NCBI GenBank assembly: GCA_000002445.1
Contig: CP000067.1
Location: 384,001 to 448,000 of the forward strand
Direction of reading: 5' to 3'
Length of the DNA stretch: 64,000 bases
From: Trypanosoma brucei
Lineage: Eukaryota
The translations under genes and the position numbers were made by a program. Below are positions 1-64,000 of this stretch, piece by piece. Under the pieces are notes generated by a model. That model was not told the origin of the DNA. It did not search any database and worked only from the letters and a program-made list of their open reading frames with translations. Position 1 is the first letter of the stretch. The number at the start of each line of letters is the position of its first letter.

Positions 1-3000
1 CCTTGTTTGGTATTCCTCATTCGTTAGTTTCGCCTGCAGCTTGGCTTCCAGCTCCTGCGACTCCTGCGCTCGCTGCGATGCATCCATGGCAATAAGTGCC
101 ATGATACCGATCCCTCTATCGGAGTCCGCATCTGCCCACTGCTCAGGATGTGCGACATCTTCTTCTTCCACCATAGGCAGGCCATCCACCGCTTTGAGGA
201 TACGCTCCTTCTGAGAGTCGGTTAGCGACACGTTGGCAATGTGCTCTGGGTCAAGGTGGGGATGGGCACGAATGAGGTCCATTAGTGCTTGGAAGCCTTG
301 AACACCGCGGGAGAGTTTCGAGAAAAGGTCGTCAAATGCCGCCGGTTCATTAAAACGTGGTCCTGCGTCTCTGCCAGTTCCTACCCATGTTTTGCCATCT
401 TCATCCGTCACTTCGACGACGGTAAAGTGCTGCACGAACGACCCGCTGCGACGGTTTAAGTGCCGCACAAGTGGTGGTTGTAGTCCGAAGCAGACAGTGA
501 AGAGCTCGATAATACGGACCTTACCTTCATGAGAAAAGTCCTTGGACACCGGGTCCCAGTTCCCAAGGGACTTTTTACTCACCCGTGCAGTGCGGCGTAA
601 CACCGGAGCTTCCTCATCGAGCACTGCCGCAGGATCGACAAGATTAACTTTATCAACCACCTCTGCTTTAATCTGTTTCTCAAATTCAGCGAAATCTGGT
701 TCTACACGGCGCAGCAGCGCAAGGGCGTGCATTGCCGCCTGGCGTTGCGAGGCCTCTTTATTCCACGCTACGCCGCTAGCCCTTAAGTATTCGTGTCCCG
801 GGACCTCGATTGTGGTGAGACAAACTCTGCACGAAATGGGACCCACGGTGCGCGACTTCCAAAACGTCGGATAGTTCACGTTTGCAACATTGCAGTAACG
901 CTGCAACACTGTTTTTGCATCGGGATCGATCGGCATCGATTCAACTTCTGCAAGTGCAGCGTCGTAAGTTTCATCCCCAGTTCGGGGGGTCTTTCCCATC
1001 TCGTAGAAAATATTGTGCTCCCGCATCACATTAATCTCAATGTATCGTTGACATTCTTGAGCATACTGCTCCCAGTCCTGCCGCACATTCGTCGGAGGCG
1101 TCGGGTACTGCGGCTTCTCTTGCGTTGTTCCAAGTGTGAGGGGGAGCGGTGTGGGTGTGTGAGGCGGTTTCGTGGCATTTTCAGAAACGAGAGGCGCCCA
1201 TCGTCCGAGTCGCTTCACGCACTCGACATGCCTCCTTTGCAACATGGGGAGGTTATCGAAGAGACACAGCCCGACTGCATCTAATATCTGCTCTGCGTGC
1301 ATCCAGCATAGTATCTCAGCGTCGCGTTTGGTAAGTGCTGAACCGTGGGCAACCCTCTTTCCGTACACGTCAGGAAGCGGGAGCGTCAGCTCTGCAATGT
1401 GCAACACGTTACCAAGTCCCCGTAATTCCATGCGATATTCCGGCTCAAGCTTCGCTATCCCATTCCGCCTCAAGTAATAGTGCACTCGCGCTCGGGAGAC
1501 GAGGTCCAGGTCTTTCTCAGGTACAAACGTGTACTCCCGTCTTTCTTTGGGGGCAATTAGCGGCTCTTCGTCCTCACGCAGCGCGGACGTCGTTTCCTGG
1601 GAGTTCGCTGGCCCGCCCCCCTTTTGTACACTTATTGCTGCTCGTCTGCGTTTGGACTTGTTTTCCCAATGAATGGACCCCACTACCTCCCGGCGAAGAG
1701 GCGGAGGTGACGCGGTGGCAGCCGCAACGCTTTCAGAGTACTCAACGGGTGCATTTCGGCCACATTTGGCGCACAACCTGACATGTAGACGTTGCAGGGC
1801 GCTGTCTGTGTAAATGGGGATCCCTAAGGTGTCCAATATTAATTCCGCATGCATGGCCGCGAGGTTTTCCGCATCTTTCGGGTCAACTGCTTCACCTAAC
1901 GCGATGCGGTCGCCGAAGCGACGTGGTACGGGCAAATTCACGGCACACCGACAGATTGCCTGTCCCCCATTGTCCTCGGCCTCAATACGCTGAACAAAAA
2001 AAACCTCCTCTATTCGCCGCCCCACGGAGGCCAAATAGTTTTTGATGCGACTCTTAGAACCAAGGTCTACCTGACGAGGAGAGTACAGTGCTTGCTCGAA
2101 CTGCGTGCGCGTTTCTGGATCCGTGGGTGATACCATGATGTAGCCGTCCGGGCTATCCGGCTCCAGATTCCACAACTCCTTTGAAACTGTCTCCCGCATC
2201 TTGAGGTAACTTGTCGCTTCGTCTGAATCTGAATTAGCCGCATCTTTTTCTTCGGTCGGCTGCGCATCGGCCACTCGGGCCCTCTTAGCCACCCTCCGTT
2301 TGGTGTTTTGCGGGGCGGTAGGATCCGATGTACCGACATCCGGTGCGGCAGCAACGCTCCTCGCATTCGTTGAGGAAGATGGAGTTTGAGTAGAGGAATT
2401 TCCTGTAGCGACCCGCCGCCTCCCTGAGGGGCTTAACACATTGGGGTCTCGTGTGTCTGCTGGTACACTCTCACCGCGGGCCCTGCGCGCGGCAATCCAC
2501 TCGGCGCGCGCCGTACTTCCATCCATGAGGTGAAACCCAAGTATATTTAAGACGTCTATGGCATGCATGGCCGCTAAAACACGTGCATCCGTTGCATTCA
2601 TGGCTATGCCGACGCCACCCCGTATGCCATACAAATCGGGTAAGGGTAGCACCACAGTGGCCTTGTAATACCCGTTTACCTCCTCAACCAAAAAGGGATC
2701 GGTCCTCGGAACATTTTCTCTCTGCAGAAACTGTTTCAGCTGTTCCACCGCCGACGAGTCGAGGGTCGGTGTCTCTATAAATTCGCACGTTTGGTCCGTC
2801 AGTGCGCGGTGCCGTCGAATGATATCCTCTTCGTAACTTATGCATGAAATGCGGTCTTCGCGCCGTACTGCCAGCTGTTTAAGTGGTAGGGGGCAGACAA
2901 CATGTGAGGGGTTCTTCTGATCTTCTCCTGGCAATGGGGCGGGCCGCCCGTAGCTCCAGGCTGCCAGCGCATGCTGCTTCTGTTTTGTGGAGTCGGAAGG

Positions 3001-4008
3001 ATAGAGACATATGGAGTGGGCATCGAGGACAAGCTCCGCGTGCATGCAGGCGAGTGTCACGGCAGCTTCGCGATTTAGCGCCTTTCCTTGCGCTTTGATT
3101 TCACTAAATGTTGATAACTCAGGTGGTAAGGAGACGGTGGCTACATACCAGGACTGACCACCACCTTCCCCTGGTTCCTCCACCGACGTGCAGAGCTGAG
3201 CAAAGGAAAGCTTGTGCTCATCCAAAAATGATTTAATGCGGTGAACTGCTGTTGTGTCAAACAAACACGGCGACAGTAATGTGTGACTGGGAGAGATGTA
3301 ATGGTTCGGCCGCATGTCAATTAAAAGCCATTTACCACCCTCGGTCTCGTCACGATCAACAATACGGCGGAGTGGAAGGGGTACGCGGACAGGCGATTGG
3401 GTCCTCTCAAGTTCGTCTGGCAAGGGGGCCCACCGGCCTGCCTTCCGAGCAGCCTCCGCATGTTTCCGTTGCATTGACGGCAGCGTGTAAATGTGATAGC
3501 CGAACTCGTCAATTATGTGCTCAGCATGCATTGCTGCAAGGAGTTCAGCGTCTTTACTATTGCACGCAACGCCATGAGCCCACAGTTCCCCTGTGTGGCT
3601 CCGAAAAGGTAGTCGAACACGGCTATGGTAGAGTGGCGTACCATTGTCGTTAACGATCTCTCGGCCCTCAAAAACTTCACTGCTACTGGTAACTGCTCCT
3701 TGGGAGAAACGTTTGATGAAACTGACTACCCGAGCACGGGAAAATGTGTCCACGTGCTTTGTGTCTTTAAAGCATTCCGGAAACTCACTGCTACCGTCAA
3801 AGGAGAAATCTTCCTTCCTAGTCTCCCCAAACGCCCTGTCTGACTCGTCAGTGGCTTCCACAAGGGAAACCTCGCCGGGGGTAATTTCCTGCGTTTGAAA
3901 CAGTCGCACCGGAAGCACCACGGGGCTCAGTGTGACAGACCGGAAAGGCCCTAGGTAGCGACACGCAACAGTTAGTCGTATGGCCCGCATAATATCCCCC
4001 TTCTGCAT
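1..4008 (-). CDS. Partial CDS (start codon present, 3' end runs off window start; 1336 codons visible). It encodes a mitochondrial-presequence protein with six tandem dsRNA-binding-domain (dsRBD) modules. Probably the N-terminal non-helicase half of a REH2-like mitochondrial DExH RNA-editing helicase.
   Basis: I manually translated the reverse complement from the ATG at 4008..4006 (MQKGDIMRAIRLTVACRYLGPFRSV...) and found no in-frame stop down to nt 1. The frame ends on a complete codon (...SQELEAKLQAKLTNEEYQTR). The ORF track lacks it only because no stop lies in the window. The N-terminus is Arg-rich and amphipathic. The dsRBD alpha2 signature recurs six times (KDAELLAAMHAEHIIDEFG, AAVTLACMHAELVLDAH, TDARVLAAMHAIDVLNILG, KDAENLAAMHAELILDTLG, KRDAEILCWMHAEQILDAVG, ASQRQAAMHALALLRRV). 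Each is preceded by alpha1-beta1-beta2-beta3 elements such as LPLPDVYGKRVAHGSALT. The REH2 assignment rests on recollection of gene order, not on a search. Confidence 0.75.
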   Translation of the reverse strand, partial: MQKGDIMRAIRLTVACRYLGPFRSVTLSPVVLPVRLFQTQEITPGEVSLVEATDESDRAFGETRKEDFSFDGSSEFPECFKDTKHVDTFSRARVVSFIKRFSQGAVTSSSEVFEGREIVNDNGTPLYHSRVRLPFRSHTGELWAHGVACNSKDAELLAAMHAEHIIDEFGYHIYTLPSMQRKHAEAARKAGRWAPLPDELERTQSPVRVPLPLRRIVDRDETEGGKWLLIDMRPNHYISPSHTLLSPCLFDTTAVHRIKSFLDEHKLSFAQLCTSVEEPGEGGGQSWYVATVSLPPELSTFSEIKAQGKALNREAAVTLACMHAELVLDAHSICLYPSDSTKQKQHALAAWSYGRPAPLPGEDQKNPSHVVCPLPLKQLAVRREDRISCISYEEDIIRRHRALTDQTCEFIETPTLDSSAVEQLKQFLQRENVPRTDPFLVEEVNGYYKATVVLPLPDLYGIRGGVGIAMNATDARVLAAMHAIDVLNILGFHLMDGSTARAEWIAARRARGESVPADTRDPNVLSPSGRRRVATGNSSTQTPSSSTNARSVAAAPDVGTSDPTAPQNTKRRVAKRARVADAQPTEEKDAANSDSDEATSYLKMRETVSKELWNLEPDSPDGYIMVSPTDPETRTQFEQALYSPRQVDLGSKSRIKNYLASVGRRIEEVFFVQRIEAEDNGGQAICRCAVNLPVPRRFGDRIALGEAVDPKDAENLAAMHAELILDTLGIPIYTDSALQRLHVRLCAKCGRNAPVEYSESVAAATASPPPLRREVVGSIHWENKSKRRRAAISVQKGGGPANSQETTSALREDEEPLIAPKERREYTFVPEKDLDLVSRARVHYYLRRNGIAKLEPEYRMELRGLGNVLHIAELTLPLPDVYGKRVAHGSALTKRDAEILCWMHAEQILDAVGLCLFDNLPMLQRRHVECVKRLGRWAPLVSENATKPPHTPTPLPLTLGTTQEKPQYPTPPTNVRQDWEQYAQECQRYIEINVMREHNIFYEMGKTPRTGDETYDAALAEVESMPIDPDAKTVLQRYCNVANVNYPTFWKSRTVGPISCRVCLTTIEVPGHEYLRASGVAWNKEASQRQAAMHALALLRRVEPDFAEFEKQIKAEVVDKVNLVDPAAVLDEEAPVLRRTARVSKKSLGNWDPVSKDFSHEGKVRIIELFTVCFGLQPPLVRHLNRRSGSFVQHFTVVEVTDEDGKTWVGTGRDAGPRFNEPAAFDDLFSKLSRGVQGFQALMDLIRAHPHLDPEHIANVSLTDSQKERILKAVDGLPMVEEEDVAHPEQWADADSDRGIGIMALIAMDASQRAQESQELEAKLQAKLTNEEYQTR

Positions 4009-4958
4009 ACATTATTCGAAGATGTCGGTAAAAGCACGCGGAAAAAAATGCTACATGAAATCAAAACTGATCAGAATGTTCAACAAGACATGGATCAGCT
4101 ACCAACACAGCCGCACATCACGTCGGCAGCAATAACAAACTAACACACGTTAGGACACACAATGTTAGAAGCACACGCAGAAGCAAAAAAGTAAAGGAAT
4201 AATAAAGAAAACAGGGAGCCAGGCATCCCCAAGATGACAATACGATCCATGGCGATCACGGGCACGGGGGCGAATTTCCACTCCACCCCCGCCCCACACG
4301 ATACCTCCATTTACGACCGCTGCGGAGGGGCCCAAGTGTACCGCGTGTCCACGGCTGCAGTCACACTTTGGTCCAGTAAAACCATTTAAGGTTTACCCCT
4401 TCCCAACAATATAACAAGTATTCACTAACTTCACCCCCTCCCTTCCTTTTTTTTTCGGGGAAAGGAACGAGAGAGAGAGAGAGCTGCCTAATTAGTACCG
4501 CGAGTCGTTCCCCCCTCCCGAAGCACCCTTCTCTTGCGATACCGTGTTTTACCTCGTCTTTTATTTTTCCCTTATTCCAATATTGGGGTCCCATTTATCA
4601 AGCACACCTTATGCACGCGCAGTGATATGCGCGCTAGGGGAAAAAAATATCATCATCCCCATTGGACGGACGTGCGCTAATTTCACCCGGCCACGGCTCC
4701 GGAAGAGTTCCATGCGTGAGTCTTCGGCAGCACCTCAGTAATCAACCAGTTCGAAAAGGAGACGACTGTTGTCGCCATCTTTCCTTCTTTCCACATGTAT
4801 TTATGTGCGTGCACGCGTTTGAGTCCTGCACAGCGCCGTGGGGATGTGACCACCCGGTTTTTCACTTGGTGAGACACGATACCAAATGATTCAAAAAAGA
4901 AAAACCAGCGCGGGGTCTGGGCAGTGATCACAATTAGCATGCACGTTCAGGCCACAAC

Positions 4959-7900
4959 TCACTTCATCCGCGCGTTGGACAAAATGTAAGTGTCCAATAG
5001 GCGTATAAGGTAGATTGGAATCACAATCGCAAGAGAAATCACAAACACTTGCCACGCACAGCTCCACGAAAATAAATAATCTTGATCAATCATGTCTGGA
5101 AGAAGCAAAACTGCCAATAGAAAAGTGACAATCGAGAAGCATTCGGCTGCCACAAAGTAGTAAAGGTGCTTTCGGCGCTGTGTCCACAGGATTCTGAGAT
5201 GCAGAGTGCCCGCTACAATGACGAGTTCGGTCAGAAGCAGTGTTGTGTACGCCACAGTTGTGATCTGAAACATTTCCTTACCAAATAGAGCAAGAGCAAG
5301 ATATATCATCGTGCCGCCCTGGAACACAGAGATCCACAACCACTGCAGGTACGAGCGCGTATTCATTGACCGGGACTTCAATAGTTCTTTGTACAATTGT
5401 GGAAATTCACGAACATCACCTTCCTTCACATCCTCATCGAGGACCAAGGCAAACACAGGAGCCATCGTAAAAATGGTGGAATATCCCATAAGAAGATACC
5501 CATTGAAGACGGACATGGAGGTGCCAGCGAAAAGTAGCGAATAAAAGGCCTGCACAACTGAATAGGCCATACCTCTGTGTATCACGAACTGGCTCATATT
5601 GCACGTGCGTCGGTAAGAGCTTCGACCATGCCACATAATGAGTCGCACGCAGTGTGAAAACTTTGCAATGGAGAAGTCCGCCGCCATACTGGCCTGCTTT
5701 CCTTCAACGCCTTCAACACCAATGCCCACATCCGCAGCAAGTATCATCCCTACGTCGTTTCCACCATCACCAATGGCCGCTGTGCGTATGTTCCTCGATG
5801 TAAACTTTTTCATAGTCCGTACAACCTCTGCTTTTTGCGTAGGAGAGCAGCGGGATACGATGACAGAGTAGGCTAATCGTGCCACCCGCACAAAGGTTTT
5901 TGATGTGGCTTTGGTGAGACACATGGAGAGGCGACCGCCATCCAACACAAGCGTCCAAGGTACGTCGAGAGGTGCATCGTTCATCGAATTATAGTATTGA
6001 AGATAGAGGGAATCCAAATATCTCTGAGTTTCCTCCTCAGTGCGGCATGACATCACCTCGATCTTGCCGTGCCGTGGAATCAGACGAGTGGCTCGGCCAA
6101 TTGTAATCGCCGTTTCCACCTTGTCTCCCGTCAGAACCCACACTTTGATGCCACCCATTCCCAGTGTCTCGAGCGATGTAGTAACATCGTCCTGTAGTTC
6201 ATCTTCCACGCCTGTCACACCAATCAGTTTCATATCGCGTTCAATAAGAGCCATGGCCGCGTCCAGTAAACTGTCCCGTGCCTCGCTCAAGTCCGCATTT
6301 GCCTCATCGTACCGCGCGAGGAAAGTGTCCACTTGTTCCTTTGTCAGCTGCCGTTGGGCAAAGACGAGCGTTCGAAGGCCAACCTGTGCAAACTCTTGGC
6401 AACTCTCCTCTAGCCAACTGGAAGATCTAACCACAGAGGTCATCTTAAAGTCCGCGCCCTTCATGAAATATTTGTACACACCGTCAGAATTTGCTCCGCA
6501 TGAAACGCTCTCGCTGTCAACCTTTTCACGCAGAATGATTCCCATGCACTTGCGCTCAGAGGTAAATGGGAACGTTTTGATTATGTCATAATGTACCAAC
6601 CTCCCACCCGGTGTGGTAAACTGCATGCAGGTGACGTCCCGGTGGGTGAGGGTGACGCCCAGCGACCTGCAGAAGTTGACAAAGGCGACTTCATCCGGCG
6701 AAGATGCCTGATACTGAAGGCAACCATCTTCCACCACCGGCGTTACGTTGTGGCACAGGACAAGAGAGACAATGGCCTCACCAACCGAGGTCACGTCCCG
6801 TGTGAAGTTTCGCTGCGTCGAGTGACTGTTTATTTTACCGCTGTCCACTGTATTGGTCCCTCTGGGAACATAATTCTCCCCAAAGTACGCGGCTATGCTG
6901 CTCTGGAAGCGATCTACTTCGTGGTAATTCAGCACCGTATCACTGCCCACCTGGATAAAGCGAAAGTTCATGATGTTCTTCGTCAGTGTCCCAGTCTTAT
7001 CAGCGAAAAGATACTGCAGCCTCCCAAGTTCCTCCGGTATGTTTGTGTTACGCGCAACTGTGCCGGGTATTTTGTCATCTTTCCCAATAACATACGCATA
7101 CCAAATACGTCCCACATCCACGTTCACCCGCATAGAAATGGGTATTATGCTCGACAGAAGAATGAGGAACCGGAAGAACATAGTCAGCCAACTTCCCTCG
7201 AAGTGCTGTTGCACCACAAGCAGAAACGATATCAGTACCAACACAGAAAGACACAACACACCGAGGTAATTTAGTTCATGCTCAATGAGTCCAACCTTTG
7301 TGGAGTGCTTGGAACGGTTCATTGCGCTGCGTGTATCGACCCCTGTATGCAGCACAGCGACGGCAAGTGTGCCTGAGGCCACCACGCAGTGGGCCCAAAG
7401 TGTATTTTGCAATGAGATAGCCTCTGACTCTTTCCCGGGGATGTCAAACGCGCCAACAAACTTGTAGATATCCTTGTGCAGGGGTTCGCATCGTATGTTC
7501 GCCCGCAACTGGCTGAGAGAAACATTATTGAGTGTCTGAGTCCCCTTCAGCGCGTAACGTAACTTCCAGTCGGTCTCACCATCCATCTGGTCGGTTCGAA
7601 TGAAACACGTCCCGCATGCCTCGGATGTTCGAAGCAACACACAATCAGCGGGGATGCGCTGTCCATGGTGCAGAATAAGTATATCTCCCACCTGGATCTC
7701 GGCCGCAGTTATGACGCTAACTTCACCATTGAGCAGCAGCTTTTCCACTTTCTCCTCGTTGATTGTTTTGTCTCTTTGATAACGCTGGATGTCGTCCACT
7801 GCATCCTTAATGAGCGAGAGAATCACCACCAATGCGAGTGGAGAGATGTACGTGAAAAGGAAACCAACCTTCAACGCATCCACAAACTGTGTAAGGGTTA

Positions 7901-8285
7901 GGAACAAATAGAAGCTGTTGAAGAACGGCCTAAACTGGTGGAACAGAGAGAGTGGCAAGAAGGTGATAATGGAGTACCGGCGGTTATTGACCGCATTCCG
8001 AGGATAGCCTGCCGCAGTCCAAACATGCGGCGCACACCCCAGGGGAATTGTTCGTGGTTCGCCCTCGCATGCTGTCTCCATGTTGAGCCATCGCTTGATG
8101 ACCATCCGCTGGCTGCGCTTTTTGATTGGTGGAACCGGGCATGGTGTTACCTCTTCCATTGTACTCATGGAACAACAGCTATCGTTCTCTACTTCTGGCA
8201 TTGGTATGTCTTCACCATTGTATTTAGGAAGATGCGCACCAACAGGGTATGATACCCGACCATATTGTGAAAGAAAAACAAACAA
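4959..8285 (-). CDS. P4-type ATPase, phospholipid-transporting flippase (aminophospholipid translocase family)
   Basis: 1108 aa. It has the P-type phosphorylation motif DKTGTLT, the hinge motif GDGGNDVGMI and a TGDK nucleotide-binding motif. About 10 predicted TM helices sit in the P4 arrangement with a large cytoplasmic loop. Called from the ORF track. Confidence 0.9.
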   Translation of the reverse strand: MFVFLSQYGRVSYPVGAHLPKYNGEDIPMPEVENDSCCSMSTMEEVTPCPVPPIKKRSQRMVIKRWLNMETACEGEPRTIPLGCAPHVWTAAGYPRNAVNNRRYSIITFLPLSLFHQFRPFFNSFYLFLTLTQFVDALKVGFLFTYISPLALVVILSLIKDAVDDIQRYQRDKTINEEKVEKLLLNGEVSVITAAEIQVGDILILHHGQRIPADCVLLRTSEACGTCFIRTDQMDGETDWKLRYALKGTQTLNNVSLSQLRANIRCEPLHKDIYKFVGAFDIPGKESEAISLQNTLWAHCVVASGTLAVAVLHTGVDTRSAMNRSKHSTKVGLIEHELNYLGVLCLSVLVLISFLLVVQQHFEGSWLTMFFRFLILLSSIIPISMRVNVDVGRIWYAYVIGKDDKIPGTVARNTNIPEELGRLQYLFADKTGTLTKNIMNFRFIQVGSDTVLNYHEVDRFQSSIAAYFGENYVPRGTNTVDSGKINSHSTQRNFTRDVTSVGEAIVSLVLCHNVTPVVEDGCLQYQASSPDEVAFVNFCRSLGVTLTHRDVTCMQFTTPGGRLVHYDIIKTFPFTSERKCMGIILREKVDSESVSCGANSDGVYKYFMKGADFKMTSVVRSSSWLEESCQEFAQVGLRTLVFAQRQLTKEQVDTFLARYDEANADLSEARDSLLDAAMALIERDMKLIGVTGVEDELQDDVTTSLETLGMGGIKVWVLTGDKVETAITIGRATRLIPRHGKIEVMSCRTEEETQRYLDSLYLQYYNSMNDAPLDVPWTLVLDGGRLSMCLTKATSKTFVRVARLAYSVIVSRCSPTQKAEVVRTMKKFTSRNIRTAAIGDGGNDVGMILAADVGIGVEGVEGKQASMAADFSIAKFSHCVRLIMWHGRSSYRRTCNMSQFVIHRGMAYSVVQAFYSLLFAGTSMSVFNGYLLMGYSTIFTMAPVFALVLDEDVKEGDVREFPQLYKELLKSRSMNTRSYLQWLWISVFQGGTMIYLALALFGKEMFQITTVAYTTLLLTELVIVAGTLHLRILWTQRRKHLYYFVAAECFSIVTFLLAVLLLPDMIDQDYLFSWSCAWQVFVISLAIVIPIYLIRLLDTYILSNARMK

Positions 8286-8498
8286 AGTGTGTGGGAAAAG
8301 TGCCGAGTAGTAGAGATATCAAAGCTTTCGGTATGCACCCACAAAAGAAAGTACGCATACGTAAGTGACGGTGAGAATTTTTCAAGGTCAAAAACGATCC
8401 AATTCTCCAACGACGGGGGGGGGGGGGAAATGACAAAAGCACGAAAGACGTCAGCTGCTTCAGGAGTGCGGGAAAAGCGACCCATATCAACTCTTCAA
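8286..8498 (-). promoter_or_regulatory. Short (213 nt) intergenic spacer with a polyY tract, including a C13 run on the transcribed strand. Presumptive poly(A)/SL-addition region between two genes.
   Basis: The plus strand is purine-rich, with a G13 homopolymer at 8415-8427. It is the only sequence between the 8499..9119 and 4959..8285 CDSs. Confidence 0.4.
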
Positions 8499-9119
8499 TT
8501 ACTTGTGAAGTCCTTCGGGTTCCTCTTCCTCCTCAACCACATCACCTCCCGTTGGGGCGGAGAGCTTAGTGAACTCGCTAAACTTCACCTTACTATAGTT
8601 TGGTGAGATAAGCGCTATGTATCCCTCAGCTGTGGGCGCATCCAGGAGCAAGTTGGGGTGCTGTTGAAGTGCCGAATTCAACTCCAGGACAAAACCATCA
8701 ACACATGCAGGGATGTGGTAGACGGTGCCGTCCGACATCGTGATGATGCATATTTTCGTGTCGACTTGACACACCGCAGCTTGTTTTTTCCGCTTACCGA
8801 CAACATGAATGCTTCCTGACGACAGTTGTGAGTTTCCCCGACCCGAGCCAAACACAACGGAGGCTACATTCGTTTCCACAGCCCCGGCGCTACTCTTGGC
8901 AGCCCTAACCACTCTATGGGTTTCATCAAGGCACAATACGCATATGCCGTTGCTGTGAACCAACAGCCGGCAGTTGTTGCCCTCAACGCCTTTGCAGTTC
9001 TTCACAACGTACTGATGGTAGTATCGCTCGGTGAAGTAATCAAAGGTCGACGGCTTGGGGGCTGCTGCACAAGCCACTCCGACGGGGTTCATCAACTTGA
9101 TCCAAGCAACAAACGCCAA
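8499..9119 (-). CDS. Conserved hypothetical protein, 206 aa, acidic C-terminus. Possibly a glycine-cleavage H-protein-like (Abitram/FAM206-like) fold.
   Basis: Clean ORF in the same orientation as its neighbours, spaced 213 nt upstream of the flippase gene. The motif VYHIPACVDGFVLELN and its overall size weakly resemble GCV-H-like proteins. No diagnostic catalytic motif. Confidence 0.5.
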   Translation of the reverse strand: MAFVAWIKLMNPVGVACAAAPKPSTFDYFTERYYHQYVVKNCKGVEGNNCRLLVHSNGICVLCLDETHRVVRAAKSSAGAVETNVASVVFGSGRGNSQLSSGSIHVVGKRKKQAAVCQVDTKICIITMSDGTVYHIPACVDGFVLELNSALQQHPNLLLDAPTAEGYIALISPNYSKVKFSEFTKLSAPTGGDVVEEEEEPEGLHK

Positions 9120-9394
9120 ACGAACAACATAAAATGAGAAAAACGTGGGAAAGAAGGATGGAAGAACAAAACGGGTGATGCCGTGGTAAAAACCAACGGC
9201 TTCTACAAACTACGGGCTATGTATATGCAAACATGCGGCGCAAAAAAAAAAATTGTTCCGTCGTGTGGAGAAGGGAGCCCCGTATTGATGAACTGTGACC
9301 TTAACCCCAGTAGACGTAAAAGGGGTTGAATCGATATCAAACTGAAGGTGACCGGTGAGTTGCTGAGCCTAGAAACTAACTCCACTGAAGCTCA

Positions 9395-12300
9395 TCACCT
9401 CTGTAAGTGTCTCTTGAACGCCTCTCGCTTCTTCGCCACCGCGTTGCTGTAGGCATCCCGGTACGTTTTGTTCCGCTCATCCGTTATGTCCACCTCCACT
9501 ACCTTGTAGCGGAAATTGAAGGGCACTCGACCTCCCGCCAAATTACTTAGTCGCCTTGCAAGACGATAGCGTTGTTTGTTAGACGCTCCGCGGTTCCTCA
9601 GTTGCTCCAACTCAAGTGGTGCCAGTCTGCGGTGCTTTTTGTGTGCTTCTCCAGGCTCTTTTCTTGATGCGGCAGCGGCCGCGGCGGCCGCTGCCTCTCG
9701 TTCCAACGCGGCGTCAGGGTTTACGGCATCAAATTGCTCAAACAGGGATCCAAGCGTAGACGCTTCAGCCATGCGAACACCAATGGGAACAACGGAGTGC
9801 TCCGACTCGTACATGTCCATTAGTTTCATTTGATCTTGTGCTGATTTCTCCTCATTTTCTGTGAGGTTAACTGGTAGTAGAGCACTGACTGAACCCTCTG
9901 AATTCTTCCCACTATCCTCGTCATCACCAAGCATATCAAGCCATGAAACCCCACCTTCCCGTACCTCCTCTCCACACAGTGTATGTAGATGAGCAGAATC
10001 AGCCGCTTTTACAGATCCCTCTCCCGCACCTGTCACCCGCCGAGGCGCGGCAGGGAAGTTCAACTTGGGCTCAAAGTCCAAACCTACGCATAAATTCGGA
10101 TTGTCATCGACAAGTCCCCCCTCTCCGATCACAGCGCCCTCCGGTGGTTCCGATGACAAGACGTTTACTTGACCTGCGAACAAAGAAGCAACTTCGTCGT
10201 GACGCAAACGTTGTACGAGATGCGCATCGTCCGTGCACAGCACAACGTTGGTTTCTTTTGGGGCAATCGCGCGTACCATTGCCAATACCAGGAGCAGGTG
10301 ATCATTATCAGATCCTGCGCTATCAACTGCACCTGTGACAATTTGGGACAGCAGACATTCACTGAAGTGCAGTACTCTCCGCTTCACATTTCCCTTGTCA
10401 TTAAGTAGAAGGGCGTAGAGGCTGCGCAGTCGCTGTGATGCAATAAACTGATCTTCTTTTCCTACCTCCTGCAGCGCCTCATCGTATGACACTACCTCTC
10501 CGTCTGGCGCATCGAGCACCGAGGATATTTGGCGCAGACAGAAGTAAGGTACTAATACAAGCGAATGTCCTCCATTTTCCTCTTCATTCAACGAGCCTAA
10601 GCCAAGAAAAGCTTCACTGGACTCCACAAAAGAGGAATCCAGCAGATAAATTGTGTGGTATCCGAGCAACTTACGTGCCAGCGAGGTGATATCCGTTGCG
10701 ACCGCGTCACTGGGCGGTAACGCATAGCCATCGAAGTGCTGACAGGAACCCACTAAGCTAATGTCAAGCTTCGGCATATGTTGCGTGATCTCATCCAGTG
10801 CTCTCTCAACCTCCGCCTCACCGGTGCAATTGCGGTAATGCCTCGCAACAGCAATACGGAAGACTTCATCGAAAACCACCACATCTTCAGAGGGATAACT
10901 AACGGCACCCTTCGCCCCAACCAGCAACTCTTGTACCCTCACAGGCCCCAAACCCTCCATGAGAATCCGGTAGAGCTCTACCCCGTTCAGTGCGTTGCGG
11001 TAGTGAAAAAATTCCGCATAGTTGAACTTCCAGTACAGCTCAACCTCCCTCGTTACGTCGTAATCCTCGTCAATTTTACACCTCTCCTCGATACTCTTCA
11101 GTCCCTCCTTCAACAAATTTAACTGTTCCTCGGATGACCCCTCGCTGCGCACAATCATCACCGCCCGCGTTAGGTCTAGAACGCGCAACTTTGCGTTTTC
11201 CATGCGCCGCAACGTGCGAAGCGCTAGTGAGGGTTGAGTGGCCGATAAGGCGACTATTAGATAATGATACAACTCAGCTGTAACACCACCCTCCTCCACA
11301 AGCACTCTACGAAAGGCCACCGCCGCCGGGTCTGCATAGTGACGCCAAATGTCTCGCTCACCCGAGCGATGCTTTGTTGCGCTCGTCTGTTCCTTCTCTG
11401 CTGTGATCCGCTGCCTATACTCATTTACTAGCGCCACAACTCCCTTCACATCGCCGGTCCACGCCGTCCGCTCAAGATCAGCGACGAAACTTGGGTGCAG
11501 AAGCGAGTCGCGAAGGCGTGGCTGAACGAGTGTGGGAGCCTCCCACGGAACTGCTGCTTCCATGTGCGGAAATATGGTGTGGCGACTGACGGTTGGCCAC
11601 GAGGTTGCACCGGGCACAACCTGTGGCGTGTTGGGGAGGTTGTCGATGAACTGGAGGAGTTCCGGTTTGGCAGTGGGCTCAATCCGTAACTTCAGCGCCT
11701 TGAATGCTGCAAAGAGTCCTTCCAACTCCTGTTGCTCCTCGCTGGTGGTTGGTTGAAAGTGTGCCATGGCAGTTTGACCCGTCACATCGTTCTTCACTGG
11801 CGAGCAGTAGCGACCCAAATATGCCTCCCAAACCCCCTCCGTCATATCCTCCGTGATTTCGTCACTTGGTGACGCGGCTGCGATGTGCAACAGCCATGTG
11901 TAGTGTGATAGTGGGAACGATTGACCAGCTTCAACGAGGTACTGCTGCCAGCGGAACGCCGCCGTTACATCTCTGCCCAAGGCGCAAAGTCGAAAGAACT
12001 CCTGATAACTTTCCTTCCCTACCTTGTGGCTGTGTACCATGAACTGAAAGACATGTTGAGCGTACATGTATGCCTTCCTCTTGGGCACTGGCCGCCGCTC
12101 CAGTTGCACAACCGCCGTGCACCATGACAGCAACCTGGCGCAGTGGTAGTCACTCAAGAGGTGACGGTGCTGATGAAGCTTAAAGGCCATGTACCACGGT
12201 CGCGGCTCGCGGTACAACTGTCGTCGTAATGTCTCAAGGTTTTGACTGGCACTCCATGCGCGGAATATGTCCCTGTGGTGCGCCCGAACCTTCACACCGC

Positions 12301-12427
12301 CCCACATAAGTGTATATGTACTTATATACACCGAGCCGCCTGCAACAACCAAAACCAGATAGAGGAAAGTGAAAAAAAAAGGCAGTGGGGAAAATAACCA
12401 TCCCAATTCAGAAACGTAATAAAACAC
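9395..12427 (-). CDS. Large hypothetical protein with helical-repeat (PPR/TPR-like) regions and a poly-Ala tract. Probably a mitochondrial RNA-binding type protein. The called N-terminus is likely over-extended.
   Basis: 1010 aa ORF. It has repeated amphipathic helix pairs (YTWLLHIAAASPSDE, YHYLIVALSATQP, LYRILMEGLGP) and an A9 tract encoded near 9672-9700. The first ~40 codons (MFYYVSELGWLFSPLPFFF...) are hydrophobic low-complexity and overlap a purine-rich-on-plus (polyY on transcript) tract at ~12360-12400. The true start is more likely M41 (ATG 12307) or later. Confidence 0.55.
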   Translation of the reverse strand: MFYYVSELGWLFSPLPFFFTFLYLVLVVAGGSVYISTYTLMWGGVKVRAHHRDIFRAWSASQNLETLRRQLYREPRPWYMAFKLHQHRHLLSDYHCARLLSWCTAVVQLERRPVPKRKAYMYAQHVFQFMVHSHKVGKESYQEFFRLCALGRDVTAAFRWQQYLVEAGQSFPLSHYTWLLHIAAASPSDEITEDMTEGVWEAYLGRYCSPVKNDVTGQTAMAHFQPTTSEEQQELEGLFAAFKALKLRIEPTAKPELLQFIDNLPNTPQVVPGATSWPTVSRHTIFPHMEAAVPWEAPTLVQPRLRDSLLHPSFVADLERTAWTGDVKGVVALVNEYRQRITAEKEQTSATKHRSGERDIWRHYADPAAVAFRRVLVEEGGVTAELYHYLIVALSATQPSLALRTLRRMENAKLRVLDLTRAVMIVRSEGSSEEQLNLLKEGLKSIEERCKIDEDYDVTREVELYWKFNYAEFFHYRNALNGVELYRILMEGLGPVRVQELLVGAKGAVSYPSEDVVVFDEVFRIAVARHYRNCTGEAEVERALDEITQHMPKLDISLVGSCQHFDGYALPPSDAVATDITSLARKLLGYHTIYLLDSSFVESSEAFLGLGSLNEEENGGHSLVLVPYFCLRQISSVLDAPDGEVVSYDEALQEVGKEDQFIASQRLRSLYALLLNDKGNVKRRVLHFSECLLSQIVTGAVDSAGSDNDHLLLVLAMVRAIAPKETNVVLCTDDAHLVQRLRHDEVASLFAGQVNVLSSEPPEGAVIGEGGLVDDNPNLCVGLDFEPKLNFPAAPRRVTGAGEGSVKAADSAHLHTLCGEEVREGGVSWLDMLGDDEDSGKNSEGSVSALLPVNLTENEEKSAQDQMKLMDMYESEHSVVPIGVRMAEASTLGSLFEQFDAVNPDAALEREAAAAAAAAASRKEPGEAHKKHRRLAPLELEQLRNRGASNKQRYRLARRLSNLAGGRVPFNFRYKVVEVDITDERNKTYRDAYSNAVAKKREAFKRHLQR

Positions 12428-12759
12428 ACGTATTACAGGTACGTGAAGAAGAATAGAGTGGGAATGTTGATCCTCTCCCTCGTTCAGCTAAGCGAGTTTC
12501 CCTATTACAAGGGGAAAGAGTTCATTATGTAAATATAGATCGACAGATATATAGTACATTCCTTCTCCTTTCTTCCATCTCTCTCTCTCTCCCTCACTTT
12601 TTTTTTTCGCCTTCCCTACCTTTTTCTTACCCGTTTGACATACAAACTCGTCTATACAATTAATGTTAATGTCGCTATAAGGAATAAACTCTCATGTCTT
12701 ACGTCTGGTAACTTTCGCCGACTGCTTGCTTTCCTTCGTACCAGCAAACGCAACCATTC

Positions 12760-12960
12760 ATCAAAGGAGAGAAAAAAAAAAACACAAAAGAAAAAAAGAA
12801 AAAAAGGCATCTCTACTGTTGCCAACATCATCAGCAGCAGCAGCAGCTTCCCGTAAGGACAAAACGCGGCAGCAGCGACAGTCATCGAAGTACCCACAAA
12901 AAAAAAAAAAAGAGAGCACCAACCATAAAAACGCAAGAAAACGAAACAAGGAATTGCCTA
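12760..12960 (-). promoter_or_regulatory. Polypyrimidine tracts (on the transcribed minus strand). Candidate trans-splicing / polyadenylation guide region upstream of the 9395..12427 gene.
   Basis: The plus strand is almost pure purine (gagaaaaaaaaaaacacaaaagaaaaaaagaaaaaaagg ... aaaaaaaaaaaaagagagcaccaacc), so the minus-strand transcript has long U/C tracts. In kinetoplastids such tracts direct SL addition at a downstream AG and poly(A) of the upstream gene. The exact acceptor sites are not determinable by eye. Confidence 0.4.
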
Positions 12961-14736
12961 TGCGCTTATTGGGCCCCCCTTTCTTCACTTTCCCACAACG
13001 CACCGCAGACGGACGAACGAATGGGGAAGAGAATCACCAGTTCGCACAGCAACCACAACACGGTAATAAAAGTTTAACAAACTAACGAACAAGCGCTAGT
13101 GCGCAAATTTTGTTGGTTTGACATTTTCAACGCAATCGTTCTTTATCCACTTTTCTTTTTGAAGGAAAAAATTATGGGGGAAAACCGCAGCGAAAGAAGT
13201 TGCTGACTAAATTCATATGGGCAGCGTACCTTGGGCCTCCTTAGGGGTTTCACAGTGTTGAGAGAGTGGGGAAGAAGGGGAAAAAAAAACAAAAAAGAAA
13301 CGGAGCCAACCAAACCAAACCAACGGTCATTCGGGAAACGGAATGAATGGGACGCAGTGAAAAAAACATATTCACACACACACACAATATATATATATAT
13401 ATATGCAAGTGTAAATGTAGGGGGAATGGATGAAAGAAGGAAGAGGAAAAGGAATAGAACTATCAGATGATGGGAAGGGAGAGAAGGTGAGTGGGCTGAG
13501 TCTTGATACTGCAACGTACGAAAATACCGTCGAAACACTGACAAGAGGGCAAGGCAAAAAAAAAAAGAAAGAAAAACAAAACAAACAAGCATGAAAATTA
13601 GTCTGAATATAAAACACCACTCTCCTGTATCTTCCCTCTATCCTTCCTCCTTCAAATCCTGACTAAAGGCACTGAAGAGACGCCATATACGAGTATATAT
13701 ATATATATATATAATCCTTCCCATTCCCCATCTTTTTACCTCTCACATTATCAGTCCCCCGCCTGCCACCCTCGTCATTCATATCCGTTTCGTCTGATGT
13801 TGGCGGCACCACTTTCTTTTCTTTTTTTTTTCTTCCTCACCATTTTAACAACATAAATATTATCACTCAAATGTGTCTTACGACTACATCTTAAAAGGCT
13901 GATATCACCACTCACTATTTCCTTTTCACCCACATCATATCTCTGCATTTATAAATATATTTACATAGATACAATGTGTTTAATAACAGGTCGTTTCCTC
14001 TTCTGTATTATCGTATCATACCCCGACTTGTAGACTTTTCACTGCATCGCTAACGTTACATGCGCCCACCAAAGAGTAAAAAAAAAAGTTAAGTGATGGG
14101 AAGGAGAAAAAGGGGTGCGTGTGTGTAGAAAAACTCGTTTTTTTTTTCCTCCGTGTAATTTGTTATTTCTCTTTTTCTATTGGTATAGTAATTTATTATT
14201 TCCTTTCCTTTCTCTCTTTATCTTTTTTCCCTATTCTCCGCTTCGGCTGCATTTTCATATCCCTTCCCACGTCTTCGCCTTCGTCTTTATGTTTTCTTTC
14301 TTCTTACCTCCACGCATGCATATATCTCCACTTCTCATTTCATTTCTTCGACGACCGTCGACAGCAGCAACACAAGAATATAAAGTAAAAAAGTGACGGT
14401 ACAAAAAAATTCATGTGAACAAGAAAAGCAACAAACGGAAAAGTGAAGCGAAGGGAACGAAGGATACACATGATGGACACCACGTTGTGTGAACCGGTCC
14501 CCCCCGCCCACACACAAAAAAATACCAAAACACGCACACCTTTTCCTCCTTCTGGCCCACTGGCGGGTAATAATCATGACGACGATGATAGTAATGATGT
14601 TGATGACAAAGGTTTACTATTTCCTCTTTTCATTTTCCTGTTCCTTCCCCTTATTATTATTAATATTTTTTTTTCTCTCCTCAACTTTCCTCACACGCCT
14701 TTACATCCTTAAAGGGGCCCATTAGCGGCACCATTT

Positions 14737-16263
14737 TCAATTCTTTCCCCTCCTTCGCACTACGATCCACGCCGCCACACCGATGAGGCCGGCCACCATT
14801 GTTGTGACAACGAGTCCAGCCCGACTTACAGACCGCGCGTTAACCGACCCGTCCGCTGGGGGAAGTTCGCCTGCGCTAATCATCTGTTCAATACTCGCAC
14901 GCAATGTCTCCTGCATGGGTGTAAACTTCATGCCCAGCTCAGTCGTTGCTTTGCGCGTGTCCAAGCACTTCCTGACGCCTAACGTACGCCACAGAAAGCG
15001 TATGCTCACCTGTGAATGCGTCGCTCCAATGATGAGTGTCATGAGCGTGTTGGCTGTGCGCGTCGGTGGGGTGAGGTGCGGGTATTCATTTCTGATGAGC
15101 TTCCCAATCTCTGCGAAACTAAAGCACCCGCCGGAGACTATGACCCTCTGATCTTTCACCTCCTGACACTCTAGTGCCCGGACGTGGGCTTCAGCAACAT
15201 CCCGTACGTCCACAAAATTCCAGTGCAAGTTTGGTGCGTATGGGAAGTACGACGAGGCGGTGGCTAAATGTTGTATTCTCTTCATGGCATCACTAACCTC
15301 TTCAGTGCGGCTAGGGCCTATTGTGATGGACGGGAGGATCACCACTAACTCCACCCCCAGCATCTGCTTCAATCTCCATGCTTCCTTCTCAAAATATATA
15401 CGAGCATAAGGAATGGGATCGGTATCGTTTGTTGCGACACTGTTCCAACAGGACTCGTCGAAGGCGCCGGACGGTGGCTCGGGATCCGTGACGTGAAAGA
15501 CGGACGATGCGGCACCGTGTATCACCACTCGCTTTACCGTTGATTTACCAGCCTGCCGAATGGCGTTGAAGAGCGCCTGGACAGCACTTAGGTGAAACTC
15601 AACCGTGTCCTTATCAGTAGAGCTAACGGGACATCCGCAGTGGATGACATACTTGCAACCCCGCAGAGCGTCACGCAGCGAATTTGTATTAGTCATGTCC
15701 GCCTCGAATATAGAAAGTCGTTGCTCGTGGTCGCGACCCACGGAGGAAAGTGCCGCTTGCTGCTGTGGTGTTAGGGCACCACTCCCGGTGATGCGCACGC
15801 TGTAACCTGCCTCAAGCGCCTTGTTGACAACGTGGCTGGACACGTAACCGACACCACCAACAATCAGAACGACTGTCTTGCTTCGGAGGCTTTTGGCGCG
15901 TTCCTTCTCGGTTTCAGATGACAACTGGCTAAGGATTGTCGAAACCGTAGCTCCGGGGGCAATCTTCGGTTGCTGCTGCTGGCCTTGTTGACCTGCGCGG
16001 TGAGGGCTCCCCCGCGTTCCATTTGACAGCGCAACGTCTTCATCGGAGAGAATCTCACCACACGCTGCGTTAAGGTCTAACGTGCTGCCTGAGAACACTT
16101 TATGCAGTGTGTGAGCGCAAGGCTGAGGCCGCACTGGTTGCCCATCCTCGGTGAAATAATCAGCTCCGGGGCCCAGTACATGTGGCTGCTTCACTAAGTT
16201 GAAGTCCCGGACTGTCTCCATATGCTCGAGGGAAAGACAGCTGCCGGAGAATACACGAAGCAT
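14737..16263 (-). CDS. NAD(P)-dependent epimerase/dehydratase (extended SDR, 3beta-HSD / cinnamoyl-CoA-reductase-like) with a C-terminal transmembrane anchor
   Basis: 508 aa. It has the Rossmann motif VVLIVGGVGYVSSHVVNKALEAGYSV (GxxGxxG) and YxxxK-type SDR core features. The C-terminus GLVVTTMVAGLIGVAAWIVVRRRGKN is a TM helix. There is an N-terminal extension of ~130 aa. Confidence 0.7.
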   Translation of the reverse strand: MLRVFSGSCLSLEHMETVRDFNLVKQPHVLGPGADYFTEDGQPVRPQPCAHTLHKVFSGSTLDLNAACGEILSDEDVALSNGTRGSPHRAGQQGQQQQPKIAPGATVSTILSQLSSETEKERAKSLRSKTVVLIVGGVGYVSSHVVNKALEAGYSVRITGSGALTPQQQAALSSVGRDHEQRLSIFEADMTNTNSLRDALRGCKYVIHCGCPVSSTDKDTVEFHLSAVQALFNAIRQAGKSTVKRVVIHGAASSVFHVTDPEPPSGAFDESCWNSVATNDTDPIPYARIYFEKEAWRLKQMLGVELVVILPSITIGPSRTEEVSDAMKRIQHLATASSYFPYAPNLHWNFVDVRDVAEAHVRALECQEVKDQRVIVSGGCFSFAEIGKLIRNEYPHLTPPTRTANTLMTLIIGATHSQVSIRFLWRTLGVRKCLDTRKATTELGMKFTPMQETLRASIEQMISAGELPPADGSVNARSVSRAGLVVTTMVAGLIGVAAWIVVRRRGKN

Positions 16264-18145
16264 GTTTGACGTTCTTTCTAGAATTTGCCTTTTTTTAAAT
16301 TGTTATTACCCCTCTTATTCACTTTGTTAGAATATATATATATATGTATTTGTTCTTATTCTTATTCTTGTTCCTTTAACTTTACTTTCGTGATACCTTC
16401 CTGACTCTTCTCCTTTGAAGCGGGATTCCTCCTTTTGTTAGAGAAAATTCAAGAAAGTATTTATTCACTTTCGTTACCTTCCCACCGCACACAGATGAAG
16501 GAGGCGTGCGAACAATTAAAAACCGAGTGGAGACCGTCGACTTGGTTTGCCCGTTACTTTCTCCGCTGCTTACACTTTTTTCCCCCTTTCCCTACTCTTT
16601 AAGGCGAAACTTCTTCCCGTTATGTGACACCCGTTCTCACACTAGTCGATACAATAAGTATGTATATATTTATTTAAATATGCAAAACAGTTCTGAAACT
16701 GAAGTAATTTCACTGCCAATTCCTTCCTTTTTTTCTCTTCCCCCGTCTTTCTTGTTCTCCTTCACGCTTTCCGACTCGTGCCCTTCTCTAAATATGTTTC
16801 TTTTTCTGTGGGCGATGAACGTATAAAGGCTGTCAGGCGCAGAAGAAACGTCACCCAGTAAGACGAAAGAGAGCAAAGTGGTGACGGAGTGAAAGAGTTG
16901 GGGTTGTGTAAACTAAATAAATTAAATTAAACAAATTGATGTTTCTCTACCTTTTTTTTTAACCGTATCGCGGCTCCCCCTTGTCACACACGCACCTCCT
17001 ACGCTGGTGGTACCTAAACACGTATCGACTTGTAGCAAATTACTCTGATAAAGCCCCGAAACAAAACAGAGCGTAACAAAAAAAAGGAAAAGGAAAAGAA
17101 GTTTAAATATGAAGTACTGAGCAGTGAAAGTCAAGACGTATGTGTGCATACAATGCATCTCACCGAACGCATAGGGAAAAGGAAAAGTTATTGGTTACGG
17201 CAAAGTAAGCAACCGCCAGCATGTCAAAAAATGTGAGCTACACTCAACTGATAACTTATAAGGCTTGCATGTTTATGTGTGTGTGATCATATACAAGTAC
17301 GTGCGTATGTACATGCGCATATATAAAGAAAAAAAAACAGTGTAAGCCAGTGGAATGGCAGCACAAGGAGAAAATGAACGTAGGAGGAGGATCAGATCAC
17401 TCGCTGCGCGCAACGTAAGAGAAAAAAAAGTGATTGTAAACTATAACCTCCTTCTACAGTCTTCACCCCTCCCCCCCACCTCCCCCTAATTCAACACCGC
17501 TTCGAACTGCTTTGCATTCCTTGCATTTCTTCCCTTCCCTCACATTCCTGTCCCGTAATCGCCTCCGTTCGGAAGCAATAATGGGATTTGAGTAAAACAA
17601 CGTGCAGGAGAGAAGAAATGTGTAGCCGCACAAAAATAAGGGCCCCCCATTGGTGAAACACAAAAACCAATCGACGGGAAGTTGCAAACGAGCTTCAAGC
17701 GAAAAGCAAACATCCATTAAAAAAAAAGTGAAGAGAAAACTAGTCAATCACTTGCAGCATCTTCGCGATTGCCTCTCTCCACCTCCACCTCCACCTCCAT
17801 CTCCACCCTCACCTCTCTTTATCTCTTTCCTCTTTTCCATTACTTTATAATGCTCTCTAATTTCCCGACCCGTAGTGCCCCGGTCCAAACCTCTTGACTA
17901 TGGTGAACTTCGATACACAAGTGAAAACTGTCAGCAATCAGCACCGGGAAAAAAAAAAGAAAACACGGTATATAAAGGTTGTGCAGGACAACGGAATAAT
18001 ATAAGTAACTGTTCATTCCTTTCCCAACTCACTCCCTCCCTTTTCCCCCCTTTCCCCCTTCCTGTGGATTGTGCAAGGCTGAATTCACATTCACATCCAC
18101 AAATACACTTATACACACTCACCTGCACCCACCTTATCGCCTTTC

Positions 18146-19528
18146 TCAGTGGCGGTAGTACACAACCTGCGAGTCGGCAGGCACGGGACGCCGGACGATG
18201 GCCCCCGACAGTCCGTGATTGCGCCCGCTCAAGCGGCTGCTCATCTGCAGTTGGTCCCTGCTAACTGTGGTGGCAATAGAAACCCCTACTTTCCTCTCCG
18301 TGGTTTCGTTTGCGTGGCCTGGTGGGCTACCACCGAGAACGGCCATGGACCTTCCCGAGATAAGCTGTTCCGCATCTGCGGTTCGCTTCTCCAATCGGCA
18401 GAGTTCCTCGTTTAGACGCTCGTCAAGGGTATCCATGTAGCTGTTAGTGTCTGGAACCGACGTCGTGGAGCGGTTGTCCATGATTGACCCATCACCGAGA
18501 GACATACGCCTCCTCTTCAAATGCACTTCATCCAGCGAATTTAACAACGACTTTTCATCGAGGCTGTCTCCAAGGAAGGTCGAGCATGTCCCCCACTTGC
18601 GATCTGTGTTTGTAACAGCCGTACTGGCTGAATCACACTCCATACGGGGATGTACTCTCGGTGAGACGCGACCACCGGAGCCGCTTGTTCGGGTACCGGA
18701 TGCACACGCATTTGCCGCTGCCTCCGATTCCCCTTCATGCTCAATCGAGAGAACATCCATCGATGCGTTTAACGACCCGTTCAAAGCCAATGGCGCTTGA
18801 GTGTTTGGCAGAGCTGCGAGTATGGGACTGCACCGCACGGTTACAACGCGCTGCTGCTGCCTCGCGGCCGCCCCAATGAGCCTTGACCTCACAGGGTGCC
18901 GAAGCCGCTTCCAAGGTACGTTGGTGTAGATTGTGGGCAGTGGGACTATGCACTCCGATTCGCCTGGTGGCAAATAACATTGCGTTCCCTCATCCGCTTC
19001 CTGCACCACCGGTGGCCCCTTCACTGTTTCGCTTACGCAAATACGTGCCAGGACAACCTGCATCCACACTCGGTTCATGATTCCCACCTTATCACCAACT
19101 CGGAGGATGGTGGACTCGTTGCGACACAAAACGGTTGTTCGACTCTCCTCCACCGCCTGCAAACTGCTGCAGTTTCCCACGGTCTCCCGGCGGACGACCG
19201 TCAGGGGGTTCTCGCCAACGCACGTAAGTACAAGGCAGTAGGCGACCTGTGGGTGGATTGGCGTTGCAGCCGCATGATGAACATCTGCGCTGTCGAATGT
19301 TTCCTTCTCACTCGCCTCTACAGCAAATGTCATCACTCGTCGGGAACACCGGGGGTTGTTCCCAAGATGCCAGTAAAGTTCTGGCGAGTGCCTGCCTAAG
19401 ACTGGCGCCTTAGCAGCAGACAGCGGAAACGGGAAGTCCACATGATGTTCATTTGGACGGCTGCTGATGTGTGCTAAAAAGCAACGCAGCTCCATTTCCT
19501 CCTGGGTGTCGAGTGGAAACAAGAGCAA
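18146..19528 (-). CDS. Hypothetical protein, 460 aa
   Basis: Long ORF co-oriented with the array. It has mixed-complexity composition and a short coiled-coil-like C-terminal segment (LNEELCRLEKRTADAEQLI). No recognisable catalytic motifs. Confidence 0.5.
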   Translation of the reverse strand: MLLFPLDTQEEMELRCFLAHISSRPNEHHVDFPFPLSAAKAPVLGRHSPELYWHLGNNPRCSRRVMTFAVEASEKETFDSADVHHAAATPIHPQVAYCLVLTCVGENPLTVVRRETVGNCSSLQAVEESRTTVLCRNESTILRVGDKVGIMNRVWMQVVLARICVSETVKGPPVVQEADEGTQCYLPPGESECIVPLPTIYTNVPWKRLRHPVRSRLIGAAARQQQRVVTVRCSPILAALPNTQAPLALNGSLNASMDVLSIEHEGESEAAANACASGTRTSGSGGRVSPRVHPRMECDSASTAVTNTDRKWGTCSTFLGDSLDEKSLLNSLDEVHLKRRRMSLGDGSIMDNRSTTSVPDTNSYMDTLDERLNEELCRLEKRTADAEQLISGRSMAVLGGSPPGHANETTERKVGVSIATTVSRDQLQMSSRLSGRNHGLSGAIVRRPVPADSQVVYYRH

Positions 19529-20418
19529 AGTTACGTAAACAAGGAAAGGTTAAAGCAGAGGAAGACACGCACAGAAAAGTGGAAGGGAAGAGCCGGCGCA
19601 AAAGGGCACACGGGGATCCCGAGGGGAAGGGAGTGTGTAAACCGGTGCACGGCCCCAAACCAGAGAAATACAGTATATGACGATCTATGTGAATGAGTAA
19701 AGGAGAACGGTTACACGGTATAGAATAAGACCAAACTGAATACTAGCCACACCGTCATTATCACACCGGATAAGCAAAGTATATGACTGCACTGGGGATG
19801 TGTGGTGTAGAGTAGCTACATAAAAGACAACAAAGATTAAATGCACACCCCTTCAAAAAACGAGAAGGGATCTTAGAAAGGAAATCCAAAGGTGCGGCAG
19901 GTTGGTAAGTTCCTCCCCATCCTCCACCGGAACATGAAAAAGGAACAAGTGTAATGCCAATACCGAATAAAATGGCTTCGCATCCAATGAAATGCACGCT
20001 CACACGCAACTGCCGTGCGGTTGATGTGCCGTCCCGCCGTCAACATTTGCGGTTTGCTGTCCCCTTTTCTCATGCGATAATTATAGACAATAATATATCT
20101 GTGTTCTGTGCCTTTACCCGATTTGGACATTTTGACCACGGAACCACCAGTAGCAACCAATGAGGGAGCATAACGGGCATGGGAGAAACGGATGTTTGCT
20201 CGTTCTCTCCTACCCAACTGGAACCCGCCACTACACCATACGACGGGGCTCCAACCGAGAAAACTTCCACTTCTCTCCGCGCTGCAGCATCTTTCCCCGC
20301 CTCTCTCAGCACAGTGCCCTCATATCGAGGCCCTAAGGTCAACCTCCCCATACATGCATTAAGTACACCGTGACACAACGGTAACTCCAGCTACCCACGG
20401 AACACCACTGTTGCTGTG

Positions 20419-22065
20419 TCAAGGAACCAGCGCATCAGTGTCATCTGTATTTTTCGTGCGTTGCCGCAATATTCTAATAAATTTTTTTACTAGTTCCATC
20501 ACGTAAGCATTTACGTCCTGTGGATCTTTGGGTTCATTCGCCACAAAATCCCAATTTTTGTCGTGTTCCTCGCCGAACTCGACAAGTGAGTATCGAGCCC
20601 CTAGACACAACTGCATCCCAACCGTCCTATTCACCGTGCCCTTAACCAAGTAAGAGATTTTCTCAAAGCTCCTCTTCTCCTCCACGCGAAGGGTCTTAAC
20701 CTGTCCGAGAACCAGCTTCTTTGACTGACGTTCTGCGACCACGCGTGGTTTTGCACTACCAACTTGCCGACCGTGACGACTGATGCTGCATTGGGAAGGC
20801 GCACGTTGAATTGGACATGACGGGTTGTTCGGTTCAGGAACGCTATTACTGGAGTCGGACTCAATGTAAAGCGAAGAGTCAACGAAGCCCAATGTGGCTG
20901 AAAAGAAAGTTGGAGCAATGATTGTGTAGATCCTTTCGTATGACTCTGCGAGAAACTCATCTTTCCACACCTTTTGTAGCATCATGACTGGGGTCCAACA
21001 CGTGTCCAGTTCGTGAAGCAACACCAGAGCTCTTTGCAGACGCTTGAAGATGCTCCGCTGCACCTTTAGTACCCTACGACGTCTCCGTGGGAATTGCAGC
21101 TGCATTGTTTCTTTCAGGTCCTCCTCAACACTATCCAAAATACCACCAATATTGAACTCCGTCTCGTTTCGTAGATCGTCAAAGGCAACATACATTTCGC
21201 ACTTCATCTTGAAGGCTATAGCGAAGGCAGTGAACCGGTTAATCTCTCCCAAAAGACGCACGCAACGGGCGCGAAGTTCCAAGTGGAGTTGGGCTTCCTC
21301 CTCCGTTTCCACTCCGATGGAGTTGATGAATGTCAAGGTATATTGTAACATCCATTCGGTGGCATAAATGGTGCTCGAGAGAGCCACAGTGAGTGGTACG
21401 ATGTTGGAATATGCAAAATCCGCAACCTCCTCCGCACCTTCCAATGGTTCGCTTCCCTCCGGTTGGATTGGGAGTAAAACTTTAACGGTCGGATCCCCCT
21501 TCTCCACCACCGTAAGAACAATGGTAAGTGCCTCCAAAACATCCTCGAAGGTAAATGGTGCACATCCCTGTCCGATCCGTTCCCTTGCAACCCGTATATT
21601 TTGGTCAAGCTGCTCAGCAACCTCTTGCAGCGTTTCAACCTGCACGTCAACGGTCGCGAAGTCCTTCATCACCGCAGATGGTGATGTTTCCAGAAGTGCG
21701 GCACCGTCCAGTGGTGGACAAGGTCGAGAGCCCCCATTATTACTGTTGACTTCGTCGCCCCCAGCCGATGGTTGTGCGTCTTCTTCGCACAACAGAGAAG
21801 GATTTATTGTGGTTTGTGGTTTGTAAACACCCTTGTGCACACTCTGCTTCGCTGCTTCTCCAATGCCACAACCCAACATGATTCCTTCCACGTGGGACTG
21901 AAGTCGCAGCTTCCTTTGCTTCCGAATGGCTTCGTTTATGCCTGCCTCCGCCTCTTCACGGTTGTAACCATTCTTAAAATCACCGAACTCCATAAAGAAA
22001 GGTCGCTCAAAATTTAAGTCACTCATGGTGCAAAAATCGCGTAACAAAATCAACTTCCAATCCAA
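20419..22065 (-). CDS. Hypothetical alpha-helical protein, 548 aa (possibly a helical-bundle trafficking/tethering factor)
   Basis: Long ORF with protein-like composition. The helical regions are amphipathic. No diagnostic motif found by eye. Confidence 0.5.
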   Translation of the reverse strand: MDWKLILLRDFCTMSDLNFERPFFMEFGDFKNGYNREEAEAGINEAIRKQRKLRLQSHVEGIMLGCGIGEAAKQSVHKGVYKPQTTINPSLLCEEDAQPSAGGDEVNSNNGGSRPCPPLDGAALLETSPSAVMKDFATVDVQVETLQEVAEQLDQNIRVARERIGQGCAPFTFEDVLEALTIVLTVVEKGDPTVKVLLPIQPEGSEPLEGAEEVADFAYSNIVPLTVALSSTIYATEWMLQYTLTFINSIGVETEEEAQLHLELRARCVRLLGEINRFTAFAIAFKMKCEMYVAFDDLRNETEFNIGGILDSVEEDLKETMQLQFPRRRRRVLKVQRSIFKRLQRALVLLHELDTCWTPVMMLQKVWKDEFLAESYERIYTIIAPTFFSATLGFVDSSLYIESDSSNSVPEPNNPSCPIQRAPSQCSISRHGRQVGSAKPRVVAERQSKKLVLGQVKTLRVEEKRSFEKISYLVKGTVNRTVGMQLCLGARYSLVEFGEEHDKNWDFVANEPKDPQDVNAYVMELVKKFIRILRQRTKNTDDTDALVP

Positions 22066-22345
22066 CGCGCACCTAATTCACTCACTGGAGTAGTGAGGGA
22101 CGGCTAACTAAAATAACAACGAGACAACAGAGTTAGGGGAATTTTTATGTGTGCGGAAGCAAATATCAAATGTGGAAGAGGAAATCATTACTTTCTCGTT
22201 ACAAGGAGTAGGATTTGCAATTGCTCAACATCCCCCTCCCGCATCAATGGTAACCCACTGGAAACTCACCCCAACACTGTACACCTACGCGTGCACAAAG
22301 ACACGCCACCACTTTACCAAACGGCAATGAGGCTGCAGCAACCGA

Positions 22346-23311
22346 TCACAGTTCCAAATCCTTGGTTAAGAGGAACCAAAGCAGAATGGCAACCATGATC
22401 ACGAACGAAACAACCGTGGTAGTGGTATCCCTTTGCTCGCCATCCATGGGATTCTCAAAGTAAAACGTGAGGACGAATATTTCGTCCTCGGGTTTAAGCA
22501 TTATCTTGGTATCCTCAGGGCTGAGGTGCACCGTGCAGTACTTACCGCGCAACCGCCAGTCCAACGCCTGCGTACCGTCACGACTGTTTGCACTGCTGAC
22601 CAACTTTACCACTTTCGAAAATACGGTTTGATATACAATTTCCTCTGGAAGACAGGGTGCACACGCAAAGGGGTAAGCGATGACGATGGCCGGCAAATTC
22701 GTCAGCTGTCGAACTGACTTTGTTGTCCAACGAATTTCAAGCTGGATCTCATTCCCAACACCCCTCTCCGTTTCGTCCAGCACATCTGAAGCCCTTGAAG
22801 CTACAGCGTACAAAGTTCCACGCTCACCCTCCTCCTGCTCAGCCTTTCCTTCCATACCAGCTGCTGCGTCGAACACAGCGGGACAGAGAACCAATGGCCG
22901 CTCCGATGGTGGGCTGACAACGCGAACCAACTCCCACATCATGATCTTCTTGTTTATACGAGCGGAAAGTGACGTTAGAGTTCCATCACACGCACTAACC
23001 GGGAAAACAAAGGAAAAGCAACCCTCGGATGTATGTTCGATATGATACGTTGTCGTGAGGTGGTACACCAATGTCCTTTCCGTTGCCCTCATTCGCAGCT
23101 TGCATGCTGTGCAAGTCAACGGTGAACTAATGGTGTCTGCCCACGATCGCAGCCGCTCCGACACCTTCGGGTCGGTGGCATTTCCATTTCCGTTGGGTGT
23201 AACTGACTCGCTGTTACTCTTAACAGCGTACAAACCTGAGAGGAAAACATCCTTCCGACGCCCGACAACACCCACTGGTGAGTCTAAAGGCATTGGCGGC
23301 TGCCGCGCCAA
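22346..23311 (-). CDS. Hypothetical tail-anchored membrane protein, 321 aa
   Basis: There is a single C-terminal TM helix (VVSFVIMVAILLWFLLTKDLEL) immediately before the stop. The rest is soluble, with a beta-rich composition. Confidence 0.5.
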   Translation of the reverse strand: MARQPPMPLDSPVGVVGRRKDVFLSGLYAVKSNSESVTPNGNGNATDPKVSERLRSWADTISSPLTCTACKLRMRATERTLVYHLTTTYHIEHTSEGCFSFVFPVSACDGTLTSLSARINKKIMMWELVRVVSPPSERPLVLCPAVFDAAAGMEGKAEQEEGERGTLYAVASRASDVLDETERGVGNEIQLEIRWTTKSVRQLTNLPAIVIAYPFACAPCLPEEIVYQTVFSKVVKLVSSANSRDGTQALDWRLRGKYCTVHLSPEDTKIMLKPEDEIFVLTFYFENPMDGEQRDTTTTVVSFVIMVAILLWFLLTKDLEL

Positions 23312-23934
23312 GGTGCGTCAAAGCCCTGACTCACGTTGCAGAAGAAGTTTGCGTAGTTTAGATCAACCCAGTGTTTGTCAGCACCAGCAGCAATACATAC
23401 GAAGTCACTTATTCGAGCCTCAAATGGGCTACTTTGCAGTTTTGTGCACGAAAGACGAGGTGGGAGGAGATATGCACCAGTGAAGAAATGTGGGTCAATG
23501 AAAGTTCAACGCTTTCCCCTATGACAAAGACGCAGCAAACAAAATGTTTTGTGCAGCTGGATGACCGTCGTGAAAAGGTCGGGATTAATGAGTAGGGGAA
23601 AGAGGTAAAGAACGGCATCTCCTCCGAAGGATTCATCGGAATTCCGATTAGTTGTTCACAAAAAAATATGGACGGGTCCAAGATACGGCATCTAAATTTA
23701 ATCCGTGGTCTCAGGCCGATACAAGGAAAGAACATTTCCTTGTCTGCGATCTTCTTCAAATAGTCCTGAGTAAAGCGGGTCTGACCTCAACCGAGAAAAA
23801 CGCGTCCGATAAGTCATGCCTTGACTGATTGTACATGTAACAACGGCGAAAAATCCAGGATGTCGCCCTACACTGATGCGCACACAAGCACTCATCCATC
23901 TCAAGATCTCGTTGATTAAAACCACATTCCGATA

Positions 23935-24564
23935 CTAGTTATCCGAGGCGGACTCACTCCCCTCATCATCACTTCCATCATCACTACCTGATTCCGAAAC
24001 TGAGGAAGATGAAGAAGATGCTGCGTCTGATACCTTTGAGTGCGGTCTCGGAACACGGCATTTTACACATTCTGGGACGGACGTTGGGAGGAGTATGCTG
24101 CAGTTCGAGCAGAACCATAAAACCACATCCAGCTTGTGCGTAGGTGGTGTCCACTGCACCTCCCCCGTTTCACTGTTACAGTAGAAGACATGCTGCGTGG
24201 TGGAGTCAAAAAACTCATGCCATTCTTCGCTTTTGTGATCAAACTCACAATCGCGTGTATCATGCAGACCGCCGCAGTCTGAGCAGCGGTACTTCTTCAC
24301 TTGACACTGCGCCGAGGAATGACCCCGCTGAGCGCATTTCCAGCACCCCTTCTCGCGGTCCATCAAGGGATAATCACGAGGGGAAAGTCGCAACCTCGGA
24401 CAACTAACGGTCCAGTGATTCTTCGAGCAAATATGGCAGGCAAAAGAAGCGTGAACGGCAGGTATCGACGCTTTGGTTTGCGCTCTGTTGCGCCGGCGCC
24501 TCACGCCACGCTTCCTGCGGTTCAACCTCTTTGCCGGTGCGACACCGCGTTCTCCTCTTGACAT
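23935..24564 (-). CDS. Zinc-finger protein combining CCHC-type zinc knuckles, a WW-like domain and a RanBP2-type zinc finger, with an acidic Ser-rich tail
   Basis: There is a basic N-terminus (RRKRGVRRRRNR). Zinc knuckles include CWKCAQRGHSSAQC and CSDCGGLHDTRDC. A WW-like signature is WHEFFDSTTQHVFYCNSETGEVQWTPP. A RanBP2-type finger is WFCSNCSILLPTSVPECVKC. The C-terminus is SSSSSSVSESGSDDGSDDEGSESASDN. Confidence 0.65.
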   Translation of the reverse strand: MSRGERGVAPAKRLNRRKRGVRRRRNRAQTKASIPAVHASFACHICSKNHWTVSCPRLRLSPRDYPLMDREKGCWKCAQRGHSSAQCQVKKYRCSDCGGLHDTRDCEFDHKSEEWHEFFDSTTQHVFYCNSETGEVQWTPPTHKLDVVLWFCSNCSILLPTSVPECVKCRVPRPHSKVSDAASSSSSSVSESGSDDGSDDEGSESASDN

Positions 24565-24702
24565 TCCCGTGCTTCAGGAAGTGGAGAGCCCTAAACAGCG
24601 GCCACAGAGGCGGAAGACACTTCGATGAGGGCACGAGGGAAGTCTTATAACATAAAGAAGAAAAGTAAAGTAAAAAGATGAGGGTACAAAACGCTTATGT
24701 GC

Positions 24703-24725
24703 GTGTGTGTGTGTGTGTGTGTGTG
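24703..24725. repeat. (GT)n microsatellite
   Basis: Direct read in the spacer 3' of the zinc-finger gene. Confidence 0.95.
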
Positions 24726-24939
24726 GAAAGCATCCAAATGGGAAGTTAACGAAGAGATGTTTGGCACTTTTGACTCGCATTTGTGCGCGGAAAATGCCAA
24801 GTCTCCGAGGCATGGAGCGGCGGCCACGTTGATTCCACACCACCAGCGCGGGCAGAATATATGCGCTTCGCCCGCAGATTCCGTGTGTTACAGGAAAAAT
24901 AAAAAGGGAATGCGGATGCAAAAAACAGGTGTATGCGTC

Positions 24940-26232
24940 CTACTTGCCGTACTCTGTGGAGATAATTTGTTCACCTTTTCGGATGAGTTCATTCGTGATA
25001 ATATCTTGTTGGTGAGCCACAGCCGCTGAGGGTACGTAATCCTCGGGTGGCGTACCACACGACAAACGCCACATTTTTTCTGCTTCGGAGTCCTTTCCAC
25101 AGACAGGTGCCATTGTCTGCATACAAATCTCTTCACCTGCCCTGAGCGCCCTGGCGGGGACGACGTAAATCCACTTTCCGTCTTGCTCACACATGAAGTC
25201 GTACTGGTGATGTCGCGCAAAGTATGCAGCCATGCGTGTAGCAGACGATTGTTGGGACGTCCGCGCAACAACAAGCGAATTTGTGTTCTTCCCCCCATGC
25301 GGAAATAAGTGCACCATTGGAATAATTCCAATTGAGCGTGTCGCCCCAATCACTAGCGGAGTGGAGTGCGATAAACAAGTACTCACTGCCCACCTTAACT
25401 GAGCTCTGTCAACTTTACCCACAAGGGGACCACCGTTGATATAATTCCGTATCATCTGTAGAAGCACATCCGCCAGACCTGTAGCTTCTGCGTCTAGTAC
25501 CACATCGTCTTCAAAGTATGGGGCGTTCTTCATGGACCGGACCCTTCCCAGAAGCTCAGCGAAGGCCCAGCGAGGATCAGTCAATGGGCTGCCTATAGAA
25601 GTTATGAGATCAGACACAATCATACCCAGTGAGTCAAAGAAGAACTGGCATATGTCCGCATCGCTTTGCTCTCCCGTATTCAACTTATTAAACTCCTTTT
25701 CCCTCTCCTCGTCCCGTAGATTATTCTCTGCCTCACTTGTATCTTTAAAACCGATGGCAAGTGCCTCTGGAATAGCGAAAAGCGGTGTTAACCGATCCAC
25801 ATCTTCGGTGACAACGAACGCGTGGTCACGATAGGGTGATGGTCGTCTATGAATCCGGACAGTCGGGTGGATAAAAATGTGTTGATCGTGACACCACATC
25901 ATTAGTCGATAGTAATCATGTGCATCAGAGTACTGAGACAAGTGCTTCGCGTGATGAAGGTAAAGCGCACGACGGTGTGCAGCATGGAGGGCCATTTTGT
26001 TTTCGCTAGCGTTAAGCTGTGCGTTTTCGTCACCATCATCATTTTTGTTGTCACTCGCATCTTTCCCTTTGTGTTTCAAAACGCTTCCTTCAAGCGCCGG
26101 AAGCCATTGCACAAGGTTACTCACGCAACCTCCATTGCCGTTGGGTTTTAACGAGGGTTCCTCTTCCTTTCCCCCTCCGGTACCCTCCTGACGCTTACAT
26201 GCCCTACTCCATAGTAACAAGGGTGACAGCAT
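24940..26232 (-). CDS. Hypothetical protein, possibly a SET-domain (SETD6/RBCMT-like) methyltransferase
   Basis: 430 aa. The segment IGIIPMVHLFPHGG resembles the SET NHS/pseudoknot region. ALRAGEEICMQTM resembles the SET C-terminal GEE(l/i)xxxY motif. The assignment is weak without an HMM search. Confidence 0.5.
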   Translation of the reverse strand: MLSPLLLWSRACKRQEGTGGGKEEEPSLKPNGNGGCVSNLVQWLPALEGSVLKHKGKDASDNKNDDGDENAQLNASENKMALHAAHRRALYLHHAKHLSQYSDAHDYYRLMMWCHDQHIFIHPTVRIHRRPSPYRDHAFVVTEDVDRLTPLFAIPEALAIGFKDTSEAENNLRDEEREKEFNKLNTGEQSDADICQFFFDSLGMIVSDLITSIGSPLTDPRWAFAELLGRVRSMKNAPYFEDDVVLDAEATGLADVLLQMIRNYINGGPLVGKVDRAQLRWAVSTCLSHSTPLVIGATRSIGIIPMVHLFPHGGKNTNSLVVARTSQQSSATRMAAYFARHHQYDFMCEQDGKWIYVVPARALRAGEEICMQTMAPVCGKDSEAEKMWRLSCGTPPEDYVPSAAVAHQQDIITNELIRKGEQIISTEYGK

Positions 26233-26607
26233 TCACCTAAAGATGTTATTGGGGAACCGAGCGAAATCATCAGCAATAATGAAGCAAAGGGGTAATGTGC
26301 ACAAGGGAAGAAAAGCAACACGCCATCTCTGTCGGTTGGGAAAATAAACTGCGGCCCGGCTCTCGTTACGTTATCCCGTAAGTTGCAGTACCCCCTTCCC
26401 CACATTTCACAAATGTAATGAAAGAAGATAAAACGGATAAATTATTACATGAGAACCGGAACATCTGGTAAACCCACAACAGAGCAAAAAACAACAGAAC
26501 GGGTCAAGCGGCGCAAAGGGTTTCTGCAACGACGAGCCCACACACTTCACAATCACTGCTTGCCCACTGTCAGTCAGCCACAGCTATGGAGGGTGTGACT
26601 GCAGCGC

Positions 26608-27450
26608 TTAGTGCATTTGGCTCCACCCCTCCTTCTTAAAAAGTTCTTTTGCCTCCAATTGACGGACTTCCCAGTCTTCCAGCTCGGTTTCCGTGTAGGT
26701 GTGGTGCCTTTTTCCCTCCTCCGCATCTTTAGCCAACCGCGCTTGCGCGAAGTGGGCTTTAATGTCGAACTCTTTCACCAGTAACCGGCACGAGGGAACA
26801 GTACTAATGATCTGCTTGCGAAACTTTTCATCCAAAACATAACGGTTGCTTTCTACCACAACATTATGCTTTTCGCTGATATGCCTCACAATCGCATTAA
26901 TCATAGCAGCACACAGTTCGTCTTCTTTGGAGAAGTCATCAAACTTTCCTGTAATTTCTACCCTCAACTCATCTTCATCGACAATGCGGCACGAGTCATC
27001 ACACCGCCCCTTGTATTGTTTCAACCACGTTGACTTTCCGCTACCAGGCATGCCCACAAGGAGGATAACTTTAGGGTCGGACCTCTTGCGCTCCTTGTGC
27101 TTTCCACGACCACTGTTTTTACCACTTCCACTTCCACTTCTCCTTCGACTGCGGCGCTCCTTCTTTGCCCGTGATCTCGGGTAATAGCGACGCACTGCAT
27201 ATGCGATCAACAGATTCAATAAGATGACGAAAAGCGAAAAGAGAATTCCTCCTACGAGAAACCGGCGGGTCCTCGGCACCAAAACGCCGCCTAAAACACC
27301 ATTTTCTTTCATTTGTGCGGTATATATTCGCTTATTCGTGAGTGTTTCCCCTACCCTTTTGATTTCCCTCCTGACCCCTTCTTTGCCTCTCTTAACACCC
27401 TCGGGCTCTGATAAGTAACAACAGATCGTAATACAATCTTTCCCGTGCAA
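26608..27450 (-). CDS. P-loop NTPase / AAA_33-type small kinase domain protein with an N-terminal transmembrane helix
   Basis: The Walker A motif is LLVGMPGSGKSTWLKQY and a Walker-B-like motif is RIVDEDE. An N-terminal TM is present (ILFSLFVILLNLLIAYAV), followed by a basic Ser/Arg-rich linker. Confidence 0.65.
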   Translation of the reverse strand: MHGKDCITICCYLSEPEGVKRGKEGVRREIKRVGETLTNKRIYTAQMKENGVLGGVLVPRTRRFLVGGILFSLFVILLNLLIAYAVRRYYPRSRAKKERRSRRRSGSGSGKNSGRGKHKERKRSDPKVILLVGMPGSGKSTWLKQYKGRCDDSCRIVDEDELRVEITGKFDDFSKEDELCAAMINAIVRHISEKHNVVVESNRYVLDEKFRKQIISTVPSCRLLVKEFDIKAHFAQARLAKDAEEGKRHHTYTETELEDWEVRQLEAKELFKKEGWSQMH

Positions 27451-28094
27451 ACAATTTCATAACCGTTTCCACACGGGCAGAGGGACCGAATCACCTCGCA
27501 GGCAGAGTAAGAAAACAAAACAAAAAGAGCGTTCGTAATGGAAAGATACAAAATAAATAGCAATGAAGTGAGGATACAATGTGTGAGCACACAAGTGGTG
27601 CATACATTACATTTTGCACCGCGAACGAAAGGAGTTAAACCGCAAATGCCCTTCATGCGTGTGTTGCAGCCATAACGACACGAAGCTGTTGAAATATATC
27701 TTGTCTTTTCCCTCGTTCCGGTCCCCCTAGACTTTCCACGGACGTGCGTGGGGAAAAGGTATGGAAGGGGGGTAATGCCAAAGACTACCTCACGATGATA
27801 ACGTGGGTAACGTATGAAAGTGATTGAAGAAAAGAAAAACAGACACACGAACACGCACCCAAACAGGGACGAAAGAAGGATGCATTAATTATTTCTATTA
27901 CAGAGGTGAAGATGCAGAACGCGGAAATGTACCGCCCTTTTTTTTTTCTTCCGTCCCACCCCTTTCCACCATGGAACGGTACAGCTGGCAGTGCAGGGTC
28001 ACGAAGCGCATTTTGTTTTGCTTAAAGACCAACTCTTAGTTCTAACCTTCGGTTCCTCCAGTCCCTTAGCCAAAAAATCAGATGTGTGCGCTGC

Positions 28095-29174
28095 TCAACC
28101 GGATTCCACGGAAAGAGTGAGACCGAAACGGATGGGACTGTTCTCCACCAACACGTTCTTCTGCGCCACCAAACCCCAATGCACCACGCCATTAAATATG
28201 CCACGAATGGTTGCCGCACATAAGCCACCGCTCTCCGCCTTGAATGCTCCTACAAACGGGAGAATGGCGGTCCATACGTCCAACTGCTCACACGCCCGCT
28301 GCTGCAGAATCGTGGGGACGCGAAGCCGAAAACCCTGTGAAAATCCCAGCGAGACATGTACGCGTGACTCCTCCATATCGAAATTGTATGCGCAGGCCAC
28401 CGATGTGTCGGGCACCACGCGCTGATAAAAAGCAATGCGTGCCGCGCTCCACATATCGTTCGCTCTCACTAACTTTGCACCAACGGACCAATTCACCCCA
28501 GTAAAGCCAACCCCCGCATAAAGCACGTCCAACTGCGCGGTGTGATCCTGTTGCTCAAGAAACGAAACTTTCTGCCGCTCAAATCCGGCACCCGCAAGAA
28601 GATTAAAAAATTTCGTGCCACAATCAACAAGCAAGTCACTGCTTCCCAATCCGTTCCTCTGATAGTTAAGTGTGGAATAGAAGTCACGACGCTGGTAATC
28701 CATTGCAACGGACCACACATCTTTTGACGGAGGAGCAATTGTGTTTACTGCGAGACGCCCTTTTACCTCCATTCCCTCGAGAAGATCACTAACCTTGACG
28801 CTACCCGATGCCAACCCCTCGCTGTTCACAGCAATCCCTTGCTCAAACCGACACACCTGCGGCACGTGAACACCACTGTGCAACTTCACCTTCCCATGGT
28901 ACCCTCCGTCTCTGTTGAAAATTAGACGGGGCGAGAAGTACATAAAATTTTGCGTTTTCCTCAACTCGCCTCCTCCTGCTTGAAGGCTCTCATCCGAGGG
29001 CTGGTCAGTCGTCGCCGAAGGCGGGGAGGTGAAGAAGAGTTGTTCACCCGGAAAAGACTCGGAATACTGCCTGGACTTGACTGCAGCGAATAGAAACGAC
29101 TCATCTCTGAAAGTTTTCTTCAGGAAGTCGTCGACGATGTTGAAGAAATCATTTAATTTTGCCGGAGGAATCAT
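28095..29174 (-). CDS. Mitochondrial outer-membrane beta-barrel protein of the porin-3 (VDAC/Tom40-like) superfamily
   Basis: 359 aa. Over ~280 aa the residues alternate hydrophobic and polar, as in amphipathic beta-strands. It is rich in Gly/Ser/Asn turns. The C-terminal last strand IRFGLTLSVESG fits the mitochondrial beta-signal Po-x-G-x-x-Hy-x-Hy (R-F-G-L-T-L-S-V). An N-terminal amphipathic helix is present, as in VDAC/Tom40. Confidence 0.6.
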   Translation of the reverse strand: MIPPAKLNDFFNIVDDFLKKTFRDESFLFAAVKSRQYSESFPGEQLFFTSPPSATTDQPSDESLQAGGGELRKTQNFMYFSPRLIFNRDGGYHGKVKLHSGVHVPQVCRFEQGIAVNSEGLASGSVKVSDLLEGMEVKGRLAVNTIAPPSKDVWSVAMDYQRRDFYSTLNYQRNGLGSSDLLVDCGTKFFNLLAGAGFERQKVSFLEQQDHTAQLDVLYAGVGFTGVNWSVGAKLVRANDMWSAARIAFYQRVVPDTSVACAYNFDMEESRVHVSLGFSQGFRLRVPTILQQRACEQLDVWTAILPFVGAFKAESGGLCAATIRGIFNGVVHWGLVAQKNVLVENSPIRFGLTLSVESG

Positions 29175-29439
29175 CTCCCCTGCACAGTTACGAGATCAAA
29201 ACAACGTATGTCCAAACGTTAGTTTTCTTTCTTGTTTCCCTCTCCTATATATCTCTCTTTTCTATGTGCGGTTGTGTGGCCTCGGTCCGCTTTCCGTGCG
29301 CGACACCTTCCTTCCTTTCCTTCTTCACGCTTCTATGAGAAAGACCTTAAGTCGCACGGCCACCCACAAAGGCGAATTAAGCTTCCAGTAGCTGACCTCC
29401 AGTGGCGCCACTCGTACAACCCTTTCCTTTTGTTCTTTG

Positions 29440-29462
29440 TATATATATATATATATATATAT
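29440..29462. repeat. (TA)n microsatellite
   Basis: Direct read. Similar (TA)n/(AT)n runs occur at 13387-13404, 13694-13713, 31832-31853, 37131-37147, 37311-37331 and 43259-43281. Confidence 0.95.
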
Positions 29463-29960
29463 GTACCCCTTCCCTTTCGCACTTTAGTGTCGCGGTAATA
29501 ATGTCAACAGCAGCAAAGGCAGAGAGGTAAAGCAGCTCGCGTGAAAAAGAATTACAACCAGGGGGGGGGGCCGAATCACGGACTGCGATAGCATATTCAT
29601 CGATATGTTCATGTACGCATCTATGCATGAGTAAACACACATATACATACACATGTGTATAGTTACAAGTGAGAGTACAATTTGCGCAACACACTTCCCG
29701 TGCGCAAGTGTACACGACCAGTTTCAGTGGGATGTTGCAGTTTCCGCTGAAACAAACCTCTTCCCCATTTCCCCTTTCCAAAATACTGAAGGAGGCCGAC
29801 CCCGTACGCTGCACCAATGGAGACGGGGTGGACGACAGGCTAAACCAAGATTCATGACAACATCTTGACGACGGCACCATAACAGTGTTTAAATATGTGC
29901 GACGGAATAGAATATGACTGAAGTAAGTGTGGCTACAAGGGTTGAAGAACCCCCTTTATT

Positions 29961-30000
29961 ATATATTTCGTTTCCATTGTTTCGTTTCGTTTCGTTTCGT
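29961..30000. repeat. (GTTTC)n pentanucleotide repeat followed by (CCCT)n
   Basis: Direct read: gtttcgtttccattgtttcgtttcgtttcgtttcgtcctgtcctccctccctccc. Confidence 0.9.
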
Positions 30001-30312
30001 CCTGTCCTCCCTCCCTCCCTTTAACGGGGACGGCAAGAAACCGTCATGAGCAACGCAAAAGGCACGCGGTGCAAACGTGTGACGAGTCCCGGAGTATTTT
30101 TGTTTTCTTTTTTGCGTAAGTTTAAAGCAAATGCTCAACTGCCTGCTGAGGGAATTCCCGGCAAAGCAGTGTTGGAGGTGAAAATCAGGTGAGTTAAAGC
30201 GGCCCAAACGAACAAAAAAAAGAGTACAGAGTGTGTCTAGCAGTCGGCTCCGCCTTACACCCGCCGCACAGAATCTCCTTTCCTCCTTCCTTTTGCATCG
30301 GACATACGTCCA

Positions 30313-31773
30313 TTACACAATAATGGACGAGACAAAACTGACGAATCGCGCTGCGTATTCCTTCGGCGGCACCGCCGATATCTTCTGCCTGTCTTTCAAC
30401 ATTCCGAACACAAGGGTTTCCATACTCTTCCGAGAATTGTACTCCTGCAATATGTCAATGATCCCAATATAATATATTTCCCTCCTTCCACCGGGGTGGT
30501 CTGCGCTCATCATACCGCCCTGATCCGCTTTGAAGCACCGCCCGTCGGTTGGTGCGCTGTCGGCAGCCGCGGTTGGATGTCCATTCAAAGCCATGGGTTG
30601 CATCGTCTCACCCATGCCTAACAGATAGGAAGGTTCCAGTGCACTCGTTGCAAGCGCTGCTGCCCCACCCAAGTACTCTCTGCTTCCCGTGCTTGGTGCT
30701 GGGCGATGTGCCTCGTACATGGGAAGCACGTGAATACCTACAAGAAACGAGTAGTCCATGATATTACACTGGTTCAGGAATCCACAGTCCATTTTCATTT
30801 GTTCAATGAGAAGGTTACGCCTAGTGGCGCCCACATGAAGGGGACGATTTATATCCAAATCCTTTTGTGTGCATGTCTGCTTTTTCTTTTCCGCCTCAGT
30901 CGCAAAACGACCGACCGTACTCCCCTTCAGGTCGTATTTTTCATGGATTGTGTTTCCTGTGACGAACACATTCTGCATAATGATAATGTACATCTTCTCT
31001 CCGTTGATTTCAAGCCGGTGGTGACCGACAAAGTGTGGTAGGAGCGTATAAGGATGGTCTAGCACAAAAAAATAGTAGCGATGTAATATGCGCCGTAAGA
31101 ACTTGCTCTCTTCGTGTGTCATGGTCTTGATCACCCAATCCCTACCACAGAAGAATAGTTGCGCGGCGGACTTACCTGGTGTCGGTGTGCTGTGCCAGCG
31201 GCTTCGCAACAGGACATCGCGGTAGGCCCTATGGTCGATATTGAAAAATTCCCGAATGTGACGATAGCACATGGGCGAGTAGTCCACAAATGCTAACGGC
31301 ACATTCGGGACCTCATCGTGGGACTCCACATCACTTTCATCTAAATGACTTGCCTCCTCACTGTCACCATGTGCATCGTAAAAGGGTGCATGGTGGTTAC
31401 GCTGTTCCCTTACACCAGTTGCCGCCGCCGTGCTGCAACAGAAACCTGGCTTAGGTTTTTCTACCCCCACATCCAGATTAATCTTTGTTTTTATGGAGAA
31501 ATCTCGCTTTGGGTTTAGCGGCCGCTGTTTGGCCGGATGGGAGATGCTCGTGATGCTCTGCCCCAACGCCCATTTCATACAGCGTATCAAGTTAATCGTC
31601 GCCTCATTTTGCCTCGGCTCATCTCTTTTATCGCAAGACTTGACTTCGAGGTTCTTTGGCGGTTCCTCCGTAGGAGTGCGACGTGCCGCTATCTCCGCTG
31701 AGGAAAGGGGTCCAGATTCAAAGGAGATGGCGGCAAGTATTTCTCTATTGAACGGCATGGCTCCCCGCGCCAA
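30313..31773 (-). CDS. PIP5K: Phosphatidylinositol-4-phosphate 5-kinase (PIPK family)
   Basis: It has PIPK catalytic-core signatures: MYIIIMQNVF, the G-loop-like DLKGSTVGR, DCGFLNQCNIMDYSFLVGIH (catalytic MDYSLL-type motif) and the activation-loop IYYIGIIDILQEYN. Confidence 0.9.
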   Translation of the reverse strand: MARGAMPFNREILAAISFESGPLSSAEIAARRTPTEEPPKNLEVKSCDKRDEPRQNEATINLIRCMKWALGQSITSISHPAKQRPLNPKRDFSIKTKINLDVGVEKPKPGFCCSTAAATGVREQRNHHAPFYDAHGDSEEASHLDESDVESHDEVPNVPLAFVDYSPMCYRHIREFFNIDHRAYRDVLLRSRWHSTPTPGKSAAQLFFCGRDWVIKTMTHEESKFLRRILHRYYFFVLDHPYTLLPHFVGHHRLEINGEKMYIIIMQNVFVTGNTIHEKYDLKGSTVGRFATEAEKKKQTCTQKDLDINRPLHVGATRRNLLIEQMKMDCGFLNQCNIMDYSFLVGIHVLPMYEAHRPAPSTGSREYLGGAAALATSALEPSYLLGMGETMQPMALNGHPTAAADSAPTDGRCFKADQGGMMSADHPGGRREIYYIGIIDILQEYNSRKSMETLVFGMLKDRQKISAVPPKEYAARFVSFVSSIIV

Positions 31774-32436
31774 CGAAATTAAGGCCTTCCTGCCGCCCGG
31801 GTCGACCGATGGTAGTGAGCGTGGGCGAGCTTATATATATATATATATATATAATGGAGTAAAAAAAGGAAAGAGGGTAAGGCACCATAAGGAAGTATAG
31901 GAGGGCGAAGCTGCAACATTTTTTTTGCTTCCTCTTTGAGGAGTGGTGGTGGTGGTGAGCAGCATAGAATAAATTATGTAAGACACGAACGAAACGAAAC
32001 ATCTCGCCCCACACTTTTGTTAATCTTTACTCATCCCCTATCATGCCATGCGGCGTTCCCTTCCTCCACCTTCTCCCTTCGGCCGCATCACGGCCGAAGG
32101 TATCGTAGCTGCTAGACGTTTGTTTCGATGGTTGCTCCTCAGTACCGCATGATGATGTCCGTCAGAGTTACTCCTCCCCCTTCACCGGAAGGTTTACCGA
32201 ATCAAATACGACGCGTTGAAGGTATGCGTGATACTGGAAGAAAATAAAAAAGACGCTCCCACCCCCCATTTCCGGCGAATCGGAAATTGCAGCAACAGCA
32301 GCGAGAGTTGACATTTAGAGCCTTTTTTTTTTCCTCACTCCCCTCCAAGACAAATCATGTGCACGTCAGAACATTCGCATGATTATGTCTTGCTGGTGTC
32401 GAACCCCATGTATCCCACGACCAGGTACCTGAAACC

Positions 32437-34647
32437 TCACGATTTGTTTTTCTTTCCGAGCCGAGCTTTCTTGCGGTTTGCACTCCCAGTTCCATATTGC
32501 TGACGCAGCGAGATGGCACCTTCCTTCAGCTCAAGCGGTTTCTGGGTGGGTACATCGATTTCTTCCACTTCATCCTTCACCTCAAGCCCTTCATGGAGAC
32601 ATGGGCCAGCCATTCCTTCTCCTCTTTCGCTGCTGTTTTCCCTTTCGACGGTTGGTTCCTCTGCATCAACATGCACCCGTTTTTCCTCTTCCTCACCCTC
32701 ACCCTTTACCTTCATCTCTTCCACTTCCCGCGCCCGCTTAACCGCAGACATCCGTGTCACCACATCATGACCAGGAAGTGCAATAGGGTAGTAAGGTTTC
32801 CTGCGGAGGATGGCAGCAACATTCCGCATCGTTTCAAACCATGCAGATGGCTCCGTGCGCACCACAACATGCGCGTCTTCTACAGTAAATGCCGGGTCCG
32901 CACGCTGCTCAATTGAAGGGAGTGTGCCGGTCATGGAGCGATGAACACCCATGTATCGCAAAGCAACCCCAACATTTGGTAAGGGTTTGGGTTTTACATC
33001 ACCATTTGCTCCATCTTTTAGGCTATCAGCACTTCCGATAGCATCTTTCACTATCTGGAGCAGCTTCATAACATTTGTGCGCACAGCAACACTTACTGGA
33101 CTACAACACTTAAGCACCTCGTTTGCCGATGTGGGCAGCTTTGTCGCGATAGACAACACGCACGAAATATGCATAACAGCTGAGGGAGAGTCGTCCGCTT
33201 CCCGCGCCGCCATGTCCCGCCAGTTAAATATCTCGCGTGCCACCTGCAGCTGAGATGAAGAAAGACCACCCAAGCTCCTTCCAAGTGCCTGCTTGTATGT
33301 AACATCAGGGTCGAGATGTGGCTTCTCGTAGCGCTCCAGCGATAGAAGGCGGCTCTCTTGAAATACGTGAAGCAGCATGTTTCCAACAGAAGCTCGAGCC
33401 TCGCAATTGAGTAACAACTGCTTCAAGCGATCGTAGACATAGAGCAAGAAGTGTGTATCTTGCTGGGCATAGGAAACCATCTCTGCTGGAATGGGCCGAA
33501 CACGCCAGTCCGCAGTCTGGTACTTTTTGTTGAGTTTCACCTGGCAGAAGTGATCCACCGCGAACGCCAAACTGTGTGGCATGTGCAGATTCTGCAATGC
33601 TATACTTGTGTCAAAGAGGTTCACGATGTACAACCCGAAATCCTTCTGCAGCCACCGAACATCTTCTCGCGCACCATGGAAAACCTTCACAATGTTTGGT
33701 TGCAAGAAAACGGGGGCCATCAGGTACATGTTTGCGCGCACCTTAAGACAGTCAACGATGAAGTCCTGGGTGCGAGTGCTGATCTGCATGAGGCATGTAA
33801 AACCTTGATACGAGTAGAAATCATGGTGCTCCAAGTCGACAGCAATTTCCGTCTCATTCAGCAGCACTGCCACAAGTGCTTCAAGGTCCTCCACCGTATC
33901 GACAAACGTCAGAGGACACGTGACTAGTGAAAGGTAAGGAGTTTCAGTTTTGAGCAGCAGTTGCTCTGAGGGAACAGACACAGCCTTAATCCGTTCCGCA
34001 AAGGGATGAACACCCGGTTCCCCGACGTGACGTACGCCCTTTTCGTCGTAGTAGACTGGACGGAAAGGTGTGGGACTGTTGTCTACCGGATGTTCAAATG
34101 TGAGTTGCGGCCTCAAGACACTTACACCGGCTGCGTTAAAGACAGAATAAGAGGAAGACGGGACCACACCCTGCAATTCTGATCCAAACTTCACGGATAG
34201 TTGATCCTTAGCACTTAAACGTCGCCCCTTTAACTCATCCAACAAACCATCAACATTCTCCAGTAACGAATCCGCAGCTTCCATCACAGCAGCTCGCTGA
34301 GGGTCTGTTAGTTTCCCTCCTGTACTTGAGAGGGTGACACGCCGCTTAGCCGGCAGCAACTGACAGAATTTATCCATCAGGGAAACGACAGCCTCACTGT
34401 GGCGAGTGATTTGATGCCTGAACGCAGGAAAAGCCATATGGTAATCATAGTCTTCCTCCGCGAGATCCGCTGTTAACTTTGTGTATTCCTTCACGAGCGT
34501 AAAGGCTCCGTTCACAAGGTCCTTTGTTTGTGGAAGAGAGCCAGACATATACCCGACTCCTTTTGATAATGTTAGTGGAAGAAATATTTCGGCACGCGCG
34601 TGCCCGCGTGTTTGGAAAAGATGTATGGAAACAAGCATCAAAAGCAT
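32437..34647 (-). CDS. RRP6: Exosome-associated 3'-5' exoribonuclease RRP6 (RNase D family, DEDDy) with an HRDC domain
   Basis: It has an N-terminal PMC2NT-like region. The Exo I motif is IAVDLEHHDFYSYQGFTCLMQIST (DxE). The Exo III motif is YAQQDTHFLLYVYDRL (Y-x3-D). An HRDC-like segment follows (LQVAREIFNWRDMAAREADDSPSAVM). The basic C-terminal tail is KKARLGKKNKS. Confidence 0.9.
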   Translation of the reverse strand: MLLMLVSIHLFQTRGHARAEIFLPLTLSKGVGYMSGSLPQTKDLVNGAFTLVKEYTKLTADLAEEDYDYHMAFPAFRHQITRHSEAVVSLMDKFCQLLPAKRRVTLSSTGGKLTDPQRAAVMEAADSLLENVDGLLDELKGRRLSAKDQLSVKFGSELQGVVPSSSYSVFNAAGVSVLRPQLTFEHPVDNSPTPFRPVYYDEKGVRHVGEPGVHPFAERIKAVSVPSEQLLLKTETPYLSLVTCPLTFVDTVEDLEALVAVLLNETEIAVDLEHHDFYSYQGFTCLMQISTRTQDFIVDCLKVRANMYLMAPVFLQPNIVKVFHGAREDVRWLQKDFGLYIVNLFDTSIALQNLHMPHSLAFAVDHFCQVKLNKKYQTADWRVRPIPAEMVSYAQQDTHFLLYVYDRLKQLLLNCEARASVGNMLLHVFQESRLLSLERYEKPHLDPDVTYKQALGRSLGGLSSSQLQVAREIFNWRDMAAREADDSPSAVMHISCVLSIATKLPTSANEVLKCCSPVSVAVRTNVMKLLQIVKDAIGSADSLKDGANGDVKPKPLPNVGVALRYMGVHRSMTGTLPSIEQRADPAFTVEDAHVVVRTEPSAWFETMRNVAAILRRKPYYPIALPGHDVVTRMSAVKRAREVEEMKVKGEGEEEEKRVHVDAEEPTVERENSSERGEGMAGPCLHEGLEVKDEVEEIDVPTQKPLELKEGAISLRQQYGTGSANRKKARLGKKNKS

Positions 34648-35187
34648 GAAAGGAAAAGGTCAGACACACATAACGGTGTCATTGCAGAGTCGTAAGAACG
34701 AGATTGACGCCTCAGATGGTTAGAGTAGATCACCAAAAAGGAAAAAAAAACAAAGAGAGAAAGTAAAGTGAAATGTTCCATCTATTTTTCGTTAGAGACC
34801 CACCGCCGTTCATTAAAGCCATAAACTGGTGAGCGACGAAGATAAAACCACCGGCAAGGACCGCTTTTTGGCGTGACATAAGATACCAGAAATCTAGAAG
34901 GGAGAAATCAAATTACATTTTAATGAAAGGATGAAAACCGAATAGTTCCCGCTCACTAACAAAAATAAACAAGACAACAGACGTGAGCCAACTCACTCAA
35001 ATGTCCCACACGATTATTGGTAGTAGTGTTACATACCCAAATGCCTACCACTGGACTTAATCATACACGCGGCAATGTTTAGCAAACCAGCCCTCCTGAA
35101 AGTCGTGTATAGAGAGAGAGAGGAGCAGGAAAATGAAGGAAGCTAAAGGAGGGGAAGAAAAGAGCAAGGAACCGTCACATCGTCCTC

Positions 35188-36513
35188 TTAAATAGTTTCT
35201 TCCGACCTTGACCTCCCCTCATATTTCCCAGAAGATGTCAGAAGAGGGGTATTCCTTCCCCACACGCTAAACCCGGCGACGTGCAGGAGAGGCCCCACCC
35301 TGCCACTATCCCTCTCCCGACTCGCACAACCGTAAATCACGCCACCGACGAGGCCGAGAGTTATTCCCACGTAACCCGTTTTCGTTGGAAACTGGTTAAA
35401 CACAACCATCCCGGCAACTGACATGGGTACCTTGTTTACCACCCCAACAACACTGAAGGTGGTGGGTGTTGTTTGCTCCATACACCAAAAGGTGGCGAAT
35501 GTTAGTAGAGGCCCTGTTCCCGCCACGGTAAGAGCTAAAAGAGGTGGAAGGGAGATGCTGCGAATGGTGTGAATCATGCTCCCCATGGAAGGGAGCGCAA
35601 TCACAAACGCAACAAGCATTGAAAGTAAGTTATTGTAAAACACAGGCCCATAACGGCCGATTGTTTTGCTCACATCTCCCAGCAGCCGCTTCATGTACAA
35701 CGTGTACCCCACAGTCGCCATTATGTTGAGAGTCGTCCAAATCATTCCCCATGTTGTCACCCATTGGTCTCCCATTGCGCAAAGATAACTTCCGGCTGAC
35801 ATAAAGAAAAAAGCCAAGTACATTACGGGCGTCACACGCGTGCCGTACAGCTGTGAGTCACCAATGGCGGTGAGCACGACTGCAATGTTCTTCATGATTG
35901 TGTGCATCGCCACCGACATGGTTTCAAGACTTTTAATAGATGACCACAACATTGCAACGAAGAAGAGTGTAAGGGGGAGCCACTTCCTTGCCACTCTCGA
36001 GCAGAAGTTCGGATAATAAACCCATCCCATCATTTTCCCCATAACTGCAAAGAGCAGAGCGGTGCCACTCTCCACGAAAATAATACCCATAGGGTAGTTT
36101 AGAGCGTAGTTAGCAACAAGTAACTTGTTAGTAATAGTCATGACAGTACTAAAAATGCTGTAAACTACAATTGATGCCATGACCTCAACGGCCCCGTCAC
36201 GCGCCGTCATATGACCGGATATGAAATAATGTTTTGTTTCCTTCGCTTTCCTCGTATTAAGAAAAACAACAGCTGCGACAAATGGCCGAAGCCCCAGCGG
36301 CTGTTGCGCTGGTGCGTTGGCGTGTCTCTTCAAAGGGAAGGCAAGTCCTTTCTGTGAGCTGAAACAAAGGAAACCCGCATCATTTTGGAGTACGCACGTA
36401 AAGGAACCAGTGGAAAAAGGAAGCAAAGATAAATTATTAAAAAAAAAAGGAAAACAAATAATAATTAAGGGAAAAGCGGCAAAATCAGAGACAGAAAAGG
36501 TAAAAAGGGTCAA
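35188..36513 (-). CDS. Nucleotide-sugar transporter (TPT/DMT superfamily). The called N-terminus is probably over-extended.
   Basis: About 10 TM helices with the TPT-family organisation. The first ~100 codons are low-complexity and overlap a purine-rich (polyY on transcript) tract at 36410-36510. A plausible true start is MTARDGAVEVMASIVVYSIF (ATG ~36210). Confidence 0.65.
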   Translation of the reverse strand: MTLFTFSVSDFAAFPLIIICFPFFFNNLSLLPFSTGSFTCVLQNDAGFLCFSSQKGLAFPLKRHANAPAQQPLGLRPFVAAVVFLNTRKAKETKHYFISGHMTARDGAVEVMASIVVYSIFSTVMTITNKLLVANYALNYPMGIIFVESGTALLFAVMGKMMGWVYYPNFCSRVARKWLPLTLFFVAMLWSSIKSLETMSVAMHTIMKNIAVVLTAIGDSQLYGTRVTPVMYLAFFFMSAGSYLCAMGDQWVTTWGMIWTTLNIMATVGYTLYMKRLLGDVSKTIGRYGPVFYNNLLSMLVAFVIALPSMGSMIHTIRSISLPPLLALTVAGTGPLLTFATFWCMEQTTPTTFSVVGVVNKVPMSVAGMVVFNQFPTKTGYVGITLGLVGGVIYGCASRERDSGRVGPLLHVAGFSVWGRNTPLLTSSGKYEGRSRSEETI

Positions 36514-37894
36514 AAGGCATCAGATGATAAACACAATAAAGCACCAAGGGAAGGTAATAGCAACTGCGTCAAGGACAATGTATGATGGAGGGATTTACGA
36601 CCTCTGTCAACTGCGCGTAATATTAAGCACCGCTCTCATTTTTTGAATTGACCACGTAGAGACGTAATAAACATTTAAAAGAGCAAAACAACAAAAGTTT
36701 TTTTTTTAAAAAGAAGGGGGTGCGAACAGTTAAGATAAAGGGAACCAGCACAAGCAACAACAATAAAGTAAGTCCATAACTTGGCGCCGTTACCCATGCA
36801 ACAAAATTAGAGAAAAGAAAAAAGAGACGTAACACATAAATCTTGTTGCACCAAAGACACGGAAGAATGAAAGGAGGTGGAAACAGGGTGACGTGTTGAC
36901 AGAAAACAATGTGAAGCAGGAAAAGAAAAATTAAAAAGGATTTTAACAAATCAGTTCTATATTTTCTGACAACATTATACGTAAACCTGCCGTTCGGAGC
37001 GGAGGTCCTGTTCCGCAAAACAAACAAAAAAAAGCCGCTATGAGGGAAATTGAAGACAAAAAAAACGACGTGAACAACAGGGAAGATAATCACCTAAACG
37101 AAAGGAAAAAAAACATGCATATATACATACATATATATATATATATAGGCGCACACGCGCACATATATTAATATGTGTGTAATAGTGAGTGCCCCTACGG
37201 TTGGTAAACACCCATCCCCCAAAGACAGAGAAAACACAATGAAAAACATCCATACAAGCGACATATTTAGAAAAGAAAAACGTATAAATGAATATATGTA
37301 AGCATATAAGTATATATATATATATATATATTGGTAACAATGCAGTGGACACTCTTCCTTTCTTCCACACCTCAAAAAGAAAAAAAGAAAACCAAAAAAA
37401 AAAAAAGCCCGTTAACACGTTGAGTCTCTCCCAACCTCTCCTTTCACTCCTCCTCTTGTTTCTCGTTCTCCTTTACAGAAAAACCAAACACATAGTCATT
37501 CCCTACTCTCTCATCTTTTGCTCAAACTGACGCCCTCGCATGCAGCCTTCATGTTCCTTTAAATTGCTTCTTTCGTATCATACGCAATAAATGTCAATGA
37601 AAATTGTGCCTCAATCGTTGTTCTTTTTTTTTCATTTGTTTCTCCCTTTTTGAATGGATTCAATACAGATGCACGAATACAGCACACATACACACACACA
37701 CACACATACGGAGGTTACTGCCTTCTCCCACTCCTTTTTCCTTCTCCCTCCTTAGTGTTTTTTTTTAAAATTATTTTCCCTCTCCTTCACAATAACTGTT
37801 GTGTGAGGAACAATTGCCTGTCGCACAGGGGAAACATCATCACCACCACCACACCTTCCAACAATAGCAATAGAAATAACAAAAGAAGAGCCCT

Positions 37895-39580
37895 TCACCG
37901 TGATGTGATTGCTGCAATAAGTCTTGATACTCGAAACAAACGATAGTGAAGGAACCCGTCTATAACAAACATACCGAAAAGAAGAATGGAAAGCACACCA
38001 AATGGAACAAATCCCATTACAATAGTTCTGTTTAGCTTTCGAGTACATGGGGCCCCCTTCCATTCACCTTTACAAACTCCCCAGAGACATGTTGGGGAAT
38101 CTCTATCCACATCACAGTTTTCATTATATCCCCTACACTCATTGCTTTTGTAATACGCACACAACGCAATTGGATCCTCTGCTCTTTCCCTAATGTAACT
38201 TTGAATGCGCGGAAATGATATTGCCTCCGCTACCGCCAAAAGTGCGAGAGAACAAAAACCGATGGCAATACCAACCGCTGCAGCTCGCAACATGGCGTGA
38301 GGGGAAAACCTTACCGGCATTCGCATTCTGATGGCATGAAAAGCTGTAACAGCACTCGCAAACAAACAATGGAAACAACCAATCAATATGGGCGAAATGT
38401 AACGAAACATATAACCATTTACAATTCCATTGCGGCCACCTATAAATGTATTCGCGGCCACTGTCAGTAACATAAGCGTCATCAGAGATTGTACAACGGC
38501 TAGCCAAAAGGTTTGCATGGGAAGACGTGTCAGAAACAGAATACCAGTTCCGCTAAACAGCCCCGGGGGCGCCCGAAATAACTGAAGCTGTATTCCTACT
38601 CTCGCATCTGTGGGCCGCGAGCTACACTTCGCTATGTTTTTATCAATATTTGCCAGAGCCGCAAGTTCCTCCTTCGCCACCGACACTAAAACATTATCAT
38701 CAATGCCCTTGTAGTTGCACTTACTTTCAACAAAGGACCGTAGAGTTAAACTCTGTTCCTTATTCTCTCTACTGGCCGACACCAGAAACCGACGCACGTA
38801 CATGCGCAGACACTGCATGTCAAAGAATTTCTTGGAGGAATGACGAAAAATAGACATAAAACTGCTCCTCTGATCATTCCCAACCACAACATCGTGAATT
38901 GCAGAACGCGCAAACGTAACGTAAGGAATTGGACCGATAGATCCTGCACCACAAATGAGCTTTTGACGTTCCGACTGCGTCTCCGCATCTCCTTTACCCC
39001 GCCGAGAGTTAACATAAAACAGCGAGAGAAACATCGACCTTCGGTTGTTTTCATCTGCAGGTGCGCCACTCGCAACACCGCTCTCGTCCACTTCTTCAGT
39101 CGATCCATTGTTCTCACCCCAGATATTCTCTCGCGTCACTATATCCTTTTCATCTTCCTTACTGCTACCCTCCTGCGCTTTCACTTCCCTCCTTGCGTTC
39201 CTCTTGGTTTTTTCTTGTTCCAACCGCTCTCGGCGCTTTAGAAAATCATCACTAGTGAAGCGGTTCACATTTAGCAGTGTTATCGTATTTTTGTTTACCA
39301 TGCTTACATATCCCTCATAATGTAAAAACAATGTTTCATCATTCACTACTGACTCACCGAGAAAGGAAATGCACCTCCCGATAAGTTTAAAATCCTGCCA
39401 ATGTAGCTTTGGAAGATTTCTACACGGCTCGTCAAGCATAATTACAGCCTCAGTAGGAGTACTTGAGGTTTGGCATTCCTCTGCAGCATCCGGCGCTGAA
39501 GTTTCAACATTTCCCTCAAGTGGCGGCACCGGCTCCACCTCGTTACCAGCGCCGTCACGTCGTTGGGGATTCTCCGGCAT
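37895..39580 (-). CDS. Hypothetical multi-pass membrane protein with a Cys-rich C-terminal segment, 561 aa
   Basis: The N-terminus is an acidic/Ser-rich soluble region. The C-terminal half has 6-7 hydrophobic helices and a Cys cluster (CAYYKSNECRGYNENCDVDRDSPTCLWGVCKGEWKGAPC). Confidence 0.55.
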   Translation of the reverse strand: MPENPQRRDGAGNEVEPVPPLEGNVETSAPDAAEECQTSSTPTEAVIMLDEPCRNLPKLHWQDFKLIGRCISFLGESVVNDETLFLHYEGYVSMVNKNTITLLNVNRFTSDDFLKRRERLEQEKTKRNARREVKAQEGSSKEDEKDIVTRENIWGENNGSTEEVDESGVASGAPADENNRRSMFLSLFYVNSRRGKGDAETQSERQKLICGAGSIGPIPYVTFARSAIHDVVVGNDQRSSFMSIFRHSSKKFFDMQCLRMYVRRFLVSASRENKEQSLTLRSFVESKCNYKGIDDNVLVSVAKEELAALANIDKNIAKCSSRPTDARVGIQLQLFRAPPGLFSGTGILFLTRLPMQTFWLAVVQSLMTLMLLTVAANTFIGGRNGIVNGYMFRYISPILIGCFHCLFASAVTAFHAIRMRMPVRFSPHAMLRAAAVGIAIGFCSLALLAVAEAISFPRIQSYIRERAEDPIALCAYYKSNECRGYNENCDVDRDSPTCLWGVCKGEWKGAPCTRKLNRTIVMGFVPFGVLSILLFGMFVIDGFLHYRLFRVSRLIAAITSR

Positions 39581-39866
39581 TCACAAACTAATAACTTAAA
39601 ACTCCTTTTTTTTTTTAAAAAAAGAAAAAAACAGAAAAAAATTCTCCTTTTTGTCTTCTCTTCACTCCTCAATGTTCCACACTCCAAACAGTTTCAACTA
39701 CTGTGTAATCAAGTTGCTGACGTAGCTATCACCTTCCTGCTACTGCTTTCTTTTCTTTTCTTTTCTTTTTTACCTTGTTCTTTCTTTCTTTCTTGTTTTT
39801 GTATGCTCTTTTGTTTTCTTGAGTCCACCTCACCGTGGCCTCTCTTCAAATAATAGGTTATTGTGC

Positions 39867-39867
<1 letters not shown>

Positions 39868-39905
<38 letters not shown>
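39868..39905. repeat. (AT)n microsatellite, ~19 units
   Basis: Direct read: an uninterrupted run of at-dinucleotides in the 2.35 kb spacer between the 37895..39580 and 41933..43120 genes. Confidence 0.95.
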
Positions 39906-39909
<4 letters not shown>

Positions 39910-41932
39910 ATATATACGCTGTTGAATGCCAAACACAACCTCCTTCTCTTTTTTTCTTTTTCTTTTTTTGCTCCCCTTCCAATTCTTAACTTCCAGCTGG
40001 CACTTCTCTTTTTTTTTTTTAACTTATATTTCCTTTACCCTCTTCTCCTTCGCCACGTGTTCTTCCAGCCACAGTTTAGTTGCACGAGGCCACGTGTCTC
40101 TGCCCTAAGAAGAAAGAAGGAAAAGAAAGAAAAAAGTGACGTGTGATGTTGTCACGTTTGTTTTTATTTCAGCTTTCTTCTCTCTTTTTTTTTTTTTGCG
40201 CTTTTCTCCCACCTACTTTTGTTGCCTTTGAATACAATTTAGCACTTTTACATACGACTAAATGACAGTATTTGTCAAGGAAGAAAAAAAGAGGAGAAAG
40301 GAAGAGGAGAGGAGAGTAATTAGTGAAGTAGTTACATGCAACATCTAGACAAATTTATACATTTCCGATTATTTATTTTATTTTATTTTATTTTATTTTT
40401 TGCATCCTTCCACCCCGTCATCCATCCATTCCGCATGTTTCCTTTTTTTTTTTCCTCCCTCTCTTTCTCTTTGTTTAGAGGACGAGTCTCATCGCAAGAG
40501 TGCAATACACTCGAGAAGTGGGAAACACAAACACAAACACAAAAAAGAAAAAAAGAAAACAGAAAGAAGGGAAGTAATGGAAAGAAAGAATATCGACCAC
40601 AGTTTCGTTTGGTGAACTGCGTGCATACATGTGGTGCGACAAAAGGCACATGCACACACACACATGCACACACATAAAAAAAAAAAAGAAAAAAAAACGG
40701 AACCGTAGACACAAGGAGGAGGAGGATAATAATAATAATAACAATAAAAGTCATAAAACTTTATTATCCGTCTCCATACGCTCCCCTCCTTTTTTTCTTT
40801 TCTTCCTCATTCCCACTTTCCGTTTTATCTGATTGCACTTTAAATAATATTAAGTTTGTCTGTTGTTTCTTCACCTTCAGACATCTCCAGCTATCATACA
40901 GAAACATACACAGAAACAAACACAACCTCTTCACTATTCTTTCACACAAATGACGGTACGCTGTTGGTCAGTCCGATCAAGTTAATAAAGAGAGAAAAAT
41001 AAGTTTCATCAGCATCAACAACACCGCCATCAACACAAAAAACAAAAAACAAAAACATCAACAACAAAAACAACATCAACACACAACGAACGAGGACAGG
41101 TTAGGCCACTGGGGGGGGGGGGGCGGAGGACTTGCGAAAAGTAGTAGAAGGGAAGGTGGGAAAAGCTGAAAAGAAGAAAGAAAAAGAAAACACAACGCGA
41201 CCGGCGCGCAGCAACGTGATCTAAAGTGTGTGTGCATGTGGCAAACAAACTATCGGCATCAGTAACCAAAACAGAAAGTGGGTGAGGCGTGAGAGAAAAA
41301 AGACGAAACGGCAATAAGTGATCCCGAAGTGAGGTAAGTGGGCTCAAGTGCACACGACGATATGATGCCACGCTTAATGAGAAAAACACCCCGAAGGAGA
41401 ACAACAGCGACAACAACAACAATAGAAAAGGATGAAAAACAAAACCCGTATTTACATCCCTCCTACTCCCCACAAAAGCCGTACGAATCACCACATCGCG
41501 ATACATGGAAATGATGATACCTCTTATTCCCTTACCATTTATGCACCGAACCCACTTTCTGTTTGTTGTTTGTTGTTCCATCTCCACTCCTTCTTTTCCT
41601 TATTCCAACGGCTTCCACCGTTCCTGCCACGGCGGCAGTTTAATTACTGCGCCTCGTATTCCCTTCCATTGATTCGGCATCAAATATAGCAGCGGAACCT
41701 CCCCACAGCACTCCTCATTTCCCCTACGCATGCATGCATGTGTATGCGTATGTTTATGTCTGCGCACGTCTGTGTGTGTGTCTGTGCATCTTCCATAGCT
41801 TCTTTTTTTCCATGTAGTTTTGGCAATCCCAACAAGCAAGCGAATTCAAAAGCGACGCCCAATTAAACGGGCACACCACTCGCTGCCACACAACTGCATC
41901 CGGCCTCCTGCTTATTCTTTTCCCTCTCCCAT

Positions 41933-43120
41933 TTAGTCATCACCGACCAAAATGCTCTGAACCTTTTCGAATACAACAAACATGGAAGCACTAGCTGGCA
42001 CTGCCTTCAGATAGTTCGCTGATATGCCTGAGAATAGGGATCCTACACCTTTCGTTCTAACCATCTTCACGAAACAGTCAGTCATGCCTTTATATTTCAC
42101 TGCACGTCCGTTGGTGCCCTGCGTTTGCAGTCGGGTCCGCACGACGTTGAGTGGATATGATACCGTTTGTGCAAACATGGAGGCGAACATACTAACGGCA
42201 GCCGTTTCAATGGAGGAAAGAGATGAATCGTGACGGCTCATACCGTAATTATTCATCCTGTACATTATCATCTGCTGCTGTGCAGTAGAATAGATACCGA
42301 CTTCTAATCCGCGGTAGATGAAGATTCCCACCATATTGGGGGTGAGACCACGATAGAAGCCAGAAATTCCACTATTTTTGTACGTGTCATATATCACCTG
42401 CCGCATGCCGCCCGGGTACTCCGACCTCCTCGAAACGGCCATGCGTGTTTTGATTACTTCAAGAGGATACAGCGTAAGCTGCGCACCAAACCCTGCCCAG
42501 GCGCCAATGAGGAAGTTTAGAAGTATGCGCGGAATGCTGGTGAGCGTAAACCAGCGGTTAAGTGGGGCCGGTAACACAGATACCGTAGACAAATCATATG
42601 CAATAGGCTCCGAGCCCGTTGCCTTCATTGCGGCCTCCCACTCCGTTACGCGGGCCGTTTCTTCATCTAAACTGTCCTCGTAAAGCGACAGGAAGTACCG
42701 ACGGAGTGTAAAAACTAAGGCAAACTCCGGACCCGCCTTGAGGCAGTTTACCCCGTTCCCGCGCCAGAAAGCGGACCACCCGCCATCATTCCGAATTAAG
42801 TGAAAGACGTCAATTAGTTGTGCCGGTCTAAGAAGCGACTTTTTTCCAGTGCCACTCACAAGATGACCCTCCTGAACAATAATCTTGATGCGGTCCAAGG
42901 GGGCTGTCAGTGTGCGACTACATGCGCCCGCCACACCACCTGCAACAAAAGTAGCTGCTGTTGTGTACGAGTCTCGCTTCACGTGCATGTGCTGTTCCTT
43001 TGCCTTTTCGTGGCCTACAGTCATAGCTTCCGATCCCGTGATATTTTGAGCACTTGCACCACTACTGCAGTCTGCTACTTCAACCCCCATATGCACGTTT
43101 TCGGTGACGCTTGCGCGCAA
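41933..43120 (-). CDS. Mitochondrial carrier family (SLC25) protein
   Basis: Three carrier signature repeats P-x-[DE]-x-x-[KR] are present: PLDRIKI, PLEVIKTRM and PLNVVRTRL. The tripartite 6-TM layout is recognisable. It is 395 aa with a ~45 aa N-terminal extension. Confidence 0.85.
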   Translation of the reverse strand: MRASVTENVHMGVEVADCSSGASAQNITGSEAMTVGHEKAKEQHMHVKRDSYTTAATFVAGGVAGACSRTLTAPLDRIKIIVQEGHLVSGTGKKSLLRPAQLIDVFHLIRNDGGWSAFWRGNGVNCLKAGPEFALVFTLRRYFLSLYEDSLDEETARVTEWEAAMKATGSEPIAYDLSTVSVLPAPLNRWFTLTSIPRILLNFLIGAWAGFGAQLTLYPLEVIKTRMAVSRRSEYPGGMRQVIYDTYKNSGISGFYRGLTPNMVGIFIYRGLEVGIYSTAQQQMIMYRMNNYGMSRHDSSLSSIETAAVSMFASMFAQTVSYPLNVVRTRLQTQGTNGRAVKYKGMTDCFVKMVRTKGVGSLFSGISANYLKAVPASASMFVVFEKVQSILVGDD

Positions 43121-43489
43121 CAGTTTCTTTTATCTCTCACTTCTGTCGTTAGGGAAAGCTTCTGTGTGGAGCAAAGACGTTGACACGTAGGCAACCTCCC
43201 GCTGCTTTTTGTTCCTAGATATGAAATGGCGCCCTCTCTTCGCCTCAACCACCGATAATATATATATATATATATATATAGGTATATGTATTTTTCTTTC
43301 TGCTCCCCTTCCTCTTCTTGCAGTCTATACGGTGATTTTACTCTTTCTCGCTATTCCGGTCGTGTCAACGGCTTCCCTCACCACCAGATGTGTATCTTGC
43401 ACCTGCGGTAACTAATGTGTGAAAGTGGCCCAAAGATAACCCTGGTCCAAGCTTGATGGGAACTAATGAATATATGTATAATGCACGCT

Positions 43490-43556
43490 TATATATATAT
43501 ATATATATATATATATGTCTGTGTCTGTGTCTGTGTGTGTGTGTGTGTGTGTGTGT
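43490..43556. repeat. Compound microsatellite (AT)n-(TCTGTG)n-(GT)n
   Basis: Direct read: (at)~13, then gtctgtgtctgtgtctgtg, then (gt)~12. Confidence 0.95.
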
Positions 43557-44388
43557 CAGTGCGTTGACAATTAAGTACCTTACGATTTGGGGTATGTATT
43601 TTTATGCACCTACGCTTATGCGACCTCCACAGGGGTGTAATATGCGGCGCGTGATTACCACTGCCACCACTTCCTCCTCCTCGTCGGTATGTACGTGGGA
43701 GTGATTCTTGTGTGTGGGCGGGCACCCACGCAAAGCCGTCAAGACAAGCTTCTATATATACATATATTTATACGAGTTTAAAAAAGAACCGAAAAATATC
43801 GCGGAAGAAGTGTTATCACCGTGCCAAAACGAATGGACATGGGGGAAGAGATGAAGCAAGTATTGAGATATTGCAGCGCTGAAGCAGAATAACCAATAGA
43901 AACGGAAGGAACAACGCAAACAACCCCCAAAAGACAACAAACAAGACAAGCCTGTACGACGTCTTGTGTCTCGCGAGCAGCCCATTAACTGCTAAGGAAT
44001 AATAATAATAATAATAATAATAAAACAGCCCTCACCCCAAGTAGTTGCTTAAAGACCACTGTGGTAAACTTCCACTCATCCTAAAACTTTACAATGTCAA
44101 CGAAAGGAAACAAACAACTGAAATAGTACACGTTAAATGTCTAAAAAAACAATAACCAAAGACGATAAAAGTTCCCTATTAGTTACCCCTTACTCTACCT
44201 TCACCTGTTTTAGGTTAAACTGCTTCCCCTTCCTTACACATCTTTGACTTCCCCCTTCTCTCGGCTTCATCACACACTTAAGCACACACACACAAAAAAA
44301 AAAAAGAAAGAAACACAACAGTAACTCTCTCCCTGCGTCATTTATTATAAGTGGGTCGAATGAAGGAAAGAGGGAAGGGAGAATTACA

Positions 44389-45054
44389 CTATTCCCATAT
44401 AAACCACCCAACAACGGGGTATCTGGACTCGAACTTCTTTACCCAACCTTCCAACTGCTGCAGCTCCTCCTCAGTGCTACCCGGGCGCCAGTCTTTGTTG
44501 ATTTCATCGCCTGTTAAATCACTTTTTGCGAGGCAGCGGCTAATTTCACGCCCCGCATAAATGTGATACGGCTGCCCCGGACCATAAAACTGTGGGGCGA
44601 CTTCGTATACCACACCCTTAACGCTCACATAAACATCACTCTTGCGTACACCATCATACTCCTGAAGCTCATCGGCGGTGAAACTACGCTGCACTATGGG
44701 CTTTACTGGCCTTATTCCCTGACCCCGATGGCAGTGTATCTTGTGCAATTTATATAATCGCTGAATAATGGCGCGGGAAATAACACTAACCGCCGCTGCG
44801 ACTGCGAGAACCTTCCCAACCTTAACTAGTTTACCAACTGCCTTATCCATTCCTTTTTTGGAACTCAGTGGCGTTGTTGAGAGTGTCGTTCTAACGAGTC
44901 CCCAAAAGAGTTGATGTGGATGACAGGAAAGGAAGTCGAGGTTTCTTTTTTGTAGAAAAAAAATAGAAATGATTGCACGTGAGTTGATGCCGATATTGAC
45001 AGACACATACCGACGCAGAAAATTGCATCTTTTCCACCACAGCGATACGTGCAC
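44389..45054 (-). CDS. Membrane-associated progesterone-receptor-component (MAPR) family cytochrome b5-like heme-binding protein. The real start is probably at an internal Met.
   Basis: The cyt-b5-like MAPR signature is FTADELQEYDG...VYVSVKGVVYEV...QFYGPGQPYHIYAGREISR. A TM helix follows MDKAVGKLVKVGKVLAVAAAV. The first ~68 codons look like an artefactual extension, so the likely ATG is at 44850. Confidence 0.75.
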   Translation of the reverse strand: MHVSLWWKRCNFLRRYVSVNIGINSRAIISIFFLQKRNLDFLSCHPHQLFWGLVRTTLSTTPLSSKKGMDKAVGKLVKVGKVLAVAAAVSVISRAIIQRLYKLHKIHCHRGQGIRPVKPIVQRSFTADELQEYDGVRKSDVYVSVKGVVYEVAPQFYGPGQPYHIYAGREISRCLAKSDLTGDEINKDWRPGSTEEELQQLEGWVKKFESRYPVVGWFIWE

Positions 45055-45324
45055 ACATACGCATTAGCATGTCTGTGAATGGGGAAGTACGAAAGAGTTG
45101 CGGCAATGAATGCCTACTTTCCCTCTCTCCTCTAAACATTTCTGTACATTGCACCACATCATATAAACCACCTCCCTCCACCTCCTTCTTTGTTTAATTT
45201 AGAAAACAAAAAAAAACACTCTCTCCTTCCCCAATATTCCCAAGTCATCACACATTTGAAGCGACGACACCATTCCTTTGGTTGACCGCGTCTCTAAGGA
45301 GGTCGCTGAGGGGGACACGCGCAG

Positions 45325-45325
<1 letters not shown>

Positions 45326-45365
<40 letters not shown>

Positions 45366-45366
45366 A
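45326..45366. repeat. (CA)n microsatellite (with a second (CA)n at 45469-45484)
   Basis: Direct read: cacacacacacacacacacacacaaacacacacacacacaa. Confidence 0.95.
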
Positions 45367-45632
45367 AAACTTTTCCCCATCCTTCTTCATTTGTCGCATC
45401 CTCTTTTTCTTTTTCTTTCTCTCCCTCTCCTCCTGGATAGTTTTCATCTTCCACAGTTCCCTGCTTTCCACACACACACACACAGCATGGGAATCCGGTG
45501 AATGGGTGAATGGATTCTGGAAAAAAAAAAGAAGAAAAGAGCGTAGAGGACGTCACCACTTGCAGGTGGATCGGGTAAAGACACAAGGGCATCTGTCCAC
45601 GGCTCCAGCCAACCACACAAAATATATACAAC

Positions 45633-47255
45633 TCAGTAAACTGGTTGCCAGTTCGGGTTTTCTACCTCTTCCACAGTGAAGGGGATTGTTCCCGTTTCGT
45701 TGTTCAAAAACCTCGCATGTGCACCTTTCTGAACCCGAATTTTGGACAAAAAGGTGTTCTGATACACACGGATACCTTCTCCTTTGACACAATCTAACGC
45801 GTAATACTCACATTCATCCACCTTGTTGCCCGCCAACTCTACACCATTCACACTGTCCAGAACTATACCCGCGGCGTAGATTCCATAAAATTTACAGTTC
45901 TTTATGCTCATGGCCGGTTGTCCAGCACAAGACCCCGGAAAGGTGCCACGCATTATAACACCCGTCCCAAGTGCAGAGAATTCACAGTCCTTCACAGTAA
46001 TCTTGCAGGCATCGGTGTGCAGGCCCACACACGTAGGCCTGGATTCACATGCGTTGGCGACCGGAAGGGTGCAACCATCACGCGAACTCGAAGCTCCTTT
46101 GAAATAACATTCCGTGAGAATGATATTAGACATTGGCCAACCATAAACGGAGCCTTTTTGTGGTTGGTCGAAGGTGCACCTTTCGCACTCCACCTTGCAA
46201 TATTGTGCCACGAGGAGTTGTGTAGTATCTTTGCTACGTGAGGTGAAGCAGCAATTCCGAAATTTTACGTGAGCATGGGCAACTATTACCTGCCCGTTGA
46301 ACGTCATATTCGCGAACTGCACGTTGGGCCACCGCTCAGGATGCGCAAACTGCATTCGATATTCTTCTTCTTCCCGCGCCGCCGCGACTGCCGCATTGAC
46401 CTTTTCCTCATATATGCGTGCTTCCTCTGCCAGTCGCTTCTGCTCCTCCTCCTTGCGCTTGCTATTCTTTCGTGCATCGGACTTTTTCTTTTTTGGTACC
46501 ACTGGCGGCTCGGGCAGGTCGGGAGTTATGACGATCCGCGGGACAATACCTTCAATATGTACCGTCCCTTGAATGACGACCTCAGCGGCGGCCTCACTGG
46601 ACCCCACCTTCTGAACTGCCGCAGCAGATGGCAGCGTATCATCAGGGACGACGGAATCACCCTCTTCTTCTTTCTTTTCCCTTGTGCTCAGGGGGTCGAA
46701 AGATTCCTCACCTTCCACTGGAATGGCCTTCGGTTTCGGTTCCACAGCAGAGCGCGGGATGCTTTCAACACGCAAGTTATCAGCAACCTCAACGGCGTAG
46801 TGGGTGTTGACATCTCCAAGTGTAGCAGGTGGAATTAGAACGACCGTCCTGGGTAGCACTGACACCTCTCCATTGCTTTTCGTGTGTGCTTCCACCACTG
46901 AATGCGATATATCACTCAGGGAGTCTATCTCCTTGTTGACGAACCACTCGCCTATGTAATAATTGCAGGTACCGCTCGGTAGCGTCTGGGGGTCCGGCAG
47001 AACCTCTTTCCTCTTTCTAGAGCCCGCTCGCTTGGGAGGCATTAGACAAAAAAAAAAAAGAACTTCCGTAGCCCCTTTTTTGTTTGTTTGTTTGTCACCG
47101 GACCGCACGAAAAAAAAAAAAGTGGAAAGGAAGATGAACAATATCGGCGAAAGGCAAAATGAACGAGGGACAAATAACCAGCCCCAAATTAAGGTGGTAA
47201 GGCGAGAAAGACGGGTCGATAGCGCCGCTATAGGAGCGAGGCGCAGGTCGTCCAC
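45633..47255 (-). CDS. Right-handed parallel beta-helix repeat (PbH1/CASH-like) protein with a Lys/Glu-rich N-terminal region. The true start is probably ATG 47042 (MPPKRAGSRKRK...).
   Basis: The C-terminal ~250 aa contain repeated ~22-residue G/C/N-rich beta-helix rungs (CTFDQPQKGSVYGW, CTLPVANACESRPTCVGLHTDACKITVKDCEF, IKNCKFYGIYAAGIVLDSVNGVELAGNKVDECEYYALDCVKGEGIRV). The called first 71 codons are hydrophobic low-complexity overlapping a T12 tract. The internal Met at 47042 is preceded on the transcribed strand by a polyY tract and AG dinucleotides. Confidence 0.6.
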   Translation of the reverse strand: MDDLRLAPIAALSTRLSRLTTLIWGWLFVPRSFCLSPILFIFLSTFFFFVRSGDKQTNKKGATEVLFFFCLMPPKRAGSRKRKEVLPDPQTLPSGTCNYYIGEWFVNKEIDSLSDISHSVVEAHTKSNGEVSVLPRTVVLIPPATLGDVNTHYAVEVADNLRVESIPRSAVEPKPKAIPVEGEESFDPLSTREKKEEEGDSVVPDDTLPSAAAVQKVGSSEAAAEVVIQGTVHIEGIVPRIVITPDLPEPPVVPKKKKSDARKNSKRKEEEQKRLAEEARIYEEKVNAAVAAAREEEEYRMQFAHPERWPNVQFANMTFNGQVIVAHAHVKFRNCCFTSRSKDTTQLLVAQYCKVECERCTFDQPQKGSVYGWPMSNIILTECYFKGASSSRDGCTLPVANACESRPTCVGLHTDACKITVKDCEFSALGTGVIMRGTFPGSCAGQPAMSIKNCKFYGIYAAGIVLDSVNGVELAGNKVDECEYYALDCVKGEGIRVYQNTFLSKIRVQKGAHARFLNNETGTIPFTVEEVENPNWQPVY

Positions 47256-47769
47256 ACAGATTCAATCATCCAAACACAGAAAGACAAAGTGTAAAAAGAA
47301 GTTTAAGCACCTGCAAAGAAAATTTAAAGCACGCTGAAGCAAAATGGAGAGGCGCGGGCGACCAAACCACACAAATACAGAGACTCCCACCCAGGTATAA
47401 TCGGCGGAAGAAAATAAAAGGGGTTAAAGGGAACTGGACGAAAATAGTGGACCTACTTCACTTTCCTTTTCTGGAAAACTGACGACAACTCTCACCGCTC
47501 CACACCTCACCGTTCCAACAAAGGGGAACAGTTTGTTATGTAATGCATCATGGGTGTTTATCAGTATGTACACACATAATCCCCATTAGTACAACCTTCC
47601 AACTGGCTTACATATACGTTAGTTTATAAATATAGGTGTAGGTGTGCATTTCCCCCTCCCTAACGCTACTACGTTAGTTTAGGCTGACACCCTTCTTTTC
47701 ATTCGCCATAGCTCTTCATTACCCCCTCCTTCTTTCTTCAACGCGCCTACAGGACAATTGGCCGATCAA

Positions 47770-48750
47770 TTAATGCTTTGGCACGTGTCCCCCACACACC
47801 CAAAGAGGTGGCCGGCGCTTTTCACCACTGATGAGGGGAAGTTGCGTTGCGAAACAACATGTTAGCTCCTTTCCAACAAACTTTGTGTGATCTGTAACTC
47901 GTGTGTCTATGACCTCCTGGGCGCACTTTACGGTCAACCAAGAGCATTGACAGCAATATGCAGCGGAATCGGGGCATGTTTTCAAAACAGTATTTTGCTC
48001 TCCTCTACGCATTTGCCCAACGGGAAGTGAACTAGCCAGACGACTCCAATCGGGATAAAAATTCCTAACTGTTAGGTACAAATCCATTTTACCCTCTTCG
48101 TCGTCCCACTCCGCATCTTGGAGGCGAATAACAGTGTAGTTGCACTTACGGCAAAGAATAAATGGACAGCCGCCCTTTCGACCGTCCTCATCTGCCGTCT
48201 TGTCTGTGCAGCCATTTCCAGCGTCCGCTTTAAGTGCGTGAAAGGCACCCTTGCGAAGCAGCAGTTGCTCATTTGAGGAACATTTGTCATATTTCCCCTC
48301 TCCTGTCAGAAGCAGCTGCGCAACAGAGGGGTGACGGAGCTCCCCTGAGCCGACATTTGTTACAAAGCATTTGCTGTTACATGCCATGCTCATGTTGCCT
48401 GGGGTGGGAGGAAAAGGAACGGTATGGCGACCTCCCATGACAGTTTCCTCCACACTCTCGTCGCTGTCGTCAAAATCTTCTCCTCTTCCGTCCCCAACGT
48501 TTGCTGTTGTTGAGGCTGCTGCTTCTAAGCTAACCGAAGTTCCCCGGTTTCTTGTTGTTGTTTCGGCCTCGCTGTTCGCTTCGTCGGTGTCATCCCAGTT
48601 TGATTGAGAGGCAGGGGGTTCGCATGCAGCTCCACCCTTCCCCTCAGGTGGTGCACGCCCACCCTCCTTCTTAGGGAACAGTTCTTCAATTAAATCATCC
48701 ACGTCCGACATGAAGAAGGCGTGCGCTGTTGGGGATTGGCGACAAGGCAA
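47770..48750 (-). CDS. Hypothetical acidic protein, 326 aa
   Basis: ORF with protein-like composition. It has an acidic N-terminus (MSDVDDLIEELF) and Cys pairs in the C-terminal half (CRKCNY...). No family recognised. Confidence 0.5.
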   Translation of the reverse strand: MPCRQSPTAHAFFMSDVDDLIEELFPKKEGGRAPPEGKGGAACEPPASQSNWDDTDEANSEAETTTRNRGTSVSLEAAASTTANVGDGRGEDFDDSDESVEETVMGGRHTVPFPPTPGNMSMACNSKCFVTNVGSGELRHPSVAQLLLTGEGKYDKCSSNEQLLLRKGAFHALKADAGNGCTDKTADEDGRKGGCPFILCRKCNYTVIRLQDAEWDDEEGKMDLYLTVRNFYPDWSRLASSLPVGQMRRGEQNTVLKTCPDSAAYCCQCSWLTVKCAQEVIDTRVTDHTKFVGKELTCCFATQLPLISGEKRRPPLWVCGGHVPKH

Positions 48751-50136
48751 ATGGATGTGCGTACCCTTTAGAAATCAATAGTTAAATATATAGCTCTATA
48801 TATTTCTATATATTTAAGTATATGTCAGATGTGTAGATGTACAACGTTTGCTTGTGGGATAGGATGAACAAATAATTTCCCTTCCCGCCAACGCGTGATC
48901 GGCAAATTATTTTCTCCTCTGCACTTTCCTGCTGGTGAGACTGCTCGACTGAATGAAAGCCTCGCTACCCTTATATATACAGGTTTCTCCTCCCGGTGTT
49001 GCTAGAGTCACTCTTCCTTTACTTTACTTAAATCTATTTCCACTCCCGCTAAGAAAGAAGGGGTCGCGAATAGAAAAAGGCTGAAAATGATTGCTCTTCC
49101 TTTTCCCTATCAAGGACAGATGTACACATACTACACACCACATGTTATGCAAACACAGACATATGTATATGCTTGTACCCCCTTTTGTGATGGAAACGTG
49201 ATCGTTTTCCCCGTTTGTGGCTCACCTTACAATTCACCCGTGGGACCGACAGTCACCACCACCACCCCTCCCTCTGATTTAATACTTCATTCCCTCTCCC
49301 ATTCCCCACCTCATCTCCACCTCTACATACTGTGTTAGACAAGACCGGGATGAAACGCACCACCCATCCTAAAAGCCTAATGGAAGCAAATGACGACCCA
49401 AAGAAACAAGAAAAGGAAGAAAAAAAACAAAAAACAAAGGAACGGAAGAGGAAGAGGAAAGAACGGTACAACCTCTCTTCCTCTCCATCCCAAGTATTAT
49501 ACTGAGGGCAGCGCCACTAACAACCACTTCAACTAGCGTAAAATTAACGTGGGTCTGCAAGAGTGTAAACACCACATGACAACGGGAGAGTACGCACGTG
49601 GAAAGACCAGTGATAGAATGCCTGTCACCCCCTCTTCTCCCTCCCTCCCTCCCTGAGGCACACACACACACACATGCACGCTCTGTGAGCTGAATTGAAG
49701 CTCGTTGCACCACCTTTTCCCTTCACACGTCAATTCCTCAATAACTGTTGTTTGCCAGCGCAATCCGTGCGGTGTTGCGCATTGATTCGACAAAATAAAA
49801 GGGAAAGCGAGTATATGAAAGGGAGTGGAAAGGGAGAAGGTAAAATTATAAGCACGAATGAAAAATGGAAAAGAAATCGATAAGCAAAGCGGCGGTGCGA
49901 AATGAAGGCCACTCGAGTCTAGCGGTTCGGGAACAAAAGAAAGTGGAAAGATCAAACAAAGGGAGATAACCTAAGTGTGCAGTAGCGATATTCACCTAAA
50001 TATGCAACCTTCAACGTGCATCCCATGCGATGGGCGGCATGCTTTCGCCGCTCCCCCCCTCCTCTTGCCTGGTTATACCCTTAGCCTCTTCAAACCCTGT
50101 CAATGTGGCACACCCATATGGACAAGCCATGCGCTT

Positions 50137-52389
50137 TCACATGCAATGGCATGTACAGGTAGACCCCTCTTTTCTTCTTCGTTTTCCTACTGATCCTTCC
50201 GCTCTGACCAACTTGTTGTCATTCTGCACAGTCGGCGAGCGGGAAGGAATGCTCTTTGTTTCTAACGTTGCCCCCTGTTTAGCCTCCCGTTGAAAAGGAG
50301 GCGGTGGCTCAGGTGATGCGGAATGCCCCCGTGTATTTTGTATGCCCCCTATCGCCACATGGGCCACAGCCTGGTCGGGGGGCCCTCGACGTCTATTCCG
50401 TGGTGAACTTTCCACTTCACATGGTGAGAAGGTGGAACCTACATCCAAATCTTCGGAAACTTCTAATGTCGCATGCCTTTCCTTACACCTGTCCCTGTTG
50501 GCAGCACCTCCCCTTCTCTTCTTTTTTCGCCGACGGTTATTGCCGCCATTCTTTGCAAGGGGTGCCGGAGGTAGAGGTGGAGGAGGAGGAGGAGGAGGAT
50601 TCGTAGGTGACACTGACAGGGCCGTTGCATCATTCATACCACCGTCACACCTGGTTATGTCAAGTGAGACATGAATGTCGCTCATTCTAATGTTACTCCG
50701 CAACTCCTCCTGTCTTGTCGATCCAGGTATATATTTATCCTCATTTTCACCAATGTGCGGCGAGGGGGGCATGAGGCGGCCTGCAGATGTGGGTCGCTTA
50801 ACAGCAGCGTTTGCGGCGTTTGGTGGGGGCATGAACCGACGTGAAGGCGGTGGCGGTGGCAATAATCTGCCCTTTGGAGACGATTCTTTGCTCGTAAATT
50901 TCTCTATGAAACACCCACTATCCACATCATTGACACAGCTTGTGGTCTCACTATTGAGCGACCCTGTTGAACTGAGGGGGACGTCATCGGGTGGTGTATC
51001 CTCTTCTTCTGGTTCCCAGTCGAGGCGTTGGTTTCGAGGGTAGCCACCACGTTCCATAGCCCGCTCCATTAGGGAGAATAACATATCATACTTTGGTTCG
51101 TCCTCGTATTTGAGCGTCTGAAGGTGTTCCAGGAATGGCCCGAACTCCTGTGGTAGGTTTTTGATCAGTTCCGGTCCAATAACTTGTTCTTTGCATTGTC
51201 CAATATCCTCCTTTTCCTTGTGCTTACGCCACGGAAGAGTTCCCGTGATGAATTCGATGAGCATAAACAATAAACTCCATATGTCGTCGACGCGGCCTAG
51301 TTCCTGCTGTCGGTGCGACGCCAGGGAGGCATACCTACTTGTCCCACGGAATCCAGCGTTGGCTCGCGGTGGTCTCACCTCGCCAGTAGGGCGGCGGAAG
51401 CGGCGCGCTAACCCAAAGTCGACAATATAACACTGCCGAGGGTCGGAAGAGCCACCTAAACCGATAACAAAGTTAGAGGGCTTGACGTCCCGATGGACGA
51501 TACCCAACTCGTGTACACCCTGTATGCACTTCAAACACGATATTCCAAGATGGAGTGTGGTGTGGATACTGAACATGCATTGCGGAGTGCTACGGCGGAG
51601 ATCCGCAAGATTTGGCCCTAACCGCTGCATAACTATGAAGTTCATTCCCGCAGAGTTTCCGCTGCCTAGGTAGCGCGCGACATAGGGACAGGGTTGCATC
51701 TTCTTCAGTGCTGCTGCCTCCACTCGCAAAACATTTTTGTTTTCCTGTTCCACTTTGATGCAAACTTCCTCGCCTGAAGTCGTAGGGAGGTCTGTGAGTC
51801 CATGGGAGGATGCCCCATGCGCCAGATCCAGATCCTCGCTACGAGCACTGCTCCTGTCAACTTCTACGGCAGTAAACGTTTCGCCAAATGAACCCGCGCC
51901 AATCCTGCCAGTAACGACCCATTTCTTTAGTCGCATCCCTATTGTGACCCTCGTCTTGGCAGCTTTAGGAGCCGGTTTACGCGGTGGGCTATGTGCACTG
52001 ACTTTTGCAGATTTATTGCTGCCGCCATCTTTTCCCGCATCATCACCGTTCTTACCCGAGCAACGCGCGCTGTTCCCCCTTTCGTCACCAGCCATGCTAC
52101 TCGGAGGCACCGAATTCGTCATCAGACGATTGAGAGACCGGTTTCCCTGTGCGTTCATCAATCCAGCCGCTACGTATCGTTTATTGTCAACTAAACCGAG
52201 TAGCGTTCTGTTCATGGCCTTATCAGGGCCTTCGGTGCCGAAAAACTTCAAGAATATGTATACGTGTAGGTTCAAAGTGGTGTTTGATTTGGTTATTCGT
52301 ATTAGTTGGGTGGGGTTGAGAAAAAAGAAAAGAATAAAATAAAAGAGACGGTAGAGGTGCAGAACAAAAAAAAAACGCAAATACCTCAC
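50137..52389 (-). CDS. Casein-kinase-1 superfamily Ser/Thr protein kinase (TTBK-like) with a long Pro/Ser-rich C-terminal tail. The true start is probably the internal Met (MNRTLLGL, ATG ~52215).
   Basis: The Gly loop is GRIGAGSFGETF. VAIK-type Lys is in CIKVE. The catalytic loop HRDVKPSNFVIG and the GTSRYASLASH motif (CK1 GTxRYAS) are present. The C-terminus is P-rich (PPPPPPPPLPPAPL). The called N-terminal 58 codons are low-complexity and overlap a purine-rich tract at 52320-52380. Confidence 0.85.
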   Translation of the reverse strand: MRYLRFFFVLHLYRLFYFILFFFLNPTQLIRITKSNTTLNLHVYIFLKFFGTEGPDKAMNRTLLGLVDNKRYVAAGLMNAQGNRSLNRLMTNSVPPSSMAGDERGNSARCSGKNGDDAGKDGGSNKSAKVSAHSPPRKPAPKAAKTRVTIGMRLKKWVVTGRIGAGSFGETFTAVEVDRSSARSEDLDLAHGASSHGLTDLPTTSGEEVCIKVEQENKNVLRVEAAALKKMQPCPYVARYLGSGNSAGMNFIVMQRLGPNLADLRRSTPQCMFSIHTTLHLGISCLKCIQGVHELGIVHRDVKPSNFVIGLGGSSDPRQCYIVDFGLARRFRRPTGEVRPPRANAGFRGTSRYASLASHRQQELGRVDDIWSLLFMLIEFITGTLPWRKHKEKEDIGQCKEQVIGPELIKNLPQEFGPFLEHLQTLKYEDEPKYDMLFSLMERAMERGGYPRNQRLDWEPEEEDTPPDDVPLSSTGSLNSETTSCVNDVDSGCFIEKFTSKESSPKGRLLPPPPPSRRFMPPPNAANAAVKRPTSAGRLMPPSPHIGENEDKYIPGSTRQEELRSNIRMSDIHVSLDITRCDGGMNDATALSVSPTNPPPPPPPPLPPAPLAKNGGNNRRRKKKRRGGAANRDRCKERHATLEVSEDLDVGSTFSPCEVESSPRNRRRGPPDQAVAHVAIGGIQNTRGHSASPEPPPPFQREAKQGATLETKSIPSRSPTVQNDNKLVRAEGSVGKRRRKEGSTCTCHCM

Positions 52390-52986
52390 GAAAGGTGGAA
52401 AGTGAACAACGAGTAATACGTCTCAGTGTGAGACCGATTGTGGGGAGAAGAGGATGTGCTTACATGGAAACAAATGTGTATGTATACCTGTATTATGCAC
52501 TCGGACACACGCCAACAAATGTGATGACGGATCCCGCCTGAGGCATCACTTTGCACTTACTAACGTTCCAGTAAACTGCGCGAGTGTATGTAGTGTCACG
52601 ATGAGGGGGATAGCAATATGCACATACACCCACATCCGAATGTACCTCGTGCTTTACCAAAACGTTTCACACTTTAGACAGTGTGTGCACCTCTCTCTCT
52701 TGTTGCCACATTAGACACAAAAGAGTGGAGGAGGGGGGAAGGGATATTCAAAAAGAACAGCAGCACAAGCATAACGGCACTACTGCCATGCATGGTAAAA
52801 ATGAGGGAAAACCACCTTTTTTAGCGGCCTTCTGCTGCTGTCACACTCAATGTGGCAAAAAAAAAAAATAATATATACCTTCAAATTTCCATTCAAAATG
52901 CTACTCTTTATTCCTTTCTATCCCCACCCCCTTCTATCCTCTATTTACCGGTGGACTCCAGGTCGGCACCTTCAGATCTCTCCCTT

Positions 52987-53730
52987 TCATCGCGGACGGG
53001 GCTTGGCGAGGCTGTTGGAAAGACTCTTCGGCTTATGCGAGAATGCGCTGCGCTGCGTTTCACTACGTGCTGCTGACACAGCCTCTGCACGCTTGAGCAG
53101 CCGGGTATCACGCGGGACTATAGGCACAGGAGACTCTCCCACAATACAGTCTGCGTAATCCTGAACAAACTCGCGCAGGCCACCGGTCATCACCGCTAGG
53201 TTGTCAATACCCTTTTCAAAAACGTTTTGTCCAATACCCTGGGCAATCGTCATCTCTTCTTCCAAGTCGTACAACACGATTAGCTTGTTTTCCTTATTCT
53301 TAAAGTTGAACATCTCGGGAAGAAGAGGATTAATGGCGTGTACCATTCGCCGCTTCGGATAGTGCAGTGCCCCTTTGATATGACAAGCCGCGTACTCTTC
53401 CTCCGAACGGACGTCTAGAATGAGATATTCCTTCGGCAGTTGTGTGTCGGGAGCCCGGTACTCATCCATCGGGTGGGCAAAACCGCCGTCTTTAATTTCC
53501 CCCGACTGGGATTGCTGCTTTTGAACAAAGTCCCCTATCAGTCGTGTCCGAATCCGCATGAAAGGTTCGCCTGATACCCGATACAAGGCGGCGCCTGTGT
53601 TCTTCATGAAGCGTGCCAGCTCAGCCGTCATACCGGTCTCCACAACGGGCTTCACGTGCTCATATTTTGGGTTCGCAGGGGTCTTCCTAAGAAGCAAATC
53701 CGGGTCACCAATGACGTCTCGCATAGCCAT
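52987..53730 (-). CDS. Rhodanese-homology-domain protein, apparently catalytically inactive
   Basis: The rhodanese fold signature is EYLILDVRSEEEYAACHIKGALHYP ... LIVLYDLEEEM. The active-site loop has D/E in place of the catalytic Cys (CDC25/rhodanese CX5R is absent). Confidence 0.7.
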   Translation of the reverse strand: MAMRDVIGDPDLLLRKTPANPKYEHVKPVVETGMTAELARFMKNTGAALYRVSGEPFMRIRTRLIGDFVQKQQSQSGEIKDGGFAHPMDEYRAPDTQLPKEYLILDVRSEEEYAACHIKGALHYPKRRMVHAINPLLPEMFNFKNKENKLIVLYDLEEEMTIAQGIGQNVFEKGIDNLAVMTGGLREFVQDYADCIVGESPVPIVPRDTRLLKRAEAVSAARSETQRSAFSHKPKSLSNSLAKPRPR

Positions 53731-54497
53731 CTAAGCTGATATAAACAGCGTCGATAGAAATGAAAGAAAACTTTGCAAAACGATAGTGAAATTGGCAGCA
53801 AAATTTGTTAATCAACCACAACAACAGTGAAGGATACCAATTGTGGCATTCCGTTTGCCCCTGGGTGACCGAGTGTAGGTACGGAAGAAAACAACTAACG
53901 TGAATTTTACGCGGAAGATGCGGGGTTTACCACAATCTACATGCACAGCAAAGGGCACTTCCGACTTTTTCTCCGGTCTCCCCTCCTCCACACAACTCGT
54001 TCACCCACGACATTTACCCTGTCACACGAAAAACCTGTCTACAAATTCCAGCTATGCAGGGCACTTCAACATTTGGTTTTGCTAACATAAGTCCCATGAA
54101 CGGCTATATCCGCCTCGTTTTCTCCGCGTGGCCACTACATCGCTTACTTTTTTGCTACACCGTGTGAGCTCGGAGTTGCAACTTCGCCTCTTGCCGTTAC
54201 TCAATTATTGTCAACCTCAACACCGCAAGAGAAAGAGAATGCACACAAGTGAGGAAGAGAGAACAGTGACATGTCATGTGTATAGATGAAGGGGCCAGCA
54301 CAGTTCCGGTAGACAAAGTGTGAAAAAACTTGAACCTGCAGTTCAAGCACAATCAAAAGGTGTACACTTACATGACTAGACGGAACCCAGCAAACCAAGA
54401 GGCAACGACTTTCGAGTTTTCCTCCACTCACTTGTCACCGAAAGTCAGGCAGGGGTGGAAAAAAAAACTAAAAGTCGATGAACCCCTTTGTTGCTAT

Positions 54498-55547
54498 CTA
54501 TTCATCTACATCCTCCGGTCTAAAGAAGAAATTTGAATACAGCGGGCCTTCTTCGTGAAGGTCGCAGCAGTGAACGGCGTTGTGGGCCCTGTCCACCCCA
54601 AAACGGGCACGAATGGACGTCGGCCGCAGCTCCTTTGCGATGACGGGGTCAAAGGGCCCACACACCTCACGTGCCACGGAGACAACATCAACTCCTTCAT
54701 CCAAAGACACAAACTGCAAGACCCAAACAGTGCCCATCAGCGACCGCATCGTGTCTGGAAAGTCGGGTAGAACACCTTTGTAAGGCTTCAGCAGCTCGTT
54801 TGCTTGTTGAGAAGTCATGTTTGTGAGCGAAATGCCGCTGATTTCGAGACCAGCATCAATTAACTGCTGAACAATGACCCCACCAGCCAGTTTTTGTAAA
54901 GCGTGCGGCTTGATTATCACTACGGTGGAGTTGGGGTCACCGAGAATAGCAACTGGTTGCTCCTTCGCCTTTTCCACAATCTGCTCCCACCTACCGACTT
55001 CCTCCACACTCTCAGCTGCGCGGGCGCCCGGCATGCGGGCCATGAAATCGATGCCACGTTGAAGGGCGTTGGTATTGGCGCACTTAACGACAACGATGCG
55101 ACCCTCCACCAAATCCGGTGGTACACCATATGCTGCCGCTGTTTCCACTGGTAGCCACGCCATCTGCATCTCTAATGCAACAAAACCGCATTCCTCCGTG
55201 AGCACCGCCAGGCAACGCCCCAACTGAGGCAGTAGTTGTTCCCCGAACATCACAGCAGTGACTTCTCCCCTTTCGCCGCACAGTTCACGCGTCACCTCGT
55301 CAGCATAGGCGGTTAATTTGATGACACCACCAAGCAGCGAAAGGGAGGAACCAACTTTAAAGTCATCTCTATTCAAATGAGGGAAGTGGGCACGTTTGAG
55401 GTGAAGTCGGTTCTTCGTCACCTCTCTTATCTCTACGGTACGGTCCTCGAAGTAAAACTGAAGTACATAATGATTCATGCGATGCGCTATGTGATCATAC
55501 TGCTCGCAATAAAAGGAAAGACGTGGATCCTGCAGTGAACGCGCCAT
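54498..55547 (-). CDS. NME7-like nucleoside diphosphate kinase with an N-terminal DM10 domain (axonemal/basal-body type NDK)
   Basis: The DM10 signature is RLSFYCEQYDHIAHRMNHYVLQFYFEDRTVEIREVTKNRLHLKRAHFPHL. The NDK domain includes VVIIKPHALQ and the catalytic-His motif NAVHCCD (cf. NxxHGSD). Confidence 0.8.
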   Translation of the reverse strand: MARSLQDPRLSFYCEQYDHIAHRMNHYVLQFYFEDRTVEIREVTKNRLHLKRAHFPHLNRDDFKVGSSLSLLGGVIKLTAYADEVTRELCGERGEVTAVMFGEQLLPQLGRCLAVLTEECGFVALEMQMAWLPVETAAAYGVPPDLVEGRIVVVKCANTNALQRGIDFMARMPGARAAESVEEVGRWEQIVEKAKEQPVAILGDPNSTVVIIKPHALQKLAGGVIVQQLIDAGLEISGISLTNMTSQQANELLKPYKGVLPDFPDTMRSLMGTVWVLQFVSLDEGVDVVSVAREVCGPFDPVIAKELRPTSIRARFGVDRAHNAVHCCDLHEEGPLYSNFFFRPEDVDE

Positions 55548-56216
55548 TGCTATATGAACACAAAATCAATCAAAGGTTTATCTTGGTTTGCCTTTAGCCA
55601 CCTTTCGGATTCAATTCCTACTTCTCTTATTTTTTCACCTTGAAAGTGCGCAGTTGCAATAGACAATCAAAAAGAAAACAGGGGTGAACACCGCAGGCAA
55701 CTGCTTGGAAGACTGATACACAAACCTGTAGCTGCCAACAGCCGAAGAGAGTATGCGTTTCCCCCCCCCCCCCCATTTTCCCCCTTCCTTCACGGACATT
55801 TGCACTTTTTCGCCGAACAAAAGATATTTTCTTCACTGCCGAAAGAATCACGCCCCATCAACCATACAAATAACAATATATTACACCATAAAAACGAAGA
55901 GATGTAAGGGAAAAGAAGCCAAAGATTGCTTAATCCTTGACGTGAAAGGTAGTGCAAGAGGCTGTGACATAAACAACACGTGGTGATTCTCCAGCATCCA
56001 AGTGGATGACAACCACTCTCGTTGCTAGCAGGCCCGCAAATACCACCCAACGTGTGACAAAACACGCATTTCTACATGCCCCTTCACCCCATAATCTAAA
56101 GGGTTCAATCTACAGAAATCCAACAAAACTATGAATACTGAAAGAATCTGACGGTAGTGCCGGTCAAATATTTACTCATCCCGCACTTCGCCCTTGTCTT
56201 TTGGGCGCGGTTGCAG

Positions 56217-56696
56217 CTACTTGGTGACCTTCTTGAGCATTTTCCGAAGTCGCTCCATTTCAATAATCTCTCTGCGGTGTTCAGCTTCCTTTTTCTCGAC
56301 CTGTCTAAACACCTCCTGAAGCTCGTTGTGGCGCTCCCGCTGCTTCTCCTTCTCGAGTTTGTCCTCACGCATGTATTCACTAACTGCTGCACTTATTTTG
56401 CTGGATATAATCCTCTTTTCCCCTTGCACGCGCTCCGTTGCCTCGCGCAGCTGCTCGAACCGCATTTCCTCCACCTCTGTCTCCCGGCGGCACTTGTCTA
56501 CGGCCGCGCGGGTTTCAACCTCGCGCTGGCGGAACATCTCCAACCGAGAGATCAGCAACTCTACAAAACGTGCAGGTAACGCCGCTATTTCAGCCTCTGT
56601 GAAGGGAATACCGCTGTCCATCAGTTGCCTTCTAAGCTGAACAGAGGCCAAATCAATGCACTCGCTGTGGCGGGCTCGGAGGCACTCGGTGTCCAT
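56217..56696 (-). CDS. Small coiled-coil protein, 159 aa
   Basis: Heptad-rich and charged (EVETRAAVDKCRRETEVEEMRFEQLREATERVQGEKR...EKEKQRERHNELQEVFRQVEKKEAEHRREIIEMERLRKMLKK). Co-oriented ORF with coding-like codon usage. Confidence 0.5.
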   Translation of the reverse strand: MDTECLRARHSECIDLASVQLRRQLMDSGIPFTEAEIAALPARFVELLISRLEMFRQREVETRAAVDKCRRETEVEEMRFEQLREATERVQGEKRIISSKISAAVSEYMREDKLEKEKQRERHNELQEVFRQVEKKEAEHRREIIEMERLRKMLKKVTK

Positions 56697-57719
56697 TGTA
56701 TATCTTTCCCCCCTACGCGGTTGTAAAGGCTTTTCCCGCTTCCTACTTTACTTGAATAATGATCGAACGCCCAAGAGCTGAACTGTGGTGACAGCGCTCG
56801 CCACGAAATATCAGCGACGACCAGACGGGGAAAAACGAGAATAGTGCAAAAGCATTCATTATTTAGTTTGAAGGGATCGGGATCATCACACTTGACGAAA
56901 AGAACAAAGAACACTTGGGAGGGGGTTCGAGAAATGTCGTTGCGCTACTCTAAGCTATCCTCTTATTATGGCATTGGGGTGATGGTTTCCGGGAGCACTG
57001 TCAAAAGCACACACACATCTATTCCTTCCCTCCAAAGACCTCAGATGATGTGATCCAACGCACTACAGACACAATCCCCAGGATGGTTTCACGGTGCACA
57101 AAGTTAATCGAAGGACCCAAGCGCACGGACCAATGCATCACTTCTGGGTAGGTTCGCGAACGACAGAAAAAAGTGGTTCTGCCGCTCGACCAATAGCATT
57201 TCATCCTGTTATCGATGAGGTCTGAACTAACCTGCCTTTGGTTACGGTGAACTAAACTAAAAAAAAAAAAACAGCAACGCGGCATACCAATCCTTGATAT
57301 TGGGCACTTCTAACCCAAAGACTCTAAACAACAACAACAGCAACCAGCACCAGATCAAACAAACTTTTTGCTGCCTCTTTACCCTCGCGCGGCACCCAAG
57401 CGTTGCATCCGGCTGTCGCTTACCTACCGGAATGAGACCTCAACGAAGGAAAAAAAAACGAAGGACAAAAAACCGATGAGAAGAAGACACTTGATAGACC
57501 TACGGAGACGCACACGGGAAAACACAGATAAGTTTTGATGATAACACCACGTTAGTACCACCTGCGGCGATGTGCTTGCCATCAGGGCACCGCCTTTTGA
57601 TTTACATCATATCTAGACAGTCTAAATAATACATACCATCCTCTGATATATGTGCAAAGTAGTCACAGTGGCTCTTTACACCCGTGCCGACATGAGGGTT
57701 GCACAAAATCCACCGTTGA

Positions 57720-58988
57720 TTAGGAGAAGTCCCATCGTTTCTTTAACATTGTCTCAAAGTCGTTGTCTAATTCGAACATAGCACTTAGGGGAGTATGCCA
57801 CTCGACAATTTCCTCGAAGGTGAAACGTCGGTACAGCGCCTGCCGAACATCCCAGGCGGTAAGAAACGCATCCTGCTCCTCACCATCCTCCGCACTGAAC
57901 CGTTTGTGCAACTCGATGACATCAGCGGTCCCGCACGTGTCCTTCGGGAATAGTTCCCAAAGTCGCTCAAGCATCATCAATCGGGCTGGTGGGAGGGGTG
58001 GAAGCAAGAGATTCATGTAGAGAAGATAATCCACTGACCCATCGCCTGCGGTGTCCAGAACGGTGAGGGCACTCTCAGGATCCTTTAAGTATAGCCGGTG
58101 TCCGCGCAAAACTTCTAGGAAGGTTTCACGCGAAAGAAAGAAGTTTCGCTGCACGTCCTGCCGGCGTAGCGCAATAGACAGTTGACGGACCGCCAACGGG
58201 GATTGGATCACAACCGGTCGATGACTGCTGAGGATTATATCATCCACCACTGCGACGGTAGTTCTCACATCGGTAACGGCACCCTTCTCTGCTGCAGTCT
58301 GGTAGGAACTGAAGGTCATGTTGCAGGGGTTTTGTTCTCTGTGAGTTCTCATGGTCTCTTCATCCAGTGGGGTTCGGACGCTAGCGGGCCACACACCGCG
58401 CATCAACGTTAGAAACTCAAGGTCATTGGCGCACAACGCAGCGACCCCGGAACAGTACTGTTCGAATTCTTGCCGCGTGATGGCACCATCTGGATTTGTT
58501 GTTGTGCTGAAGGCAGCTTCAAACTCTGAGCGGACTCCCTGCTCCGACCGAATGTTCTGAACGACATCGGGGTGTCCGGCGGCGTTATATGAGCTGAGAA
58601 CCTCATCAATGTACACGGACCCGTCCTTACTTTGAGTAAAGGTGTACCATACACGTGTAATCCACGTCAGTTTCAGTGGTGTGAGGTTACGTCGAAGGGC
58701 CGCAATAAAGTCAGTCGGATCGAGAACACCATCACCACTTCTATCCAGCACATGAACAATTGCTTCAATGTCTTCGCTGTCCAACGATACGCCGCTTTCC
58801 TCAAGCGCCTCAACAAATTTTGCCTTTTCCATTGATTGACCCCCGCTATCCACTGCTATGCCGCAACCGCGGCTCAACTTCCGTATACCATTCGCTCCAG
58901 ACGCCCCATTACACAGCAGACGGCGGGTTCTCTGCACTATGGACTTAAAGCGAGTGTGTTTGGCTCTTGAGGCATACAACAACGGCAT
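57720..58988 (-). CDS. EF-hand calcium-binding domain protein, 422 aa
   Basis: One canonical EF loop (DRSGDGVLDPTD) and a second degenerate one (DTAGDGSVDYLL). The rest is helical. Confidence 0.6.
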   Translation of the reverse strand: MPLLYASRAKHTRFKSIVQRTRRLLCNGASGANGIRKLSRGCGIAVDSGGQSMEKAKFVEALEESGVSLDSEDIEAIVHVLDRSGDGVLDPTDFIAALRRNLTPLKLTWITRVWYTFTQSKDGSVYIDEVLSSYNAAGHPDVVQNIRSEQGVRSEFEAAFSTTTNPDGAITRQEFEQYCSGVAALCANDLEFLTLMRGVWPASVRTPLDEETMRTHREQNPCNMTFSSYQTAAEKGAVTDVRTTVAVVDDIILSSHRPVVIQSPLAVRQLSIALRRQDVQRNFFLSRETFLEVLRGHRLYLKDPESALTVLDTAGDGSVDYLLYMNLLLPPLPPARLMMLERLWELFPKDTCGTADVIELHKRFSAEDGEEQDAFLTAWDVRQALYRRFTFEEIVEWHTPLSAMFELDNDFETMLKKRWDFS

Positions 58989-59537
58989 TTGAGGCTCTCC
59001 ACTTCTCTAACTTTGGCTTATTTATCCCCCGTTGGCCCGTATCCTTTTTGCTTTAAAAAAATATGTTGAAGAGAATCCAACCAGCACCCAATATGTGAAC
59101 CACTACTGCCTCACCTTCACCCTAACCCTAACCTTTTTTAGTTTTTTTGTCCCTTACACTCGTGACGGTAATGTTCCCTCCTTCCCTGCCGCTGCAAGCG
59201 GTGGCGTCCAGATGTTTAATCAGCGTTCCAGGCACCTAGATTGAGAAGTGAGAAAAAAAATAAGAAGCATAAAATGTATCGGCATGAAATGATTTGGCGT
59301 ACTTTTAAATCATACGCACTCCACATAGCGAATTGTTATGGAGGTGGGGAGTGGAGTGGGGCAAATGCAGCAAGTAAAAGGAGTCATCTTTCGTAGTAAC
59401 TAAGATAAAGATACACAGTGAAGACATGTATAACAACTAGTGAAGGGAGGATCTTCACGATATACATGACTACAGTTCGCGGCGCCGCCTGCCAAACACC
59501 ACCGCGCGAAGGCATGAAAAGAATTAGTTCACATAAA

Positions 59538-60353
59538 TCACCGCGATCCACTCGCCGACATTTCGCGGGAAGTGACAGTCGCATTCAGTTCAGGTTCTTT
59601 AGGAGCACGCAGCGGGATCGTGGGGTCGAGCGGCCACCACTCGTCGATGTTGCTCATCTTGAAGGTATGTGGTACTTTGAAGCCTCCTACATGTGGTAGT
59701 GCAGAGATCTTAGATGGCGCGCGTTTGCTCCGTTTCTTCTCCCTAATTAATTCATTCAACATCTGCACGCGCCTAGGAGGGTTCACATACTCATTTCCAT
59801 GAACAGTTGGAAAACTTACAGGTGTCCCAGCAAACTTTGACGCGATCCCTCTAAATGTGTGCCTAGGAATCGTGCCTGTAAGTGTTGAGGGAACCCACTC
59901 CCACTGCGGAACTTTTTGCTCCACTGACTCTTGTTGGAAAACACGTTCGAGAAAACTTCTGTTTGAAAGCGGCGTGCAGCTCCGCGCGGCGGTCGAAGCG
60001 TGAGAAGCGACTTTTGTTGTTTCAGGATGCCACTTGGCTACCACCGTGCTCCGTGGTTTTTCCACGATGCTGTCCAAGAAACCGGCCTCACACATCATCT
60101 GCTCATCAGTTTTGTAATACTCCAATGTGTGCATCAAAGGACGCTGAGGAAAGGGATGGGCCTCATCAGCTACTGATGCATTCCAACGCGGTCGCAGAGG
60201 TGGAAGAGGCGCACGCCGGAATCGCTCCACCTCACGGCGACGGAGGCGGTGCTTATCATTCTTCGGCAACGGTTCATACACCACTTCATTCCGAGTGTAG
60301 GATGCACCGCCAAGGACAGTAGAGGCTTGCCCTGACCCGCGGAACATATTCAC
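59538..60353 (-). CDS. Hypothetical basic protein, 271 aa
   Basis: ORF in array orientation. It has a Pro/Arg-rich N-terminal third and no recognisable domain. Confidence 0.45.
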   Translation of the reverse strand: MNMFRGSGQASTVLGGASYTRNEVVYEPLPKNDKHRLRRREVERFRRAPLPPLRPRWNASVADEAHPFPQRPLMHTLEYYKTDEQMMCEAGFLDSIVEKPRSTVVAKWHPETTKVASHASTAARSCTPLSNRSFLERVFQQESVEQKVPQWEWVPSTLTGTIPRHTFRGIASKFAGTPVSFPTVHGNEYVNPPRRVQMLNELIREKKRSKRAPSKISALPHVGGFKVPHTFKMSNIDEWWPLDPTIPLRAPKEPELNATVTSREMSASGSR

Positions 60354-61152
60354 TCAATATTGCTCTTTTTCCCCTTTTATTTACAGTGCCTATGAATTAA
60401 AAAAAAGAAAGTGGGAACGCCGCTCCAACAAAACTAACAATACCATGTATCACAACGCAGTTTGGGATGAATAAGACCGCTACTGCGCCCCCACAAGACA
60501 ACTCACGCAGTTCGATTCATGACATTCACTTCACCCAAATGGTATTGCACCGCGCATTTGGGTAATGTTCGGCTTTCAAGGGAAAGTGAGGGGTATATAT
60601 ATATAAATATATTCAGAAAAGGAAAAATACGAAGACCGACGCCAACAGGACAACATTCAGAAAGACTATAAATGCTGACAGTGGAGCAAAAAGGAGACCG
60701 CACCTCTCAGCCGCCTTCTTTTCTACCGATCTTCCTTCAGGCGAACATAACGCGCATTATCTGGTACCGTAAATGTAGAAGTGCGTGACAACAAAAGACA
60801 ACATCAACGAAAAAATCGCCAGCCTGTTCAACCGGGGGGAGGGGGGGGGGAGATGAGCAAATAACACAAGTATAACCACAATCCCTCTTTCATAATTTCC
60901 TCAGTCGTGATTCCGATTTCCTGCACGCATATGCACAAGGCACAAACCTTCATCACCCCGCTACGCCGCACTGCTCCCTTTCCTTTCCCTCGGTTCATCC
61001 CTGCACAAAATCATATTACCGCTACTGTGCCGCTGCAGATTGCATCAGAGCTCACAATATAATATCGAGTATCACATTCGGAACATACGAACGCGACTCC
61101 CATCCCTTCCCGTCACTATCAAACACACACCAAACCAATGCACTTAATGCAA

Positions 61153-61626
61153 TCACTCACGAGAGAAAATGTTACGTCCCGCATTCCGTAGTGTAAAGAG
61201 TGACTTGATAGCAGTTTCTCGCACACGCGCTCCCACAACACGCTCCACACACTTTCCATCCAAAAAGATAAGCACCGTGGGAAAAGTGAGGACACCATAC
61301 TCATTCACCATTTTCTTCGCTCGCGGCCCCGGCACCAGTGCGAGCTTCACCTCATTTGGATTCCCCAAATTCACAGCATTGATGGAAGAGATGAAACTAC
61401 GCGTTAAGGGATCCTCCGCTATGGACGTCTCCGCACCATCGCCTACCCGCCTGTGGAGGCTGCCTGTGTGAAGTATCGCAACTACACAACGTGTTTTGTG
61501 ATGATCGAGGAAATCTGTGAAAACCTTTTCATTTGGCAACTCCGCTATTTCATATCCGCTAGCGGGAGGTCGCGATATTTTTGCAATCTTCGTGATGAAC
61601 AGAAATGGCCGTGTCAACCGCAACAT
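61153..61626 (-). CDS. Thioredoxin-fold protein lacking the CxxC active site (phosducin/TXNDC9-like or similar redox-inactive Trx-like)
   Basis: The C-terminal motif EYGVLTFPTVLIFLDGKCVERVVGA matches the thioredoxin beta3-alpha3-beta4 region (cf. PTFLFFKNGKKVDEVVGA). Where WCGPC should be, the sequence is TRCVVAILHTGS, with no CxxC. Confidence 0.6.
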   Translation of the reverse strand: MLRLTRPFLFITKIAKISRPPASGYEIAELPNEKVFTDFLDHHKTRCVVAILHTGSLHRRVGDGAETSIAEDPLTRSFISSINAVNLGNPNEVKLALVPGPRAKKMVNEYGVLTFPTVLIFLDGKCVERVVGARVRETAIKSLFTLRNAGRNIFSRE

Positions 61627-62115
61627 TTTCCCAGCGCCCCCCTCTTCTCCACAGGATGGATAAAAGGGCTGGCAGACGAGCTACAAATGAAGTAGTAGGT
61701 AGTGGAGAAGGGTAAGAATGTGCAAGAAAGGGTGTGTCTCTTTTTTTTTTTTAAGGGGGAGGGAAAACTCGCCAAAAGAAGAAGTTAACCCTCAGAAGGT
61801 AGCCCACAAGTAGCCGATGGCGCTGCAACTTCGCGGTTATGCGCTTAGAGTGAGGACCGAAATGTTCATAGTGATGGTGAGGATGCAGTGCTGAAAGGAG
61901 CACATACGTGTCTGTGGAGACACGTACCGCGCGCACAAATGAGTACGGGTAATGCCCAAAATGGAAGATGCAAAAATACTCCTTGGACTCCGTGCCCACA
62001 ACGAAGGTACTTCCATCCCTTCAGTATGGTTTCACCGGATTCCAAACCCATCTCACGCATCCCCCCCCCTACGTAATGCTCGCACCGTTTAGCTTCACTT
62101 GATCCTTCCTTTTCT

Positions 62116-62352
62116 TTAGGTCTTCCATCCGGCATTCTTCTCGTACTCGGCGCGAAGCCGCTTTTCCTCCTCAGGGGACGGCTGCGGGTACATAATCATT
62201 ACCCATCCTACCACCAGCGGTACCAACACAAGCTGAATTTTCAACATCTTAATTAGCTCTCCCTTGGCCTTGTCCTTTAAGCTCTTGTTCTCCATCCCGG
62301 GTTTATGGCCCTCAAACCCGCCCGTCAGCATCCGTCTGGAAACCCGAAACAT
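62116..62352 (-). CDS. Candidate small single-pass (tail-anchored-like) membrane protein, 78 aa
   Basis: Basic N-terminus, one TM helix (IQLVLVPLVVGWVMIMY) and a short charged C-tail. It sits alone in a 1.4 kb spacer on the coding strand. Small-ORF calls are inherently uncertain. Confidence 0.3.
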   Translation of the reverse strand: MFRVSRRMLTGGFEGHKPGMENKSLKDKAKGELIKMLKIQLVLVPLVVGWVMIMYPQPSPEEEKRLRAEYEKNAGWKT

Positions 62353-63057
62353 TTTCGCTCAGGCGCAGCTCGGACGCGCACAGTCAAACCTTCCTTTATT
62401 TAAGGGGTATTGAGTACACGTGCGAAGGTATACACGAAAAAGGTAGAGATATCTCTGCCTCTCAACGCAGACTTTACCTTTTTTTCTTTCGGTGGGCTTA
62501 TGAGCTCTCCTTCTTCTGTTCGCCTCCCTTACTGAAGATAAATTAAAGGTAAAAACAGAAAAAAAAACAGAAGAAAATGAAGGAACTAAGGGGTACCCCA
62601 CACACCACTCGGAAGGAATACCAACCACTACGAAACGCGACCGTAGAAAGGAGTTATACCAATGCGAGGAAACCTCTCAGAAGCTGTCTCAATAACTGAC
62701 CGGCAATGCATCAGGCACGCAAATAAGCATCTGTTAAGAGAATACAGAAAGGTAGCAATAATACTGTGCCAAAAGGGAAGAAGGAGAGGAAAATAAAGAG
62801 GGGAGGGGGAGAAAAAGTGGGAATCAAGTGCAGACACCGGTCGAAGTGGGACCCCTGTTGGATCATTTCTCCATAAAATATTAAAACACGCACACGCCAT
62901 ACAGAAGCAGAGCTTTCCACAACTGTATTAAAATAAACAAATATGGACATGAATACACACATATGGATATATGATGTTCTCTATGCACCAGTTTGTCGAC
63001 CCTAACATGCCGCTCCCGCTACCACACGGCGTCACACCGCTCATCGTTTCTCCCAGC

Positions 63058-64000
63058 TTACAATACAATTGGTCTGAAGACCCGGAATATGCACGAGGTC
63101 CTCTCGAGGTGCTGATCGCTCCCTTGCACATCTTGGTTGAACAAAAGGCGGCGAAGCGTCCTGAATGTCAACATGTTTACCACATTGGCCCGCATATTGC
63201 GAAGCGGCTCGCGGTCAACACGTAGCAGGGAACGCATAATACAAGCCATGCACGCAAGGCATAGTTCAAAGTATATGAAAAAACAAACCACAAGGCGCAC
63301 AAACAGCAGAAGAGGTCGACCCGCCCAATGGTGAAAGATCCCGATTCGTTTCATATCTTTGAAGGTACCACTCACATCTGGTTTTAGCAGCGGTTCGCCC
63401 ACCTCCTTTGAGACGTGCCCACAAGCCATTAGTCCTTTAAGCATGTCATTATATCCCAATGTAAAGAGATCGCGGTGAGTTGCCTCAGCTGGAGGGCAAA
63501 GTCCCCACCACACAGGGACAAAAACGGTAGGGTGTATGGTTGCTGAACTGTAGTAAAAGGGTGACACGGTGATGGTGCTGGGCTCGCCCATGCGGGGCGT
63601 TACTGTTGTGAGGGCGCCGTCACACACCCACTCGCCGGTACTCCTCAGTTTGAACGGCATGCCCACTAGTGGCGCCAAGCAGCAAGATGCGAGCATGCTT
63701 TCCACGATCTCATCGTAGTTTTTAAAGGTAGTTATCACCTTCCCTTTTATATAGGGGAGTTTAGTGACATAAATCTCTAGCGACCCATCGTTCAACTTTC
63801 CATTTAGCTCGGGATTATTTTCCAGATCCCTCATGTGTTTTCCAAACATATCCAACGAATCCTTCAGATAATTGATCATACAAAAAAGGTATATCCATGA
63901 AGACCTGTAGTGCTCGCCGTACATGATGACCCGCTCTCGGACCTTTTCAAAGCAATGCATCTTTGACACGAGCATCGTTGCCGCTAGCGATCCGGCACTG
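63058..64000 (-). CDS. Patatin-like phospholipase domain protein (partial; N-terminus lies beyond the window end)
   Basis: The catalytic-dyad Asp motif (WVCDGALTT, D-G-A) is present. The reading frame continues upstream of the listed Met to the window edge. It encodes ...SAGSLAATMLVSKMH, the C-terminal part of the GxSxG nucleophile elbow (S-A-G-S), so the true start is beyond nt 64000. Confidence 0.7.
   Translation of the reverse strand, partial: SAGSLAATMLVSKMHCFEKVRERVIMYGEHYRSSWIYLFCMINYLKDSLDMFGKHMRDLENNPELNGKLNDGSLEIYVTKLPYIKGKVITTFKNYDEIVESMLASCCLAPLVGMPFKLRSTGEWVCDGALTTVTPRMGEPSTITVSPFYYSSATIHPTVFVPVWWGLCPPAEATHRDLFTLGYNDMLKGLMACGHVSKEVGEPLLKPDVSGTFKDMKRIGIFHHWAGRPLLLFVRLVVCFFIYFELCLACMACIMRSLLRVDREPLRNMRANVVNMLTFRTLRRLLFNQDVQGSDQHLERTSCIFRVFRPIVL

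Follow-up and report, generated by a model that had tools for sequence, protein, structure and literature searches.

The minus strand of nt 1–3990/4008 in the window, the 64,000-nucleotide stretch of Trypanosoma brucei DNA analyzed here, encodes about 1330 N-terminal residues of REH2 (KREH2, Tb927.4.1500 orthologue), a DExH/RHA helicase of mitochondrial RNA editing. The evidence favors seven units with a dsRBD fold behind a predicted mitochondrial leader of ~34 amino acids: five repeats, a canonical module 6, and a degenerate module 7 (Table 1). For this N-terminal part of REH2 as a whole, we consider a layout of leader and seven folds probable, in which module 6 binds RNA, module 7 lies close to the helicase core, and modules 1–5 form a scaffold. 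The gene itself is already known and annotated, and the additions made here are modest, namely the non-canonical look of modules 1–5, a likely seventh dsRBD, and paralogues that share the array.

Table 1. Features of the REH2 reading frame and its upstream region, listed in minus-strand reading order
Feature	Position (nt)	Strand	Residues	Basis
Polypyrimidine-rich tract then AG dinucleotides, upstream of ORF	4166..4217	-		Sequence reading
Truncated ORF, N-terminal ~61% of REH2/KREH2	1..4008	-		Stop-free; ~100% identity to 2167-aa REH2 (P0001)
Annotated start (ATG 3990, MRAIRL) and predicted mitochondrial leader	3889..3990	-	annotated aa 1-34	Database start, orthologue N-termini
Module 1, REH2-type divergent dsRBD, α1-β1-β2-β3-α2 + α3 + GRWAP	3412..3765	-	window aa 82-199	
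Module 2, REH2-type divergent dsRBD + α3	2920..3276	-	window aa 245-363	hhalign, AF2
Module 3, REH2-type divergent dsRBD + α3	2449..2781	-	window aa 410-520	hhalign, AF2
Predicted disordered, weakly conserved linker	2227..2403	-	window aa 536-594	pLDDT <50, conservation 0.18-0.27
Module 4, REH2-type divergent dsRBD + α3	1735..2085	-	window aa 642-758	hhalign E down to 1e-32, AF2 topology, pLDDT ~85
Module 5, REH2-type divergent dsRBD + α3	1180..1527	-	window aa 828-943	hhalign E down to 2e-30, AF2 topology
Module 6, canonical RHA-type dsRBD	703..930	-	window aa 1027-1102 (annotated 1021-1096)	Pfam dsrm, profile search
Module 7, degenerate dsRBD-like unit directly before helicase core	304..531	-	window aa 1160-1235 (annotated 1154-1229)	AF2, deep-profile hhalign
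Helical pre-core region leading to RecA1	1..303	-	window aa 1236-1336	AF2 helices

Reading frame, gene identity, and leader

Translated from nt 4008 down to nt 1, the minus strand gives 1336 sense codons with zero stops, and the frame exits the window at nt 1. A sequence-only reading of this DNA had proposed such a frame, and a check for in-frame stops found none. The other two minus-strand frames over the same interval contain 46 and 71 stops. The ORF is missing from the program-made ORF list because that list skips ORFs running off an end. A database search returned P0001, a protein of 2167 aa annotated as "RNA editing associated helicase 2", with E = 0, ~100% identity over the 1336 codons, and 100% query coverage; the window translation and the T. 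equiperdum sequence differ at four amino acids. Orthologues were matched in T. cruzi, T. grayi, T. vivax, Leishmania, and Leptomonas, with identities of 67–69% in other Trypanosoma and 35–43% in more distant kinetoplastids. P0001 runs on into GTTGCGKTT (motif I) and DEIH helicase motifs and carries PF00270/PF00271, which bears out the earlier identification of the gene as REH2. The helicase half lies past nt 1, outside the window, and its continuity with the frame is shown solely via this near-identical database protein, in which motif I follows ~30 aa past the window edge; going by P0001, the DExH core together with HA2 and the OB fold would be encoded outside the window. The chromosomal context, a PIP5K–RRP6 pair about ten to twelve genes from REH2 on the same strand, is present as well and upholds the earlier synteny argument, with PIP5K at nt 30313–31773, an RRP6-type exonuclease (PMC2NT + exonuclease + HRDC) adjacent at nt 32437–34647, and all large ORFs on the minus strand.

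The ATG at nt 4008 translates as MQKGDIMRAIRL. The N-terminus quoted earlier for that ATG, MRAIRL, in fact begins at the second in-frame Met, nt 3990, which is also the start of the database entry. Annotated residues 1–34 hold five Arg and zero acidic residues. The resemblance to a mitochondrial presequence coincides with the published treatment of these 34 residues as a predicted mitochondrial leader, and truncation constructs retaining them were still imported (PMC6488192). The pyrimidine-rich tract upstream of the ORF is a likely, putative trans-splicing signal. The AT skew shifts in the 4001–4500 block.

The repeat array and its predicted folds

Six "MHA" cores are positioned at window residues 160, 322, 481, 719, 903, and 1093 (nt 3528, 3042, 2565, 1851, 1299, and 729), with a spacing of 159–238 aa. 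The six motif positions given from sequence alone all fall within ~15 nt of these, and the spacing of 160–240 residues given with them corresponds to the measured one. The β3-α2 junction described there is also present, but its pattern is nearer to G-x-A-x(2-3)-[KR]-[DE]-A-[E/x]. A repeat HMM trained on modules 1–5 alone recovers exactly six modules here and in every complete orthologue. Pairwise profile comparison (hhalign) relates modules 1–5 to each other with E-values of 1e-10 to 1e-32 over 100–117 columns, with linker controls in the same comparison at P ≥ 0.07; module 2 matches modules 1, 4, and 5 at 1e-19 to 3e-27, and module 3, the most diverged of the five, gives values of 2e-10 to 9e-17. 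Modules 1–5 are copies of a kinetoplastid-restricted repeat of ~115 aa, made up of a dsRBD core, a basic helix α3, and a GRxAP motif. The merged profile of modules 1–5 aligns with the module 6 profile at 96% probability (E 3e-9, 76 columns). The six segments had been put forward for a Pfam dsrm (PF00035) check, in which module 6 alone reaches the gathering cut-off of 23 bits, with 40.2 bits (E 5e-10); modules 1 (16.9 bits, E 0.01) and 3 (14.9 bits, E 0.04, spanning profile positions 2–66) remain below it, and individual searches of modules 2, 4, 5, and 7 gave no dsrm match. Among 49 repeat members, 14 give dsrm matches, all sub-threshold. The best solved matches of the module 6 orthologue profile are DHX9 dsRBD1 (E 2e-5) and the MLE dsRBDs (~1e-4).

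The AF2 model of isolated module 1, the module covered by the isolated-model fold search, has a pLDDT of 92 and a pTM of 0.85. A model of 1200 aa repeats the α-β-β-β-α(+α3) topology seven times, and its best PDB matches are multi-dsRBD proteins. For modules 2–7 the fold assignment combines this one medium-confidence model (mean pLDDT 74) with homology to module 1 or 6; module 2 has α-β-β-β-α-α topology at pLDDT ~87, and module 3 a pLDDT of ~86. The claim that six modules carry a dsRBD fold is upheld in the AF2 models by the predicted α1-β1-β2-β3-α2 topology and the similarity to solved dsRBDs. It is very improbable that the "AAMHAE" blocks instead represent a different repeated α/β module (a YcaO- or ribosomal-protein-like dsRBD-like subdomain) or a recurring helix motif whose resemblance to dsRBDs is superficial, a reading to which the failure of the merged repeat profile to find any dsRBD among solved structures by sequence, the YcaO chains among the Foldseek matches (probability 0.75–0.92), and the modest Foldseek E-values (4e-3 and weaker) would lend themselves.

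The earlier count of six left module 7 unlisted, and the evidence favors seven dsRBD-fold units. A seventh, degenerate dsRBD is likely present, as indicated by its clean predicted α-β-β-β-α topology with dsRBD-typical element lengths (pLDDT ~76) and by a deep-profile hhalign comparison tying it to module 6 with P 7.5e-5 over 81 in-register columns, a score attained by 0 of 200 column shuffles. The dsRBD2 of DHX9 and MLE sits ahead of the helicase core, and the position of module 7 mirrors this placement. That there are six dsRBD folds alone, with module 7 being an AlphaFold over-prediction or another small α/β domain of the helicase N-terminal extension, appears distinctly unlikely in view of these observations, even though sequence searches of Pfam and the PDB gave no match for module 7, profiles of 14–15 sequences link it to neither module 6 nor the repeat, and its pLDDT is only ~76. 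By analogy, the seventh unit may gate the helicase tunnel or place RNA there. More tentatively, it may correspond, in cryptic form, to MLE dsRBD2 and gate the RNA tunnel of REH2.

Papers up to 2019 give REH2 two dsRBDs (PMC4987287, PMC6488192). Module 1 probably corresponds to what the 2016 paper called "dsRBD1", and module 6 is the published "dsRBD2", the domain that a 2026 review names "dsRBD6" (PMC12936278). A six-dsRBD array had been presented as a notable refinement; that label and Pfam PF26536 precede it, and the multi-dsRBD layout is already recognized by AlphaFold-era literature and by Pfam. PF26536 ("REH2 DRSM", the name given by UniRef and precomputed annotation) covers the REH2 divergent repeat through precomputed, protein-level assignments, which include P0001, a 203-aa T. 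cruzi fragment holding module 1 only (P0034), and helicase-less paralogues. The repeat of modules 1–5 is what Pfam calls REH2 DRSM. At least one family of helicase-less paralogues, ~2100 aa long, carries the complete array of seven modules, and a shorter form with four modules is present in a family of ~1100 aa.

RNA binding or scaffold

The core net charges of modules 1–7 are -1, -4, -2, -1, +2, +7, and 0, respectively. Module 6, with a core pI of 10 and a fixed 4-residue GP loop, has the features of a type A dsRBD in part (GP loop, first Lys of KKxAK, pI 10). Its mutant residues K1078/A1086 correspond to K1084/A1092 in window numbering, and the K1078A/A1086D mutation causes loss of RNA and RESC association of REH2 and also abolishes unwinding, according to pulldowns (PMC12936278, PMC6488192). 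The basic module 6 would bind the gRNA-mRNA duplex, and modules 6 and 7 together may act like dsRBD1 and dsRBD2 of DHX9 and MLE. Core pI values in modules 1–5 range from 5.1 to 8.9, with modules 1–4 acidic (pI 5.1–6.5) and module 5 the sole mildly basic one (pI 8.9). The third Lys of KKxAK is replaced by Glu in module 1 of 15/15 orthologues and in modules 4 and 5 of 14/15 each, and the β1-β2 loop of modules 1, 2, and 4 has anywhere between 0 and 17 residues, depending on the orthologue. A search of modules 1–5 for the canonical signatures, the GPxH loop and KKxAK, found neither, the GP loop being found in module 6 only, and modules 1–5 fall outside type A, which is defined by a fixed GPxH-type loop, a basic KKxAK, and a basic domain. 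The acidic or neutral cores, the Glu-for-Lys replacement in three modules, and the odd loop lengths make it unlikely that modules 1–5 clamp A-form RNA canonically. Helix α1 is Arg/Lys-rich in modules 1, 4, and 5 and their α3 extensions carry a net charge of +2 to +4, so these modules may still bind RNA; any such binding by modules 1–5 would be non-canonical, through these basic α1 and α3 surfaces.

The sequence-only reading had suggested extensive dsRNA contacts, in which all six or seven modules bind dsRNA and coat a long gRNA-mRNA duplex in a multivalent manner. We consider this unlikely, because the cores of modules 1–4 are acidic, modules 1, 4, and 5 have an invariant Glu for the canonical Lys, the loops vary in length and lack GPxH, modules 1–5 are sub-threshold for Pfam dsrm, and module 6 is the only canonical one. 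In addition, the module 6 point mutant by itself dissociates REH2 from RNA and RESC, which argues that the other modules are unable to hold RNA alone. The modeled dsRBD fold of every module and the basic α1 and α3 helices would agree with binding by all of them, as would the loss of RNA-mediated associations upon N-terminal truncation (PMC6488192) and the alignment of dsRBDs with RNA proposed from AlphaFold3 models in the 2026 review (PMC12936278). When >1000 N-terminal residues are truncated, the association with H2F1 and GAP1 drops further than "dsRBD2" by itself accounts for (PMC6488192). More probably, modules 1–5 would form a flexible "type B"-like scaffold for protein/RNP contacts (KH2F1, KH2F2, RESC). 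A more specific form of this scaffold proposal, which we advance tentatively, is that modules 1–5 are a kinetoplastid-specific, dsRBD-derived scaffold without canonical duplex binding, with the array reused in paralogues and module 7 the counterpart of MLE dsRBD2. If so, the paralogues sharing the array would make up a family of mitochondrial RNP scaffold proteins.

Comparison with known systems

REH2C controls how faithfully U-insertion/deletion editing proceeds in trypanosome mitochondria and how it is regulated during development. The host lacks this pathway, and sorting RNA-binding from scaffold dsRBD folds would guide mutagenesis and cryo-EM of REH2C. The encoded protein shares its predicted leader, the "dsRBD2" residues K1078/A1086, and its chromosomal neighbors with T. 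brucei REH2/KREH2 (Tb927.4.1500); nothing substantive differs, and the "dsRBD6" label of the review fits the module count here. REH2 shares its helicase subfamily with DHX9 (RNA helicase A) and Drosophila MLE, both of which carry their dsRBD1/2 tandem directly before the core, where modules 6 and 7 are likewise placed. Compared with these helicases, REH2 adds five upstream divergent dsRBDs with α3, a predicted mitochondrial leader, and KH2F1 as a zinc-finger cofactor, and degeneration has gone much further in its module 7 than in the dsRBD2 of DHX9 or MLE. In their Glu-for-Lys replacement, modules 1, 4, and 5 resemble "type B" protein-binding dsRBDs (Staufen dsRBD5, TRBP/Loquacious dsRBD3), a class to which we would assign modules 1–5 from their sequences, although their conserved α3, GRxAP tail, and invariant MHAE motif are not known from those domains. 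The Rnt1p-type dsRBD has a core and a third C-terminal helix that packs on the domain, with α3 supporting tetraloop recognition; its likeness to the REH2 modules would lie in this α3.

REH2 identity, start codon and neighborhood

The minus-strand protein at the window edge is near-identical to the 2167-aa RNA editing associated helicase 2 of T. equiperdum (database protein P0001), with ~100% identity over 100% of the fragment and 4 residue differences. The helicase motifs GTTGCGKTT and DEIH are present further along full-length P0001, which bears out the REH2 identity proposed in the sequence-only reading, and clear orthologues occur in T. grayi, T. cruzi, T. conorhini, T. rangeli, T. vivax, Leishmania, and Leptomonas. 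Searching the whole fragment against PDB sequences gave herpesvirus gB as the sole matches (E ~0.04), which were rejected as spurious. On translation, the frame previously read as open from nt 4008 to 1 contains 1336 sense codons and no stops, against 46 and 71 stops in the other minus-strand frames. The ORF is absent from the ORF track because it exits the window edge, and such ORFs are not listed by the ORF tool.

The N-terminal sequence MRAIRL that had been assigned to ATG 4008 is present, but it begins at the second in-frame Met (nt 3990), whereas ATG 4008 reads MQKGDIMRAIRL. The start at nt 3990 is that of the database and agrees with the T. vivax N terminus, and the orthologue N termini as a set appear to favor it. 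Window residue numbers below are counted from ATG 4008 and exceed annotated numbers by 6. The proposed mitochondrial presequence coincides with a published predicted leader, annotated residues 1–34, and truncation constructs carrying this leader are still imported (PMC6488192). The polypyrimidine tract and AG dinucleotides upstream of the ORF are likely a trans-splicing signal. A 163-aa ORF with a GTG start (793–1284, plus strand) lies antisense to the module 5/6 region; in GC-rich coding sequence such a frame presumably stays open by chance.

The minus strand carries all large ORFs in the window (21 of 21 of ≥250 aa), and the window is therefore a single directional, polycistronic gene cluster, as expected for a trypanosomatid unit. 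The PIP5K and RRP6-type genes adjoin each other, as the synteny argument for REH2 had held. Several window ORFs are without a Pfam match, for example 9395–12427 (1010 aa).

Features of the window and of the encoded REH2 fragment
Feature	Window nt	Window aa	Strand	Details
REH2 candidate starts, in-frame	ATG 4008; ATG 3990		minus	3990 annotated
Out-of-frame ATG	ATG 4012		minus	
Polypyrimidine tract, then AG dinucleotides	about 4166–4217		minus	upstream of REH2 ORF
MHA cores of modules 1–6 (nt, centers)	3528, 3042, 2565, 1851, 1299, 729	160, 322, 481, 719, 903, 1093	minus	
P(L/P)PL(R/K) motifs of modules 1–5	approximately 3364–3372, 2875–2883, 2413–2424, 1690–1698, 1132–1140	213–215, 376–378, 529–532, 771–773, 957–959	minus	
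Disordered linkers		536–594, 788–824, 1118–1149		1200-residue model
Module 7	304–531	1160–1235	minus	annotated aa 1154–1229
P4-type phospholipid-translocating ATPase (flippase)	4959–8285		minus	adjoins REH2; PhoLip_ATPase_N/C and E1-E2 ATPase domains
NAD-dependent epimerase	14737–16263		minus	
PIP5K	30313–31773		minus	
RRP6-type exosome exonuclease	32437–34647		minus	PMC2NT, 3'-5' exonuclease, HRDC
Mitochondrial carrier	41933–43120		minus	
Protein kinase	50137–52389		minus	
NDK7-like protein	54498–55547		minus	

The predicted dsRBD fold of the N-terminal modules

The N-terminal part of REH2 comprises five divergent repeats (modules 1–5), a canonical dsRBD (module 6), and a further unit before the helicase core (module 7). 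The MHA cores of the first six lie at essentially the coordinates first read. Of these six, only module 6 reaches the Pfam dsrm threshold, with 40 bits. Module 1 (E 0.01) and module 3 (E 0.04) fall short of it, and modules 2, 4, and 5 individually have no Pfam match. In comparisons of profiles built from an alignment of 15 orthologues, modules 1–5 are mutually homologous (E 1e-10 to 1e-32 over 100–117 columns) and are related to module 6 (P 1e-4 to 4e-6), with P ≥ 0.07 throughout for 28 module-versus-linker controls. When an HMM made from modules 1–5 only is run on the window protein or on any complete orthologue, it detects six modules, no more and no fewer; the last of them is the canonical domain, which was absent from training. 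The merged modules 1–5 profile (49 sequences) matches the module 6 profile across the entire α1-to-α2 span with 96% probability (E 3e-9), and dsrm is the sole recurrent Pfam family among the repeat members (14 of 49, all sub-threshold).

The merged profile found no solved dsRBD among PDB sequences, and the fold was therefore established through structure prediction. The model of module 1 from the merged alignment (pLDDT 92, pTM 0.85) shows the order α1-β1-β2-β3-α2 followed by an extra helix α3, and Foldseek matches it to MLE, DHX9, Loqs, and Dicer at probabilities of ~0.94–1.0, with modest E-values. In a 1200-residue model (window aa 75–1274, mean pLDDT 74) this order of elements recurs in each of the six modules, whose individual pLDDT values are 75–87, and the closest PDB matches of that model are multi-dsRBD proteins only. 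At the level of predicted structure, these models settle the dsRBD fold of the six modules.

Module 7, which follows module 6 and precedes the helicase core, forms a clean α-β-β-β-α unit in the 1200-residue model. Profiles of 14–15 sequences gave no link from it to PDB, Pfam, module 6, or the modules 1–5 repeat. Deeper profiles of modules 6 and 7, built from 27–29 helicase-bearing homologues recovered by exhaustive search, are the only ones to connect the two (P 7.5e-5, 81 in-register columns); when the columns of the module 6 profile are shuffled 200 times, the real score of 27.6 is never attained (shuffled mean 10.2 ± 2.3, maximum 21.1). Module 7 is thus a probable seventh dsRBD-type unit. 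The six dsRBDs of the sequence-only reading therefore stand as predicted folds, but only one of them passes Pfam dsrm, and a seventh unit probably has to be added.

The repeat family, its paralogues and earlier descriptions

The repeat unit of modules 1–5 spans ~115 aa and consists of the dsRBD core, then α3 (Q.KHAEAARKAGR), then GRxAP. In every module, 12–16 residues separate GRxAP from a P(L/P)PL(R/K) motif, a regular feature for which a short β-strand is predicted. Conserved strands, DETEGGxWxLxD and DSPDGYIMV, lie ahead of modules 2 and 4. Each module is nearer to the orthologous module of distant kinetoplastids than to its neighbors in the same protein, and the array is therefore ancient. 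An exhaustive representative search of 1.84 billion proteins with the repeat profile recovered only 163 cluster representatives at E ≤ 1e-3, without generic dsRBD proteins, and a word-indexed protein search found one fragment only. Judged by the exhaustive search, the repeat family is small and lineage-restricted. Its members carry the source name "REH2 DRSM domain-containing protein" and the precomputed Pfam family PF26536, which is annotated also on a 203-aa fragment with module 1 alone.

Two paralogous families lie outside the window. In a ~2000–2300-aa kinetoplastid family (database proteins P0017–P0023 and P0025), every one of the seven REH2 N-terminal modules (window nt 304–3765) has a counterpart. 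By the helicase-region HMM, the C-terminal ~700 aa of these proteins do not detectably resemble the helicase region of REH2 (i-E > 0.9), and the possibility that the proteins are degenerate helicases was rejected on this result. A ~1000–1240-aa family (P0027–P0033 and P0171–P0174) has four REH2-type repeat copies, with other Pfam domains absent. Both families are absent from PDB and have uninformative source names.

In papers from 2016 and 2019, REH2 is given two dsRBDs: dsRBD1 near the N terminus (by Phyre2 only) and dsRBD2, our module 6, beside the core (PMC4987287, PMC6488192). A February 2026 review with AlphaFold3 models names the mutated domain dsRBD6 (PMC12936278). This label and the dedicated Pfam family pre-empt the novelty claimed for a multi-dsRBD array: the REH2 gene is known, its multi-dsRBD layout is effectively known, and the remaining novelty is incremental. 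In the searchable literature, no published analysis was found of the array as such, of a seventh domain, or of modules 1–5 as non-canonical, and nothing was found there on "REH2 DRSM" or PF26536.

RNA binding, proposed scaffold function and comparison with DHX9 and MLE

The array had been suggested to make extensive contacts with gRNA-mRNA duplex, here taken as canonical contacts through all of its modules. Module 6 has features for such contacts: a core of net charge +7 and pI 10 whose basic character is conserved across orthologues, a GP loop fixed at four residues, and, in its α2 motif, the first lysine. REH2 with the double mutation K1078A/A1086D in this module (window K1084/A1092) loses its association with RNA and RESC (PMC12936278, PMC6488192). 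The cores of modules 1–4 are acidic (pI 5.1–6.5), and the module 5 core has only a mild basic character. In modules 1, 4, and 5, glutamate stands almost invariantly in place of the third KKxAK lysine; modules 1, 2, and 4 have β1-β2 loops of variable length; and GPxH is found in none of modules 1–5. The acidic cores, the glutamate substitutions, and the missing GPxH disfavor canonical duplex contacts by all modules.

On the preferred reading, modules 1–5 would instead be "type B"-like scaffold units making protein or RNP contacts, or non-canonical RNA contacts via basic surfaces of α1 and α3. Truncating >1000 N-terminal residues of REH2 weakens H2F1 and GAP1 association beyond the dsRBD2 effect (PMC6488192), which fits the scaffold reading.

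On the same reading, the duplex would be handled by modules 6 and 7, by analogy with DHX9 and MLE. The top solved matches of the module 6 profile are DHX9 dsRBD1 (E 2e-5) and the MLE dsRBDs (~1e-4), and the tandem of modules 6 and 7 precedes the REH2 core as dsRBD1 and dsRBD2 precede the cores of DHX9 and MLE.

Follow-up and report, generated by a model that had tools for sequence, protein, structure and literature searches.

A porin-fold barrel gene on Trypanosoma brucei chromosome 4 very probably encodes TAC40, a structural subunit of the tripartite attachment complex

TAC40 and other mitochondrial outer-membrane barrels

The literature on TAC40 goes back to 2014, Schnarwiler et al. 2014 reportedly being the original TAC40 paper; its β-signal was dissected in 2017, and the assembly pathway of its oligomer followed in 2025. 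[quoted passage not shown] The TAC40 gene is Tb927.4.1610, and the published listing describes a 40 kDa, VDAC-like β-barrel of the outer membrane. TAC40 forms a complex with TAC42 and TAC60 (PMC5764417). TAC42 (Tb927.7.3060) is a partner barrel with a C-terminal β-signal of the same pattern (R380, G382, A385, L387; PMC5764417), and it is described as belonging to neither the porin nor the Omp85 family of barrels (PMC5764417).

How does TAC40 differ from the other described barrels that it resembles? VDAC (mouse VDAC1 3EMN, human 6G6U, yeast 9JVQ) is a metabolite channel, whereas TAC40 is a scaffold in a DNA-segregation structure; TAC40 is 11-13% identical to VDAC, stays below the Porin_3 threshold, and has a disordered β1-β2 loop of ~40 residues and a variable β15-β16 loop, both of which VDAC lacks. 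Mdm10, a fungal subunit of ERMES and SAM (7BTY_L), matches TAC40 structurally less well than VDAC or Tom40 does; its lineage spans fungi and amoebozoa, that of TAC40 the kinetoplastids, and its partners are those of ERMES and SAM, in contrast to the TAC42, TAC60, pATOM36 and TAC65 that accompany TAC40. Finally, Tom40 and ATOM40 (Tb927.9.9660) are the protein-conducting pores of import translocases, and ATOM40 is a separate gene on chromosome 9.

The gene and its product

The window (the whole 64-kb stretch of DNA analysed here, positions 1-64000) carries on its minus strand an ATG-to-TGA open reading frame (ORF) of 359 codons, according to the ORF list and the translation, whose 359-aa product ends in ...NSPIRFGLTLSVESG; the plus-strand frame across the same interval is riddled with stops. 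The TAC42 gene is absent from the window.

28095..29174, minus strand: TAC40 coding sequence, 359 codons plus a TGA stop at 28095-28097

The product, with a calculated mass of 39.6 kDa, is identical to a T. brucei brucei TREU927 protein (XP_844311.1 / AAZ10752.1 / Q581S0), and a second identical protein is found in T. equiperdum; the T. b. equiperdum copy bears the locus tag DPX39_040018800, which indicates chromosome 4. The published TAC40 β-signal mutants are G351A (“1mut”) and R349A/G351A/L354S/V356S (“4mut”) (Käser et al. 2017, PMC5764417), and R, G, L and V stand at 349, 351, 354 and 356 of the ORF product, exactly the TAC40 positions that were mutated. This residue-level match to the published mutant numbering is decisive for identifying the product as TAC40; the tag for chromosome 4, the calculated mass and the agreement at four positions together indicate that XP_844311.1 should be Tb927.4.1610. 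With a probability of roughly 0.96, the gene encodes T. brucei TAC40 (Tb927.4.1610), a 19-stranded barrel of the mitochondrial-porin superfamily (VDAC/Tom40/Mdm10; Pfam Porin_3 clan) that acts as a structural subunit and not as a channel. When set against the published accounts (Schnarwiler et al. 2014; Käser et al. 2017; Stettler et al. 2025), all tested features agree, namely the organism, the chromosome-4 tag, the 359 aa and 39.6 kDa, the porin-type 19-strand fold and the β-signal residues, and no difference was found. The original prediction had listed VDAC-like proteins among the few outer-membrane barrels of kinetoplastids, and TAC40 is one of these; it is already characterised, and is neither an additional nor a previously unrecognised member of the set.

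ATOM40 had been the first candidate, prompted by the size of the product and by the “suppressive immunomodulating factor” names in related records, and was rejected because ATOM40 is Tb927.9.9660 and the tag here points to chromosome 4. An ATOM40 or ATOM40-like protein-import pore stands virtually no chance of being encoded here: in addition to the conflict between chromosomes 9 and 4, the ORF product follows the TAC40 mutant numbering, and published clustering groups TAC40 with VDAC and sets ATOM apart.

Predicted fold and its nearest neighbors

The present analysis itself shows the fold and strand count of TAC40, along with its sequence identity and with a β-signal that is both present and conserved. 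AlphaFold2 was run on an alignment of 37 sequences, and secondary structure was assigned by DSSP. The model, of medium confidence (pLDDT 76.4, pTM 0.63), has a helix at residues 7-21, a kinked strand at 26-37 and eighteen further strands within 77-356, for a total of 19 when 26-31 and 34-37 are taken as one kinked strand. Its parts are as follows:

29112..29156, minus strand: N-terminal α-helical segment, residues 7-21 (DSSP of the AlphaFold2 model: H7-10, H16-21)
29064..29099, minus strand: strand β1, residues 26-37 (26-31 plus 34-37, kinked; AlphaFold2 model)
28947..29063, minus strand: β1-β2 loop, residues 38-76, of low complexity, species-variable length and low model confidence
28107..28946, minus strand: strands β2 to β19, residues 77-356
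28272..28313, minus strand: β15-β16 loop, residues 288-301, the second length-variable loop (alignment columns 340-395)

The original prediction of a VDAC/Tom40-like mitochondrial outer-membrane barrel, for which 19 strands were expected, is borne out by this helix-plus-19-strand architecture and by the company that the model keeps: in a Foldseek search of the PDB, human VDAC1 comes out best (E 2.6e-8, TM 0.71 on target), followed by yeast porin and Tom40, and solved VDAC, Tom40 and Mdm10 barrels are the closest structural neighbors, although identity to the structurally matched VDAC is just 11-13%. A 270-residue superposition on VDAC1 suggests that the barrel is closed, with a parallel β1/β19 seam. 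Soluble β-sandwich proteins, named at the outset as the homologs that would speak against a barrel, are absent from the 50-60 best matches listed in either structure search, and Omp85-type structures are absent from the best structural matches listed. The claim that hydrophobic and polar residues alternate throughout the protein holds for the main part of the barrel but not for the N-terminal region: the β-periodic hydrophobic moment is raised over residues 77-356 (z = 2.4, a value reached by 18 of 2000 shuffles), but shows no rise over residues 1-76 (z = -1.1), which in the model hold helix 7-21, the single strand 26-37 and the low-confidence loop 41-72.

What does the sequence itself say about kinship with porins? 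The Pfam Porin_3 score of TAC40 is 14.5 bits (E 0.024), which is sub-threshold with the cut-off set at 28.4, and E < 1 is reached by only 11 of the 37 orthologs, with a best value of 0.0044. Searches of PDB sequences with phmmer and with hmmsearch using the family profile returned nothing meaningful, and hhalign gave no significant match between the family alignment and one human VDAC1 sequence that had been checked against the PDB (probability 0.6%, 25 columns). Published profile-profile searches link TAC40 to VDAC through full-length matches (PMC6193526). The original prediction, made from the letters of the DNA, picked out a divergent mitochondrial barrel that escapes Pfam; the present check adds only the independent confirmation that sequence allows both fold and signal to be recovered.

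Two further assignments do not fit. A Sam50/Omp85 barrel (16 strands plus POTRA) is contradicted by the 19 modelled strands and by the Pfam scans, which gave no Omp85 (Bac_surface_Ag) or POTRA match in TAC40 or its orthologs. VDAC proper was set aside on the 11-13% identity, the lack of a significant sequence match and a family profile that retrieves no recognizable VDAC set.

If the model is so close to VDAC, could TAC40 be a second porin, a functional VDAC-type channel that passes small metabolites across the outer membrane? VDAC1 and yeast porin are its best structural matches, and the architecture, an N-terminal helix followed by 19 strands, is identical to that of VDAC. However, TAC40 is localized exclusively to the TAC (Stettler et al. 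2025) and is dispensable in gammaL262P bloodstream cells, which survive without kDNA (Stettler et al. 2025); this dispensability argues against a general transport role. The channel reading, which must also contend with the low identity to VDAC and the sub-threshold Porin_3 score, is largely refuted by that knockout and is highly improbable. TAC40 is better seen as a porin-fold barrel that has changed from a channel to a structural link in the machinery by which trypanosomes segregate their single mitochondrial genome.

The C-terminal β-signal

The signal for membrane insertion lies in the last strand:

28107..28130, minus strand: β-signal R349-F-G351-L-T-L354-S-V356, last strand (residues checked; supported by ortholog conservation and published mutants)

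The octamer RFGLTLSV (349-356) fits the polar-x-G-x-x-hydrophobic-x-hydrophobic pattern, ends 3 residues before the C-terminus, and is contained in the strand modelled by AlphaFold2 at 349-356. But how much can be read into such a motif? The pattern is loose: shuffled TAC40 sequences contain a mean of 2.0 matches each, 7% of the shuffles have a match beginning within the last 20 residues, and TAC40 itself has a second, internal match (SQGFRLRV, residue 279). By itself, the motif is thus weak evidence; it is raised above chance because it is conserved in the orthologs. The alignment places the β-signal at the same position in 36 of the 37 kinetoplastid sequences; G351 and E357 are invariant among the 37, residue 349 is only ever R, K or Q, and residue 354 only L, I or M. 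In the published experiments, both TAC40 mutants “dramatically impaired” mitochondrial targeting (PMC5764417), and 4mut reduced membrane insertion by 70-80% (PMC5764417). The original proposal of a mitochondrial β-signal at the extreme C-terminus therefore stands, the published mutagenesis making it a requirement for outer-membrane insertion (PMC5764417): the motif picked out from the sequence is the experimentally validated TAC40 β-signal.

A kinetoplastid family with two variable loops

Full-length orthologs occur throughout the trypanosomatids, with identities of 75% in T. congolense, ~44% in Leishmania and ~37% in bodonid-like sequences. The family is small: an exhaustive profile search among 1.84 billion proteins retrieved only 22 representatives at E <= 1e-3, in which no relatives outside kinetoplastids are evident, and all TAC40 relatives that carry an organism name are kinetoplastid. 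The divergent homologs (282-481 aa) are environmental sequences and one protein from the free-living kinetoplastid Neobodo designis; they share the N-terminal F-x-x-x-D-x-F-F-x-K-x-F-R-D and SPR motifs, and most have a C-terminal β-signal-like ending. The family-wide motif V14-D-D-F..K20-T-F-R23 begins in the helical segment 7-21, and its residues V14, D15, D16, K20, T21, F22 and R23 are invariant in 37/37 orthologs.

Variation is found in two loops. In the β1-β2 loop, pLDDT is below 50 across residues 41-72, the alignment of the 37 orthologs has large gaps (columns 59-120), and homologs of the Neobodo type (about 300-330 aa) do without the long loop. The β15-β16 loop is up to ~45 residues longer in orthologs from Leishmania and of the bodonid type, and pLDDT falls to 60 in the 291-300 block. 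Both loops lead from an odd to an even strand of the 19-strand barrel and therefore lie on the same face. The C-terminus of TAC40 has been stated to be in the intermembrane space (Stettler et al. 2025); if so, the face with the variable loops would also be in the intermembrane space, as it would if the topology followed that of VDAC. The two loops could form a putative lineage-specific docking surface for TAC42 and TAC60.

From insertion to kDNA segregation

The localization, RNAi phenotype, β-signal requirement, oligomerization and assembly order of TAC40 are known from published experiments. How does the barrel reach its place in the TAC? The published pathway has TAC40 made in the cytosol and crossing the outer membrane via the ATOM complex; Sam50 would then recognize the C-terminal β-signal R349-x-G351-x-x-L354-x-V356 and insert the protein into the outer membrane. 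The dependence on Sam50 and ATOM comes solely from the published working model, which cites earlier work (Stettler et al. 2025). Once inserted, TAC40 self-assembles into a ring-like oligomer, a platform for TAC42 and TAC60: on BN-PAGE, an oligomer of TAC40 only runs at ~535 kDa, for which an AlphaFold3 prediction gives a planar ring with 6-8 copies (Stettler et al. 2025), and TAC42 and TAC60 join the oligomer in two steps, at ~770 and ~920 kDa (Stettler et al. 2025). The TAC40/TAC42/TAC60 subcomplex merges with pATOM36/TAC65 into the outer-membrane TAC module, which p197 ties to the basal body and TAC60-p166-TAC102 to the inner membrane and the kDNA side; with the module tied at both ends, replicated kinetoplast DNA segregates together with the flagellar basal bodies.

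A puzzling name

Some TAC40 orthologs carry a suppressive-immunomodulating-factor (TSIF) name that does not fit a subunit of the TAC in the mitochondrial outer membrane: the full-length proteins of T. grayi, T. rangeli and T. theileri (66-70% identity) are recorded as “putative suppressive immunomodulating factor”. Might the parasite carry the product on its surface or release it, so that it drives suppressive M1 macrophages, in place of its mitochondrial role or in addition to it? Reviews present TSIF as a membrane protein and credit the recombinant form with macrophage activation and the induction of TNF and NO. Yet the equation of TSIF with the TAC40 gene comes from record names only, and the literature searched gave no gene identifier for TSIF; furthermore, β-signal-dependent insertion into the outer membrane and exclusive TAC localization do not suit a surface or secreted protein, the fold comes without a signal peptide or secreted-protein features, and dying cells that release the protein, or the preparation itself, may account for the recombinant activity. 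An immunomodulating role is thus very unlikely, and the TSIF name may have been inherited from an older annotation or propagated in error. The barrel might have a second life, e.g., release from dying parasites followed by direct action on host macrophages; taken jointly, a real second life behind the name and the milder proposal, that the variable loops are the TAC42/TAC60 docking surface, are still unlikely.

Genomic context

The window 1-64000, in which TAC40 is encoded, is a single trypanosomatid polycistronic unit, unidirectional throughout and free of strand switches. All 25 of the 25 gene-like ORFs of at least 200 aa are on the minus strand, as is every large ORF with a recognizable domain; the two listed plus-strand ORFs sit inside longer minus-strand ORFs, and 31 of the 32 2-kb segments show a negative GC skew (cumulative -2.86). 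The order PIP5K, TAC40, AAA_33 kinase-like protein and 430-aa protein is the same in a T. equiperdum assembly contig. For the neighbors of TAC40, the listed ORFs start at the first ATG, GTG or TTG and are probably too long; the called genes in L001 have 234 and 481 aa, where the ORF list gives 280 and 486 aa. The neighbors of TAC40, the other recognizable genes and the ORFs that Pfam leaves unmatched are:

4959-8285, minus strand: P4-type phospholipid flippase ATPase
14737-16263, minus strand: NAD-dependent epimerase/dehydratase
26608-27450, minus strand: AAA_33/KTI12-like P-loop kinase, a neighbor of TAC40
30313-31773, minus strand: PIP5K lipid kinase, a neighbor of TAC40
32437-34647, minus strand: RRP6-like 3'-5' exonuclease (PMC2NT, DNA_pol_A_exo1 and HRDC), a neighbor of TAC40
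35188-36513, minus strand: TPT-family sugar-phosphate/nucleotide-sugar transporter (sub-threshold), a neighbor of TAC40
41933-43120, minus strand: three-repeat mitochondrial carrier, a neighbor of TAC40
45633-47255, minus strand: right-handed β-helix protein
47770-48750, minus strand: RMP (retinal maintenance) domain protein
50137-52389, minus strand: protein kinase
52987-53730, minus strand: rhodanese-domain protein
54498-55547, minus strand: NDK7-like nucleoside diphosphate kinase with an N-terminal PH domain
57720-58988, minus strand: EF-hand protein
9395-12427, 18146-19528, 20419-22065, 22346-23311, 24940-26232, 37895-39580 and 63058-63975, minus strand: Pfam-negative ORFs

The last line comprises seven long ORFs (305-1010 aa) with no Pfam match at E <= 0.001; presumably, these are kinetoplastid-specific proteins of unassigned function. 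Rfam and tRNA scans of the 64-kb window came back empty, and the tandem-repeat scan of the window found one (TA) microsatellite only:

39868-39916: (TA)25 microsatellite in a low-GC intergenic stretch

GC content is 0.39-0.43 over 36-42 kb of the window. A shorter (TA) run, at about 29441-29465, precedes the TAC40 start codon by ~270 bp.
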